Translations under genes and position numbers: made by a program
In this document: in pieces, positions 1-64,000 of the stretch
How positions within the stretch are numbered: the first letter of the stretch is position 1
Layout: every line of letters begins with the position of its first letter
The notes under the pieces: model-generated
Told to the model about the DNA's origin: nothing
Database searches by the model: none
Seen by the model: the letters and a program-made list of their open reading frames with translations, nothing else
Assembly (NCBI RefSeq): GCF_963921235.1
Contig: NC_086097.1
Coordinates: 152,398,001-152,462,000 of the forward strand
Length of the DNA stretch: 64,000 bases
DNA from: Mobula hypostoma
Lineage: Eukaryota
Reading direction: 5' to 3'

Positions 1-3000
1 GGGAGAGAGGGGGAGAGAGGGGAGAGAGGGGAGAGAGGGGAGAGAGGGGAGAGGGAGAGAGGGGGGGAGGGAGAGAGGGGGAGGGGGGGAGAGGGGGGAG
101 AGGGGGGGAGAGGGAGAGGGGGAGAGGGAGGGGGGGAGAGGGAGGGGGGAGAGGGAGGGGGGAGGGAGGGGGAGAGGAGGGAGGGAGAGGAGGGGGGAGA
201 GAGAGGGGGGAGGAGGGAGGGGGAGAGAGAGGGGGGAGAGAGGAGGGGGGGAGAGGGGGGGGAGAGAGGGGGGAGAGAGAGGGGGGAGAGAGGGGGAGAG
301 AGGGAGGGGGGGAGAGAGGGGGGGAGAGAGAGGGGGAGAGAGAGGGGGGGGGGAGGGGGGGAGAGAGAGAGGGGGGAGAGAGAGGGGGAGAGAGAGGGGG
401 AGAGAGAGGGGGAGAGAGGGGGGGAGAGGGGGGGGAGAGGGGGGAGAGAGGGGAGAGGGGGGGGAGAGGGGGGGGAGGGGGGAGAGGGGGAGAGGGGGGA
501 GGGGGGGAGAGGGGGGAGGGGGGGGAGAGGGGGGGGGGGGGAGGGGAGGGGGGGAGAGGGGGGAGAGAGGGGAGAGAGGGGGAGAGAGGGGGGAGAGAGG
601 GGGGGGAGGGGGGAGAGAGAGGGGGGGGGAGAGGGGAGGGAGGGGGGAGAGGAGGGAGAGGGGGGGGAGGGGGAGAGGGGGGAGAGGGGGGAGGGGGAGG
701 GAGAGGAGGGAGAGAGGGGGGAGAGAGGGAGAGAGAGGGGGGGGAGAGGGGGGAGAGAGAGGGGGGAGAGAGAGGGGGAGGGAGAGGGGGAGAGAGGGGG
801 AGAGAGGGGGGGGAGAGAGGGAGGGGGAGAGAGGGAGGGAGAGAGGAGGGAGAGAGGGAGGGGAGGGAGAGAGGAGGGGGAGAGAGGAGGGAGAGAGAGG
901 GGGGGAGAGGAGGGGGGAGAGAGGGGGAGAGAGGGGGGAGAGGGGGAGAGAGGGGAGAGAGGGGAGAGAGGGGGGAGAGAGAGGGGGAGAGAGGGGGAGA
1001 GAGGAGGGAGAGAGGGGGAGAGAGAGGGGGAGAGAGGGGGAGAGGGGGGAGAGGGGGGAGAGGGGGGGAGGGGGAGAGGGGGGGAGAGGGGGGAGAGGGA
1101 GGGAGAGGGGGGGGGAGAGGGGGGAGAGGGGGAGAGAGGGGGGGGGAGAGGGGGGGGGAGAGGGGGAGAGAGGGGAGAGAGGGAGAGAGGGGGAGGGGGG
1201 AGGGGGGAGAGAGGGAGGAGGGGGGGGAGAGGGGGGGGGGGGAGGGGGGGGGGGGAGGGGGAGGGGGGAGAGGGGGGAGAGGGGGGGGGGGAGAGGGGGG
1301 GAGAGGGGAGGGGGGAGGGGGGAGAGAGGGGGGAGAGGGGGGGAGAGGGGGGGGGAGAGGGGGAGGAGGGAGAGAGGGGGAGAGAGGGGGAGAGAGGGGG
1401 GGAGGAGAGGGGAGGGAGGGAGGAGGGGAGGGGAGAGAGGGGGGGAGAGAGGGGGAGAGAGAGGAGGGAGAGAGGGGGGGAGGGAGGGGGAGAGGGGGGG
1501 AGAGAGGGGGGAGGAGGGGGGGAGAGAGGGGGGGAGAGAGGGGGGAGAGAGGGGGGAGAGGGGGGGGGAGAGAGGGGGGAGAGAGAGGGGGGAGAGAGGG
1601 AGGGGGAGAGGGAGGGGGGAGAGAGGGGGGAGAGAGAGGGGGGGAGAGAGAGAGAGAGGGGGAGAGAGGGGGGAGAGAGGGGGGGAGAGAGGGGGAGAGA
1701 GGGGGGAGAGAGGGGGAGAGAGGGAGAGAGGGGGGAGAGAGGGGGAGGAGAGGGGGGAGGGAGGGGGAGAGGGGGGAGAGGGGGGAGAGAGAGGGGGGGA
1801 GAGAGGGGGGAGAGAGGAGGGGAGAGAGGGGGGAGGGGGGGAGGAGGGGGGGAGAGGGGGGGGAGGGGGGGAGAGAGGGGGGGGAGAGAGGGGGGGGGAG
1901 AGAGGGGGGGGGGAGAGGGGGGGAGAGAGGGGGGGAGAGAGGGAGAGAGAGAGGGGGAGGGAGAGGGGGGAGAGGGAGGGGAGAGAGAGGAGGGAGAGAG
2001 GGGGGGAGGAGGGGGGGAGAGAGGGGGGGGGGGAGGGGGGGGGAGAGAGGGGGGAGAGAGGGGGGAGAGAGGGGGAGAGAGGGGGAGGAGGGGGGGAGAG
2101 GGGGAGGGAGAGGGGGGAGAGGGGGGGGGGGGAGGGGGGGAGAGGGGGGGGGGGGGGGGGAGGGGGGGAGAGAGGGGGGGGGGGGGGGGGGGGAGGGGGG
2201 AGGGGGGGGGGAGAGAGAGGGGGGGAGAGAGGGGGGAGGGGGGGGAGAGGGGGGAGGGGGGGAGGGGGGGGGGAGAGAGGGGGGAGAGAGAGGGGGGAGG
2301 GGGGGGAGAGAGGGGGGAGAGGAGGGGGGAGAGAGGGGGGGGAGGGGGGGGAGAGAGGGGGGAGAGGGGGGAGAGAGGGGGGGAGGGGGGGGAGGGGGGA
2401 GAGAGAGGGGGAGAGAGAGGGGGGAGGGAGAGGGGGGGGAGAGAGGGGGAGAGAGGGGGAGGGGAGAGAGGGGGGAGAGAGAGGGGGAGAGAGAGAGGGG
2501 GAGAGAGAGGGGGGGAGAGAGAGAGAGGGGGAGAGAGAGAGGGGGGGAGAGAGAGAGGGGGAGAGAGAGGGGGAGAGAGGGGGGGAGAGAGGGGGGGAGA
2601 GAGGGGGGAGAGGGGGGAGAGAGGGGGAGAGGGGGGAGAGAGGGGGGGAGAGAGAGGGGGAGAGAGAGGGGGAGAGAGAGGGGGGAGATAGAGGGGGGGA
2701 GAGAGGGGAGGGAGAGGGGAGAGGGGGGAGGGGGGGAGAGAGGGGGAGAGAGGGGGGAGAGGGGGGGAGAGGGGGGAGAGGGGGAGAGGGAGGAGGGAGA
2801 GAGGGGGGAGAGAGGGGGAGAGAGGGGGGAGAGAGGGGGGAGAGAGGGGGAGAGAGGGGGGGGGAGAGAGGGGGAGAGAGGGGGGAGAGAGGGGGGAGAG
2901 AGAGGGAGGGAGAGAGAGGGGGGAGAGGGGGGGAGAGAGGGGGGAGAGGGGGGGGAGAGAGGGGGAGAGGGGGGAGAGAGGGGGAGAGAGGGGGGGAGAG

Positions 3001-6000
3001 GGGGGAGAGAGGGGGAGAGGGGGGAGAGGGGGAGAGAGGGGGGGAGAGAGGGGGAGAGAGGGGGAGAGAGGGGGGAGAGAGGGGGGGAGGAGAGGGGGGA
3101 GAGGGGGAGAGAGGGAGAGGGGAGAGAGAGGGGGGAGAGAGGGGGGGAGGAGGGAGAGAGGGGGAGAGAGGGGGGGGAGAGAGGGGGGGGAGGAGGGGGA
3201 GAGAGGGGGGAGAGAGGAGGGGGGAGAGAGAGGGGGAGAGGAGGGGGGAGAGAGAGGGGGGGGAGAGAGGGGGGGAGAGAGAGGGGGGGGAGAGGGGGGG
3301 GAGAGAGGGGGAGAGAGAGGGGAGAGAGGGAGAGAGGGGGGGAGAGAGGGGGAGAGAGGGGGAGAGAGGGGAGAGAGGGGGAGAGAGGGGGAGAGAGGGG
3401 GGAGAGGGGGAGAGGGGGAGAGGAGGGGGGGGGAGAGGGGGGAGAGGGAGGGGGAGAGGGGGAGAGAGGGAGGGGGGGGGAGAGGAGGGGGGAGAGGGGG
3501 GGGGAGGAGGGGGGAGAGAGGGGGGGAGAGGAGAGGGGGAGAGAGAGGGGGAGGAGAGGGGGGGAGAGGGAGGGGGAGAGAGAGGGGGGGAGAGAGAGGG
3601 GGGGGGGAGAGGGGGGAGAGAGGGGGGGGAGAGAGGGGGGAGAGGGGGGGGGGAGAGAGGGGGGGAGAGGGGGGAGAGGGGGAGAGAGGGGGAGAGAGGG
3701 GGGAGAGAGAGGGGGGAGAGGGGGGGGAGAGGGGGGGAGGGGGGGGAGAGGGGGGGAGAGGGGGGGAGGGGGAGAGGGGGGGAGAGGGAGAGGGGGAGAG
3801 AGGGGGGAGGGAGAGAGGGGGAGAGAGGGGGGAGAGAGGGGGAGAGAGGGGGGAGAGGGGGAGGGGAGAGGGGGAGAGAGGGGGAGAGAGGGGAGAGAGG
3901 GGGAGAGAGGGGGAGGGGGAGAGGGGGGGGGAGAGAGGGGGGGGGAGGGGGGGGGAGGGGGGAGGGGGGGGAGAGGGGGGGAGAGGGGGGGGGAGAGAGG
4001 AGAGAGAGGGGGGAGGGGGGAGAGGGGGGAGGGGGAGAGGGGGAGAGGGGGGAGAGAGGGGAGAGAGGGGGAGAGGGGGAGAGGGAGAGGGGAGAGGGGG
4101 GAGGGGGGAGAGGGGGGGAGGGGGGAGAGGGGGGGAGAGGGGGAGAGAGGGGGAGAGGGGGGAGAGGGGGGAGGGGGGGGAGGGGGGAGAGAGGGGGAGA
4201 GGGGGGAGAGAGGGGGGAGAGAGGGGGGGGAGGGGGGGAGAGGGGGAGGAGGGGAGGAGGGGGAGAGAGGGGAGGGAGGGAGAGGGGGGAGAGAGAGGGG
4301 GGGAGAGAGGGGGGGAGAGAGAGGGGGGGAGAGAGGGGGGAGAGGGGGGGAGAGAGAGAGGGGGGAGAGAGAGGGGGGGAGAGAGGGGAGAGAGGGGGGA
4401 GAGGGGGAGAGGGGGGAGAGAGGGGGGGAGAGAGGGGGGAGAGAGGGGGGAGGGGAGAGAGGGGGGGAGAGGGGGGAGAGAGAGGGGGGAGAGAGGGGGG
4501 AGAGAGAGGGGGGAGAGAGGGGGGGAGAGAGGGGGGGGGGGGAGAGGGGGGAGAGAGGGGGGGGAGAGGGGGGGGGGAGAGAGGGGGGGAGAGAGGGGGG
4601 GGAGAGAGGGGGAGAGGGGGGGAGAGGGGGGGGAGAGAGGGGGGAGAGGAGAGAGAGAGGGGGAGAGAGGGGGGAGAGAGGGGGAGAGAGGGGGAGAGAG
4701 GGGGGGAGAGAGAGGGGAGAGAGGGAGGAGAGGGGGAGAGAGGGGGGGAGAGAGGGGGAGAGGGGGGGAGAGAGGGGGAGAGAGGGGGGAGGGGGGGGGG
4801 GAGAGGGGGGAGGGGGGGGAGAGGGGGGAGAGAGGGGGGAGAGAGGGGGGAGAGGGGGGGGGGGAGAGAGAGGGGGGGAGAGAGGGGGAGAGAGGGGGGA
4901 GGGAGGGAGAGGGGGGAGAGAGAGAGGGGGAGAGAGAGGGGGAGAGAGAGAGGGAGGGAGAGAGAGGGGGGGAGAGGGGGGGAGAGAGGGGGGAGAGAGG
5001 GGGGAGAGGGGGGGAGGGGGGAGGGGGGGAGAGGGGGGAGAGGGGGGGGAGGGGGGGAGAGGGGGAGGAGGGAGGGGGGGAGGGGGGAGGGGGAGGGGGG
5101 GGGGGGGGGGGAGAGAGAGGGGGGAGAGGGGGGGAGAGAGGGGGGAGAGGGGGAGGGGGGGGAGGGGGGGGGGGGGGAGGGGGGGAGAGAGAGGGGGAGA
5201 GAGAGGGGGGGAGAGGGAGGGGGGAGGAGAGAGGGGGGAGAGAGAGGGGGGAGAGAGGGGGGGGAGAGGGGGGGGGAGAGGGGGGGAGAGAGAGGGGGGG
5301 AGAGAGGGGAGAGAGGGGGGAGAGAGAGAGGGGGGGAGGGAGGGGGGAGAGAGAGGGGAGAGAGAGAGGGGGAGAGAGGGGGGAGAGGGAGAGGGGGAGA
5401 GAGGAGGGGGAGAGAGGGGGGGAGAGGGGAGAGAGGGGGAGAGGGGGGGAGAGGGGGAGAGGGGGAGAGAGAGAGGGGGAGAGAGAGGGGGGAGAGAGAG
5501 GGGGGAGGAGAGGGGGGAGAGGGGGGGAGAGGGGGGGAGAGAGGGGGGAGGGGGAGAGGAGGGAGGGGGGAGAGAGGGGGAGAGAGGGGGGAGGGAGGGA
5601 GGGGAGAGAGGGGGGAGGGGGGGAGAGAGGGGAGAGAGGGGGAGAGAGGGGGGGGAGGGAGGGGGGAGGGAGAGGGGGGAGGGGGAGAGGGGGAGAGAGA
5701 GGGGGAGAGAGGGAGAGAGGGGGGAGAGAGGGGGGGAGAGGGGAGAGGGGGGAGGAGGAGGGGGGAGAGAGGGGGGAGAGAGAGGGGGAGAGAGGGGGAG
5801 AGAGGGGGGGAGAGAGGGGGAGAGAGGGGGGGAGAGAGGGGGGGGAGAGAGGGGGGGAGAGGGGGGGGGGGAGAGAGGGGGGAGAGAGAGGGGGGAGAGA
5901 GGGGGGAGAGAGGGGGGAGAGAGGGGAGAGAGGGGGGGAGAGAGGGGGGGAGAGAGGGGGAGAGGGAGGGGGAGAGAGGGGGGAGAGAGGGGGGGAGAGA

Positions 6001-8175
6001 GGGGAGAGAGAGGGGGAGAGAGGGGGAGAGAGGGGGGAGAGAGGGGGGAGAGAGGGGGAGAGAGGGAGAGAGAGGGGAGAGAGGGGGGGGGAGAGAGGGG
6101 GGGAGAGGGGGGGGAGAGAGGGGGAGAGAGGGGAGAGAGGGAGAGAGGGGGGAGAGGGGGGAGAGGGGGGAGAGAGGGGGAGAGGGGGGAGAGGGGGGGA
6201 GAGAGGGGGAGAGAGGGGGGAGAGAGGGGGAGAGAGGGGGGAGAGAGAGGGGGGAGAGAGGGGGAGAGGGGGGAGAGAGAGGGGGGAGAGGGGGGAGAGA
6301 GGGGAGAGGGGGGAGAGAGGGGGGAGAGAGGGGGGAGAGAGGGGGGGGAGGAGGGAGAGAGAGGGGGGAGAGAGAGGGGGGAGAGAGGGGGGGAGAGAGG
6401 GGGAGAGAGAGGGGGGGGAGAGAGGGGGGAGAGAGAGGGGGGAGAGAGAGGGAGGAGAGAGCGAGAGAGGCGGGAGAGAGGGGAGAGAGAGGGGGGGGGG
6501 GGGGGGGGAGAGAGGGGGGAGAGAGAGGGGGGAGAGAGGGGGGGAGAGAGGGGGGAGAGAGGGGGAGAGAGAGGGGGAGAGGGAGAGAGGGGGAGAGAGG
6601 GGGAGAGAGGGGGAGAGAGGGGGAGAGAGAGGGGAGAGGGGGGAGGGAGAGGGGGAGAGAGGGGGAGAGAGGGGGGGAGGAGAGGGGGAGAGAGAGGGGG
6701 AGAGAGAGGGGGAGAGAGAGGGGGGGAGAGAGAGGGGGGGGAGAGAGGGGGGAGAGAGAGGGGGGGAGGAGAGGGGGGAGAGAGAGGGGGGGAGAGAGGG
6801 GGAGAGAGAGGGGGGAGAGAGAGAGGGGGGAGAGAGAGGGGAGAGAGGGGGAGAGAGAGGGGGAGAGGGGGGGAGAGAGGGGGAGAGAGGGGGAGAGAGG
6901 GGGAGAGAGGGGGAGAGAGGGGGAGAGAGGGGGGAGAGAGGGGGAGAGAGGGGGAGAGAGGGGGAGAGAGGGGGAGAGAGGGGGAGAGAGGGGGAGAGAG
7001 GGGGAGAGAGGGGGAGAGAGAGGGGGGAGAGAGAGGGGGAGAGAGGGGGGGAGAGAGAGGGGGAGAGAGAGGGGGAGAGAGAGGGGGGAGAGAGAGGGGG
7101 GGAGAGAGAGGGGGAGAGAGAGGGGGAGGGAGAGGGGGGAGAGGGGGAGAGGGGGGAGAGAGGGGGAGAGAGGGGGAGAGAGGGGGGGGAGGGGGGGAGA
7201 GGGGGGAGAGAGGGGGGTGGGAGAGAGGGGGTGGGAGAGAGGGGGAGGGAGAGAGAGGGGGAGAGAGGGGGGAGAGGGGGGAGAGAGGGGGAGAGAGAGG
7301 GGGAGAGAGAGGGGGGAGAGAGAGGGGGAGAGAGAGAGGGGGAGAGAGAGAGAGAGGGGCGGGGAGAGAGAGGGGGGGAGAGAGGGGGGAGAGAGAGAGG
7401 GGGGAGAGAGGGGGGGAGAGAGAGGGGGGGAGAGAGAGGGGAGGGGGAGAGAGGGGGGGGAGAGAGAGGGGGGGAGAGAGAGGGGGGAGAGAGGGGGGGG
7501 GAGAGAGGAGGGGGAGAGAGAGGGGGGGAGAGAGAGAGAGGGGGAGAGAGAGGGGGGAGAGAGAGAGGGGGAGAGAGAGAGGGGGAGAGAGAGGGGGAGA
7601 GAGAGGGGGGAGAGAGAGGGGGAGAGAGAGGGGGGAGAGAGAGGGGGGGAGAGAGGGGGGAGAGAGGGGGGAGAGAGGGGGGAGAGAGAGGGGGGGAGAG
7701 AGAGGGGGGGAGAGAGAGGGGGGAGAGAGGGGGGGGAGAGAGGGGGGAGAGAGAGAGGGGGAGAGAGGGGGGGAGAGAGGGGGGAGAGAGAGGGGGGAGA
7801 GAGAGGGGTGGGGAGAGAGGGGTGGGAGAGAGGGGGGGAGAGGGGGAGAGAGGGGAGAGAGGGGGAGAGAGGGGGAGAGAGGGGAGAGAGGGGGGAGAGA
7901 GGGGGAGAGAGGGGGGGAGGGGGGGGGGGGGAGGGGGGGAGGGGGGGAGAGGGGGGGGAGAGGGGGGGGAGAGGGAGGGGGGGAGAGGGAGGGGGAGAGG
8001 GAGGGGGGGAGGAGGGGGGGGAGAGGAGGGGGGAGAGAGAGGGGGAGAGAGAGGGGGGGAGAGAGAGGGGGGAGAGAGAGGGGGGAGAGAGAGGGGGAGA
8101 GAGAGGGGGGGAGAGAGAGGGGGGGGGAGAGAGGGGGGAGAGAGGGGGGGGGGGGGAGGGGGGGGGGGGGGGGGG

Positions 8176-8212
<37 letters not shown>

Positions 8213-8226
8213 GGGGGGAGAGGGGG

Positions 8227-8279
<53 letters not shown>

Positions 8280-8320
8280 GGGGGGGGAGAGGGGGGAGAG
8301 GGGGAGAGGGGGAGAGGGGG
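1..8320 (+). repeat. Very long G/A-only polypurine low-complexity tract (GA dinucleotides and G runs), open at the window start
   Basis: The + strand is almost only G and A, with a handful of T/C. A locally regular (GGGGAGAGAG)n run lies at about 6870-7020 and pure G runs at about 8150-8280. Confidence 0.97.
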
Positions 8321-9199
8321 AAAGAACAAGAAATTAACCTTAAGGGGCACAATATATTTCAGGGACCTCGGTTCAAATCTTGCCTTGAATATTGGAATTC
8401 AAAAACAAGTATATGCAACTTGGATTATTGTTTTTAAAAATTTCCATATACCTGTTGTCACTAATCAGAAATTATTCATAATTTGGCAACCCTCAACGTG
8501 GAGGTGGGGAGTAATCAAATTTAAGATTGTGAGGATTGGATTAAAGTCGATGGGATGAACTGATAACTATAGCTACCTATGCTGTTAACATGTGTATAAG
8601 TCACTAATATTGTTGGTACACAATGATATATTCCAGAGCTGGCATTGTGACTCAGAGGAAAGCTTGTTGCTTAATTTTGACTCTTAAAAATGGAAAAGTG
8701 TTCTACTCCCCAAGGTCAGTTAAATGATGATAATTCATCAAAAGGCGGGATGTTCTACATGTGCAATAATAATTCTATACCAGGAATTGGAAATTAGTAG
8801 ATTTTGATTGATGGTCAGAATAAATATATTCTAGTTTTGTGTGAAATGCCAGATAAACATTAAAAGCTATGGGTAGTGCACTGCAAGGTAATACCATCTG
8901 ACAGAATTCTATTATTGGTTTTCCCATTTGTTTTACATAGAAGAGAAACTGCTATGGATAATTTATGGACTGATTGTACTGCATCAGCTCCACAGTGTGC
9001 TGCACAGTCAGGAGAAGCAAATTACATTTCTTCTTTCTGAGGGAACATTGATTCCACACCACAAGAGGTATTCAATATTCTTTTTGTTCATCTGCACAGA
9101 TTTCATCTCCTCACTAGTTGCCAGCAAGTAACCTTGTGCAACCTACTTGCAGCTGTGGAGGAGGAAACTGCCATGAAAAAATACCTTAAAAAGATAAAA

Positions 9200-9310
9200 T
9201 CTCAGTGCAGCTTTTTATATTTTTCATTATTGTGTATTGAATTGTACCGCTGCAACTAAACAATAAATATCACAACATATGCCAGCAACATTAAACACGA
9301 TTCTGATTCC
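9200..9310 (+). mobile_element. 3' tail fragment of a Rex1/Babar-like LINE (or of a SINE sharing its tail)
   Basis: The motif tgtaccgctgc...ataaatatcacaacatatgcc...attaaacacgattctgattc recurs at about 38260-38335 and 55360-55420. Confidence 0.45.
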
Positions 9311-9733
9311 AACACCCACATGAGAGTTTGACATCCACAAATGCCTCTTCTGATAATTTCTTTACCTCTACAGTTGTACTTTTCACCATACATACATTCA
9401 GCCTTGAGATTTGATGTTAACAGCAATGCAGGTATTTATTGTTTTCTCCCCTAACTGGTCCTGAATTGAGGAACTATTAAGAATTACTTACATTTACAGG
9501 TCAGGAGTCAAATACAGTATGCGACCAGACTGAATAAATATTTTAGAATTCCAGGTCTAAGGGCACCAGTGCACTAAATAGGTTCCTGTTGCTAAGACTA
9601 CTTTTTCAAACTTCCAGTTTTATTAATTATTTACATTCCCCAAAATACATTGCATGATTTGAGTTAATATATCTGGATCAATTTCCCAGACTGCGAGCTG
9701 CTGGTATAGTGAATTACCAACATTAAACTACCG

Positions 9734-9957
9734 TGGGATGGCATGACAGTGTAGCAATTAGTGTAATGCTTTTACAGTGCACACTGGATTCAATTTCTGC
9801 AATTGTTCACTCTCCCTGTGACTGTGTGGGTTTCCTCCATGTGCTCCAGTTTCCTCCCACATTTTAAAGTTGTGCGGGTTAGGCGGTTAATTGGTCACAT
9901 GGGTAAATTAGGTGGCATGGTCTCGTTCGGCCAGAGGGCTAGCTGCTGTGTGTATCC
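9734..9957 (+). mobile_element. tRNA-derived V-SINE (HE1-like)
   Basis: A degenerate A/B-box head is followed by the V-domain-like core gtgggtttcctccatgtgctccagtttcctcccaca and a LINE-like tail. Confidence 0.8.
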
Positions 9958-10229
9958 ATTTTCACTAAGTGACTTTAAAAGTAGGTGTGGCTAAAAGATA
10001 ATTTAGCCCAGTACTGGAAGTGGAAACACTACTATTTCAACTTTTCATCTTTGCAGCCTCAGTTACTAGAGCAGAACCTACAAGATGCAGAAACCTGAAG
10101 AATTGGTATTAACCATCTGCCTGTACAGGTTCTCCACAATCCTGAAGAAGCAGACCATGATAAAATAAACACATTGTTATGAATTTAAATTTGGAAGCAA
10201 GTTAAACTAAACCAGTATAGCACCTACAT

Positions 10230-10316
10230 CCAGACCTGGTGAAAGGTCACAACCTGAAATGTTGACTGTTCATTCCCCTCCCTAGATGCTGCTGGACTTC
10301 CTCCAGCATTTTATTT
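10230..10316 (+). mobile_element. 87-bp Penelope-derived mini-insertion (degenerate hammerhead plus tail) with 15-bp TSD
   Basis: gacCTGGTGAaaggtcacaacctGAAAtgttgact...gatgctgctgg...ttcctccagcatttt is homologous to 63147-63233. It is flanked by gtatagcacctacat (10215-10229) and gtatagcacctatat (10317-10331). Confidence 0.8.
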
Positions 10317-10513
10317 GTATAGCACCTATATTTTCTGAAAGATTCATGTGTGTCTATATAGTGGTGCATGTCTTCTGGGTGCATACAGTGCTGGGGGTTG
10401 GTGTATTTTCCAATGTGATTGTTCACAAGGTTACTCTAGAAAGCAGATGCAGTGCCAATAGACTGAGGTTATTATATCTCTATACCAGTTTAGGTGAAAC
10501 AAAATCTACCAAA

Positions 10514-11665
10514 AATAGACATTTACAATAGCTGCAGGAGTAGGCCATTCAGCCCTTCGAGCCAGAACCACCATTTACCGTGATCATGGCTGATCATCCA
10601 CAATCAGTACCCTTTTCCTGCCTTCTTCCCATATTCCTTCACTCCACTATCTTTAAGAGCTCTATCTAACTCTTTCTTGAGAGAATCCAGAGAATTGGCC
10701 TCCACTGCCTTCCAAGGCAGAGCATTCCACAGAACCACAACCCTCTGTGTGGAAAAAGTTTTTCCTCAACTCCGTTCTAGATTGTCTACCCCTTATTCTT
10801 AAACTGTGGCCTCTGGTTCTGGACTCCCCCAACATCAGGAACATGTTTCCTGCCTCTAGCGTGTCCAATCTCTTAATAATCTTATATGTTTCAATCAGAT
10901 CCCCTCTCATCCTTCTACATTCCAGTGTATACAACCCCAGTCACTCCAATCTTTCAACATATGATAGTCCCGCCATCCTGGGAATTAACCTCATGAACCT
11001 ACACTGCATTCCCTCAATAGCTAGAATGTTCTTCCTCCAATTTGGAGACCAAAACTGTACACAATATTCCAGGTGTGGTCTCACCAGGGCCCTGTACAAA
11101 TGCAGAAGGACCTCTTTGCACCTATACTCAATTCTCCTTATGAACGCCAGCATGCCATTAGCTTTCTTCACTGCCTGCTGTACCTGCATGCTTACTTTCA
11201 GTGACTGATGAACAAGGACACCTAGATCTCATTGTACTTCCCCTTTTCCTAACTGAACACCATTCAGATAGTAATCTGCCTTCCTGATCTTGCCATCAAA
11301 GTGGATAACCTCACATTTATCCACATTAAACTGCATCTGCCATGTATCTGCCCACTCACCCAACCTGTCCAAGTCACCCTGCATTCTCATAACATCCTCC
11401 TCACATTTCACACTGGCACCCAGCTTTGTGTCATCTGCAAATTTGCTAATGTTACTTTTAATCCCTTCATCTAAATCATTAATATATATTGTAAATAGCT
11501 GTGGTCCCAGCACCAAGCCTTGTGGTACCCCACTAGTCACTGCCTGCCATTCTGAAAAGGACCCATTAATCCCTATTCTTTGTTTCCTGTCTGCCAACCA
11601 ATTTTCTATCCATGTCAGTACCATACCCCCAATACCATTTGCTCTAATTTTGCACACTAACCTTC
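10514..11665 (-). mobile_element. 5'-truncated CR1-clade LINE (RT C-terminal half plus 3' UTR)
   Basis: ORFs 11229-11735, 10941-11189 and 10662-10934 give SGVPQGLVLGP, KFADDTK, LVRPHLEYCVQFWSP and RRMRGDLIETYKI. The CR1 3' end (ggagtaggccattc on +) is present. Confidence 0.93.
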
Positions 11666-11708
11666 TATCCCAAACAAGAGAAAATCTGCAGATATTGTAA
11701 AACCAACG

Positions 11709-11742
<34 letters not shown>

Positions 11743-11790
11743 GCTGGAGGGAACCCAGCAGGACAGGCAGCATCTGTGGAAGAGAGTAAA

Positions 11791-11827
11791 CACTCAGTGT
11801 TTTGGGCTGAGACCCTTCATCAGGACT
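11791..11827 (-). ncRNA. Degenerate hammerhead ribozyme motif in the PLE 3' UTR
   Basis: The - strand reads agtc-CTGATGA-agggtctcagccc-AAAA-cactgagtg. GAAA has become AAAA and the GUC site is lost. Confidence 0.6.
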
Positions 11828-11892
11828 GGAGAAAAAAAGATAAGGTGTCAGAGTAAGAAGGTGGGGGAGAGGAGGAAGAAATACAAGGTAGT

Positions 11893-11989
11893 TACAGACA
11901 GATCAGTCATGATCTTATTGAAAGGTGGGGCAGGCTCGATGGGCCGGATAGCCTACTCCTGTTCCTATTTCGTATGTTCTTATGTTCTA
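11893..11989 (+). mobile_element. Short CR1 3'-end insertion inside the PLE 3' UTR
   Basis: gatcagtcatgatcttattgaa...gcctactcctgttcctatttcgtatgttcttatgttcta is a CR1 3' stem-loop plus microsatellite tail. Confidence 0.8.
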
Positions 11990-12193
11990 GTAGGTAATGG
12001 GTGAAACCAGGTGAGGGGGAGGGGTGAAGTAAAGAGTTGGGAAGTTGAATGGTGAAAGAGAAAAATGGCTGGAAAGGGGGAATCTGATAAAGGCATGGAA
12101 GAAAGGGAAGTGGGAAGAGCACCAGAGGAAGGTGATGGACAGGTAAGGAGATAAGGTGAGAGAGAAATGGGAATGGGCAATGGTGAAGGAGAG

Positions 12194-12245
12194 ACCATAA
12201 GACAAAGGAGCAGAAGTAGGCCATTCGGTCCATCGAGTCTGCTCC
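12194..12245 (-). mobile_element. 52-bp CR1 3'-end insertion with GAGAG TSD
   Basis: accataagacaaaggagcagaagtaggccattcgg...ctgctcc is flanked by gagag at 12189-12193 and 12246-12250. Confidence 0.8.
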
Positions 12246-14211
12246 GAGAGGTGGGGGTATTAACTGGAAGTTCAAGAAATTGACATTCATAAAAGATATC
12301 AATAGATGAGCTGTCTCCAGAGATAGACAGAGTGATCAAGAAAGGGCAGGAAGGTGTCAGAAATGGACCAAGTAAATTTGAAGGCAGGGTAGAAGTTGGC
12401 TCCAAAGTTGAAGATGTTGACGAGCTTAGCATGAGTGCAAGAAGCAGCATCAATGCAGTTACTGATGCAGCGTAGGAACAAGGGTAGAGTGATACCAGTA
12501 TAGGCTTGGAACATAGACTGTTCCATGAAGCCGACAAAAAGGCAGGCATATCTGGGACCCATGCGGGTGCCCATGGCTAAACCTTTTGCTTGAAGGAAGT
12601 GGGAGGAGTCAAAGGAGAAATTATTGAGAGTGAGGACATTCCGCTAGACAATGGAGGGAAACTAGTTGGGTCTGTTGTCCAGAAGGAAATGGCAAGCTTT
12701 GAGGCCTTCCTGATAAGCTATGGAGGTGCATACAGACCTTAGTACAGACCTCATCCATAGTAAAAATAAGATGATCAAGTCCAGGGAACTTGAAATCATT
12801 GAAATCATATGAAGCGTCACAAATGTAGATAGGAAGGGACTGAACCGGGGGAATCAAACTGAATTGAGGTATGCAGATATGTTTGATGGGGCAGGAACAA
12901 GGGGAAGCAATGGGTCTACATGGACAGGCAGGTTTGTGGACCTTGGGTAGAAGGTAGAAACAGGAGGCACAGGATGCGGGAACTATGAGGTTGCTAACAG
13001 TGGATGGGAGCTCCCCAGAGTTAACAAGATCAGTGATCGTGTGGGAGACAATGGTCTGATGCTCTTTAGTGGAGTCCTGTTCGAGAAGTAAGGAAGAGGT
13101 GGTGTCTGAGAGTTGTTGCTGGGCCTCAGTAAGATAGAGGTCAGTATGCCAGACTACTACGGCACCCCCCCCCCCCCCACCTTATCTGCAAGTTTGATGG
13201 TGAGGTTAGGGTTAGTGCGGAGGGAATAGAAAGCAGAGCATTTGGAAGGAGTGAGGTTGGAATTGAAGAGAGGAGTAGTGAAATTGAGATGGTTGATGTC
13301 CTGTCGGTAGTTAGAAATGAAAAGATCTAGAGCAGGCAGAAGACCAGAGTGGAGCATCCAGGAAGAGGCAGATAGTTGCAGACAGGAGAAGAGGTCATTG
13401 ATGAAGAATGGAGAGTCCTTGCCAATGAAGTAGGCACAGAGATGGAGGTGGCGGAAGAAGAGCTCAGCGTCATGGAGGGTGCAGATCTCACTGACATGTA
13501 GGCGCATGTGAGGCCCTTACTGAGGGCAGGACATTCTGCCTCAGAGATGGGAAGGTCACAAGGGATGGTGAAGACCCAGCATGGATGAGAGCATGGATCA
13601 GAGGGTGGGATGGGGTTGTCCAAGGAGAGGAGAGGGCTGGGGTGTTTAGGGATTGTAGAGTGAGAGGAAGATGGAGTCTCCGAGGATCCAGGAGCCGGTG
13701 GTGGGACCTGAGAGAGATGTTGTGGGGTAAGGAGAGTCCTTGCCAATGAAGTAGGCACAGAGATGGAGGTGGCGGAAGAAGGGTTCCAGCGGCAGCACGT
13801 GAAGTCCTGGCCTGGAGGCGCTCTCGGTCAAGGTCCAGGCTTTACCAGCAATCTATTGATTATCGTAATTTGAAGACACTATTCATATATTTGGATTTCA
13901 AAGTGATATTCTGTGCTTGCTTGTTAAAGGTGTAAATAGATTGATGCAGTGAAAGTTGTTGTGAGCACAAGTGATTTCAGACTGTCATGTACATGCCAGA
14001 TATAAATCACTTTGTTTCTTCATGAAGTGCCTGCTTTATAGGCAGTGTCCATGAATGATGGTGTTAGTGAATTCCTTTTTCAAACATGTTCCTATATACA
14101 GCCATGGTTGCACTTGATATCTGCTGTAATTCATTGGCAGTAAACTGTTCAAGACATCAGAATCAAATTCAGATTTAAAATCATTGGAAAAAAAATAATG
14201 AAGTAGTGTTA

Positions 14212-14432
14212 AAAGCAGGAGAAAATCTGCAGATGCCGGAAATGCAAGACAGACACACACAGACACACAATGCTGGAGGAACCCAGCAGGCCACGCAGTA
14301 GCGATGGAAAAGACTAAACAATCTCATTTTGGGCCGAGACCCTTCTTCAGCATTAGTGAAGAGTCTTGGCCCATAACATCGATTGTTTACTCCTTTCCTG
14401 GCCTGCTGAGATCCTCTAACATTTTGTGAGTG
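14212..14432. mobile_element. Head-to-head inverted pair of PLE 3' (hammerhead-plus-tail) modules
   Basis: The left arm (-) ends ...gggccgagacccttcttcag. The right arm (+) reads gtgaagagtcttggcccataacatcgattgttt...ggcctgctgagatcctctaacattttg. Confidence 0.75.
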
Positions 14433-14812
14433 AGTTGGTGCTCATGGGATGGTACATTGTTCATTCAGAAATATGATGGTGATGGGGGGAGAAAAGGCTC
14501 ATGGTAGTATTTAAATAACATAAGAATGTAAGTCTTTCTTTTCTTTTATTCACATCAAGCTACCTTCTATGGCACAGGTGGAGGTTGGAATGACTTTTTG
14601 AGCACGGTTGGAGATAATTATACTTTCTAAACATCTTCCTCAAATGGCTGTGGAGATAAATTGTACTGAATGAAGAGTTTGGTTGAACAGCTATAAACTC
14701 AATTCATCTCAAACAGATTTTACAATGTACTTAGCAAGGTCCAGAACACACTGTACAGAGAATTATAATAACTGACTATGGGAAGAACAATGGGAATAAG
14801 TAAAACCTCAGT

Positions 14813-15400
14813 ACAGGTTGAAAATCTATTATACAAAATTCCAAAATCCGAAAACCTCAAATCCATAATTTGTTTGAGCACGTCACAAATGAAAAATTCC
14901 ACAAGGCACTGGGAAGGTTTTTGGTGATGCGAAGGTCTCTGTGCATCACAGACAATTCTGAGAAGTGACCTCACATAGGTAATGAATAGATGTGAATGAA
15001 AAACAGAAAAGCACTGCATAAAGCAAAAAATAAAGATCTCAATCATGCACTGAAAGAATAGATTCATCAGCATCAGAATGAACATAAACTGCTTAGAAGT
15101 ATGCTGATCATGAAACAAGTTCTATCATGACAAACTGAAAATTGAAGGTAATTGTGAATATTCAGCAGGCTAGTTGACAAAATTTAAAAATTTATTGCTG
15201 TTCCTTTTCTTAAAGATTTTTCACAAAGCAGAGAAATTCATTGAGTTTGCAAAGCTGATGAAAATCTAACATCAGAACAAGTCTATAATGCTGAAAACCT
15301 GAAAAAGTAAAATTCAAATTCAGTGTACTGTAGCCATTTAATCAAAACAACACTTCGTAAGTGGAGACTAAAAGCTGCTGTTGTTTGTTGCTGTTCAACA
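14813..15400 (+). mobile_element. Tigger/pogo DNA transposon remnant
   Basis: It starts TA-CAGGTTGA like a Tigger TIR. Degenerate transposase pieces read DLNHALKE*IHQ, KLKIEGNCEYSAG*LTKFK (CENP-B HTH-like) and ENLTSEQVYNA. Confidence 0.7.
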
Positions 15401-15844
15401 ACTGATTCAGCTCAAAGTTGGATAACTGGCACCTTAAAACCAGTTGCTTTGGGCAGATGGAGCTTATCAGCCAATGTTGGCAGCTCATATAGGAGAAAGA
15501 AAACTCTGATCTCAAACCTCAACTGTCTTGAGGCTATACCCACTCATGCAGAAGGCTTCAGGAGTGAATTCCAAGAAAAAAAAATCAGAGACAGAATCCC
15601 TAAGGCAGTCTTACATTAAGTTCATCTCTGACCAGGAACTCCTGCACCATCATTGGTGCCAAACTATATTGGTCTGCCATTCCTTTGAATTTATCAGCTG
15701 TGTGGAGAGGGGGAGTCTGCTACATGGGCAATAGCTTGCTCTCCATCTTGTACTGCCTTGGTTTGTGTACTGACTTGTGTATCAACATCCATGATTGATC
15801 ATGACCCATGGAGGGCCTCAGTGATGGTCCTTAATGATGGATGC

Positions 15845-16192
15845 CATTTGAGATTTTACCAATAACAGTAGAGTCATTAGCAAATTTATCAATGATGATT
15901 GAACCATGCTTAGCCACAGTCATTAGTGTAGAGATAGTAGTGTAGTGAGCTAAGCACACATTCTTAAAGTTTGCCTGTGATATCAGTGAGGAGGAAATGT
16001 GACTACTGATTTGTATTGACTACAGTGTCCTGATGAGGAAGAGGAGGATCCAAACTGCAGAAGCAGGTACAGAGGCCGAGGTTTAGAAATTGGGTGATTA
16101 ATACTGAGGAGGTGATGATATTGAATGCCAAGCTGTAATCCATAAGCAGCAAGCTAACATATGTTTTGCTGTTGTCTAGGTTCTCCAAAGCA
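15845..16192 (-). mobile_element. Rex1/Babar-type LINE RT fragment
   Basis: ORF 16003-16209 reads LENLDNSKTYVSLLLMDYSLAFNII, a degenerate RT motif typical of this clade. Confidence 0.7.
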
Positions 16193-18407
16193 CCTGGACA
16201 ACATAACAAAAAACACTCTTAGAAGATGCAGTTAACCTCTCTTGTTGCTGTCATAAATTATTTCTTAAAAGGGCTTTGATCAAACACCTTTGAACATACA
16301 TACCAAATGTATATCAGCATACATAGAAGTAGGCACACAATTCATAGAATGATCACTTCAGCATCATATGTAATTCACAACCTTAGCATCTTAGCAATAT
16401 TGGCTTGCAAGGCCAAATTCTCACAACAGTTAGGGAAAATTCACACTGAAGATAGGACTAATAATCCATTCCCATTGACATTAATAGGAAAATACCAGCT
16501 GAATGTTCTTGAGTATGAGCAAAATGAATGTGAAGGCCTTCACCTGACTGGGAGCTACCTCTCTCCTTCTGACTTATTTATCCTACATATTCAGGTCAAA
16601 TCTTGCAAAGAAATAGGCATCAGTTGGTTAGGATTTCTGGTACTGTTCAAATTGAATACGATTTGTGTGTCACTTGTTGGAATGACAATATTGGTGCACA
16701 TGAGCAAAGGAGATCTGGGATTTTCATGACTGTTGGAATGTCAATGCATCACAACAAAAGGTTTTGTGGATTGAGGACAACTAGCAGTGAGTAAATGACA
16801 GTCGTATCAGATACAGAAGGATAAATAAAGATAGATAAAGAAAGAATTGATTCAGAAATGGGTTAAGCAGAGGTTGAAAGTAAATATGGGATAAATAAAT
16901 ACATTAATATTGGAAAACTTAAGAACACTTTACTTTATACAAGGATGAGACTATGGGTTACCTTGTCCTCTGCACTAAGCTGAAAAAGTTGATTAACTAT
17001 TCAATAACAATTATTTCCTTAATGAGAACATATTGTAAACACTAACTTTCTACAGCGACTTAAAGGGTAATTAATCAACTAATCCAAAAAAATGCTCAGA
17101 AATGTTGGTGAGGCTTGGAATGAGATAGCCGCTGTATTCAGTCCTAAGTAGGCTTGGCGCTCTCGTATTCTGCCAAATTCTAATTGGTAAAGTGATTATA
17201 GGACACAGTGTTTTGAGTTCAAAACTCCTGTTCAACAACTTGAAGCTCTCAATATATTGTGCTTATACTGTATATGCATGTGATGTCACAAAGTCATCTG
17301 ACCACAGGACTTATTTATATGATTACAAATGCATCTCACTGCTTTCCATCACAGAAAAAATGCGTGTAGTTTCTTACAGTTAGACAGGATTACAGATGTC
17401 TGGTTTATGGTTCCTTGAGTTTGAGAACATTCTCAACTCTGTCAATAAAGTCTCAGACTTTGCACTTATTCAAATACTTTCAAGTACTTGACTGTATTTA
17501 TTTCATTCTGTGCCCCTTGCACATCAGTTGACTATCATTTACAAGAATAAACTGCCGTGTATTTCTTCAGAATTATCAGCATTGTCTCTTGCTATGATCA
17601 TTCATTCTAAAAGTTTCTGTCATGATTTCTAGTACAAGCTGAACACATTTTCGGCCAGATTTGGACTACATCAGAGGTCCTATTGCTATATCTTGTACTT
17701 ACCTACTTATGTGATGTCTCTCCCTGTCTTACAGCTGAAATAGCTTTTCTTTTCAAAATATTTCAAGTGCTTCAACTGCTACTTCAGTGCTAGGCAGCAC
17801 CAGTCACAATGCATGAAGATAATGCATTAACAAATCTACAGAACAAAACCTGTAGTAAAGAATAGAATCATACAGTATTTTCATAGTATCGATCATGGTG
17901 ATAAAACAGCATTGGAAAATTTGCTTGCAAGGTTTATTTTACCTCAGGTTGGTGTCTCCCTGCCATCCCATTCAAAGTAAGATGACAGAAAGGAGTTACT
18001 ACATTGAATAAAACACTCAGTTGAAATTTCCAGTGAGTTATACTCCATAAGTATTCTAGAATTCAATGTATGGAAATTACACATCTCAAATCTTCATAAT
18101 ACAGTAATGGTTCACTTGAACACCTGTGTAAAAATGTTTCATCCCCTCTGAGTACTTTCATGGTTCTAATCAATTTTTCTGGGTTTCCTGAGCAGTCTCA
18201 ATGGCTGTAACATGGAAATCTGTGTCTGTAAGCTCCTGTAAGAATATCACACTTTCATGAATAATTTTTGAAGTAACAAGGACTGAATAGAAACCATTAC
18301 ATGAGATCCTGCTTTTTCTAGTGGATGGAATGTAGTTGCTAGGCAAATTGGTCTTTCAATTTGTCAGGACTCACCAATATACAGGAGGCCACCCCATCAG
18401 AAAATGT

Positions 18408-18803
18408 AGGATCTCCTGGTAGCCACCCTTATTAACTCTACTTCCCATTCCGACATGTCAATCCATGGTCTCCTCTACTGTCTCAGTGCAGCCACAATCA
18501 GGTTTGAGGAGCAACATCTTGTATTCCATTTGGATAGCCTCCAACCTGGTGGCATGAACATTGATTTCTTTCCCCTTCCCCTCCCTTCTTTACCATTTCC
18601 CAATCCCATCTCATCTCTCACCTTATCCCCTTTCCTGCCCATCTCCTCCATCTGACACATCTCCCCCTTCCCGTTCGTCCATGGTCTTCTGTCCTCTCCT
18701 ATCAGATTCCCCCTTCTTCAGCCCTTGATTTCATTCATCATTCAGCTTCACAGCTCTTTACTTCACACCCTCCCTCTCTCCCAATTTCACTTATCACCTT
18801 GTA
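18408..18803 (+). mobile_element. PLE 3' fragment, first part (GIY-YIG C-terminus plus 3' UTR), split by a CR1
   Basis: MSIHGLLYC...EEQHLVFHLDSLQPGGMNIDF matches the end of the 774-aa ORF. The UTR resumes at about 24063. Confidence 0.88.
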
Positions 18804-21800
18804 GACCATAAGACATAGGAGCAGAATTAGGCCATTCAACCCATCAAATCTGCGCCGTCATTCCATCATGGCTGATCCTGCATGCCACTCAACCCCATAC
18901 ACCTACCTTCTCGCCATATCCTTTGATGCCCTGACCGATCAGGGAATGATAAAATTCCCCATTAAATATACCCATGAACTTGGCCTCAACCACAGTCTGT
19001 GGCAGAGCATTCCATAGATTCAGTACTTTCAGGCTAAAAAAAATTCCTCCTTGCTTCTGTTTTAAAAGGTCACCCCTCAATTTTGAGGCTGTACACTTTA
19101 GTTCTGGATATCTCCACCACAGGAAACATCCTCTCCACTCCACCCTGTCTAGTCCTTTCAACATTCAGCAAGTTTCAATGAGATCCCCATACATTCTTTT
19201 AAATTCCGGTGAGTACAGGACTAAAGCTGCCAAAAGCGCTTCATACGTTAACCCCTTCATTCCCAGAATCATCCTTGTGAACCTTCTCTGGACTCTAATC
19301 ATAATACATGTCTTCTGAGATATGGGGCCCAAAACTGTTTGCGTACTCAAAGTGCAGCTTGACTAGTGTCTTATAAAGGTTTAGCATTATCTCCTTGCTT
19401 TTATATTCTATTCCCCTTGAAATAAATGCCAATATTGTATTTGCCTTCTTTACCACAGACTCAGCCTGTAAATTAACCTTCTGGGAGTCTTGCATGAGGA
19501 CTTCTAAGTCCATTTGCACCTCTGATGTTTGATCCTTCTTTCCATTTAGATAATAGTCCACACTATTATTCCTTTTACCAAAACGCATTATCATACATAT
19601 CCCTACACTGTATTCCATTTGCTACTTTTTTTTGCCCATTCTTCCAATTTGTCCAAGTCCTCCTACAATCGCATTGCTTTCTCAGCACTACCTACCCGTC
19701 CACCCATCTTCATATCATCCACAAACTTTGCCATAACGCCGTCAATTCCATTATCTAAATCATTGAAAAACAATGTGAAAAGTAATGGTTGCAATACTGA
19801 CCTCTGAAGAACACCACTAGTCACTGGCAGCCAACCAGAAAAGGCCTCTTTTATTCCTACTCACTGCCTCCTCCCTGTCAGCCATTCCTCTGTCTTTCCT
19901 GTAACACCATATTTTATCCTGTTAAGCACCCTCATGTCTGGCACCTTGTCAAATGCCTTCTGAAAATCCAAGTATATGATATTTACTGCTTCTCCTGTGT
20001 CCACCCTGCTTGTGACTTTCTTAAAAAACAGATTTGTCAGGCAAAATTCCCCCTTACAGAAACCATGCTGACCTTGACTTATTTTATAACTAGTTTCCAA
20101 GTACCCCAAAGCCTCATCCTGAATAATAAACTCCTAATCTTTCCAAACCACTAAGATTAGGCTAACTGGCGTATAATTTCCTTTCTTTTGGCCTTCCTCC
20201 TTTCTTAAAGAGTGGAGTGATACTTCAAATCTTCCAGTCCTCCAGGACCTTTCAAGAATCAAGTGATCCTTGAAAGATCATAACCAATGCATCCATTATC
20301 TCTTCAGCAACCTCTCTCAGGACTGTGGGATGTAGTCCATCTGGCCCAGGTGACTTATCCACCTTAAGACCTTTGAGTTTGCCTAGCATTTTTTCCCTAT
20401 GTAATGGAAATGGCATTCACTCCTACCGCCTGACATTCACGGACCTCTAGCACACTGCTAGTATCTTCCACAGTGAAGACTGATGCAAAGTACCTGTTAA
20501 GTTCATCTGCCATTTCTTTGTCCCCCCATTATGACCTCACTAATATCATTTTGCAGTGGTCCAATATCAACTCTCACCTCCATTTTACTCTTTATATAAC
20601 CAAACAAAGCTGTTAGTATCCTGCTTTATACTTATTGGCTAGTTTGCCCTCATAGTTCATATTTTCCCTTTTTATAGCTTTTTTAGTTTCCTTTTATTGG
20701 ATTTTAAAAGCTTCCCAATCAATACCTTTATATTCCCTTTATTGGCTTTTATGGAGTCCTTAACTTTCCTTGTCAGCCACGGTTGCCTACCCCTGCCATT
20801 TGAGAAATACTTCTTTTGTGTAGCAGATCTATCCTGTGCCTTGTGAACTATTCCCAGAAACTTCAGCCATCTCTGCTCTGATGTCATCCCTGCCAGTATC
20901 CTCCTCCAATCCACCTGGGCAAGCTCCTCTCTCATGCTGCTGTAATTCCCTTTATTCCATTGTGATACTGATATTTGTGACTTATGCTTCTCCCTCTCAA
21001 ACAGCAGTATGAATTCAATTAAATTATGATCATTGCCTCATAAGGGTTCCTTTCCATTGAGATCCCTAATAAGATCTGGGTTATTGCACCACACACAATC
21101 TGATATAGCCTTTCCCCTGTTAGATTCAGGTACAAGCTGCTCTAAGAACCCATCTAGTAGGCATTCAACAAATCTCCTGTCTTGCAATCTCACACCAACC
21201 TGATTTTCCCAATCTCCTTGCATATTGAAGTCCCCCCATTACAATTATGTCATTACCCTTAGTGCACGACTTTTCCAGCTCCTTTGCAATCTCAACCTAA
21301 CACATTGGCTACTATTTGGAGGCCTATATGATTCCCATGTTTTTTTTACCCTTGCAGTTTGTTAACTCGAGCCACAAAGACACAACATTCTCTGACCCTA
21401 TATCACCTCTTTCTAAAGAGGTAATTCCATCTCTTACTAACAGAGCCACACCACTGCCTCTGCCTTCCTGTCTATCCTTTCAATACAACTCACTGATGCC
21501 CGCATTGTCACACTGACCGGTCTCTAACTGTGCCACAAGTTTATCCACTTTATTCTGAACACTATGTGCATTTAAATACAGCATCTTCAGTCCTGCACTC
21601 TTTGCCCTTTTGAACTTTGCTTCTGTGGTACAATTTAACTCTTTAGTCTGTCTGCATTTATACCCAATCATTAGCTTGTCCTTCCATACATTAATGTTAC
21701 ACCCATCATCTACTTGTAAACCTGCTGGCTCATCCCAAGTTCTATCATTCTGGCTTTCATCCCCCTGACCTTTTAGTTTAAACCACTCCCAAAAGCTCTA

Positions 21801-24062
21801 GTAAACCTGCAAGAATCCCCCCAGGATTCAAATGGAACCTGTCTCTTTTGTACAGGTCCCACCTGCCCCAGAAGAGGTTCCAATTATCCAGAAATCCAAA
21901 TCCCTGCTCCTGTTAGAAGAGGGCTCGTTGGGAGTGGACCCAAATGCAAGACACAGTCACTGCAGTATTAGGAACAGGACTAGGTTTATCAAGATAGCAA
22001 GGTGAGTAAGGAAGAAACAATGCTGGACATTGACACAGGCCCTGGACGAGACTAGAATTCAGGGCCTGGGCTAGGACTTGGACTAGAAACACAGGACCCA
22101 GACAGGGAACTAGGAACAAGGAGCCTGGACTAGGAACACAGAACTCCAGAACCAGAGCCTGGACAAGCACCCAGAACCAGGGTCTTGGTTGGGACTCAGA
22201 ACCTGGGTCTTCACTCCGAACCAGAACCGGGGTCCAGGCTAAGACTCAGGACTAGGATCTTGGCAAGGACAGGATGTGGCTACAGGACAGGACAAGGTAC
22301 CCCAGCACCAGGCTAGGTAAGGAACTCCTGGGCTGGGCAAGACACCTGAACTAGATGAGGATACAAAACTCAGATTTGGACAGGGCTCGAACATGGCACC
22401 TGGACTTGGTCTTGGAACACAGAGCCTTGGACACAGACTAGACACAGTTCTCCAGGACAGGACATGGCTCTTAGACTTGGCTTGGTTAGGCTCTTGGGTA
22501 CAGGGCCAGGACCCCTCCTTGGAGCACAGGATCAGGATGACTGCCAAGGGACTCGTAGACTGGATGAGAACACAAAGCCTTGACTTGGACAAGACTGGAA
22601 CACAGACTGGCACCTGGAAATTGGAACACAGAGCCAGGGCCCATCCTTGGGAACAGGGCTTTTCACAGAGTCAGAGCCCCTCCTTGGGAACAGGACCTGT
22701 GTCTTCTTTGACACAGACACTAAACACAGGGGCACAAAGAGATAGTTCCAAACTCAGCAATAGACAGTTCCTTATCTTAGCATGGCAAGGCTCCAGTCTC
22801 ACTCCAGCAGTTGAACTTGGCAGGAATGCAGACAAGACTTCAAAAGGAAGGGGAGGGGAATAGTCCAGCAGGGAACTCTTGCTTTGAGAGGTACTTATAT
22901 GCCAGTCCAAAATGAGAATCAGGTGCCTCAATTAAGGTAACAAATGGAACAAGCAAAAACAGGAAAACCTGGAATACGGAGTCGATGGATCGGACTGTGA
23001 ACCCAAATGCGGACTTCATGGACTGGACCATGACAGTCCCCCGCTCCAATTCTTCAGCCACACATTTATCTGCCACCTCATTCTATTCCTTGCTTTACCT
23101 TTGAGTGGCACAGGCAGAATTCCGAGATTGAGGTCCTGCTTCTCAGTTTCTTTCGGATCTCCCTGTATCCTTTTTTCAGGAGTTCCTCTCTTCTTCTACC
23201 AATATCGTTGGTACCAATATGTACCATGACTTCTGGCTGCTTACCCTCCCTTTTGAGGATGTTGTCAATGCATTCAGAAACACTGCAGACCCTGGCACCT
23301 GGGAGGCAAACTACCATCCGTGTTTCCTTTTTGCGTCCACAGAATCAGCTATTTGTCCCCCTAAATACGAAAACCACTATTACTGCTGCCATCCTCTTTA
23401 GTTCCCTTCCCTTCTGAGCCACCAGGCCAGAATCAGCACCAGAGGCATGGCCGCTGTTGCTTCCTCCCAGTACTGAAAATGGAGTATTTATTGTTCATGA
23501 GGATGGCCACTGGGGTGCTCTCCATTATCTGATGTTCTCTTTTCCCTCTCCTGACAGTCACCCATTTATCTGTCACCTGTAGTCTTGGGGTGACTACCTC
23601 CCTGTAGCTCCTGTCTATCACTGCTTCACTTTCCCTTACAAGCTGAAGGTGATCAAACAGCAGTTCCAGTTTCCTAACACTGTCTCCAAGGAGCTGCATC
23701 TCAATGCACCTGGTGTTGATGCGGCCATTGAGAAGGCTGGAAGTGTCCCCAAAATCCCACATCAGACACCCAGAAAAACACACAGACTCTGCAGAAAGAA
23801 CCGCTATTCTCTCAAGAGTTAATTCAGAAAAAAAATGACATAAGAAACAAGCAATGAACTTACCTACTTACCTTACTTCCACCTGTTCTCATGGAGCCCT
23901 TGTTGAGCCAAAGCCTTATTACTCTGACTCAGACTGCTCCAACGACTGCTCTCACATTGAGTGCTCTGCTAGGCAATACTCTCTTTTATAGAGATTGGAT
24001 TTTTAAAGCTTTCGCCAGACCTGCACAGGGTCGCTTCTGTTGTATCTGTGCAATACTCCATC
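18804..24062 (-). mobile_element. Near full-length decayed CR1 LINE (5' UTR, ORF1 with Cys motif/coiled coil/SGNH esterase, ORF2 APE-RT, 3' tail)
   Basis: ORF1 pieces: CFSGCLMWD and MVVCLPGARV...VHIGTNDIG. APE: LKMLYLNAHSV. RT: IYLDFQKAFDKVP. Tail: accataagacataggagcagaattaggccatt. Many stops and frameshifts. Confidence 0.92.
21911..23035 (-). mobile_element. Solo LTR (sushi/Gypsy-like) with an expanded internal repeat array, inserted in the CR1
   Basis: TG...CA ends (tgttag...catgaca). It shares acccaaatgca, gagaatcaggtg and cggactgtg with the Gypsy LTR at 45969. CR1 sequence resumes on both sides. The TSD is imperfect (gctcc/gtccc). Confidence 0.75.
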
Positions 24063-24256
24063 AACTTCTTCCTTCCCTCCCCCCACCTTCTTACTCTGAC
24101 TTTTCCTCCTTCTTTGCGGTCCTGATAAAGAGTCTTGGCCCATAACATTGACTGTTCACTCTTTTCCCTGGATGCTGCCTGGCCTGCTGAGTTCCTCCAG
24201 CATTTTGTGTATGTTGCTCGGATTTGCAGCATTTTCAGATTTTCTCTTGTTTGTTC
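24063..24256 (+). mobile_element. PLE 3' UTR, second part, with a degenerate hammerhead at about 24117-24153
   Basis: ggtcCTGATAAagagtcttggcccATAAcattgact...gatgctgcctggcctgctgagttcctccagcattttgtgt continues the fragment at 18408-18803. Confidence 0.85.
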
Positions 24257-24552
24257 TAACTCCTAATGAAGTAAAGGTACCAGTGTGTTTTCTCTATGAT
24301 TGCATCAATGTACTGGGCCCAAGACAGATTCCTGCAGATGTTGATGCACAGGAACTTGAAGCTGCTCACCTTTTCAACTTCTGAACCCTCAGTGAGAAAT
24401 GAAGTATGTTCTCCTGATTTCTCCTTCCTGAAGTCCACAATCCATTCCTTGGTTTTGTGAACAAAATAACCACTCAATCAGCTGAAAAATCTCACTCCTG
24501 TATGCCTCCTCATTGCTATCGGAAATATTATCAACAACAGTGGTGTCAGCTG
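24257..24552 (-). mobile_element. Rex1/Babar LINE RT fragment
   Basis: KTKEWIVDFRK...VEKVSSFKFLCINI...LYFIRS. Confidence 0.8.
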
Positions 24553-24559
24553 TGGCATG

Positions 24560-25147
24560 CTTGTCTTCAAGAGTAGGTGTACTGAGTATAAGAATAAGGA
24601 AGTCATGCCGTAGCTATGTAAAACTTTGGCCAGACCACGCCTGAAGTATGGCATGAAGTTCTGGTCACCCCATTAAAGGAGGCATGGGGAGATTCTGGAG
24701 AGGGTGCAAAAGAAGTTTAGCAAGATACTGACTGAATTAGAGTGTATGAGCTTCAGGGAAAGTCTGGATACATTTTGATTGTTATCCGTAGAGCATTGGA
24801 GGGTAAGGGGAGACTTGACAGAGGATTTAAAATTATGAAAACAATCTTTTCTCCAAGGCAAATATGTCAAACATCAGAGGCGATGCTTTTAAAGACAGAT
24901 GAGAGAGTTTAAAGGTGACATGAAGGGGCATTTTTTCTATGCAGAGAGTGGTAGGTACCTGGAATAATTTATCAGGGGTAGTAAGCAGTTTGGAGGAGCT
25001 CAAGAGGCTTTTAGACAGACATATGAATATGAAGAGAATGGAGGGCTATGGATGATAGACACGAATAGGATATTTAATATAAATTGGCATCAAGTTCTGC
25101 ACATCATAGCTGAATGGCCTGCCCAGTGCAGTTCTACATTCTATGTA
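24560..25147 (+). mobile_element. Old CR1 3' fragment
   Basis: The degenerate LYKTLARPRLKYG..FWSP region is followed by the tail gaatggcctg...ttctacattctatg. Confidence 0.75.
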
Positions 25148-25726
25148 CATGACGAGTCTGTTATGAGTAGTAGGGAAGATATTAGAAAAAAATATCAGAT
25201 TAATCTCGACATAAATGGCAAGGATTTATCAGCATGCCCTTTCAAGGGGAAATTATGGCCAATTGAATTGATACTATGTGATTATACCGCAGAGGGTACA
25301 GAGGAGATTTACTTCAATATTTCATAGGATGAAGAGTTCCAATTATGAAGAGGGACTTGGGACAAGGAGTGAGGCTAATGCAACACCTGAATGTCACTTT
25401 CAACATTATGAGAGATGTGGTTAATAAGAACTGTTATTATAGAATTATGCCTTGTAGACAAGGCATCTAAAACTGGATTACATTGATTTAAAGTAAGAGA
25501 CAAAATTGTCAGAGGGGATCTGAGGAAGATCCCCTCAGGTAGAACATGTGGTGGAATCCACCTACCTGATGTCTCTTGCTGAGTTAGACATTCTCTACTT
25601 GGCTGTCAAACTCAAGGCTGTGTCCACTTACCAGCTATCATGCATTTGTGTTTGTTCCCAAAATACTGCAAGTAATGATTGAGACTATCATGAAAATCAA
25701 TTATCAATAGTATGTTACCAATTGTA

Positions 25727-26578
25727 TATAATGCCCTGGTTAAGAGCCTCTTTTATTGTATTTCTACTGCTACGCTGTTATGCTTTTAGCAGCCTTTCTG
25801 CAAATGCAGTGTGTTCTGTTAGTTAAGCTTCAAAGACCAGTTGTGGATGAGATAAGGAGCTGTTTGCTCAATCTAAGAATAATGTGTTAGCAAATTGAGT
25901 TTGTCTTGGTAATGTGCTGTAACATTCTGTCCAGTGGGCTGCCACGGAACATTCAAGAGAGCTGGGCAGGATCAGATTTCCCGGAGAACCAGTGCTCTGG
26001 TTTGGGGTCTCTGTTGGCAGAAGGTGCAGAGCGGAGCACAAGGAGAGATACTCAAGAATGCCGCACGAAGGAGAGACAGCTTTGTGCAGATGAATGGTTC
26101 CAGGGAGGAAGTGCCAATAATCCTGAGTTAGCCAGTTGGTTCAAAATAGTCTTCAAGGGAAGTTTGAACTGGCAGAACTTGGGCTTAGCACGTGGGTAGT
26201 CAAAGCCAGAAATGAGCTCCAATGTTTATGTGTATGTTTAGATCGGTTTAGCTGTACTGGGCCCTTTTCCTTTTTTATGAACTGCTTGTTAAAGTTCAAA
26301 TATTTGTAAATATATTGTGTAAGGTCTGTTATTTCCTGGTGGAAAGATAACTTTGCACGGGGCAGCATTTTCACAGCATTCACCATAATTTCCGATCCCT
26401 TATTGGAACATTCCAACTTTCCTGTTGGGTTGAACCCGAATCATACCAACCCTAGACGTGTGTAACTTATTGAAGGTAGCCTTCTCACCATTACCCATGC
26501 AATGCTGGGTCATGTGGCTGCTAGCCAGAGTTTGCTAACGAGCCTGGTTTATCACAAGCCATGGTGAGAAGGGTTACA
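25727..26578 (+). mobile_element. Solo LTR
   Basis: It ends gggttaca. The start tataatgccc resembles tgtaac. Flanks tgta/tata would be an imperfect 4-bp TSD. Confidence 0.6.
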
Positions 26579-27314
26579 TATATTTCAATTGCTTATTAAA
26601 AAAGGAGAAGCCAAACTGGACTGATCTAATTTGATTTCTGTAATTAAAAGTGTTGATCAATGTAAGGCATTAGTCTTTGTGGTATTTGAGACAAGCGTAT
26701 ATGACAGGGATAGGTTTGCAAAATTAAGACTCACTAAAAAGGATGTATTCAGTAATCACACAGATATACCAGTCACTTTTGAGAAACAGTGCTGAATATG
26801 CCCTAAGAACCTTGTTCTTTCCTGAGGGTAGATGACTGAACTGCTTGTCGCAGGTATCCTTGCTCACTAATGGAATCGCCTGCCACTTTGTTGCCGTGCA
26901 TTTCTATTGATTTTCTGTCAATCAGGACTCTGACCTTAAAGTCCTGTAGTCTCACCTGACAATTACTTGTGGCATAGAATCTTTTCAGAGCAAAATCTAT
27001 GTCGCCAGCAGCAGTTGCAATATTGTGCAAATTCTCTTTTAGTAACTTCCTACAGGAAAATAGTTCTCTCTTTGTTGGTGTTGCATTCAAGACTATACTG
27101 TTGTTTTGTGTCTTTCATTTTAAAACCTGCTGTCAATAGATCTTTCCTTTGATAAGAATAACACTGACTCTGTAAAGGAATGGGCAATATTAAACAGAAA
27201 GCACGGCTGTGAGAAGGCACACAGGAACAGAGGATGTAGGCTTAAGTTGTGCATCCTTTGTTGAAAATGGAAGTCCAAATGGAGAAAGTGATTTGCAGAA
27301 ATCCTTGGCTTAGT

Positions 27315-27890
27315 AAAAAGAGACATCAAGTATGAGAGTAAAAAAGTTCTGACGAACCTTTAAAAAATATTGGTTTTCTAGAGCCAGAATATTGTTTGCA
27401 GCGCCAGATGCTGTGCCTTTGGAAAAGTATAAAATCTTTACCAAGAATGCAATAGAGACTACTCAGGCGATATCAAAGAAGCTGAACTTAAGTTGTGTAG
27501 ATAGAATGGAAAAGATGGGTTTATTCTTAATGCTGCCGAAGAGGTGATGGGGGAAATCTGATAAAAAGCATCTAAAATCATGAAAGTTACATGGGGAGTA
27601 GACAGATCAACTATTCTACTGATGGAAGAATGAAGAAGCAGGTGATTGGAAAAATAAAATGAAAGTAACTTGAGGAAAATCTATTTTACATGGTAGGTGA
27701 TTAAGGTTTAGAATGTACTGCCAAGAGAGCAGTGATGACAAATGCAATTGTGATGTTCAAATTGGATATGTACCTGAAAATAAAGCATTTTCATGGCTCT
27801 GGGGAAGGGCTGAAGAGTGGAATTAGCTGCTTTGATTTTACATAGTTCCAGTATGGATATTGTGCTGACTGGCCTCTTTCCTTGTTGCAA
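27315..27890 (+). mobile_element. Highly decayed CR1 3' fragment
   Basis: Colinear degenerate similarity to the CR1 ORF2 C-terminus and 3' UTR seen elsewhere in the window. Confidence 0.55.
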
Positions 27891-28317
27891 CCAATTTGTT
27901 TTTCTGAAAACTTGGTGATTAATCGCTGACTTCTGGTATATCTTTAATTGTTACTTTGCCAGTAGTGGTCATGCCATACAGACCTTGTTTCTGGACCGAA
28001 GCTTTGGGAACCTTCCTTTGACAATAGGTTGCTGTAACATTTATGGATGGCACAGGACAAAATTCGCAGCTATTTCTGTTGACCATCTCCACAGAAGCTA
28101 CACCCCTACATGTCAATTAAAATTAAGGCTTTATTTTATGATTGGCGGCCTTGAATGGATCTGTGTTTTTTGTCTCTCAAGCCACACACAAGGAATGCAA
28201 GTTAAGAATCTGTTAGTGTAATGCTGCAATCACCCATGGTCTCATCCAGCTTCTGACTGCATTTTTCTTTCTTTTGAGCTAACGTTATCTGAGATATCTG
28301 CAAATAAGACAAAGTTT

Positions 28318-28598
28318 GAAACATACAATGAACTGTGTTGCTTGTGTCAAATCAACGAGGACTGTGCTAGGCAGCCTTTCAGTATAGTCACACTTTCAGC
28401 CACTAACACAGCATGCTTGCATCTCACTAACCCTGACTGTACATCTTTTGGAATATTGGAGGAAACTGGAGGACCTGGTGGAAATCCATGTGGTCACAGG
28501 AAGAGCAGACAAACTCCTTACAGATAGCGGTGAGAACTGAACAGTCATTTTATATCTTGCAATGTAATAAGGTTACACTAACTGCCACACTACTGTGT
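28318..28598 (-). mobile_element. V-SINE (HE1-like)
   Basis: ggaggaaactggaggacctggtggaaatccatgtggtcacagg is the reverse complement of the V-domain core. The tRNA-like head is at about 28530-28598. Confidence 0.75.
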
Positions 28599-29881
28599 GC
28601 AGTTTTCTGCAAAGCAATTTTGTTAATGATTTCCACAAATAGCACTGCACCCTTTTGATCCCTCATTGTAGTATTTGATGGCTGTGAAAGCTTACCTTTG
28701 TCTGCAAACTAAAGAATATCACTGATATGTAGAACATCATCATGCTCTCCATATTGTCCATATGGGATATGAAATATTCACATGCCTTGTATAGTCCTGT
28801 TTTGCCGATGAAGCCTGCTTGCTCTTATGTTTCTGCTTTCTTTCTTTCACTGCCAAAACAGTGCTGCAGTTGTCAAGGCTCCTGTGTGCTTGCCCTTTGA
28901 TCTCAGCTTGTCTCATGTGAGAAAGCTTCAGAAGAGCTGGGAGAGAGCAAGACTGGGGTTCTGTATCCAGATACAAGGGTTATGTAGCACTGTCCTACAG
29001 AGTTTCTGTTCATTGATTACCTCTAAGTGTTAAATTTGCTGTTAACTTGATCTCTGGATGTCTGTGACTCGCAAGTTCCTGCTTGTAATCGATACGGAGC
29101 CCACTAGCAACAGTAGAATTTTCCACTTGCATAACTAAATAGAGATTCTCTGTTTGTGATCGATCAACAAAATACCATGACTTCTTTCGACTCCCAGCTA
29201 GTTGCATAGTTAGTTGTCACCACTTGAAATCAATAGGGCAGAACCATGGGGAATTTTAATTTTAATCTCCTTATTAGTCTGGTTTGTTTTTCCTGTGCAC
29301 TAAGTAACGGCTTTGTAAGTAATCAGGACCTTTAGATGGTCCCAGTTGGTTTCCTTCATTGAAGGCAGGCTGGTAAGTGCTTTGTGACTGTCTGGAACCT
29401 TAATGGATTTCATTATTATCACCTTTTTCCTTATTGGAAGGAGCAGTGAAGTGCTTTCTTTCAAAAGCTGGCAAAGGCAATGGAAGGACTCTGATAATAA
29501 ATATTAAACAGCTCAAGAATGATAAACTCAGAATTTTATTCAAATAAGCTTAGTGTCAATGGGAATGTGCTGCTTTCTCTTAAAAGCAAATAGAACAGAT
29601 TCACATATGAGTCCATTATAATGCAGCTTTATTGCTGGAGATTGTTCAGAGTACTTCTCTTGATAGAACTGAAATGTAAACAAAGCGCTGGGAACACTCA
29701 ATAGATTAGATGGCATCTGTGAAGAGAGAAAAGGATTTCACATTTCATTTCAGTGACGCATCATGGTTAAAAAAATCAGGTAGGGATATATCTTATTGTC
29801 AATTCATTATTTCCCTTTGCAATTTGTCAATAATGAATTCAGAATACATTATGGTATAGTGGTATGGCCCTTCTTATGAAA

Positions 29882-30795
29882 AGTCATAGAGCATGGAAAC
29901 AGGTCATTTGGCTCAACACAGCTATAGCAATCAGTGGGCACCCATCCGTTTTAATTCCATCTTCTAGCAATTGGCCTGTTGTCTTCTTCCTATGTGATTC
30001 AAATGTTTTTCTAGACATTTCATAAATGTTGCCAATGTCTTCCTCCATCACTCTCTCAGGCAATGCATGCTGGGTACTCAGCACTCAATGGGAGAAGAAG
30101 GTTCTTCTTAGCTCCTCTTCAAATTTCTTCCCCCTTCACTAAATCTATATCCTCTCATCTTATCTACCTCAAGTATATGGAAACCTTTATTGCAGTCTAT
30201 CCTGTCTGTGCCTCTCTTAATATTATAAACCTCAGTAATGTTCCCTCTTAACCTTTACTGCATCAGGGAGAACAGACCTAGACTATCTGATGTTTCTTCA
30301 TAACTGAAATGCTTCTTCTAGTACAACATGTTGCAGAATTTCTTCTGCATCTTGATCAGCACCATTATGTTCTTCCTCTAGCCTGATGACCAGAATGAGA
30401 CACTACTCCAGCTGAGGTCCGAGCAAGGTTTCGTAAGGTTAGAACACAACCTCCCTGCTCTTGTATTCAATGTCTGACTAATGAAGGCCATTATCCTCTA
30501 TGCCTTCTTTTTACCTGGGCTGTTACCTTCAAGCATCTTTGAACATGTACTCCAAGGTTCCTCTGTTCTTCAATGCTGCCTGACATCCTACCATTCATGG
30601 TGTGTGTCTTGGCCTCATGCTCTTAAAATGCATCAGGTCTCAGTTGACTGGATTAAACTGCAGCTTAACTGTCATTTTCTTTTCAACCCATTTCACAAAC
30701 ACATTGATCTCTCTGCAGTCTAAGGCTTCACCGTCAACACTTCACCAACCTTCTTGTTATTTGTACACTTGCTGATCATGACTTCTACATCCATA
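29882..30795 (-). mobile_element. Old CR1 3' fragment
   Basis: The tail gtcatagagcatggaaacagg is followed by degenerate ORF2 C-terminal sequence colinear with other CR1 copies. Confidence 0.7.
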
Positions 30796-32149
30796 TCCAT
30801 ACCTTTCACCTGTACGTCATTGGTACACACATGATTTGCAACAAGAGATTGCCTTCTTCACATTCCCTCTTTCCTTAGCTTCTGGCTGATGGGGACATAG
30901 CACTTGGTCACGTCTCCCTGGCTAGAGAGAGTAAGGCCTCTCTCTTAAACCATATTATCTCCGGCTTAAGATTTAAGAGGAGGCTGATCGGCATGTTAGC
31001 CAGGGACATAGAGGTCAGGCATTATTATGCTGATCTTTCTCATGCACAGGGAAAAATAGGGAGGAAGTAAAGAAAGTGTTCTATTTACCACTGTGATGGT
31101 GGGGAGGGTCACTTAACTTGGAACCAATCTAACCATGCTCCCTCCAGCAGATCATTTCAAGCCTAGGTCCAAGGTTAATGGTGTCACTTTTTCTACAAAT
31201 GCTTCCATAGTATTTCTGGCAATTTCTGTTAATAGTTCAGATGTTCAACAAGTGACGTGTTTTTTAAAAAATTTCTTTGAACTGAAATTTTAACTTAATG
31301 GCAATGAACAATCCAAAGATTTGCACATCTAAAAACTTTCCCCATAGTTTTGTTTCCAGCTCTGATGCATGTAATAGCTCTGCTGTCTTCATCTACAGAG
31401 CAAAGTTAACACTTCTGCACAGAAGGCTGACATCTACTGCTGTGCACAACATTTATCCTCTTCAAATATGAGAAAATGTTTCATTTTGTGGGCTTTTATT
31501 ATGACTCAGCTATCCCCTCCTTTATTTGTGTGCAGTAGCCCTTTAGATTTCTAAGACAATTATAGTCCAATATAGATGCCGTCTGTTCATTTCTTTTCAT
31601 GAGCTCAACTTTGGAGGTTCTCATGCCAGCTGCATGCTGTTAGTCAAAGCTACAAAATATAGGAAACAAAACACTGAAACAAATATTTAAGAATTAATAT
31701 CCCACAGCAAATTTTAGGGTCTTAGTTTTCAAGCGGCAAATACTCAATTTAATGGAACCAAGAGAGAAAAAATGATTTTTCATTAACAGAGGAGAAATGT
31801 AATTAGTGGCACGGTAATTAAAATAATGAGTTCAATTTTCAGAAGGTAGTTTCAATAATATATTAAAGAATATTTAATGAAATTGTGAAACATGCGACAC
31901 TGTGTAATAATGTAATGACTATTGAACCAGAATAGATTGTTACTGCAAAAGCCATTATAATTGGAACTATTTTGAATAGCATATTCCAACTATATTAGAG
32001 GCCAGGTCAGAATGATACATAATGCATAATTACATTTCATTTTGGTTAACAATAAGATTTTTGTCACAAATTCTTTCTGATATTAGTAAGTTCCTGATTC
32101 AAATAAGTTTAATAATAATGTTTAAATCTCTAAGTTCTGGTTGAAGATA

Positions 32150-32622
32150 CAGGCATGAACACTGATTTCAGAAACTTCCAGTAATTACTCTAACGTTCCC
32201 CCCTTTTTTTCTCATTCTCCATCTGGTACCCCTCTCATCCCATCCCTCCTCCTCACCTGCCCATTACCTCCCTTTGGTTCCCCCCCCCTTCCTTTTATGG
32301 TCCACTGTCCTCTCTTATTAGATTCCTTCTTTTTCAGCCCTTTACCTCTTCCACATCACCTCCCAGCTTCTTACTTCATTCCTCTCCCCAACCTACCCAC
32401 CCATCTCCCCCCCACCTGATCTGACGATTCACCTGCCATCTTGCACGCCTTCCCTTTTGCCCACCTTCTTTATTCTTGCCTTCATTTATAGTCTTCATGA
32501 AGGTTTTGATCTGAAACCTCAGCTGTTTATTCCCCTCCTTCAACGCTGTCTGACCTGCTGAGTTCCTCCAGCATTTTACACGTGTTTCTGAAAATTTCCA
32601 GCATCTGCAGAATTTCTTGTAT
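32150..32622 (+). mobile_element. PLE 3' end (last codons plus 3' UTR) with a degenerate hammerhead at about 32490-32525
   Basis: ggcatgaacactgatttc...aacttccag, a pyrimidine-rich UTR, then agtcTTCATGAaggttttgatctGAAAcctcagctg and the tail. Confidence 0.82.
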
Positions 32623-32886
32623 TTACAAGGAAGTCATGTTGCACCTGCATAAATTTTTTATTAGTCGTCATTTAGAAAATTGTATACAGTTCTGGTCCCT
32701 ACATTACAGGAAGGATATGGACATTGCGAAGTGGGCACAGAAAAGGTTTACAGAGGAGCTGCTGCCTGAATTAGAGATAATTAGCCATAAGTAGAAGTTG
32801 AACAAATTTAGTTTTCTCTGGAGCATCAAGGGGTGATGGGTGAAATTTTAGAAGTATATAAAGACATGAAAAATATAGATACATTA

Positions 32887-33700
32887 ATTCAAGTTCAAGT
32901 TTAAGTTTGGTTAATTGTCAGTCAACCGTACACAAGTATAGTGCCAAAGAAAATAACGTTCCTCTGGTCCAAGGTGCATAACACTGTACAGATAACTAAC
33001 ACACACAACACATAAAGTAATAGTACCACAAATAATATCTAACAAGAATATCATAAACAGAGCAAACACAAAAAGAGAAATAAAATGTATGAGATCATGA
33101 AAAGGCAACGTAACTTCATTGGACATGTGATTAGGAAAGAGGAGTTAGAATGCACTGTAATTATGGGAAAGATTGAAGGGAAGAAAGCAAGAAGAAGACA
33201 AAGACAAATGATGATGGAGACAGCAGCCAGAGAACTGGAAATGAATACCAATGAATTGATCCACTTGACCCAAAACAGGAGTGTGTGGGCCATGGTAGTC
33301 AATGCTCAAACTGAGCATGGCACCTGATGATGACGATGGTGATGACCACAAATAAATTAACAGATAATAAGGTGCATTTAAAAACAAGTTTAAAAAGTAA
33401 ACAGTATAACTCTTTTGATGCTTCATATGTAATGAGATCTGTATGAGATCTGTATTGTCTTGTGGCCTGGGAGAAGAAGCTGTTTCCCATCTTAACAGTT
33501 CTTGTCCTAATGCTACGGTATCTCCTGCCTGATGGTAGGGGTTCAAAGAGATTGTTGGATGGATGGGAGGGACCATTGACAAAACTAAGGGCTCTGTGTA
33601 TGCCATGCTCCTGATAAATATTTCTGATGGGACCCCTATAACCTCCTCAGCAGTCTTCGCAATCCTTTGTAGGAACTTGCAGTCAGACGTTTTGCAATTT
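32887..33700 (-). mobile_element. Rex1/Babar-type LINE 3' part, interrupted by an RTE fragment
   Basis: The tail (ttcaag)n is at 32888-32905. gaagaagctgttt...ctcctgcctgatggtagg is the reverse complement of the Rex ORF end seen at 44810-44880. Confidence 0.7.
33070..33345 (+). mobile_element. RTE-clade LINE 3' fragment
   Basis: ORF 33085-33327 reads KRQRNFIGHVIRKEELECTVIMGKIEGKKARRRQR, followed by a (GAT)n tail. Possible cacaaa TSD. Confidence 0.85.
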
Positions 33701-34216
33701 GATTAGATAGTCAGAATTTTAGCATGGTTTTTGGTGATGGCACAGTTGCAAAGTGATAGAGACACAGCAGTAGAATGAACAGTTCACTGAGTTTCAATAA
33801 GAACTGTGCAGAACCAAATGAAAGTAATAAAGGCTAGACCAATAGTGCTGCTGACAAAAGCTCTCAAACTAAAATCTAACGCCATCACTGTGGCTCAGAA
33901 AGAGCAGAATTAATTACCTAATACTAAATTAACACCACTCCTTTACAGCATCAATTTAGTTTGTAGTCTTCTTTCCCAGAATGTGAATTAAGGTAAGCAG
34001 GGAACATTGCCATTGTTATGCTACAGTCAAGATGTGACAAAACTGAAATGAAAGGAATGGTGTTAAATACAACCACAAATAAATTCTAATTAGCCAGAAT
34101 GTGCATTCACGCGAGTGTGCGTGCCGACCAGTTGCAGCTACCTACCTGTGAGCGCGCCCAGACTCCGTGGCAGAGTTCGTGGTTGTGACAAATCTTTTTC
34201 CCGGGGTGGAATCAGA

Positions 34217-34930
34217 TGTAAGTGTAGCCCCCTAGTAAACCTCAGGCTCACTCAACTCACTTTCGTCTAGGGGGAGCAGCTTTCGGCCCCACCAAACTGG
34301 GTAATCAAGTTTGTATAGATGCTGCGTGATGTACCCCACCAGGCAAATTAACAGACAGTACACCATATACGATTAAATGATCACACTTTATAACTCATAC
34401 CTTGACTATGTAGATAGTAAAGGAACAAAATAAGAACTGCTTATCCGTTAAAAGAAAAAGACGCCATTATTATTAACCAGTTTGTGCACACATTGTTGGA
34501 GCTCTTACAGAACTGGGCCCCCCTTCCTCCAGTTGATATCCTCTGAACTCCGCCGACCCTTGAATGGGACCACCCTTGGTGGGCAACCAAATGCTCCACA
34601 CGAGTCTGTTCTCATCTCCTCTCCTCACCAAAGACCCTGGGTCTCGGACTCCCGCACGGGGTCCGTTCCGTCGCCCAGCTTACAGCATCGCGTCGCCTCT
34701 CTCTGTCCCCATCACACCTTCTCCCCAAAGCCCGCAAAAACAATAGCTTACAGACACACAAAAAAAGAATAACATCTATGCCAATTGGTTAGCTAATGAA
34801 TACAATTCTTGTTATCAGTAATCATAACCCAAGCAAGCTGCTAGAGAGAATCACTATCTCAGCAGTTAACATAACAAAGAAGCCATTTTTATTACCCGTA
34901 GCAGTAACATAAAAGAAGAAATCCCTTACA
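34217..34930 (-). mobile_element. Solo LTR inserted in a CR1 3' fragment
   Basis: Inverted termini tgtaag...cttaca. Related to the LTR at 36702 (gctgcgtgat, attaaa.ga). CR1 sequence lies on both sides. No clear TSD. Confidence 0.7.
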
Positions 34931-35210
34931 TGTTTAAAGTGAGAAGGTGCAAGTTTAAAGGAGAACTATGAGGTATGTTTTTTTTTACACAGAGAGCGGT
35001 AGGTGCCTGGAACACACTGCTGAGAGAAGTGGTGGAAGCAGATACAATAGCAATACTTAAGGACATTGAGAGGAGTTCATGAACGGGCAGGATGAAGAGA
35101 TATAGACCATGTACAGCTAGCTGAGATTGCTTGGCATTATGGTCAGCATAGTGTGGACTGACGGCCCTGTTCAACGAACTCTACTGTTCTGTGTTCTATG
35201 TTCTACATTC
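34931..35210 (+). mobile_element. CR1 3' fragment
   Basis: FFTQRAVGAWNTL-like sequence and the tail gttctgtgttctatgttcta. Confidence 0.8.
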
Positions 35211-35402
35211 TAGCATGTATACTGAAGATTACCACTGACTCACTATCCACAGATCAGTGTAATCATTAAGCTGACCATATACTATTGTGAATGTAGACAG
35301 ATATTATGTGTTCTTGTAGAGCACTCAGTGCTTTCTGGTGAATTCTATTTGCCATGAGATGATTGCAATCTCAATACAGAAAAACTTCAATAATTTTCTC
35401 AA

Positions 35403-35535
35403 ACCCCTGATCCAGTACTTCAACCTGAAACATCAACAGTTCCTTTCCTTCGACAGATGCTGCTTGACCTGCTGAATACCTCCAACATCTTGTTTCTTGC
35501 TCCAGGTTCCAACATTTGCAGTCTCTTGCATCTCC
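35403..35535 (+). mobile_element. Short PLE-tail module starting at a degenerate hammerhead
   Basis: cccCTGATCCagtacttcaacctGAAAcatcaac...agatgctgcttgacctgctgaatacctccaacat. Confidence 0.6.
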
Positions 35536-36701
35536 ATTCAGAAATCCCAATTATTTGGCATCTGGCTTAATAGTGCTGATTCCTGTATCTCCTATGATTC
35601 ACCTGGTCCCCAGCTTCGATGTTCCCTTCTGTGCAACTGGACAACCATTCCCATGCTTCCATCCACTCACACAGTTCCCACATTTCCTTCCATTCTCCAG
35701 GGCTCCAGTAAAACTAACTTCTCAACTGATTGAAAGTGGTGTATTAGAGCCTTTCAGGTTTAGGAGAGGACATAACCCTGTTTCTTTAAAAATTCCATTT
35801 CCACCACTAGTTCACTGCTGATGCTTCAAAAAAAGTCTGAACTATTTGAGATTCACATTCACATTTATTTATTACACGTACATTGAAACATACAGTGAAA
35901 TACATTGCTTGCATTAACAATCAACACAGTCGAGCATGAGCTGGGAGCAACCCACAATGTCAATATAACATGCCTACAATGTTCAATACATCAACAGTAT
36001 AGCACAGTATACAACACAGAACAACACAAATAACAACAATAGAACAAAGCAAGACAACAGCAAAACAAACCCTTCCCTTTTTCCCAGCCACCTTCTAACA
36101 CAAACAGGCCTCCAACCTCAAAACAGACCACCTCTGGTCTTACAGTCCTGGGCTCCGGAAGCTCAACCTCACAGATGTTGGGCCTCCAGCCTCTCTCTGG
36201 CTTGGACTCACAGACTTGACCTTTTGACCTCTACCTCTGCACTCATCAACTTTGGTCTTCGACCTTTCAGACTTGCTACCTCTGGTTTTGCCAGGCTCTG
36301 GACATTGACCTTCAGCTTTGTCCTCTGGACGTTGACAACCTCTGGGAATTGATCCCAGGACTTGCCAGTTACAGATTTGAGCATCAGGCCTCAGCTGACC
36401 TAACTCCGAGATTCCGGGATTGCTGGAAGATGGCATATGCTTGAGGAATTATAATTTTCGTGAGTCATTTTCTCAAAAGTTTCAACAAATGTAGGAATGG
36501 CTTCAGCAAAAAATGTCAAAGGAGAGAAAAACAATTGGAAAGGTGATGGTTAGCAACAGCTTCTTCCCCATTGCCATCAGGTTCTTGATCTGAACTGAAA
36601 ATCCTAACACTACCTCAGGCAAGATGTGATTCTTTTTCTCAATCTTGCACTAGTATTATTGCTTATCTTGTTTATATTGCTTTACATTTACGTTATGTAT
36701 A

Positions 36702-37256
36702 CATAACCTTCAGGTTCTGCTGGCTGTGTAAGTCTAGGGAAGACTATCTCTGGCCCTGCCAAACGGGTGAGATTGAGATGTGAGTCCACCCCGAAACCCA
36801 GCTGTTTGTGTGGCTGCTGCGTGATTTGTAACCCTGTTACAAACCAGTACCATGAAATAACATACAGAATACTGCATACAATTAAACGATTTAGCTTTGT
36901 AATTCTTAATTTGACTACAGGATTAGTGAAGATAAAGCAAAAAAAAGAAAAGGGCCCATTTTAATGAAACAGTCTAATGTACACAAGCTGGAGCTCACTG
37001 TTTCCCCTTCACTGATCCTCCTTCAGTCTCTCCCCAGCCTTCGTCGGATCATGGCTCCGCTCCGGCGTCTTCTCTGTTCATCTCCCGCTGAACAAAAGAT
37101 CCCAATCACCCTGGTGTCAGGCACACGACACGAAAACACCCTCCCGTCATTGGATGACTCACATTCCAAGCACCCGTTATCTCTAACCATAATCCAAATA
37201 CTGCTTCTGCAGAAGGACCATTACATTAGCAGTGAAACCTTTCGCAGTGTGTTACA
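36702..37256 (-). mobile_element. Solo LTR with TATA TSD, inside a Rex-like 3' UTR (about 36545-37350)
   Basis: cataac...gttaca is flanked by tata at 36698-36701 and 37257-37260. Confidence 0.75.
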
Positions 37257-38917
37257 TATAATTTTGTTAATTGTGTCCTCATATTGTGTTGCTGTTACAA
37301 AAATCTTATAGTCATGGCATTTATACATGGTGCAGGTGCACCCGTGACAATCATAAAGTTGATCTTGAGCTTGAAAGCATCATAGACAGCTGTGAATGTA
37401 CTGTTGGCATCTATAGAGGTTGCAGTGACATGATAGACAAAAAAGGTCATGTGATTAGAAGTGAAGCACTTCCAGCTCTTGCCATTCTTTCAAATGCTAT
37501 TTAAACTCTATTACTGCAAACATATTGATCAGTGTTGGTAGAGAGATAGCTGATTTGGACTTGATAAAATCTCTTTCAAATTGAAAGGTTGTAAAATTAA
37601 ACCGTCTATTGCTCTGCAAATATTTGGTTCCTGTCAATCAAGGAAAAAGTTGTAAAAGTTTTTTTTAGTAACTCTATACACAATAATGGAATTAGATATC
37701 ATATGTGAATATGACATTAGAAAGGATCATTTCCACCCTTTTAATCTATAACACTCACAGAACCTTATTCCCCCACTAATTTTCCCTTTGATTCTCCCTG
37801 CAGTTGCTACATTTGTCCTTATGTCTGTCTCTTCGTAAGTATTATTCTAATATTGGTTGCTCTTGCAACGAGGTAAAATGAGTAATGGTTCCATCTTGGC
37901 ATCACTAAAAATTCTTCATCAGGTAAATTTGTTTGTACTCAAGTACAGAAAAACAGAAGTATGAAATGTACTCAGAAGGTGTCTGAAAGAGAGAAAAAAG
38001 GAGCTGAGAAGGATAGAGAAATGTATAGTTGTCGGGTGAGGTAATAGTGAGGGAGGCAAGAGAAAGATTTGGGAAGGGAGAAAATGGGTTGACAGCTACA
38101 GAGAAGGGGAGAAAGCCAAGACTAGTAAAGATAAAAAGGGGGGTGTCAGGACACAGATCTTTGGTCAGAACACCATACTAAGGATTCGTGATCAATAATT
38201 ACTTTCTTTTTACACTAATTACACATTCACACATTCAGCAATTCAGGAGCAATGTATGAATCACATTGTACTGCTGTTGCTAAATTAAAAATTTCATGAC
38301 GTATCTAGGCGATATTAAACATGATTATGAATTTTCATTGTAAGATTGCTGGATTTTCCTCTGGTGAATTTCTAGGAGGATGACACCAGGAAAGTCATCC
38401 CTATCATGCTTTGCTGGAGATCAGATGATTTTTCAGTTTGTTTTCCTTCTATCCAACAGAATCCCCTATGCCGCTAATTTACAAAGATAACCAGAGAAAA
38501 TAACCGAAACATGTAATGAGACAGAGTGAAGGAGAGAGACCGAGAAGTGCAACTACAGAGAAGCCAATAGTAAGAGAGGAAACTATGGTGAGCAGCAAAT
38601 GCCAAGAAATAGAGCAAGATAACAGATTGTTACAAGAGGAAGCAAGGACTGATCGAGCAACAAGCTGGAAGCATCAGTTAGAGAGCAGCAGATGTATCTC
38701 AAAAGAGCAGTACAGAGAATTCAAGAAGCATAGTGGAACATTTTAAATCAGTGGCTTGTTTGAGAGTCATGGCTATATGAAAGAATCCTTTTCAGAACAC
38801 CACGTAAATAATTTCACACTGTTTTTGCTTAGCAGAGGCTCAGGTTTGAGGAAATGTGAATCCAGTCAAGAGGATGCTAGGGATATTAACGAAAGTCCTT
38901 GGTGAACATTCCTAGGT

Positions 38918-39185
38918 GTTACATATAATATTGAGAACATGAGTTGTAGAGTCCTTGAAAATGAGTCCATACATTATGGAATAATTTCAGTGCTGAGATG
39001 AGCGTTGTAATCCTTGCTGGTTCAGAAGCCTCATGGTTGAAGGGTAACAATGTTTCTGAACAACGTGGTGTGGGACCTAAGGATCTTGCACCTCCTCCTT
39101 GATGGCAGCAATGAGATGAGAGTATGGCCTGGATGGTGGGATCATTGTTGATGGATGCTGCTTCCTTGTGACAGTGCTCCTTGTA
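38918..39185 (-). mobile_element. Rex1/Babar LINE 3' fragment
   Basis: HCHKEAASINNDP...PSRRRCK-type C-terminal similarity. Confidence 0.65.
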
Positions 39186-39186
39186 C

Positions 39187-39485
39187 TCAAACTTCAAACT
39201 TCCTGCATGATCACTCAAAGAGCTGAACTGCATGTGCATGTAACGAAAGCTGTATAACTCATCTCCTTCTACTGTAGGTCACGGACTTATCAATCACCCC
39301 TGCTGTTGACCACTTTTTGGAGGTCAAAGACACCGACTTCTACAAAGAAGGGATCCGTATACTCCATGACCGCTGGACTAAGTGTGTAAATATAGGAGGG
39401 GATTATTTTGAAAAATAAATCTGCTAGCTTTTCTGAAATTGACCCCTTCTACCATGGGCCACGAACTTATCAATCACCCCTCGTA
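39187..39485 (+). mobile_element. Mariner-derived non-autonomous element (transposase C-terminus plus TIR)
   Basis: 39302-39418 encodes AVDHFLEVKDTDFYKEGIRILHDRWTKCVNIGGDYFEK*, a mariner C-terminal motif. The terminus gccacgaacttatcaatcacccctcg is followed by TA. Confidence 0.85.
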
Positions 39486-41361
39486 ACTCTTTATGAAAAA
39501 TCTGCAACGTTTATATTAAAGCAAAGGTCAAATATCACAGATAATCCAATGAAAGTCATGGACAGTAATTGGTATATTTTGCCATATCTTTCTGCAGATT
39601 TAATAGCAAAACCGCCATTCTTTGTTCATTAACTGTTATGTTCCTGGACTGAAACTTACAAATCAGAGATGAAAATCCATCATAGCAGTCAGAAGATTTA
39701 AATTCAGTTTGTGAAGTCCATTCAGGATGAATAAACTAGTACAAGTAATAAGACTATAAAACCATAAAATATAGCAGGAGGATTAGGCCATTTGGCCCTT
39801 TGAGTCTGCTCCATCATTTCATCATGGCTGATCCATTTTACCTCTCAGTCCCAATCCCCTGCCTTCTCCCTGTATCCCTTCATGCCTTAACCACTCAAGA
39901 AACTATCAGCTTCTACCTTTAATATACATGAAGACCTGGCCTCCACAGCTGCCCGTGGCAATGAATTCGATAGATTTGCTCCTCTCCAGCTAAAGAAATT
40001 CCTCCTCATCCCCATTCTAAAAGGACACCCCTCTTTTCTGATGCTGTGTCCTCTGGTCTTGTATTCTCCCACCATAGAAAGCATTCTCTTTCTCAAAGCC
40101 TTTCACCATTTGATAGGTTTCAATTAGGCTACCCCTCATTCTTCTGAATTCCAGTGAATACAGGCCCAGAGCCAACAAATGCTTTTCATGTGACAAACCT
40201 TTTAATCCTGGAATAATTTTCATGAGCCTCCTTTGAACCCTCTCCAGTTTCAACACATCCTTTCTAAGATAAGGGGCCTAAAACTGTTCACAGTATTCTA
40301 AGTGAGGCCTCGCCAGTGCTTTATAAAGTCTCAGCATTACATCCTTGCTTTTATATTTTAATCCTTTTGAAATGAGTGCATTTGCCTTCTTCAATACAGA
40401 CTCAATCTGCAAATTAGCATTTAGGGAATCCTGCACAAGGACTCCCAAATCCCTTTGTGCCTCAGATTTTTGTGTTTTCTGTCCATTAGAAAATGGTCAA
40501 CCCTTTCATTTCTTCTGCCAAAGTGCAGGGCTATACACTTACCATTTGCTACTTCTTTGGCCATTCCCTTAATCTGTCTAAGTTCTTCTGTAGCCTCCCT
40601 ATTTCCTCAAAACTACCTGCCCCTCCACCTAGCTTCATATCATCTGCAAACTTTGTAACAAAGTCACCAATTCCATGATTCAAATTACTGTATAGACATA
40701 TAATGTAAAACAAATTGGTCCCAGCAATCAACTGATTCTCCTTTGTCTATCCTGCTTGTTACTTCTTCAAAGAATGCCAACAGATTTGTCAGGCAAAATT
40801 TTGCCCTGAGGAAACCATGCTGACCATGGCCTATTTTATTATGTGCCTCCAAGTACCCCGAAACCTTAACAATCGACCCAATATCTTCCCAACCACTGAG
40901 ATCAGACTAATTGGCTTATAATTTCCTTTCTTCTGCCCCTCTCCCTTCTTAAAGAATGTAGTGACATTTGCAATCGTCCAGTCTTCCGGAACCATTACAG
41001 AATTTAGTGATTCTTGAATGATCATTACTAATGCCTCCACAATCTCTTCACTCACCTCTTTCAAAACTCTGGAGTGTACACCATCTGGTCCAGCTGACTG
41101 TTCTTCAGACCTTTCAGTTTCTCAAGAATATTCTCCCTATTAATGATAACTTCACACACTCCATGACCCCTGACACCTGGAACTTCCATCATACTGCTAG
41201 TGTCTTCCACAGTGAAGACTAATGTAAAATACATATTCCCTTCATCCACCATTTCCTTGTCCCCCATTACTATCTCTCCAGCAGTCCAATATCCACCTTT
41301 GCCTCTCGTTTACACTTTAGGTATATGAAGAAACTTTTGGTTTCCTCTTTAATATTATTGG

Positions 41362-42867
41362 TGTGTTGCCCTTAAGCATTTATTTGACTTTGTTGGGGCT
41401 ATGCTTTAAATGATTTGTTTATAACTATTTTCTAGTTAAAGTTAAAAGTTGATAATTAAGTTACAGTATAACAAAGGTAAATTCATTGTCTATGGTGTAT
41501 TGTGGCATGTGATGACGTCACCTCCGGTTTCGCCGCGTCTTATGTGTAACCTCCGGTTCGGGAAGGTGTGAAGGTGGGTGCCATGCGTGCAGCATGATCG
41601 TGAAGAGCTCCGTGTCTACCCACAAAGAAACATTATAGAAGCAATGCCGTAAGTTCATAAGAAAGTATTTGAAGTAAAAATATTAACATGATTTCTGTTA
41701 AGGAAGTGGCGGTTTGGGTGACACGCGTGTCGGCTTTTCAATTTCAAACATGGGGTGGGCTCGGGCCCGGCGGAGGTTTGACGGGACCCCTTTGCCCGTT
41801 ACTTGGGGCGGCTGGAGACACTCGCTAAAAGAAGAGAGCGCGCGTGGTCTCCAGAATGAAACAGACACTGTTTATGTTTGTATTTTTTTATCAGCAGTTT
41901 TCACCATAAGATGTTGTGACAAAAGAACCAGTTATCAGAAGATTGATGCCGATAAGAGGACAATGGGGGAACATGCAAGGTGCTAATAAGAGAGAGACGA
42001 GAGAGATTACCGAAAGGAGACACGGTTCCGAGTATTGTCAGAGACCGGTGGCTTTGAACCCTGAACTGTTTGAAGTTTGATGGACAGGCGATACCCCAGC
42101 AGGGGGACAAAAAGGGACAGGTTCACTAAGGCAACAGACACACGACTCCACGAGGTAACGAGACCCTGAAAGCGGTGTGCCCCCCAGCAAGTTGGTGGGA
42201 GTTTTTGGAGGTCTGGTCGCGGGACCAGCCATAGACGCACAGGGTGGAAAGATACGGTCGGGCGGAAACCTGGTGTGTGTGTCCGCCCTTGCCTGGGTGC
42301 CGGGTTCACCGCAGAAGAACGATTGTATCTGGAACGGAGGGGTCACAGTCGGTGACCTCAGAAGACATTACAAAGGGCTCGCCCGAAAGCTAATTGCGAG
42401 GAATATCGAAGGTCTGTTTGGAAACCGATTTGCATATTCATTCGTTCTCTCTCTCTCTCTCCCCAACGACACGACAGCGATTACTGCGAAATGAATTAAA
42501 CTGAACTCTGTGTCACTTGATGACTGATCATTTTACCCCTAGACTGCGATAGAGCTTGATTGTTCCAATTATCCTAGTTCTGTGTACATGTGTGTTTATT
42601 CATTGCTAAACTGTTGCACTTATATCCTTTTGATTAGAGTACTGTGTTGCTTATTTCTTTAATAAAACCTTCTCAGTTCCAGTAATCCAGACTCCAACTA
42701 AGTGGTCCATTTCTGCTGGTTTGGCAACCCAGTTACGGGGTACGTAACAATGTTAATGTGGAAGAGTGAACCTTACTCTTGGTTAACCTTACTACAACTC
42801 TGTCTTCATTGGCTTCAGTTTAACTTGGTGTTTAGTTAGAGTTTCCATACACTGCACAAGAACACTA
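41362..42867 (+). mobile_element. Outer LTR-like insertion, split by an inner LTR
   Basis: Non-CR1 sequence tgtgttgcc...gcacaagaaca interrupts attattgg|ctagc. An imperfect duplication attattgg/ataattgg surrounds it. Confidence 0.6.
41696..42749 (+). mobile_element. Inner CpG-rich solo LTR (~1.05 kb)
   Basis: Termini tgtta...gtaaca, AATAAA at 42661 and a GC/CpG-rich U3-like region. Confidence 0.7.
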
Positions 42868-43394
42868 TAATTGGCTAGCTTACTTTCTTATTCCATCTTT
42901 ACTTTAATAACTTTTTTAGTTGCCTTCTGTTCATATTTAAAAGCTTCCCAATCCTCTAACTTCCCACTAATTTTTGCTCTATTTCCACTGTGATACCGAT
43001 ACATCTGACTTTAGCTTCTCCTTCTCGAATTTCAGGGTGAATTTGATCACATTATGATCACTTTCCCCAAAGGGTTCTTTCATCTTAAACTCTCTAATCA
43101 ATTCTGGTTCATTGCAGAACACCCATGAAGACCATAAAGCTACTATATTGTTGTTTCACGGCCATTTGGTTTTGTTAATGTCATTCTCCAGAAAGAAAAC
43201 TGCTGTTTTTACTTAGTCAAGCCTCCGCCTGACTTTGGATCTCCTGCAAAGTGGTTGATTCTTAACTGCTCTGGATCGTAGCCAAGCAAACCACGCAAGG
43301 GCAGTTAGTCTTGGAGAAGTAATGTTGGGGTAAATGGAAGCAAGCCTTCTGCAATAACTACCAAGAACCTAATTATACAATTGCCATCTTTTAA

Positions 43395-43600
43395 ATTCCC
43401 CCCATATTCCCATCAACTCTTCCCATCCAGACTGTGTCACTCACCTACATACTAAGGGTAATATAAAGTGGCAAATTAAGTTACCCATTCACACATTTTT
43501 GGGCTTCAAAAGGATAGCAGAGTAACTAGGGAAAAGTGATGTGGAGGTCAGGATTAAACCCAGGTAACTAGAAACGTGAGGCATTCATCAATTATCACCT
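43395..43600 (-). mobile_element. Old V-SINE remnant
   Basis: ggaggtcaggattaaacccaggt is the reverse complement of a B-box-like head, with a degenerate core. Confidence 0.5.
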
Positions 43601-44234
43601 TGTAAACGGCAACCACTTTTCAGAAAAAGGTTATTTTAAAAATGACCATCAGAGTTTCGACCAGACCCAATATAAAGCATTTCACTTTGTTTTCTTTGTT
43701 AAGTCTGAAACAGAATTGGACTTGAACAAGAATTGGAATTGTACAACAGGATTGGTAATAGAGGGAAAGAAATGTTGTCCTTATTGGCATTGTATTGACA
43801 CCTTTCATATTGCTACAGCAAATAATTATTAAGAAATCAATTTGTGGAAGTTATGGTCTGCCAATACTGCATAGAAATATTACCAATCATAGGCAGAATC
43901 TAACAATGAAAACAGTGTCGAAGGAAGCAGAAGGGGAAGGAGTCTTTCAATTAAGATGCAAATACTGCCCGAATTCCGTTTGACAGATTTCTTTTTTTTT
44001 AAGATCAACAAACAACTATTTAATTCTGATGTGTTCTCAGTCACAACTGAAGCTTTCAGCTGGATCAGCTTATTCATATCTGAGAGCCTCGATCTAAATC
44101 CTTGATAATTCAGTTTCCACAGACAGTTGAAGACAACTATAACTAAGACAGAATTGCTTTTAGCATAATTCAATGGTGTACAAAACATTTATTATTTAAA
44201 TCTACATAAGAAGCCAACAGTTGTAACATATGCA

Positions 44235-44437
44235 TAGACACAAGTCTATAAATCTTGAGCAATGTACACATAGCACTGAAGGAACTCGGCATGTCATGCA
44301 GCATCCGTGGAGGGAAATGAACAGTCAGCATTTCAGGCCGACACATTCCCTAGTCCTGATGAAGGACCTTGTCCTGAAACACTGGCTGTTCAGTTCATTC
44401 CATAGATGCTGCCTGGCCTGCTGAGTCCCTCCAGCTA
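44235..44437. mobile_element. Second head-to-head inverted pair of PLE hammerhead-plus-tail modules
   Basis: The left arm (-) reads ...ggaactcggc...gcagcatc...acagtcagcatttcaggccgacac. The right arm (+) reads agtcCTGATGAaggaccttgtcctGAAAcactggct...gatgctgcctggcctgctgagtccctccagc. Possible TSD ttgtaacatatgca/ttgtaacatgtaca. Confidence 0.8.
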
Positions 44438-44477
44438 TTGTAACATGTACACTGGTTTGTTAGTTGTTGACAATATA

Positions 44478-45033
44478 AGTGGTCTCACGTGGCCTTTACA
44501 CACCAGCTGTGTGGTGAAAAAAGCACACCAGCACCTCTTTCACCTCAGACGATTGAGGAATTTTGAAGAACTTTCTACAGGGGCGCCATTGAGAGCATCC
44601 TGACTGGCTGCATTACTGCTTCGTATTCGAACTGTACTTCCCTTAATCGCAGGACTCTGCTGAAAGTGGTGTGGACAGCCCAAGCACATTTGTAGTCTTG
44701 AACTCCCCATGATTCAGGACATTTACAAGACAAGTGTGTAAAAAGGGCCCGTAGGATCACTGGGGACCCAAGTCACCCCAACCACCATCTACTCCAGCTG
44801 CTACCATCCGGAAACGGTACCACAGTATAAAAGCCAGGACCAACAGGCTCTGGGACAGCTTCTTCCACCAGGCCATCAGACTGATTAACTCACGCTGATT
44901 TGAGTGTACTTTATGGTACATGACTGTTCTATTTATTATGATTACACATATAGACGGAGACATAACAAAGATTTTTACTCCTCATGTATGCGAAGGATGT
45001 AAGAAATAAAGTCAATTTATTCAATTCATTCAA
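44478..45033 (+). mobile_element. Rex1/Babar LINE 3' fragment
   Basis: VVKKAHQHLFHLRRLRNF and FYRGAIESILTGCITAS, then an aataaa plus (ttcaa)n tail. Confidence 0.85.
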
Positions 45034-45968
45034 ATTTATGGGGAGTTGATAGACTGACAATAGCTAAGAAAGACCAGTTTAAAAAGCTTTTCTGTGAATT
45101 TTGTAATTTTAGCTCAAAGTTAACCTTGAACAAGATCCCCATGTTGGAATTAATACTTTAGGTATAATAAATTCAAAATATCACTTTCAAGAAAACTAGT
45201 CTAATGGAGCTTTATTTTATAATGAATAAGTATATGGATTAATGTACTAGGAAGATGAGACATATAGAATTTTATCAATTTTCTCTTCACTACTGTAACA
45301 GGCTGGGTTGATCAGACCCAAATATTCGAGTGTCCAGATGACGTGGTAATAAGCATAAAAGCACGACAATGTAGCTTAAGGTTAATAGAAAGTACAAATA
45401 AACCACACAAAATACTACAGCAAGTTACAGAGATTTCTGGGCTCACGATTCTTGGTCACCACTTGATTGTTGCTGTTGGGGAACTCTGATTTGCAATTCA
45501 GTTGTGAAACCACCCCTGGTTCCTAGGCACCAATTGTGATTTCTGGTCCCGGCTGAAGTCCAACGAAAATCTCGAAATGCAGGTCAATATATACACAAGT
45601 TTCACAAGTGCAGTCACCAAGAGACGGACAAACACTTTGAACTTTTGTTCTCATTCCTTCATGTCTGGATACATGCCTTATAAATACATTAAAATTTATA
45701 CATATAAGCAATAATACATTCACATTTTAATAGTTACTCATTGTTATTTCATTTACTCATCTCTGGACACATCTGGAGACATTACATTCCTTGGACTTTC
45801 AAAGTGCTTTAAGTTTATGTGTGAACAATAAGCCTGAGGTGAGAAAGAATCCAGCTATGAACATTCTACAGACATTAACGGACTTCACATGCTGCGGGTT
45901 TCAGGACAATTTAAGTTGTCATTGACCTAACAGACATGCAATGTTTTACAAAATCTAATACGGATGCA

Positions 45969-46364
45969 TGTTTTGCAAAGAACGGGTGAACCCAAATGCA
46001 GGGCACTGGCATGGAGATAGAGTTTGGATGCAGACGAGGGCGTCAGTGTGGCTGGAGCTGAACGGCAAACAGGAGGATGAACGGAAAGGCAGGCGGCAGG
46101 CAATGCTTCTCTTGACATGGAGAGACTGAGTTACACAGGAAAACCACAGTGCTGAAACAAAACAGAATACACAATCCTAAGCATCCAGGAACGTGAGTTA
46201 CCGCGCCGGCTGAGAAAACGATCTAGCGATGAATGGTTGCAAGGCCGGGGTAATTAGATGGAGGTTTAGATGAGAATCAGGTGTGTCACAATCAAGGAGC
46301 CTGGGAGAACATGGGGAAAAGGGAATTAGGAGAATATGAGGAATCAACAGTCGGGACTGTGGTA
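45969..46364 (-). repeat. 3' LTR of the Gypsy element
   Basis: About 396 bp, colinear with 54490-54887. The polypurine tract ggggagggggttac (- strand, 46365-46378) sits directly upstream. Confidence 0.92.
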
Positions 46365-46379
46365 GTAACCCCCTCCCCG

Positions 46380-49730
<3,351 letters not shown>

Positions 49731-52700
49731 CCGAAGGGGGCAGGTGGCAAGGACGTGGCTGGACTGGCCGCAATATAGACACTCGCCCGCTTTCATTCTC
49801 CGGAGTCGTTTAGTGGGAGAAAGGCGGTTCCGTCCCAGCTGCGTGGGTTCCGCTCCTGGGGCGGTCGAAGCGGCAGGGCTGGGAGCTACTCGGGGTGCAG
49901 GAGGAGGAGAGAGGCTTGTTCTGGCGGGAGGTGGTAAAGAGTGCCGAGAAGTGGCCAAGGGTCATGGATGACCAGTTCTCTCTCTATGGCGCTCTCGGAG
50001 GTGATTGTCCATCCTGGTGGCCAGGGAGATCAGGGAATCCAGGCTGTCAGAGTTGTCTCTCACCGCCAACTCGTCCTTCACCAGGTCGTTGAGTCCATTC
50101 AGAAAAACCTCCTGGAGTGGCTCATCGTTCCACCCTGAGTCGGTCGCCAACGTCTGGAACTCCACTGAATATTCAGCAACACTGCGGGAGCCCTGGCAGA
50201 GAATGAGTAGATGCTTGGCAGCGTCTTTAACACGGACGGGGTGATCGAAGATTTTTCTCATCTCCGTGATAAAACTGGTGAAAGAGAAGCAGATATCAGA
50301 TTGGTCGTCCCAAACTGCTGTGGCCCCGCTAATGCGCTCCCCCGTAGCAACCCCATGACAAGCAATTTTAGACTTACCTGTGGAGTAAGTCGACAACTGC
50401 TGTTCAAACACCAGGGAGCACTGAAGGACGAACATAGAACATAGAACATAGAATAGTACAGCACAGTACAGGCCCTTCGGCCCACAATGTTGTGCCAACC
50501 CTCAAATCCTGCCTCCCATATAAGCCCCCACCTTAAATTTCTCCATATACCTGCCTAGTAGTTTCTTAAACTTCACTAGTGTATTTGCCTCCACCACTGA
50601 CTCAGGCAGTGCATTCCACGCACCAACCACTCTCTGAGTCAAAAACCTTCCTCTACTGTCCCCCTTGAACTTCCCACCCCTTACCTTAAAGCCATGTCCT
50701 CTTGTATTGAGCAGTGGTGCCCTGGGGAAGAGGCGCTGGCTATCCACTCTATCTATTCCTCTTATTATCTTGTACACCTCTATCATGTCTCCTCTCATCC
50801 TCCTTTTCTCCAAAGAGTAAGGCCCCAGCTCCCTTAATCTCTGATCATAATGCATACTTTCTAAACCAGGCAGCATCATGGTAAATCTCCTCTGTACCCT
50901 TTCCAATGCTCCCACATCCTTCCTATAGTGAGGTGACCAGAACTGGACACAGTACTCCAAGTGTGGCCTAACCAGAGTTTTATACAGCTGCATCATTACA
51001 TCGCAACTCAAAAACTCTATCCCTCGACTTATGAAAGTTAACACCCCATAAGCTTTCTTAACTACCCTATCCACCTGTGAGGCAACTTTCAGGGATCTGT
51101 GGGCATGTACCCCCAGATCCCTCTGCTCCTGCACACTACCAAGTATCCTGCCATTTACTTTGTGCTCTGCCTTGGAGTTTGTCCTTCCAAAGTGTACCTC
51201 CTCACATTTCTCTGGGTTGAACTCCATCTGCCAATTCTCAGCCCACTTCTGCATCCAATTAATGTCTCTCTGCAATCTTTGACAATCCTCTACACTATCT
51301 ACAACACCACCAACCTTTGTGTCATCTGCAAACTTGCCAACCCACCCTTCTACCCCCACATCCAAGTCGTTAATAAAAATCACAAAAAGTAGAGGTCCCA
51401 GAACAGATCCTTGTGGGACACCACTAGTCACAATCCTTCAATCTGAATGTACTTCCTCCACCACGATCCTCTGCCTTCTGCAGGCAAGCCAATTCTGAAT
51501 CCACCTGGCCAAACTTCCCTGAATCCCATGCCTTCTAACTTTCTGAATAAGCCTACCGTGTGGAACCTTGTCAAATGCCTTACTAAAATCCATATAGATC
51601 ACATCCACTGCACTACCCTCATCTATATGCCTGGTCACCTCCTCAAAGAACTCTAACAGGCTTGTTAGACACGATCTGCCCTTCACAAAGCCATGCTGAC
51701 TGTCCTTGATCAGACCATGATTCTGTAAATGCCTATAGATCCTATCTCTAAGAATCTTTTCCAACAGCTTTCCCACCACAGACGTAAGACTCACTGGTCT
51801 ATAATTACTCGGACTATCCCTACTACCTTTTTAGAACAAGGGGACAACATTCGCCTCCCTCCAATCCTCCGGTACCAATCCCGTGGACAACGAGGACATA
51901 ATGATCCTAGCCAGAGGCTCAGCAATCTCTTCTCTCGCCTCGGGGAACAGCCTGGGGAATATTCCGTCAGGCCCCGGGGACTTATCTGTCCTAATGTATT
52001 TTAACGACTCCAACACCTCCTCTCCCTTAATATCAACATGCTCCAGAACATCAACCTCACTCATATTGTCCTCACCATCATCAAGTTCCTTCTCACTGGT
52101 GAATACCGAAGAGATGTATTCATTGAGGACCTTGCTCACTTCCACAGCCTCCAGGCACATTTTCCCACCTTTATCTCTAATGGGTCCTACCTTCACTCCT
52201 GTCATCCTTTTCTTCTTCACATAATTGAAGAATGCCTTGGGGTTTTCCTTTACCCTACTTGCCAAGGCCTTCTCATGCCCCCTTCTTGCTCTTCTCAACC
52301 CCTTCTTAAGCTCCTTTCTTGCTTCCCTATATTCCTCAATAGACCCATCTGATCCTTGCTTCCTAAACCTCATGTATGCTGCCTTCTTCCACCTGACTAG
52401 ATTTTCCACCTCACTTGTCACCCATGGTTCCTTCACCCTACCATTTGTTATCTTCCTCACCGGGACAAATTTATCCCTAACATCCCGCAAGAGATCTCTA
52501 AACTTTGACCACATGTCCATAGTACATTTCCCTGCAAAAACATCATCCCAATTCACACCTGCAAGTTCTAGCCTTATAGCCTCATAATTTGCCTTTCCCC
52601 AATTAAAAATTTTCCTGTGCTCTCTGATTCTATCCTTTTCCATGATAATGCTAAAGGCCAGGGAGCGGTGGTTACTGTCCCCCAGATGCTCACCCACTGA

Positions 52701-54473
52701 GAGATCTGTGACCTGACCCATTTCATTACCTAGTACAGATCTAGTACGGCATTCCCCTGGTCGGCCTGTCCACATACTGTGACAGGAATCCGTCCTGGAC
52801 ACACTTAACAAACTCTGCCCCATCTAAACCCTTGGAACTAATCAGGTGCCAATCAATATTAGGGAAGTTAAAGTCACCCATGATAACAACCCTGTTATTT
52901 TTGCACCTTTCCAAAATCTGCCTCCCAATCTGCTCCTCTGTATCTCTGCTGCCACCAGGGGGCCTATAGAGTACCCCCAGTAGAGTAACTTCTCCCTTCC
53001 TGTTCCTGACTTCCACCCATATTGACTCAAAAGAGGATCCTGCTACATTACCCACCCTTTCTGTAGCTGTAATAGTATCCGTGACCAGTAATGCCACCCC
53101 TCCTCCACCTATTCCGCCCTCCCTATCCCTTTTAAAGCACTGAAATCCAGGAATATTGAGAATCCATTCCTGCTCTGGTGCCAGCCAAGTCTCTGTAATG
53201 GTCACTACATCATAATTCCATGTATGTATTCAAGCTGTCAGTTCATCACCTTTGTTCCTGATGCTTCTTGCATTGAGGTACACACATTTCAGCCCTTCTA
53301 CCTTACTGTCTTTACACCGTTTATTCTGCTTCTCTTTCATCAAAGCCTCTCTATATGTTACATCTGGCTTTACTCCATGCACTTCTTTCACTGCTCTATC
53401 GCTCTGGGTCCCATCCCCCTTGCAAATTAGTTTAAACCCTCCCGAACCATGCTAGCAAACCTACCTGCAAGGATATTGCTCCTCCTTGAGTTCAGGTGCA
53501 ACCCATCCAATCTGTACAGGTCCCACCTTCCCTAGAAGAGATCCCAATGATCTAAAAATCTAAAACCCTGCTCCCTGCACCAACTCCTCAGCCAAGCATT
53601 CAACTGCCATCTCCTCCAATTCTTACCATCACTGTGACGTAGCACTGGCAGCAATCCTGAGAACGCCACCCTTGAGGTCCTGCTCTTCAGCCTTCTGCCT
53701 AGTTCCCGAAACTCACACATCAGGACCTCATCCTTCTTCCTGCCTATGTCGTTGGTCCCAACATGTATCACGACTTCTGGTTGCTTTCCCTCTAGTACCA
53801 GGATGTCGTGCACCCGGTCAGAGACACCCCAGACCCTGGCACCCGGGAGGCAACAAACCATGCGGGCATCCATCTCACATCCACAAAATCTCCTGTCTGC
53901 TTCTCTGACTATAGAGTCTCCAATGACCACAGCTCTCCTCTTCTCCGTCCCACCCTTCTACACCACAGGGTCAGCCTCAGTGCCGGAGGCCCTGCCACTG
54001 TGGCTCACACCTGGTCGGTGGTTCCCGCCAACAGTATCCAGGATGGTAAACTTATTATTCAGGGGAATGGCTACAGGGGTGCTCTACACTACCTGTCTGC
54101 TCACCTTCGCTTTCCCCCCTCTGACTGTCACCCAACGACCTGCTTCTGACAGCCTAGGTGTGAAACCCCGACACTTCCCCAAATATCCCGCATAGTGCTC
54201 TGGCTCTGGTACATGAGGCTCTCTGGGCGAGAATGTTGGTGAAGCTAGGGGGGTTGCCACTACAGGCTATCTGGGCTGGCTAGGCTGGGTTCCAGGAGTG
54301 GGTTGATTGAAATGAGTGGAGACATGGTCCACCTGGTTACCGATCTGCGTGACGTGAGCAGACAGGGAACGGAGTTTCTCCACGACCTCCCGGAGGAGTT
54401 GGTCGTACTGTCCCAGTAGGGAACCCTGGCTGGCGAAGGCTTGTTGAAGAGTGTTTGTGTCTGCTGGGTCCAT
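49731..54473 (-). pseudogene. Gypsy gag (PEG10/sushi-like), split by the CR1 between ...GKCRGF and VLQCSLVF...
   Basis: ATG at 54473 (MDPADTNTLQQAF), capsid-like QGSRSVAEYSVEF, and a CCHC knuckle. Confidence 0.9.
50433..54161 (-). mobile_element. Young CR1 LINE, 5'-truncated within ORF1, inserted in gag
   Basis: Esterase: MVIGDSIVR...HVGTNDIG. APE: ITETWL...MGDFNFP. RT: MDFSKAFDKVPH, KFADDTK. Only about one frameshift and two stops in ORF2. (GAACATA)n tail. A 3-bp gaa duplication restores the gag frame. Confidence 0.96.
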
Positions 54474-54477
54474 GGTG

Positions 54478-54488
54478 GTCAGATCGTT
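54478..54488 (-). promoter_or_regulatory. Self-priming PBS of the Gypsy element
   Basis: AACGATCTGAC (- strand) lies 1 nt after the 5' LTR and is complementary to GCCAGATCGTT (54739-54749) inside that LTR. Confidence 0.8.
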
Positions 54489-54489
54489 C

Positions 54490-54887
54490 TGTTGTGGAGA
54501 ATGGGTGAACCCAAACGCAGGACTCTGGCACGGAGATAGAGTTGGGATACAGATGAGGGCATGAGCTTGGCTGGAGCTGAGCGGCAAACAGGAGGATGAA
54601 CGGAAAGGCAGGCAGCAGGCAATGCTACTCTTGACACAAAGTGACAGAGTTAACACAGGCAAACCTCAGTACTAAAACAAAACATAGAATGCACAATTCT
54701 AAGCAGCCGGGAACATGAATTACCACACTGGCTGAAACAACGATCTGGCAATGAGTGGATGCAAAGCCAGGGTATTTATGCTGCAGGTTTAGATGAGAAT
54801 CAGATGTACTGCAATCAAGGAGCTCGGGAGAACACGGGGAAAAGGGAATTAGGAGAATATGAGGAATCAATGGTCGGGACTGTGACG
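54490..54887 (-). repeat. 5' LTR of the Gypsy element
   Basis: About 398 bp. TATA-like CATAAATA on the - strand at 54773-54780. Followed by the PBS and the gag ATG. Confidence 0.92.
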
Positions 54888-57424
54888 GAATGACTAAAGA
54901 ATAGAAAACTAGATTAGAGAAAAGGGTTGTAGGGGGATTATGATGGCCGTGGGTATTGAGAAGAGAAATATTGGCAGGGGGCATTTGTATGTCTGTAAGC
55001 CCAATCATTATTTGTAAAATCTTGTCACATCATCTGTTAGACATTCATGAAAGAATTTATGAACAAGTTTCTTTTGATGTTCAAATGTTATAATCTACTG
55101 AAGTACAGAAGCCTGAAAATGCACACTAAATGTTTTAGGAACACCGTCTTCCCCTCTGCTATCAGATTTTTGAATGGTCCATGAACCCTATGAAAACTAA
55201 TTCTCTATATTGCTCTTTTTTTTAACATTTTATCTATCTGTCTGCCTATCTATTTGCTTCTCTCTCCATCTATCTATCCATCCGACTACCCACCCATCCA
55301 TCCATTGGACTATTTAATTATTTATTTTCATAACGTATAGTAATTTTTTTAATAAATTGTACTCTGCTGCTGCTGCAGAACAGCAAATTTGGCATTGATA
55401 ATAAACCTGATTCTGATTTTGAGTACAAGGCAGTCTTGTGTTTCTTTCCTCTCTTAAACCCCATCTGTCTAATTTCTGAATATTTTTTAAGGGTGGTGGC
55501 AAAGACATAAGGGGACATTAGATAGGCACATAGGTAACAGAAAAGTGAAAGGCTACGTAGGAGGGAAGGGTTAGATTGATCCTGGAGTTGACACCACATT
55601 GTGGACCAAAGTTCCTGTACTCTGCTGTATTGTTCTATGTTATACTTAAATAGCAAACACAAAACCCCTCCAGCTACTGGAATTCTCAAATAAAATCAGA
55701 AAGTGTATCGGAAAGTAGTCAGAAGGTCTGGCAGCATTTGTGCACAATGAACAATGGAGTCAAACTTTTATTTGAACTGGAAAACTGAGAACTCCAAACA
55801 ACTTGAGAAATATAGCATTACATTAGTTTTGATTACAACTGACCTTTCCTTGACAATGTAGCCCTCTATGGCACATTGATTTGGCATTATAATCTGCAGA
55901 TCTGTAGCAAGGAAATCAAAAGCAATGCCATTAAATGACTGACAACTCCTGCCCCTTCTTCTAAAAATAAATCTTTATAACAACTGAATCGAAGCACAAA
56001 TAAGATTGTATGGGGAAAATTTTACTGGATTAGCAACAATCACTGCAAACCAGATGTCATTGCTCAGAGATGAATCTCTAACTTTCCACACCTGTGACCG
56101 AGCTGTTCAACTGTGTGATTCTTATGATTTCCCATTTACTCACCTCGGAGTCGGTCTGATCTTTTATCAGCTTTGACATGACCAGGAATCATATAAATAA
56201 ATGCAGTCATTTCTTTGCTAAATGGAAAAGGGAAACAGAAAATTATAAATAAGGAGAAAAGTAACTATCAATTAAAAGCTGAGAAAAAGATGATAAAGAA
56301 ATGTCTAAAATAGTGAAAAGCTTAGAAAGAAATCGAGAGAATGAGATTGATTAAACACAGGTAGCAGTACTTTGATTACATTTCCTAAATTTGTCTAATT
56401 TCCTGTCCTATTTCCAGTCGTATATATGTATCATTCAGAATATTAAGCACAACACAAGATGCTGTATGAGGAATAAAGCAGGCTGAATATGAGAGTCAAA
56501 TTTAATGATCAATTGAGACATAATTTTTCTTCCAGTCAGGCGTGTTTAAAACTCCTTTTTCAAACAAAATAACGCTGCAGAAAGCAGACAGTGTGATAAG
56601 AAAACACTGAATTTGCGAACACATTTAAAAAAAAATTCGTCAATGCAATGAGCTTTCTTTGCTGTGCAGTCAGCCATCCCACAAGCCATCACTGTGACTG
56701 ACTGATAAGGGCACTTCAAATGCTGAAAGCTCTAATCTTCAAAAGACGCTGAAAAATTCCAAGAAAATTTCAAGGGGCAGATTACTGTGATTGAAGTGAG
56801 CTGTAAATGCCACTTACTGTGGAAAACCCACTTCACATAAAGCACAACTAACTGCTAAACAGTTTGACTCAATAAAGTGTATTGCTCACAGTGCCAAATG
56901 AGTAAAAAAGGATTAGATATATTTTTTTAAATATCAGATTTAAAGTGATTTTAATGCTACAATAAATCATTGCAGTCCCTGTTTTAAATAGTAATCAAGA
57001 AAAATGTTCAATAATCATTTTTATAATAATGTTATTAAATGGAAATAGAGCATTATAATATAAAAGGATGTTTCACAATCTATTTCACAGATTATTTGAA
57101 GTAGTGGAACCTAAATTGTAACAGGAATGCATTTAATTCATACTAAACAATATCGATTAAAAATAGAAACAAATTTCTATCCTAGCATGCTCTGTGGAAC
57201 CAAAGGACTCTTTAAAGCATGTAGAGAGCTGAAGAAAATTAATTGTTTCCTTCTTAGAACTCTGTCACAACATTGCTTCAATCATTTCTCGATTTATTCC
57301 CAAAATCTTTGGATATGTTAATATTCAAAATGAAGCTTGTGTAAAAACCATTCATCAGCTTGATGAATGCAGAGCTCTTTTCATCTAAATGTGAATTGTT
57401 GTCATAACTTCAATCGTATGAAGC

Positions 57425-57880
57425 GAGGGGTAGAAGTAGGAGTACGCCATTCATTCATTCATTCATCTCTGTTCCACCATTGTATGAGATCAAAACTGAT
57501 TGCTTACCTTGTGAGATTTTCCTGATCTAGAACAAAGTCCTATGATTTTATTAATATCTCAAAATCTTTTGATTTTTGTCTCAAATACATTCAGCAACTG
57601 AGTCTCCATGGTCCTTTTGATTAGAGAATTCCAAAGACTTACCAGCCTTTAGATGAAGAAATTTCATCACATCTCTCCCTGGATGGTCTGTCACTTATTT
57701 TGAGACTATGATCCCAGCCAGAAGATTATCAAATCTCCATCTACTCTGCAAGCTCCATAAGAATTTACTCTACTGTGATTTTATTTCTAACCTCATGAGG
57801 ATGCAGGTCTAGTCTGCTTAATGTCTGCTAATATGATGAAATTGCCTTTAAAGCTGATGAGTTATTGTACTACACCCTCC
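57425..57880 (-). mobile_element. Old CR1 3' fragment
   Basis: agaagtaggagtacgccattc tail, with degenerate agagaattccaaaga...gaagaaattt. Confidence 0.65.
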
Positions 57881-58039
57881 TAAATTGTCTACATAATATT
57901 CCATCCATAGTCTGACAAACAAGAATTGATTTTCTTGAGTGGACGATGCACTAATTCATTAACACAGTGTGCTAATTTGCTAGGATAGCATTTTCCTGGG
58001 GCATTTCAAGATAAAGAAGGAGGTAATGTAGGGTCTCTA

Positions 58040-58525
58040 AAAGAACAATAAGATGGATATCCCTAGGTTATTGAGAGAGGCAAGAGATAAGATTGCTGAG
58101 TTTTTGAGGTAGCGAGGTACCTGTGGGTCCTCTTTAGCCCGAGGTGAGATCCCTGCAGACTGTGGAGTAGCAATATTGAAGAAGGGAAATAAGGAAAATC
58201 TTGGAAACTTTGGGCCAGTAAGTCTCATTCATGTCAGTGGTAGGAAGTTACTGAGGAGGATTCTTAGGGGTAGGATTTATGAACAATTGGAAAAACATGG
58301 CCTAATTAGGAACTGTTAGCATTCCTTTGTGCGGGGGAAGTCATGCTTATCGAGGAGGTGACAAGGGTGATTGATGAAGCTAGAGCTGTGGATGTTATCT
58401 GCATGAATTATAATAAGACATTTGACAAGGTCCCTCATGGGAGTCTCACACAGATGATTAATATGAATGGGATCCAAGGTGATATGGCCATTTGGATACA
58501 TAACTGGCTTGCCCATGGAAAACAG
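58040..58525 (+). mobile_element. CR1 ORF2 internal fragment
   Basis: EEVTRVIDEARAVDVICMNYNKTFDKVPHG. Confidence 0.85.
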
Positions 58526-59047
58526 AGATTAGATTAGATTAGATTATGAGGACACTCAGTCCTCGCTTATTGTCATTTAGTAATGCATGCATTAAAAAAT
58601 GACACAATATTCCTCCAGAAGGATATCACAGAAACACAGGACAAATCAAGACTAAAACTGACAAAACACATAATTATAACATATAGTTACAATAGTGCAA
58701 AGCAATACCATAATTTGATAAAGAGCAGACCATGGGCACGGTAATAAAAGTCTCAAGCCCCAATAGGCCCATCATCTCACGCAGACGGTAGAAAGGAGAA
58801 ACTCTCTCTGCCATGAACCCCCAAGTGCTGCAAACTTGCCGATGCATTGGAAGCACCCGACCGCAGCCGACTTTGAGTCTGTCTGAAAAACTTCGAGCCT
58901 CCGACCAGCCCTCCGACACTGAGCACCGAGCACCATCTCTGCTGAGCGCTTCGACCCCGTCCTGGCCGTCAAGCAACAAACAAAGTCGAGGACTCGGGGC
59001 CTTCCCCTCCAGAGATTCTGGATCACACAGTAGCAGCGGCAGCGGGG
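58526..59047 (-). mobile_element. Young non-coding retroposon (SINE-like) with a (TAATC)n tail
   Basis: (gatta)4 sits at the left end next to a CpG-rich body and interrupts the CR1 fragment. Family not identified. Confidence 0.55.
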
Positions 59048-60521
59048 AGGTTGGGATTTGCAAGTTTTTGCTTATTTTTCCTTTCATTCAGGGCAGGAGT
59101 GTAATTGATGTCTTTCTCCCAACTACCACTATGTTTTTTTATATTTTATGCCTATCTGCAAAAGACAAATCTCAGTGCTTTATTCTGCATACATAATTTG
59201 ATAACAAAATGAACCTTTGAAACTTTGAAGCAGACAAGTTTGAGATAAAAATAGTACAGTTAAGTTGGTTGATGATGGAAGGCTTGCCTAAATCAAATTA
59301 TCATGGATGTGATTTTTGTAATGCAACATTAGAAGAGTTACAAACTTTGGCAATCTGAAAGAGCCTACCTCTGTTCCCCTATACCCATTATATTCATGGG
59401 AAGTGGCTCCTCCAAGTGATTGCAGCAATGAGTTATTATCATAATCATCTAGTACACTGCACATGTGAATTATGTTGAAAGATAAAAGACAGTCTATATC
59501 GGTACTGTAGAGGGGAACATGCTCCCTTGTGTTTGCCAAGGTGAATAATGTTCAGAGGAAGACATAGAATAAAAGTGAGGAAGTTGAAGTTACAGTTGAG
59601 ACCATTAGCATATAGAGTTGCATAATTCCATATTTTGCATACATCATATAATCTTCAGGTTTCTTATAATATTTTATATTATTTGTACTGCTTGTATTCA
59701 TATTACCTTATTGTAACAATTTATCAGACTTAAACTTTTAAATGAGTTCAGGATTGTCCTGTTAAGTGGGTCTTGATTGGTTTATTTCCATATGGGTAGA
59801 TTTAGACTAAGCTCTAAAGCTACCCATATGTGTAGAAGGACACTCCTATTAGCCTCTCCTAATATTAAAAAGTGAGCAATTAGTTACTTTAAGGTTGGAA
59901 GTGCTGGCTGAGAAATAAATGGTAAGGAAAACTTCATGTATAGCATTTTATATTAATGAAAGATCAAAAAATTATTTTTATTAAGCCAGTATGCTTTGAA
60001 TAGTACCTTTAATAACCGGAGATAGGAACTCAATTTCAACATTCTAATGTAACTTTTGTTAATTTTGTTAATGGGTTTCTGCAAGTTTAAGTAGCCCATC
60101 GAGGACCAACACCTATTTGTCCACGTTTCTGTGTTCTTAAAAGAGTTGGTGACCAAGGGACAGCAATGTACAATCTGGGACTATGAGTTAGTATGAGAAA
60201 GGGCTGAAAACAGTAAAGTCATTGGGAGACCCCTGTTCTGGTGCATCCAGGTGAAGTGAAGGAGAACAGTTGCAAGAGAAGTTAGAGAAGGAAGAGTTTC
60301 CTCAGAGTGAAAAAAGAATGAAAACAATGGCATCATGCTGGAGAGGTTGGAAATTATGGGAAATATTTTTAAAAGTAGATATTAGTGAGAATGACTATGA
60401 TCCGATAGTCATGCAGTGGAAGTTTGGAAAATGGGACACACATACCTGAGGAGTTTGTCAGTCAAAACGGAATGGAATCCTCAGCTGAGGAGAAAAGGAA
60501 ATAGAATGGAGTACTGATGTC

Positions 60522-62846
60522 ATGTCAGCGTTGTCAGAACAGATGCAGAGGAGTCAGAGAAGCAGGGAGAATGAAACACACCCTTTCTGCGAAGACAAGG
60601 TAGTTGTAAGAGTGTGTCGACCCCCTCCCCCCTCTGATCCCAGCTCTCATCCGTGTCGGGTCTTTACCATCCCCTCCGACCCTCAACTGTTGGAGGCAGA
60701 ACGCTCTGTCCTCAATAAGGGCCTCACGTTTGTCCCCCTTCGCCCACACCTCAGCGAGTTCCGTGTTTGCCATGATGTGGAACTTTTCTTCCGCCGTCTC
60801 CGTCTCCGAGCCTACTTCTTCGGCAAGGACTCTTCCACCCCCACCGATGACCCCTTCTCCCGTCTTCAACCCTCCTCTTCTTCATGGACACCCCGCTCTG
60901 GTCTTGTGCCTGCTCTGGATCTCTTTATTGCTAACTGCCGACGGGACATCAACCGTCTCAACTTCACCGCACCTTGTCCCCATTCCAACCTCACTCCTTC
61001 GGAACGCTCGGCTCTCCACTCCCTCCGCACTAATCCTAACCTTATTATTAAACCCGCCGATAAGGGGGGTTCTGTTGTAGTCTGGCGCACTGACCTCTAC
61101 CTTGCCGAGGCACAGCGACAACTCGCGGATACCTCCTCTTATTTACCCCTCGATCGTGACCCCACTAAGGAGCACCAGGCCATGGTTTCCCACACCATCA
61201 CCGACTTTATCCGCTCAGGGGATCTCCCATCCACTGCTACCAACCTTATAGTTCCCACACCCCGCACTTCCCGTTTCTACCTCTTACCCAAGATCCACAA
61301 ACCTGCCTGTCCTGGCAGACCTATTGTCTCAGCTTGCTCCTGCCCCACCGAACTCGTTTCTGCATACCTCGACACGGTTTTATCACCCCTTGTTCAATCC
61401 CTTCCGACCTATGTTCGTGACACTTCTCACGCTTTTAAACTTTTCGATGATTTTAAGTTCCCTGGCCCCCACCGCTTTATTTTCGCCATGGATGTCCAGT
61501 CCTTATATACTTCCATCCCCCATCAGGAAGGTCTCAAAGCTCTACGCTTCTTTTTGGATTCCAGACCTAATCAGTTCCCCTCTACCACCACTCTGCTCCG
61601 TCTAGCGGAATTAGTCCTTACTCTTAATAATTTCTCCTTTGGCTCCTCCCACTTCCTCCAAACTAAAGGTGTAGCTATGGGCACCCGTATGGGTCCTAGC
61701 TATGCCTGCCTTTTTGTTGGGATTGTGGAACAATCTATGTTCCGTGCCTATTCTGGTATCTGTCCCCCACTTTTCCTTCGCTACATCGACGACTGCATTG
61801 GCGCTGCTTCCTGCACACATGCAGAACTCATTGACTTTATTAACTTTGCCTCCAACTTTCACCCTGCCCTCAAGTTTACCTGGTCCATTTCCGACACCTC
61901 CCTCCCCTTTCTAGATCTTTCAGTCTCTGTCTCTAGAGACAGCTTATCCACTGATGTCTACTATAAGCCTACTGACTCTCACAGCTATCTGGACTATTCC
62001 TCTTCTCACCCTATCTCTTGCAAAAACGCCATCCCCTTCTCGCAATTCCTCCGTCTCCGCCGCATCTGCTCTCAGGATGAAGCTTTTCATTCTAGGACGA
62101 GGGAGATGTCTTCCTTTTTTAAAGAAAGGGGCTTCCCTTCCTCCACTATCAACTCTGCTCTTAAACGCATCTCCCCCATTTCATGTACATCTGCTCTCAC
62201 TCCATCCTCCCGCCACCCCACTAGGAATAGGGTTCCCCTGGTCCTCACCTACCACCCCACCAGCCTCCGGGTCCAACATATTATTCTCCGTAACTTCCGC
62301 CACCTCCAACGGGGTCCCACCACTAAGCACATCTTTCCCTCCCCCTCTCTCTCTGCATTCCGCAGGGATCGCTCCCTACACAACTCCCTTGTCCATTCGT
62401 CCCCCCCATCCCTCCCCACTGATCTCCCTCCTGGCACTTATCCGTGTAAGCGGAACAAGTGCTACACATGCCCTTACACTTCCTCCCTTACCACCATTCA
62501 GGGTCCCAAACAGTCCTTCCAGGTGAGGCAACACTTCACCTGTGAGTCGACTGGGGTGATATACTGCGTCCGGTGCTCCCGATGTGGCCTTTTATATATT
62601 GGCGAGACCCGACGCAGACTGGGAGACCGTTTTGCTGAACATCTACGCTCTGTCCGCCAGAGAAAGCAGGATCTCCCAGTGGCCACACATTTTAATTCCA
62701 CATCCCATTCCCATTCTGACATGTCTATCCACGGCCTCCTCTACTGTAAAGATGAAGCCACACTCAGGTTGGAGGAACACCTTATATTCCGTCTGGGTAG
62801 CCTCCAACCTGATGGCATGAACATCGACTTCTCTAACTTCCGCTAA
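60522..62846 (+). CDS. PLE reverse transcriptase + GIY-YIG endonuclease ORF (774 aa; the first ~32 aa come from flanking DNA)
   Basis: IKPADKG, YLLPKIHK...GRPIVS, MDVQSLYTSI, QTKGVAMG, RYIDDC, the Cys linker CKRNKCYTC, and VIYCVRC...LYIGET...RFAEH. Confidence 0.92.
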   Translation: MSALSEQMQRSQRSRENETHPFCEDKVVVRVCRPPPPSDPSSHPCRVFTIPSDPQLLEAERSVLNKGLTFVPLRPHLSEFRVCHDVELFFRRLRLRAYFFGKDSSTPTDDPFSRLQPSSSSWTPRSGLVPALDLFIANCRRDINRLNFTAPCPHSNLTPSERSALHSLRTNPNLIIKPADKGGSVVVWRTDLYLAEAQRQLADTSSYLPLDRDPTKEHQAMVSHTITDFIRSGDLPSTATNLIVPTPRTSRFYLLPKIHKPACPGRPIVSACSCPTELVSAYLDTVLSPLVQSLPTYVRDTSHAFKLFDDFKFPGPHRFIFAMDVQSLYTSIPHQEGLKALRFFLDSRPNQFPSTTTLLRLAELVLTLNNFSFGSSHFLQTKGVAMGTRMGPSYACLFVGIVEQSMFRAYSGICPPLFLRYIDDCIGAASCTHAELIDFINFASNFHPALKFTWSISDTSLPFLDLSVSVSRDSLSTDVYYKPTDSHSYLDYSSSHPISCKNAIPFSQFLRLRRICSQDEAFHSRTREMSSFFKERGFPSSTINSALKRISPISCTSALTPSSRHPTRNRVPLVLTYHPTSLRVQHIILRNFRHLQRGPTTKHIFPSPSLSAFRRDRSLHNSLVHSSPPSLPTDLPPGTYPCKRNKCYTCPYTSSLTTIQGPKQSFQVRQHFTCESTGVIYCVRCSRCGLLYIGETRRRLGDRFAEHLRSVRQRKQDLPVATHFNSTSHSHSDMSIHGLLYCKDEATLRLEEHLIFRLGSLQPDGMNIDFSNFR

Positions 62847-63239
62847 GGCCCCACCTCCCCCTCGTACCCCATCTGTTACTTATTTTTATGCACACATTCT
62901 TTCTCTCACTCTCCTTTTTCTCCCTCTGTCCCTCTGAATATACCTCTTGCCCATCCTCTGGGTCCCCCCCCCCACCTCCTTGTCTTTCTTCCCGGACCTC
63001 CTGTCCCATGATCTTCTTGTATCCCCTTTTGCCTATCACCTGTCCAGGTCTTGGCTCTATCCCTCCCCCTCCTGTCTTCTCCTATCATTTTGCATCTCCC
63101 CCTCCCCCTCCAGCTTTCAAATCCCTTACTCACTCTTCCTTCAGTTAGTCCTGACGAAGGGTCTCGGCCTGAAACGTCGACTGCGCCTCTTCCTATAGAT
63201 GCTGCTTGGCCTGCTGCGTTCACCAGCAACTTTGATGTG
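60618..63239 (+). mobile_element. Young 5'-truncated Penelope-like element (probably Neptune clade) with 16-bp TSD
   Basis: Flanked by agttgtaagagtgtgt (60602-60617) and agttgtcagagtgtgt (63240-63255). Contains an RT + GIY-YIG frame and a 3' UTR with a hammerhead. Confidence 0.96.
63147..63182 (+). ncRNA. Minimal type-I hammerhead ribozyme with intact core
   Basis: AGTC-CTGACGA-AGG-gtctcgg-CCT-GAAA-C-GTC^GACT. Stem I is AGUC/GACU, stem II is AGG/CCU, a palindromic ACGU replaces stem III, and cleavage is predicted after C63178. Confidence 0.88.
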
Positions 63240-63477
63240 AGTTGTCAGAGTGTGTATAGTTACAGCAAACACTAGTTGCCAGCTTATCCTAAGAAACAAC
63301 AATTGATATATTGAGCAGAGTAAGGGCTGTGTGAAGGCAAGGAGGGATTTGTAGAAATTGGAAACACATTTGAAGACTGGTTTGTTAACCTCTTCACTGA
63401 TACAACAGGAAAAAGAGACCATTATAAAAATATCCTGCTCAAACTTCAATGACCACACCAGCTAAAAGTGAACTACT

Positions 63478-63875
63478 GGAACTGTTTCCCTTTTCCAGAG
63501 TTAGGGTAGATTCCAGATATTCAAATGTGCGTCCAGCTGTATTTGAATCCACTGAGGGCTTCTACCTCCACAGCCTTTACATCCAATGAGTTTAAGCTCC
63601 TTACCAGTTACTGGATAAAATGTTTTTATGAAAAACACTTTAAGACAAATAATTTTCTCCTGTTCAGTTTTATGTATCACATTGAAATCTTGGCTCATGT
63701 GCAGTATTCAGAATAAAACAGACCCTAGTCTAGAATGCTCCAATCCTGCAAACAGTCTTACCTACATATTCTGTAGCGTGGTTCTGGAAACATATTCAAT
63801 ACTTCAGCTGGGTCTTAGCTAGTTTTCAACTGTATACTTGCATTACATTTGCATTCTTATCCACTTTATCCACCT
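63478..63875 (-). mobile_element. Old CR1 fragment
   Basis: Degenerate similarity to the CR1 ORF2 end (gcttctacctccacagcc..., acatattcaatacttcagctggg). Confidence 0.5.
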
Positions 63876-64000
63876 CACAGAGAAGTGAGGAAGGAGACCT
63901 GTAAGAATGGAATGAAGAATATTCCTCCATTAGCTTTGGGCTGACTCACTGAACAGAGCTAGCAATCTTGTCACAACTTCCATTCTAGGGAATTCAAGAT

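What the first reader, a model, noticed from the sequence alone, without database searches (positions are those of the whole stretch)
10215..10331. 87-bp stand-alone hammerhead-plus-tail retroposon with its own 15-bp TSD
Seen: the insert starts at hammerhead stem I, holds only the ribozyme motif and the short tail, and is bounded by gtatagcaccta(c/t)at. That TSD is about the same length as the one on the coding PLE. Inference: the module is mobilised by the PLE RT/GIY-YIG as a minimal non-autonomous, retrozyme-like unit, or reverse transcription tends to stop at the ribozyme.
Basis: partly seen in the sequence, partly recalled or inferred. Interest (0 to 1): 0.7.

Follow-up and report, generated by a model that had tools for sequence, protein, structure and literature searches.

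The report
Run-off stub of Penelope jumping gene
This 87-base insertion is real but is a decayed end piece of a Penelope-type jumping gene, one of many in this genome that begin within a few bases of the front edge of a small ribozyme motif, likely because the copying enzyme starts inside the element's RNA and runs off its front end, which would expose an early step in how these poorly understood elements copy themselves.

Summary
Confirmed: 87 bp (10230-10316) between a 14/15 TSD; it starts at hammerhead (HHR) stem I and is the 3' terminus of an old Penelope-like (PLE) subfamily, not of the window's coding PLE. Its ribozyme is decayed. In 1.66 Mb of sampled genome, 5' ends peak at the HHR's front edge (34 of 141 copies at risk end within 20 nt; p 4e-10), not at the cleavage site, so it is not smooth truncation. 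But short copies share no diagnostic changes and scatter across all subfamilies, so there is no separate retrozyme-like family. In the young subfamily the module is also the 5' end of the ORF-bearing RNA; 6 of 9 two-module insertions stop twice at nearly the same point, three of them away from the HHR. Best reading: the RT starts internally just behind the HHR, runs off the RNA's 5' end, and this strong-stop-like cDNA integrates alone. Whether that end is a transcription start is untested. The scan has reached this reading before, on this and other genomes. Side finding: two tandem arrays with GT/AG joints, likely copied from back-spliced circles.

The parts
10215..10229 (+). 5' copy of target-site duplication (15 bp)
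   Evidence: 14 of 15 identical to 10317-10331; null 3 of 3000
10230..10316 (+). 87-bp insert: terminal module of an old PLE subfamily, from -6 relative to hammerhead C3 to about +89; carries a private 8-nt deletion
   Evidence: 72 of 87 identical to subfamily C consensus; deletion pattern once in genome
10231..10268 (+). decayed minimal type I hammerhead motif: stem I 10231-10235 with 10264-10268, core 10236-10242 (A6 to G), stem II 10244-10246 with 10253-10255, GAAA 10256-10259, predicted cut position after 10263
   Evidence: sequence aligned to consensuses; no hammerhead fold; motif type as in PMC4209133
10285..10311 (+). hairpin behind the hammerhead, just ahead of the shorter of the two common 3' ends (inferred RT start region)
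   Evidence: fold; 3' end histogram
10317..10331 (+). 3' copy of target-site duplication
60618..63239 (+). context: 5'-truncated coding PLE of the young subfamily Y (RT, CX4CxxC linker, GIY-YIG), intact-looking hammerhead at 63146-63183, 16-bp TSD; same kind of element, not this copy's donor subfamily
11680..13800 (-). context: old, broken PLE of an A/B/C-type subfamily ending in the same module (approximate borders); a separate insertion

Best explanation
The insert is a TSD-flanked, decayed copy of the terminal hammerhead module of an endonuclease-bearing Penelope-like element, likely made when the element's reverse transcriptase started inside its own RNA just behind the hammerhead and ran off that RNA's 5' end about 95 bases later. 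Shown: in intact young elements this module lies directly in front of the ORF as well as at the 3' end; 3' ends of copies fall in two classes (about +90 to +95 and +130); 5' ends peak at -10 to +9 (mode -4 in the young subfamily), upstream of the predicted cut site at +28, so the template was uncut; short copies belong to every subfamily. Inferred: the GIY-YIG domain cut the target with a 15-bp stagger; RT began at the nearer internal start in the 5' pLTR; the short, strong-stop-like cDNA integrated alone. The same cDNA has other fates elsewhere: head-to-head pairs, or a jump from the RNA's 5' end to a 3' end, giving module-ORF piece-module insertions. Untested: whether the RNA end is a transcription start or a processed or trimmed end. 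The copy is dead and left no detectable progeny.
For: Peak: among 154 non-inverted copies (score >=40) in 1.664 Mb, 12 of 141 end at 0..+9 and 22 of 129 at -10..-1, against 2 of 146 at +20..+29; 34 ends in the 20-nt peak vs 35 in the flanking 100 nt, p 4e-10. Inverted arms: 21 of 40 at risk end at -10..-1. Controls: real long copies cut at random gave no peak, 0 of 282 misplaced into it; flanks of short copies are not pyrimidine-rich UTR (0 of 39 vs 74 of 83); 13 of 39 short copies have a TSD >=10 (null 25 of 1500) and 11 of the 13 put the 5' end at -9..+4. Young subfamily, query not covering the HHR front: 9 of 30 loci end at -4..-2. Module precedes the ORF start. Of 28 distinct tail-to-ORF loci, 11 are module-ORF piece-module; in 6 of the 9 two-module cases an outer arm stops at nearly the same base as the inner joint (-5/-5, -4/-4, -4/-3, -13/-13, -15/-15, -44/-42 to -37), with 0-8 extra A at several joints. 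Internal RT start at two sites flanking the tail, need for sequence downstream of them, both-strand priming and use of uncut RNA were shown in vitro for the anole Poseidon (PMC11167929, parts 1-2 of 4 read). Initiator-like match with +1 at -4 in 5 of 6 consensuses and TATA-like words at -33/-34 in 4 of 6 (consensus motifs recalled).
Against: No RNA evidence: only contigs were listed, which cannot show RNA ends. The initiator-like word occurs by chance about once per 55 nt in these UTRs; subfamily Y lacks a TATA-like word at the right distance; an extra G before the end is seen in only 4 of 12 ends at -4. In D. virilis the transcript starts 46 bp before a 75-bp intron whose 3' end maps to helix I (PMC2377424; PMC4209133), so there the start is well upstream; here too -4/-3 is the AG of an acceptor-like site. 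3 of 9 two-module loci do not show matched ends. The matched-end evidence comes from the young subfamily, not from this copy's subfamily; no module-ORF continuation was found in the unbiased sample (0 of 298, young ORF as query). This copy starts at -6, 2 bases before the young mode. The anole work is on a Poseidon, not a Neptune-type element. Background truncation accounts for roughly a fifth of copies in the peak (inference).
Confidence: 0.62

Rival explanations
1. RT starts in the 3' pLTR of a long RNA and is blocked at the front edge of the folded or protein-bound hammerhead, or at the splice-acceptor-like AG that coincides with it.
For: The modal end (-4) is exactly the first base of stem I and the AG of an acceptor-like site; the anole hammerhead folds only with protein (PMC11167929); half of young copies read through (15 of 30).
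Against: Few ends at the 3' foot of the structure, where a block would be met first (7 in +20..+39 against 34 in -10..+9; the expectation is recalled knowledge); paired stops at -13, -15 and -44 in single insertions lie outside the motif.
Confidence: 0.15
2. This one copy is an ordinary random 5' truncation that happens to fall at the hammerhead.
For: 5' truncation is common in PLEs (PMC8557442); background rate about 0.02-0.05 per 10 nt; a single old copy cannot be assigned.
Against: Rate at -10..-1 is 0.17 per 10 nt, several times background, with no alignment artefact.
Confidence: 0.15
3. A separate minimal non-autonomous (SINE- or retrozyme-like) family amplified from its own master and mobilised in trans.
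For: About 23 short solo copies per Mb with similar ends and TSDs; non-autonomous PLE derivatives exist (PMC8557442; bioRxiv 10.64898/2026.07.22.740005).
Against: 29 short vs 50 long old copies: best of 265 column tests p 0.009 (threshold 1.9e-4); nearest neighbour short for 4 of 29 (10.5 expected); 32 label changes on a 122-row tree vs 33.1 shuffled (only 90 columns); short copies occur in subfamilies Y, A, C, D, E; best other genomic hits are 76-87% identical (40 of 353 candidates scored); the deletion is unique.
Confidence: 0.05
4. A monomer cut out by hammerhead self-cleavage and circularised, as in retrozymes.
For: It carries a type I hammerhead motif.
Against: A cleaved RNA would begin at +28; 2 of 146 end at +20..+29; the insert includes both sides of the cut site once, with no repeat; single minimal hammerheads showed no cleavage in vitro (PMC4209133).
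Confidence: 0.02

Closest known systems
5'-truncated insertions, solo and inverted pLTRs and optional 30-40 bp tail of EN+ Penelope-like elements, Neptune/Nematis-type linker (PMC8557442, passages; PMC3846280, passages)
   Same: TSD-flanked terminal fragment; two 3' end classes; head-to-head pairs; partial tandems with the module before the ORF; RT + CX4CxxC linker + GIY-YIG in the coding relative.
   Different: Those passages describe variable truncation and ascribe solo pLTRs without TSDs to recombination or deletion; here solos carry TSDs and their 5' ends pile up at one place.
Minimal type I hammerheads of metazoan PLEs (Cervera and De la Pena 2014, PMC4209133, passages)
   Same: Same motif layout, reported as widespread single motifs in vertebrate genomes with few inside full PLEs.
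   Different: This copy's core is mutated; the paper's passages do not map the borders of the dispersed motifs.
Anole Poseidon PAc in vitro (Frangieh et al. 2024, PMC11167929, parts 1-2 of 4 read)
   Same: RT starts internally at two sites that bound the tail, near the start of the ORF; uncut RNA is the template; both strands are primed.
   Different: The parts read do not describe run-off products integrated alone or a jump to the RNA's 3' end; different PLE clade.
Non-LTR retrozymes (PMC7229834, passages; bioRxiv 10.64898/2026.07.22.740005, parts 1-3 of 5)
   Same: Non-coding, type I hammerhead, PLE pLTR origin; monomers are reported.
   Different: Retrozymes are tandem repeats with a hammerhead in each unit, expressed as cleaved circles, forming their own families; this is a single unit, begins upstream of the cut site and has no family of its own.
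Minus-strand strong-stop DNA of LTR retrotransposons and retroviruses (recalled)
   Same: Works like it: short first cDNA from an internal start to the RNA's 5' end, then transfer to a 3' end.
   Different: Target-primed and integrated directly; no tRNA primer or integrase; the joints seen have little or no homology.

Membership tests
EN+ PLE terminal fragment | Homology to the 3' terminus of elements encoding RT and C-terminal GIY-YIG | tested here: met
   same module ends the coding PLE and old PLEs; 72 of 87 to subfamily C
EN+ PLE terminal fragment | Target-site duplication | tested here: met
EN+ PLE terminal fragment | 3' end at one of two sites bounding the optional tail | tested here: met
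   short copies 13 of 39 at +90..+99 and 13 of 39 at +130..+134; this copy in the first class
Neptune/Nematis-type PLE | CX2-5CxxC linker between RT and EN | tested here: met
   present in the young coding element (definition); not checked for subfamily C
Neptune clade | RT phylogeny | not tested
   no tree against reference PLEs was built
Active minimal hammerhead | Intact core, G10.1-C11.1, palindromic loop III | tested here: not met
   met in the young consensus
Non-LTR retrozyme | Tandem units each with a complete type I hammerhead | tested here: not met
   single unit
Non-LTR retrozyme | RNA ends or joints at the self-cleavage site | tested here: not met
   5' end at -6; cut site at +28; 2 of 146 ends there
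Non-LTR retrozyme | Expressed as circular RNA | not testable with these tools
   only contigs, no run on record as RNA
Independent non-autonomous family | Shared diagnostic changes or own clade | tested here: not met
Retroposed insertion | Empty site in a relative | tested here: inconclusive
   one contig of run X22 covers 9878-10215 and stops aligning at the TSD start; its last 30 letters were not shown
Run-off (strong-stop-like) copy | 5' end equals the RNA's 5' end | not testable with these tools
   indirect support from matched stops; no raw RNA reads

The most novel reading that the evidence does not exclude
PLEs copy themselves by an LTR-like two-step route without being LTR elements: RT must start in the 5' pLTR, makes a target-primed strong-stop cDNA of 95-135 nt, and then jumps to a 3' end; tens of thousands of solo hammerhead stubs such as this one are failed jumps. 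When the template is instead a back-spliced PLE circle, the same RT rolls round it and writes a retrozyme-like tandem array in one step, a direct route for the birth of animal retrozymes.
Probability: 0.4. Interest if true: 0.75.

Novelty: new variant of a known kind. Interest (0 to 1): 0.42.

Why it matters
The copy itself is dead. The population it belongs to bears on an open question: how PLEs, the sister group of telomerase, turn an RT start near the 5' end of the RNA into insertions and why they form pLTRs, inversions and tails. A fixed stop at about -4 gives a base-level prediction for 5' RACE or CAGE and for the existing in vitro system, and it would explain why genomes hold so many single minimal hammerheads outside full elements without invoking a new mobile family.

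Tried and rejected
Rfam scan of the window at gathering threshold: 0 hits. Folding: neither this motif nor the young one gave a significant z-score, so folding energy is uninformative for minimal hammerheads. Window's coding PLE as donor: rejected, other subfamily. Old PLE at 11.7-13.8 kb as part of the same insertion: rejected, opposite strand and the TSD closes the insert. RNA runs: no RNA holder listed. Empty site: inconclusive; no joint across the insert among those shown, and most loose ends were not printed. Unmodelled-UTR and alignment artefacts for the peak: rejected. Cap-derived extra G, a lead from earlier notes: 4 of 12 ends at -4, 6 of 34 ends at -4 or further upstream, pooled and partly pre-selected loci, inconclusive. 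Module-ORF continuation in the unbiased sample with the young ORF as query: 0 of 298. Literature: no PLE paper returned for Penelope/strong-stop/pLTR/strand transfer, at least 3 of 4 terms (1 unrelated paper); Penelope + hammerhead + shark returned 1 review; listings showed no title on fixed-ended stubs or back-spliced PLE circles, but one search listed only 15 of 372 papers. Subscription papers, Repbase entries and supplements were not seen and may describe such repeats. Look-up of earlier findings by sequence gave nothing.

Full report
Observation. A 15-bp repeat (14 of 15 identical) lies at 10215-10229 and 10317-10331 and encloses 87 bp; 3 of 3000 random pairs of the same geometry reached that length. 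The insert starts at the 5' strand of hammerhead stem I. Offsets below count from C3 of the core as 0, so the insert starts at -6 and the predicted cut lies before +28. The motif is decayed (stem I mismatch, A6G, G10.1A, C17U, loop III palindrome lost, numbering recalled), does not fold as a hammerhead and is not found by Rfam. The coding element at 60618-63239 has RVT_1 (below the curated cut-off) and GIY-YIG matches, a CX4CxxC linker, which PMC8557442 gives as a mark of Neptune and Nematis, and a 16-bp TSD. The host is a 3.48-Gb genome; its repeats look like those of a cartilaginous fish (recalled, untested).

What it belongs to. A genome search with the insert scored 40 of 353 candidates; apart from itself, hits were 76-87% identical, many continuing upstream into a pyrimidine-rich PLE 3' UTR. 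I took 16 blocks, 1.664 Mb including the window, at arbitrary places on 13 contigs. A module profile found 198 hits at E<1e-3 in the first 1.064 Mb and none in reversed sequence. Clustering gave six subfamily models, Y (young) and A-E. The insert is closest to C (72 of 87) and far from Y (62 of 85), so the window's coding PLE is the same kind of element but not its donor subfamily.

There were 298 module 3' ends; 72 were dropped for score under 40 or block edge, leaving 154 non-inverted copies and 72 arms of head-to-head pairs. Among the 154, 12 of 141 at risk end at 0..+9 and 22 of 129 at -10..-1, against 2 of 146 at +20..+29 and about 0.02 per 10 nt from -41 to -200. The 20-nt peak holds 34 ends, the flanking 100 nt 35 (p 4e-10). 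Inverted arms peak harder (21 of 40 at -10..-1). Controls: 380 artificial truncations of 38 real long copies, 370 recovered, gave no peak and 0 of 282 were misplaced into it; the flanks of short copies are ordinary DNA, not unmodelled UTR; 13 of 39 short copies have a TSD of 10 or more (null 25 of 1500) and 11 of those put the end at -9..+4. In the young subfamily, where ends can be read to the base, a query covering only +21..+89 returned 30 loci, of which 9 end at -4..-2, 15 run on beyond -260 and 6 end elsewhere. Extrapolated, about 81,000 short solos (rough, 16 blocks). So truncation is not smooth, and the peak is not at the cut site. 3' ends fall in two classes, with and without the tail, as described for PLEs.

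Failed. For 29 short and 50 long copies of A-C no column passed correction (best p 0.009 of 265 tests), and short copies were nearest neighbours of short copies in 4 of 29 cases against 10.5 expected. On a tree of 39 short and 83 long copies the label changed 32 times against 33.1 shuffled; short copies sit inside the Y, D and E groups (90 columns, poorly resolved among old copies). The insert's own 8-nt deletion matches once in the genome and its nearest sampled relative is 21% away.

Why the ends pile up. In intact young elements the module runs straight into the ORF start: it is the element's 5' leader as well as its 3' end. A search with the tail-to-ORF joint gave 30 loci, 28 distinct. Twelve are ordinary partial tandems, five have short leaders or internal rearrangements, and eleven read module, ORF piece, module. 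In nine of these there are two modules; the inner one starts at -4 (4 cases), -5, -13, -15, -44 or -98, joined without a splice signal and in several cases with 1-8 extra A. In six of the nine an outer arm stops at almost the same base as the inner joint, including -13/-13, -15/-15 and -44/-42 to -37; in three it does not. TSDs of 12-17 bp close six of eight tested. A stop point that is the same within an insertion but differs between insertions is a property of the template molecule, which is what run-off from a 5' end, followed by a jump to a 3' end, predicts. The anole PLE protein starts RT internally at two sites near the ORF start, needs sequence beyond them, primes on both strands and uses uncut RNA (PMC11167929). 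Put together (inference): the first cDNA is only 95-135 nt long, and it integrates alone (this finding), as a head-to-head pair, or after a jump.

What is not settled. No RNA end was seen. An initiator-like word puts +1 at -4 in 5 of 6 consensuses, but such words are frequent here; TATA-like words sit 29-30 nt ahead in four subfamilies but not Y, and the extra-G test is inconclusive. The same bases form a splice-acceptor-like AG, and in D. virilis the intron ends at helix I with the start further upstream. The end could thus be a start site, a trimmed or processed end, or, less likely, a block to RT. The matched-end evidence comes from Y, not from subfamily C. The empty site could not be shown.

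Side result. The other two of the eleven loci are multimers: L218-L220 (310-bp unit, four joints, units 0-1 bases apart, 13-bp TSD read by eye) and L213 (278-bp unit, two joints, no TSD found). Both join an ORF position followed by GT to a pLTR position preceded by a pyrimidine run and AG, and their outer ends do not match the joint (at the L218 donor some reference copies have AT instead of GT; the L213 acceptor AG is in 11 of 14 copies). None of the nine two-module joints is of that type. This suggests rolling-circle copying of back-spliced circles; two cases only.

Comparison and verdict. The object is a known kind, a terminal PLE fragment with a minimal hammerhead. It fails the retrozyme tests. 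The fixed 5' end and run-off reading were not found in the papers searched. Papers seen: PMC11167929 parts 1-2 of 4; the bioRxiv preprint parts 1-3 of 5; passages of PMC8557442, PMC3846280, PMC2377424, PMC7229834, PMC6155905, PMC4209133; no supplements. Earlier notes of this scan reach the same reading on this and other genomes; I had written mine down before reading them, and they are not independent support. New variant of a known kind; interest 0.42.

Noticed in passing
L218-L220 (G000:C2:157815137-157818892) and L213 (G000:C50:8150892-8154027): Tandem arrays of 310 bp and 278 bp made of hammerhead module plus ORF start, with GT/AG splice-type joints and outer ends unrelated to the joint: likely rolling-circle copies of back-spliced PLE circles, i.e. 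retrozyme-like arrays born in one step.
   Followed up: partly
L212, L221, L222, L224, L225, L229, L233, L235, L237: Module-ORF piece-module insertions with non-splice joints; L221 has an 8-A run at the joint, as from an oligo(A)-tailed premature RNA end.
   Followed up: yes
window 14259-14440, 44270-44440; many loci: Head-to-head pairs of the module joined near the hammerhead's front edge; 72 arms among 226 scored copies.
   Followed up: partly
L002 and L006, 150-300 bases upstream of the match: Old-subfamily copies with an ORF-start-like piece joined to the last 60-70 bases of the UTR, the same permuted layout as in the young subfamily.
   Followed up: no
L232 and L240: Two young elements share the same internal duplication (ORF position 883 back to 672), a small sub-lineage.
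   Followed up: no
window 1-8340: About 8.3 kb of almost pure G/A purine repeat on one strand (GC skew and AT skew near 1.0); satellite or assembly artefact.
   Followed up: no
window 46400-50500, minus strand: Broken LTR-retrotransposon-like gag/pol frames (Gypsy-like by recall), next to a CR1-type LINE at 50500-53300.
   Followed up: no
window 10317-10323: The first TSD bases resemble the element's next bases (5 of 7), a possible short primer-template match at the 3' junction; one case.
   Followed up: no
window 9780-9945 and 10520-10900: Other high-copy repeats flank the insert, judged by contig depth in related organisms.
   Followed up: no

Follow-up and report, generated by a model that had tools for sequence, protein, structure and literature searches.

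Positions 63147–63182 of the window, a stretch of 64,000 nucleotides from the genome of Mobula hypostoma (contig NC_086097.1), contain a complete minimal type-I hammerhead motif. It lies in a terminal repeat that belongs to a Penelope-like element (PLE) of a very abundant family, present here as a 5'-truncated copy. We consider it probable that full-length members of this family cut read-through RNA after the nucleotide equivalent to C63178, though probably weakly and only together with a second motif or the element protein, a reading that draws on conservation in relatives, on modelled folds and on analogy with Penelope hammerheads already described. Comparisons with the papers cited below by accession are with excerpts of them.

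Results

The hammerhead motif and its predicted fold

The motif reads AGUC CUGACGA A GGGU CUCG GCCU GAAA CGUC GACU and lies 301 nt after the TAA stop codon (62844–46) of a frame encoding reverse transcriptase (RT) and a GIY-YIG endonuclease. As an earlier note on this DNA had stated, the type-I core is complete (CUGACGA at 63151–57, GAAA at 63171–74 and the GUC triplet ending at C63178), stem I is formed by AGUC at 63147–50 and GACU at 63179–82, the palindrome ACGU (63174–77) stands in place of helix III, and the distance to the stop codon is about 300 nt. The stem II drawn in that note, AGG/CCU, did not hold up: the A63158–U63170 pair it needs is feasible in one of 12 aligned distinct motifs, whereas G10.1 is paired in all 12 (G-C in 11, G.U in the window), and folding gives the G10.1 register a pairing probability of 0.86–0.96 compared with 0.02 for the A63158 register. 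Alignment and folding thus indicate that A63158 is the bulged base known from these motifs, with stem II composed of 63159–62 and 63167–70 (G.U, G-C, G-C and U.G) and the loop CUCG, and that the window carries a wobble at the usual G10.1-C11.1 pair. We treat this wobble as a variant and not as an exclusion from the minimal hammerheads (min-HHRs).

The bare core pattern occurs in the window at chance level (two matches compared with 1.4 expected); the full descriptor, comprising the core, both stems and the palindrome, has 63147–63182 as its sole match within 8001–64000 and also matches 3 of 300 shuffled sequences. The search with Infernal that had been proposed, run with Rfam covariance models over 56000–64000, gave no hammerhead match at E ≤ 10, a result that is not evidence against the motif because the motif lacks helix III. 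The folding z-score of 63140–63200 is 0.56, no stabler than shuffles; in the minimum-energy fold of the monomer the core GACG pairs with CGUC (−10.0 kcal/mol, compared with −6.0 kcal/mol for an active-like fold), and stem I has p = 0.004 by folding in a 124-nt context. A second palindrome, GUCGAC at 63176–63181, spans the predicted cut and could form a competing intermolecular duplex of −7.5 kcal/mol, compared with −1.7 kcal/mol for ACGU; in the alignment, GUCGAC is not kept in the motifs of distant relatives.

Structure of the copy in the window

The features of the locus are listed in Table 1. The duplication that brackets the copy indicates that it was truncated at insertion. Genomic matches to the window element start at 60621, while all 29 of 29 other loci carry element sequence farther upstream, and by comparison with the intact ORF of 1016 codons the window ORF is 274 codons short at its N-terminus and has no start codon; the upstream repeat is missing from the copy as well. 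The 44 open codons 5' of 60621 are flanking DNA, and the truncated ORF has no start codon of its own. An in-frame ATG is present in the flank upstream. The window protein has 20 private residue differences, one of which is a codon deletion in the endonuclease that removes the Q of LEEQHL, a residue present in 14 of 14 open copies. The Pfam RVT_1 match to the window ORF (E 2.9e-5, 24.3 bits) falls under the cut-off of 29.6 bits.

Table 1. Features of the truncated Penelope-like element and its junctions (window coordinates)
Feature	Position	Strand	Remarks
Left target-site duplication	60602..60617	+	16 bp, one mismatch with the right copy
Three extra bases at the 5' junction	60618..60620	+	Like neither the element nor the duplication
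5'-truncated Penelope-like element ORF	60621..62846	+	741 codons, residues 275-1016 of intact copies
Reverse transcriptase motifs	61059..61793	+	DKGG (61059), MDVQSLY (61488), YIDD (61782)
CX4CxxC linker, zinc-finger-like, Neptune/Nematis type	62445..62471	+	CKRNKCYTC at 62445; definition from an excerpt of PMC8557442
GIY-YIG endonuclease region	62553..62843	+	Pfam GIY-YIG 23.5 bits, over the 22.6 cut-off
3' untranslated part of the pseudo-LTR	62847..63146	+	Pyrimidine-rich; polypyrimidine tract and CAG at its end, adjoining stem I
Minimal type-I hammerhead motif	63147..63182	+	Predicted cut 63178/63179
Remaining pseudo-LTR, to the first of two 3'-end sites	63183..63239	+	
Right target-site duplication	63240..63255	+	

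The untranslated part of the pseudo-LTR (pLTR) recurs 5' of the ORF in full-length loci. At the 3' junction, 63241–44 also agrees with the continuation of the element, and a 35-nt “tail” is missing from this copy. The element had been described as coding-intact; judged by the sequences of intact copies it is not, although its frame is open for 741 codons. An autonomous source copy would combine a complete ORF, including the start codon, with an upstream pLTR, and the window copy has neither. It carries a single motif and lacks both a start codon and the upstream repeat, which makes it a passive product of the family rather than a source.

Elsewhere in the window there are older, decayed remnants of related hammerhead-bearing repeats at 44281–44441, 11742–11828 (minus strand), 14271–14356 (minus strand), 10224–10306, 24118–24203, 32489–32580 and 35407–35479; the remnant at 44281–44441 is a head-to-head pair with the motif at its centre. 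Positions 1–8000 form a purine-only tract on the plus strand (GC 0.72–0.75, GC and AT skew near 1.0) that is probably a long simple satellite. On the minus strand, 51831–53957 contains frames that we take to resemble portions of a CR1-type LINE, namely its endonuclease and its esterase.

Conservation in relatives

Among 120 homologues listed, none of them a named PLE reference, the closest proteins, at 72% and 69% identity, are from a bamboo shark, followed by proteins at 43–57% identity of which the named ones are from a sea urchin and snails, a series that by itself makes a cartilaginous fish the likely host; no relative was found in the viral contigs searched. A distant set of 80 metagenome loci encoding relatives (250,867 bases) gave 14 descriptor matches, compared with 0–1 in each of 10 shuffles. 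Thirteen of the 14, spread over 11 of the 80 loci, share the core, the bulged A and ACGU but differ in their stems. Among relatives at ~50% protein identity the core is retained, while the stems differ and are compensated. An alignment of 13 rows (12 of them distinct), made up of the motifs of the window and of one sister copy and of 11 found in distant relatives, contains compensatory changes in all four pairs of stem I and three pairs of stem II, amounting to 33 double changes, a number reached in 0 of 500 shuffles. Core, bulged A and ACGU are invariant in the 12 distinct motifs (ACGU in 13 of 13 rows). Of the alignment cells in the stems, 93.8% are paired, a rate that is partly circular because the descriptor demanded the core boxes and the stems; it made no such demand of the bulged A, of G10.1, of the central CG or of the position. 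Among 24 relatives with a complete C-terminus, nine have the core 100–151 nt downstream, and 15 have no core within 500 nt, four of these 15 having less than 250 nt of sequence.

Within the genome, the core is also the least variable part of young copies: at non-CpG sites of 82 such copies, 1 of 820 core positions differs, compared with 16 of 2050 downstream and 51 of 2872 upstream, as raw counts that carry no base-composition control. In contigs of related organisms, other families have the motif in common with this one and diverge at both of its edges; in the full-length locus L061 the loose ends lie at 3009 and 3045. On these comparisons, 63147–63182 is a real minimal type-I hammerhead of a PLE, with a dimer-type architecture. 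It belongs to a kind of small RNA motif, likely self-cutting, that is already known from PLEs.

A young and abundant family

The exact motif pattern, with two free positions, has 45,751 matches genome-wide, and a control pattern has 0. The form with G-C at 10.1-11.1 makes up 6,605 of the 45,751, whereas U at 11.1 (G.U) is found in the most numerous copies, the dominant young subfamily; of the G-C loci, the first 30 belong mostly to sister subfamilies with 78–95% identity to a young intact copy. Among 39 loci retrieved at length, four have an open, complete ORF, which encodes 1016 aa in three of them and 1081 aa in the fourth, and full-length frames hold four of the best 150 endonuclease matches (203,986 first-look candidates). 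Full-length loci have the structure pLTR-ORF-pLTR, with a second motif 3,504–3,519 nt upstream, such that two motifs lie ~3.5 kb apart and the upstream predicted cut is 138 nt before the ATG. The motif occupies both repeats of L061, L062 and L132, whereas the window copy has the downstream motif only. Twelve of 13 open copies differ by 0.5–1.8% from the column majority; the thirteenth differs by 6.5%, a value likely inflated by ungapped comparison. The low divergence of open copies, together with intact 1016-aa ORFs with two flanking motifs, marks the family as young and recently active.

The same four subfamily-diagnostic bases are found in both repeats of five of eight full-length loci. In one locus, L066, the upstream and downstream pLTRs are unlike at all four of these sites, a mismatch that suggests two template RNAs contributed to one insertion. 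In five loci (L048, L052, L056, L057 and L097), a 213-bp unit in the Pro/Ser-rich linker of the ORF, upstream of the point at which the window copy is truncated, is tandemly duplicated in frame, up to four times.

Ends of genomic copies

The 3' ends of 183 copies are bimodal, with 89 at 63230–54, 94 at 63265–94 and none between; insertions end at two sites ~65 and 105 nt downstream of the predicted cut, and from the mapped sequences the two groups represent an optional tail. For 5' ends we used a sample anchored downstream of the motif, consisting of 95 rows from the first 100 of 84,288 places and including two duplicate rows and one boundary artefact. In this sample 89 of 95 copies begin upstream of the predicted cut and two begin exactly at it. 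Since most copies run through the cut, the RNA that was reverse-transcribed was mostly uncut.

Genome-wide start counts of the same design, made with three-letter filters of unequal pass rate, were 238 at 63175, 490 at 63179, 237 at 63183 and 121 at 63190, of which 30, 70, 30 and 30 starts, respectively, were classified. When starts with microhomology of at least three bases and small indels are set aside, the estimates become 103, 301, 166 and 97, and starts at the predicted cut are ~2–3 times as frequent as at neighbouring positions 4–11 nt away. For plain junctions to flanking DNA the estimates are 8, 56, 24 and 36, with overlapping intervals. The excess at the cut lies mostly in inverted arms, several of which contain CCU-GACU, which amounts to a skip across a hairpin that belongs to the predicted misfold and has its base at the cut; stalling on uncut RNA would account for the excess as well as cutting would. 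A 12-position scan gave no sharp peak at the cut (18 of 99 at 63178–79), and because its filter leaves out the main inverted classes we relied on the same-design counts instead.

A stronger accumulation of 5' ends than that at the cut is located at the 5' edge of the motif, 63143–52, where 16 starts among 76 copies at risk (15 without a duplicate) compare with 2.75 expected, ~5 times the neighbouring rate (P about 2e-7 against adjacent stretches). The cluster might reflect a transcript start or a splice acceptor, or else the end of the cDNA folding back on stem I. The polypyrimidine tract and CAG at 63120–63148, before stem I, resemble a 3' splice acceptor; other families likewise have pyrimidines and AG before the motif. 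No GT..AG joint into the position before stem I was found among the joints listed (15 of 173 and 15 of 35) in six runs of contigs. Taken as a footprint, the copies and inverted arms that start just after the predicted cut would mean that the genome records ribozyme cutting in vivo, a possibility that we regard as doubtful.

Discussion

Our data are most consistent with a hammerhead that acts, if modestly, in full-length members of the family. In such members two ACGU palindromes would pair and thereby supply helix III, and the element protein may assist cutting, which would help because the lone motif is predicted to misfold. The predicted misfolding and the weak stem I fit the published inactivity of single motifs: in excerpts of PMC4209133, the single S. 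mansoni motif is inactive and dimers are weakly active; one of nine Xenopus dimers was cleaved (bioRxiv 10.64898/2026.07.22.740005, in excerpt); and the motif of the anole element cut only with protein (PMC11167929). Cutting, if it occurs, would likely free RNA of unit length from the read-through transcripts that tandem loci produce, insertion mostly uses uncut RNA, and translation from the cut end may occur by analogy with PMC13725137. For the anole element, PMC11167929 reports a search of RNA-seq data that found no ends at the cut.

A loss of cutting in the young subfamily, with the motif retained for a structural or promoter-side role (protein binding, transcript start or splice acceptor), is unlikely. 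The G.U at 10.1-11.1 in ~39,000 exact copies, which did not halt amplification, would sit well with such a role, as would the clustering of 5' ends at 63143–52 more than at the cut, the polypyrimidine tract and CAG before stem I, where the intron end lies in D. virilis (PMC4209133), and the finding that catalytic mutants have no effect on insertion in vitro (PMC11167929). However, all catalytic positions are kept at ~50% protein identity and are least variable in young copies, and the exact cut has roughly twice as many starts as positions near it. We find it a little less probable still that, as the model of PMC4209133 has it, cutting at both motifs yields a unit-length RNA, ligation turns this RNA into a circle, and reverse transcription over more than one unit restores pLTR-ORF-pLTR, in which case the intact junctions in copies would be religated and not uncut. 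A circular template would account for tandem loci in which the motif at either end is intact and for the matching diagnostic bases in five of eight full-length loci, but read-through templates predict matching repeats as well, one circular template cannot yield the repeats of L066, and RNA left unprocessed is the main in vitro substrate of a related element (PMC11167929).

The earlier note had taken the window locus itself for an autonomous, recently active system of RT, endonuclease and ribozyme. Its 741 open codons with RT and GIY-YIG motifs and the ATG in the upstream flank invite that reading, which is countered by the absence of 274 N-terminal codons, start codon and upstream repeat, by a target-site duplication that marks the truncation as made at insertion, by the deleted endonuclease codon and by the single motif. 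Comparison with intact copies refutes it unless the truncated protein is active, and we think it very improbable. What survives of the claim is recent activity of the family, with its young open copies and intact two-motif loci; the preferred reading places any cutting in those full-length members.

By the definitions of Craig et al. 2021 (PMC8557442, in excerpt), the element is an endonuclease-positive PLE of Neptune/Nematis type, assigned by motifs that leave Neptune and Nematis unsplit. It shares with that type a single ORF with RT followed by a C-terminal GIY-YIG domain, the DKG motif, cysteines inside GIY-YIG and a CX2-5CxxC linker between RT and endonuclease, as well as partial tandems of the pLTR, inverted 5'-truncated partners and a tail of 30–40 bp. 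Poseidon elements differ in having no CX2-5CxxC linker, which the window element has. The PAc (Poseidon_Ac) element of Anolis carolinensis (Frangieh et al. 2024, PMC11167929) resembles this family in having a pLTR hammerhead near the ORF start, two reverse-transcription start sites 30–40 nt apart that give an optional tail, and templates that are mostly uncut; in contrast to the cut 138 nt before the ATG here, its ORF starts in stem II and the cut falls inside the ORF.

Min-HHRs in the pLTRs of metazoan PLEs were described in 2014 by Cervera and De la Pena (PMC4209133). The motif agrees with theirs in having a type-I core, a helix I of 4 bp, one unpaired base (A63158 here) between 9 and 10.1 and a palindromic 15.2-16.2 without helix III, in its presence in both repeats of full-length copies and in the mostly single motifs of truncated copies. 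It differs in the G.U of the window and most young copies, where that paper reports a highly conserved G10.1-C11.1 (a pair outside its search descriptor), in a helix II of 4 bp compared with 7–8 in S. mansoni, and in an exact copy number ~10 times the 4,000–9,000 given for coelacanth and Xenopus. The excerpts of PMC4209133 do not name cartilaginous fishes, and our literature search found no paper on this family in them; prior annotation in repeat libraries (Repbase, Dfam) is possible. The window locus, a truncated copy that has tens of thousands of near-identical counterparts and bears a motif of a published kind, is ordinary in kind.

The value of the finding resides in the family as material, since its copy number lets template ends be counted base by base. 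The in vivo role of Penelope ribozymes is still treated as an open question (PMC4209133, PMC11167929 and PMC8557442, in excerpt), and here the end counts indicate mainly uncut templates and a slight surplus of starts at the cut. If that excess does record cutting in vivo, ~10^5 young copies, the G-C and G.U subfamilies and the cluster at the 5' edge would together provide a testbed for the role of the Penelope hammerhead; one role that could be tested is cap-independent translation of RNA cut 138 nt upstream of the ATG.
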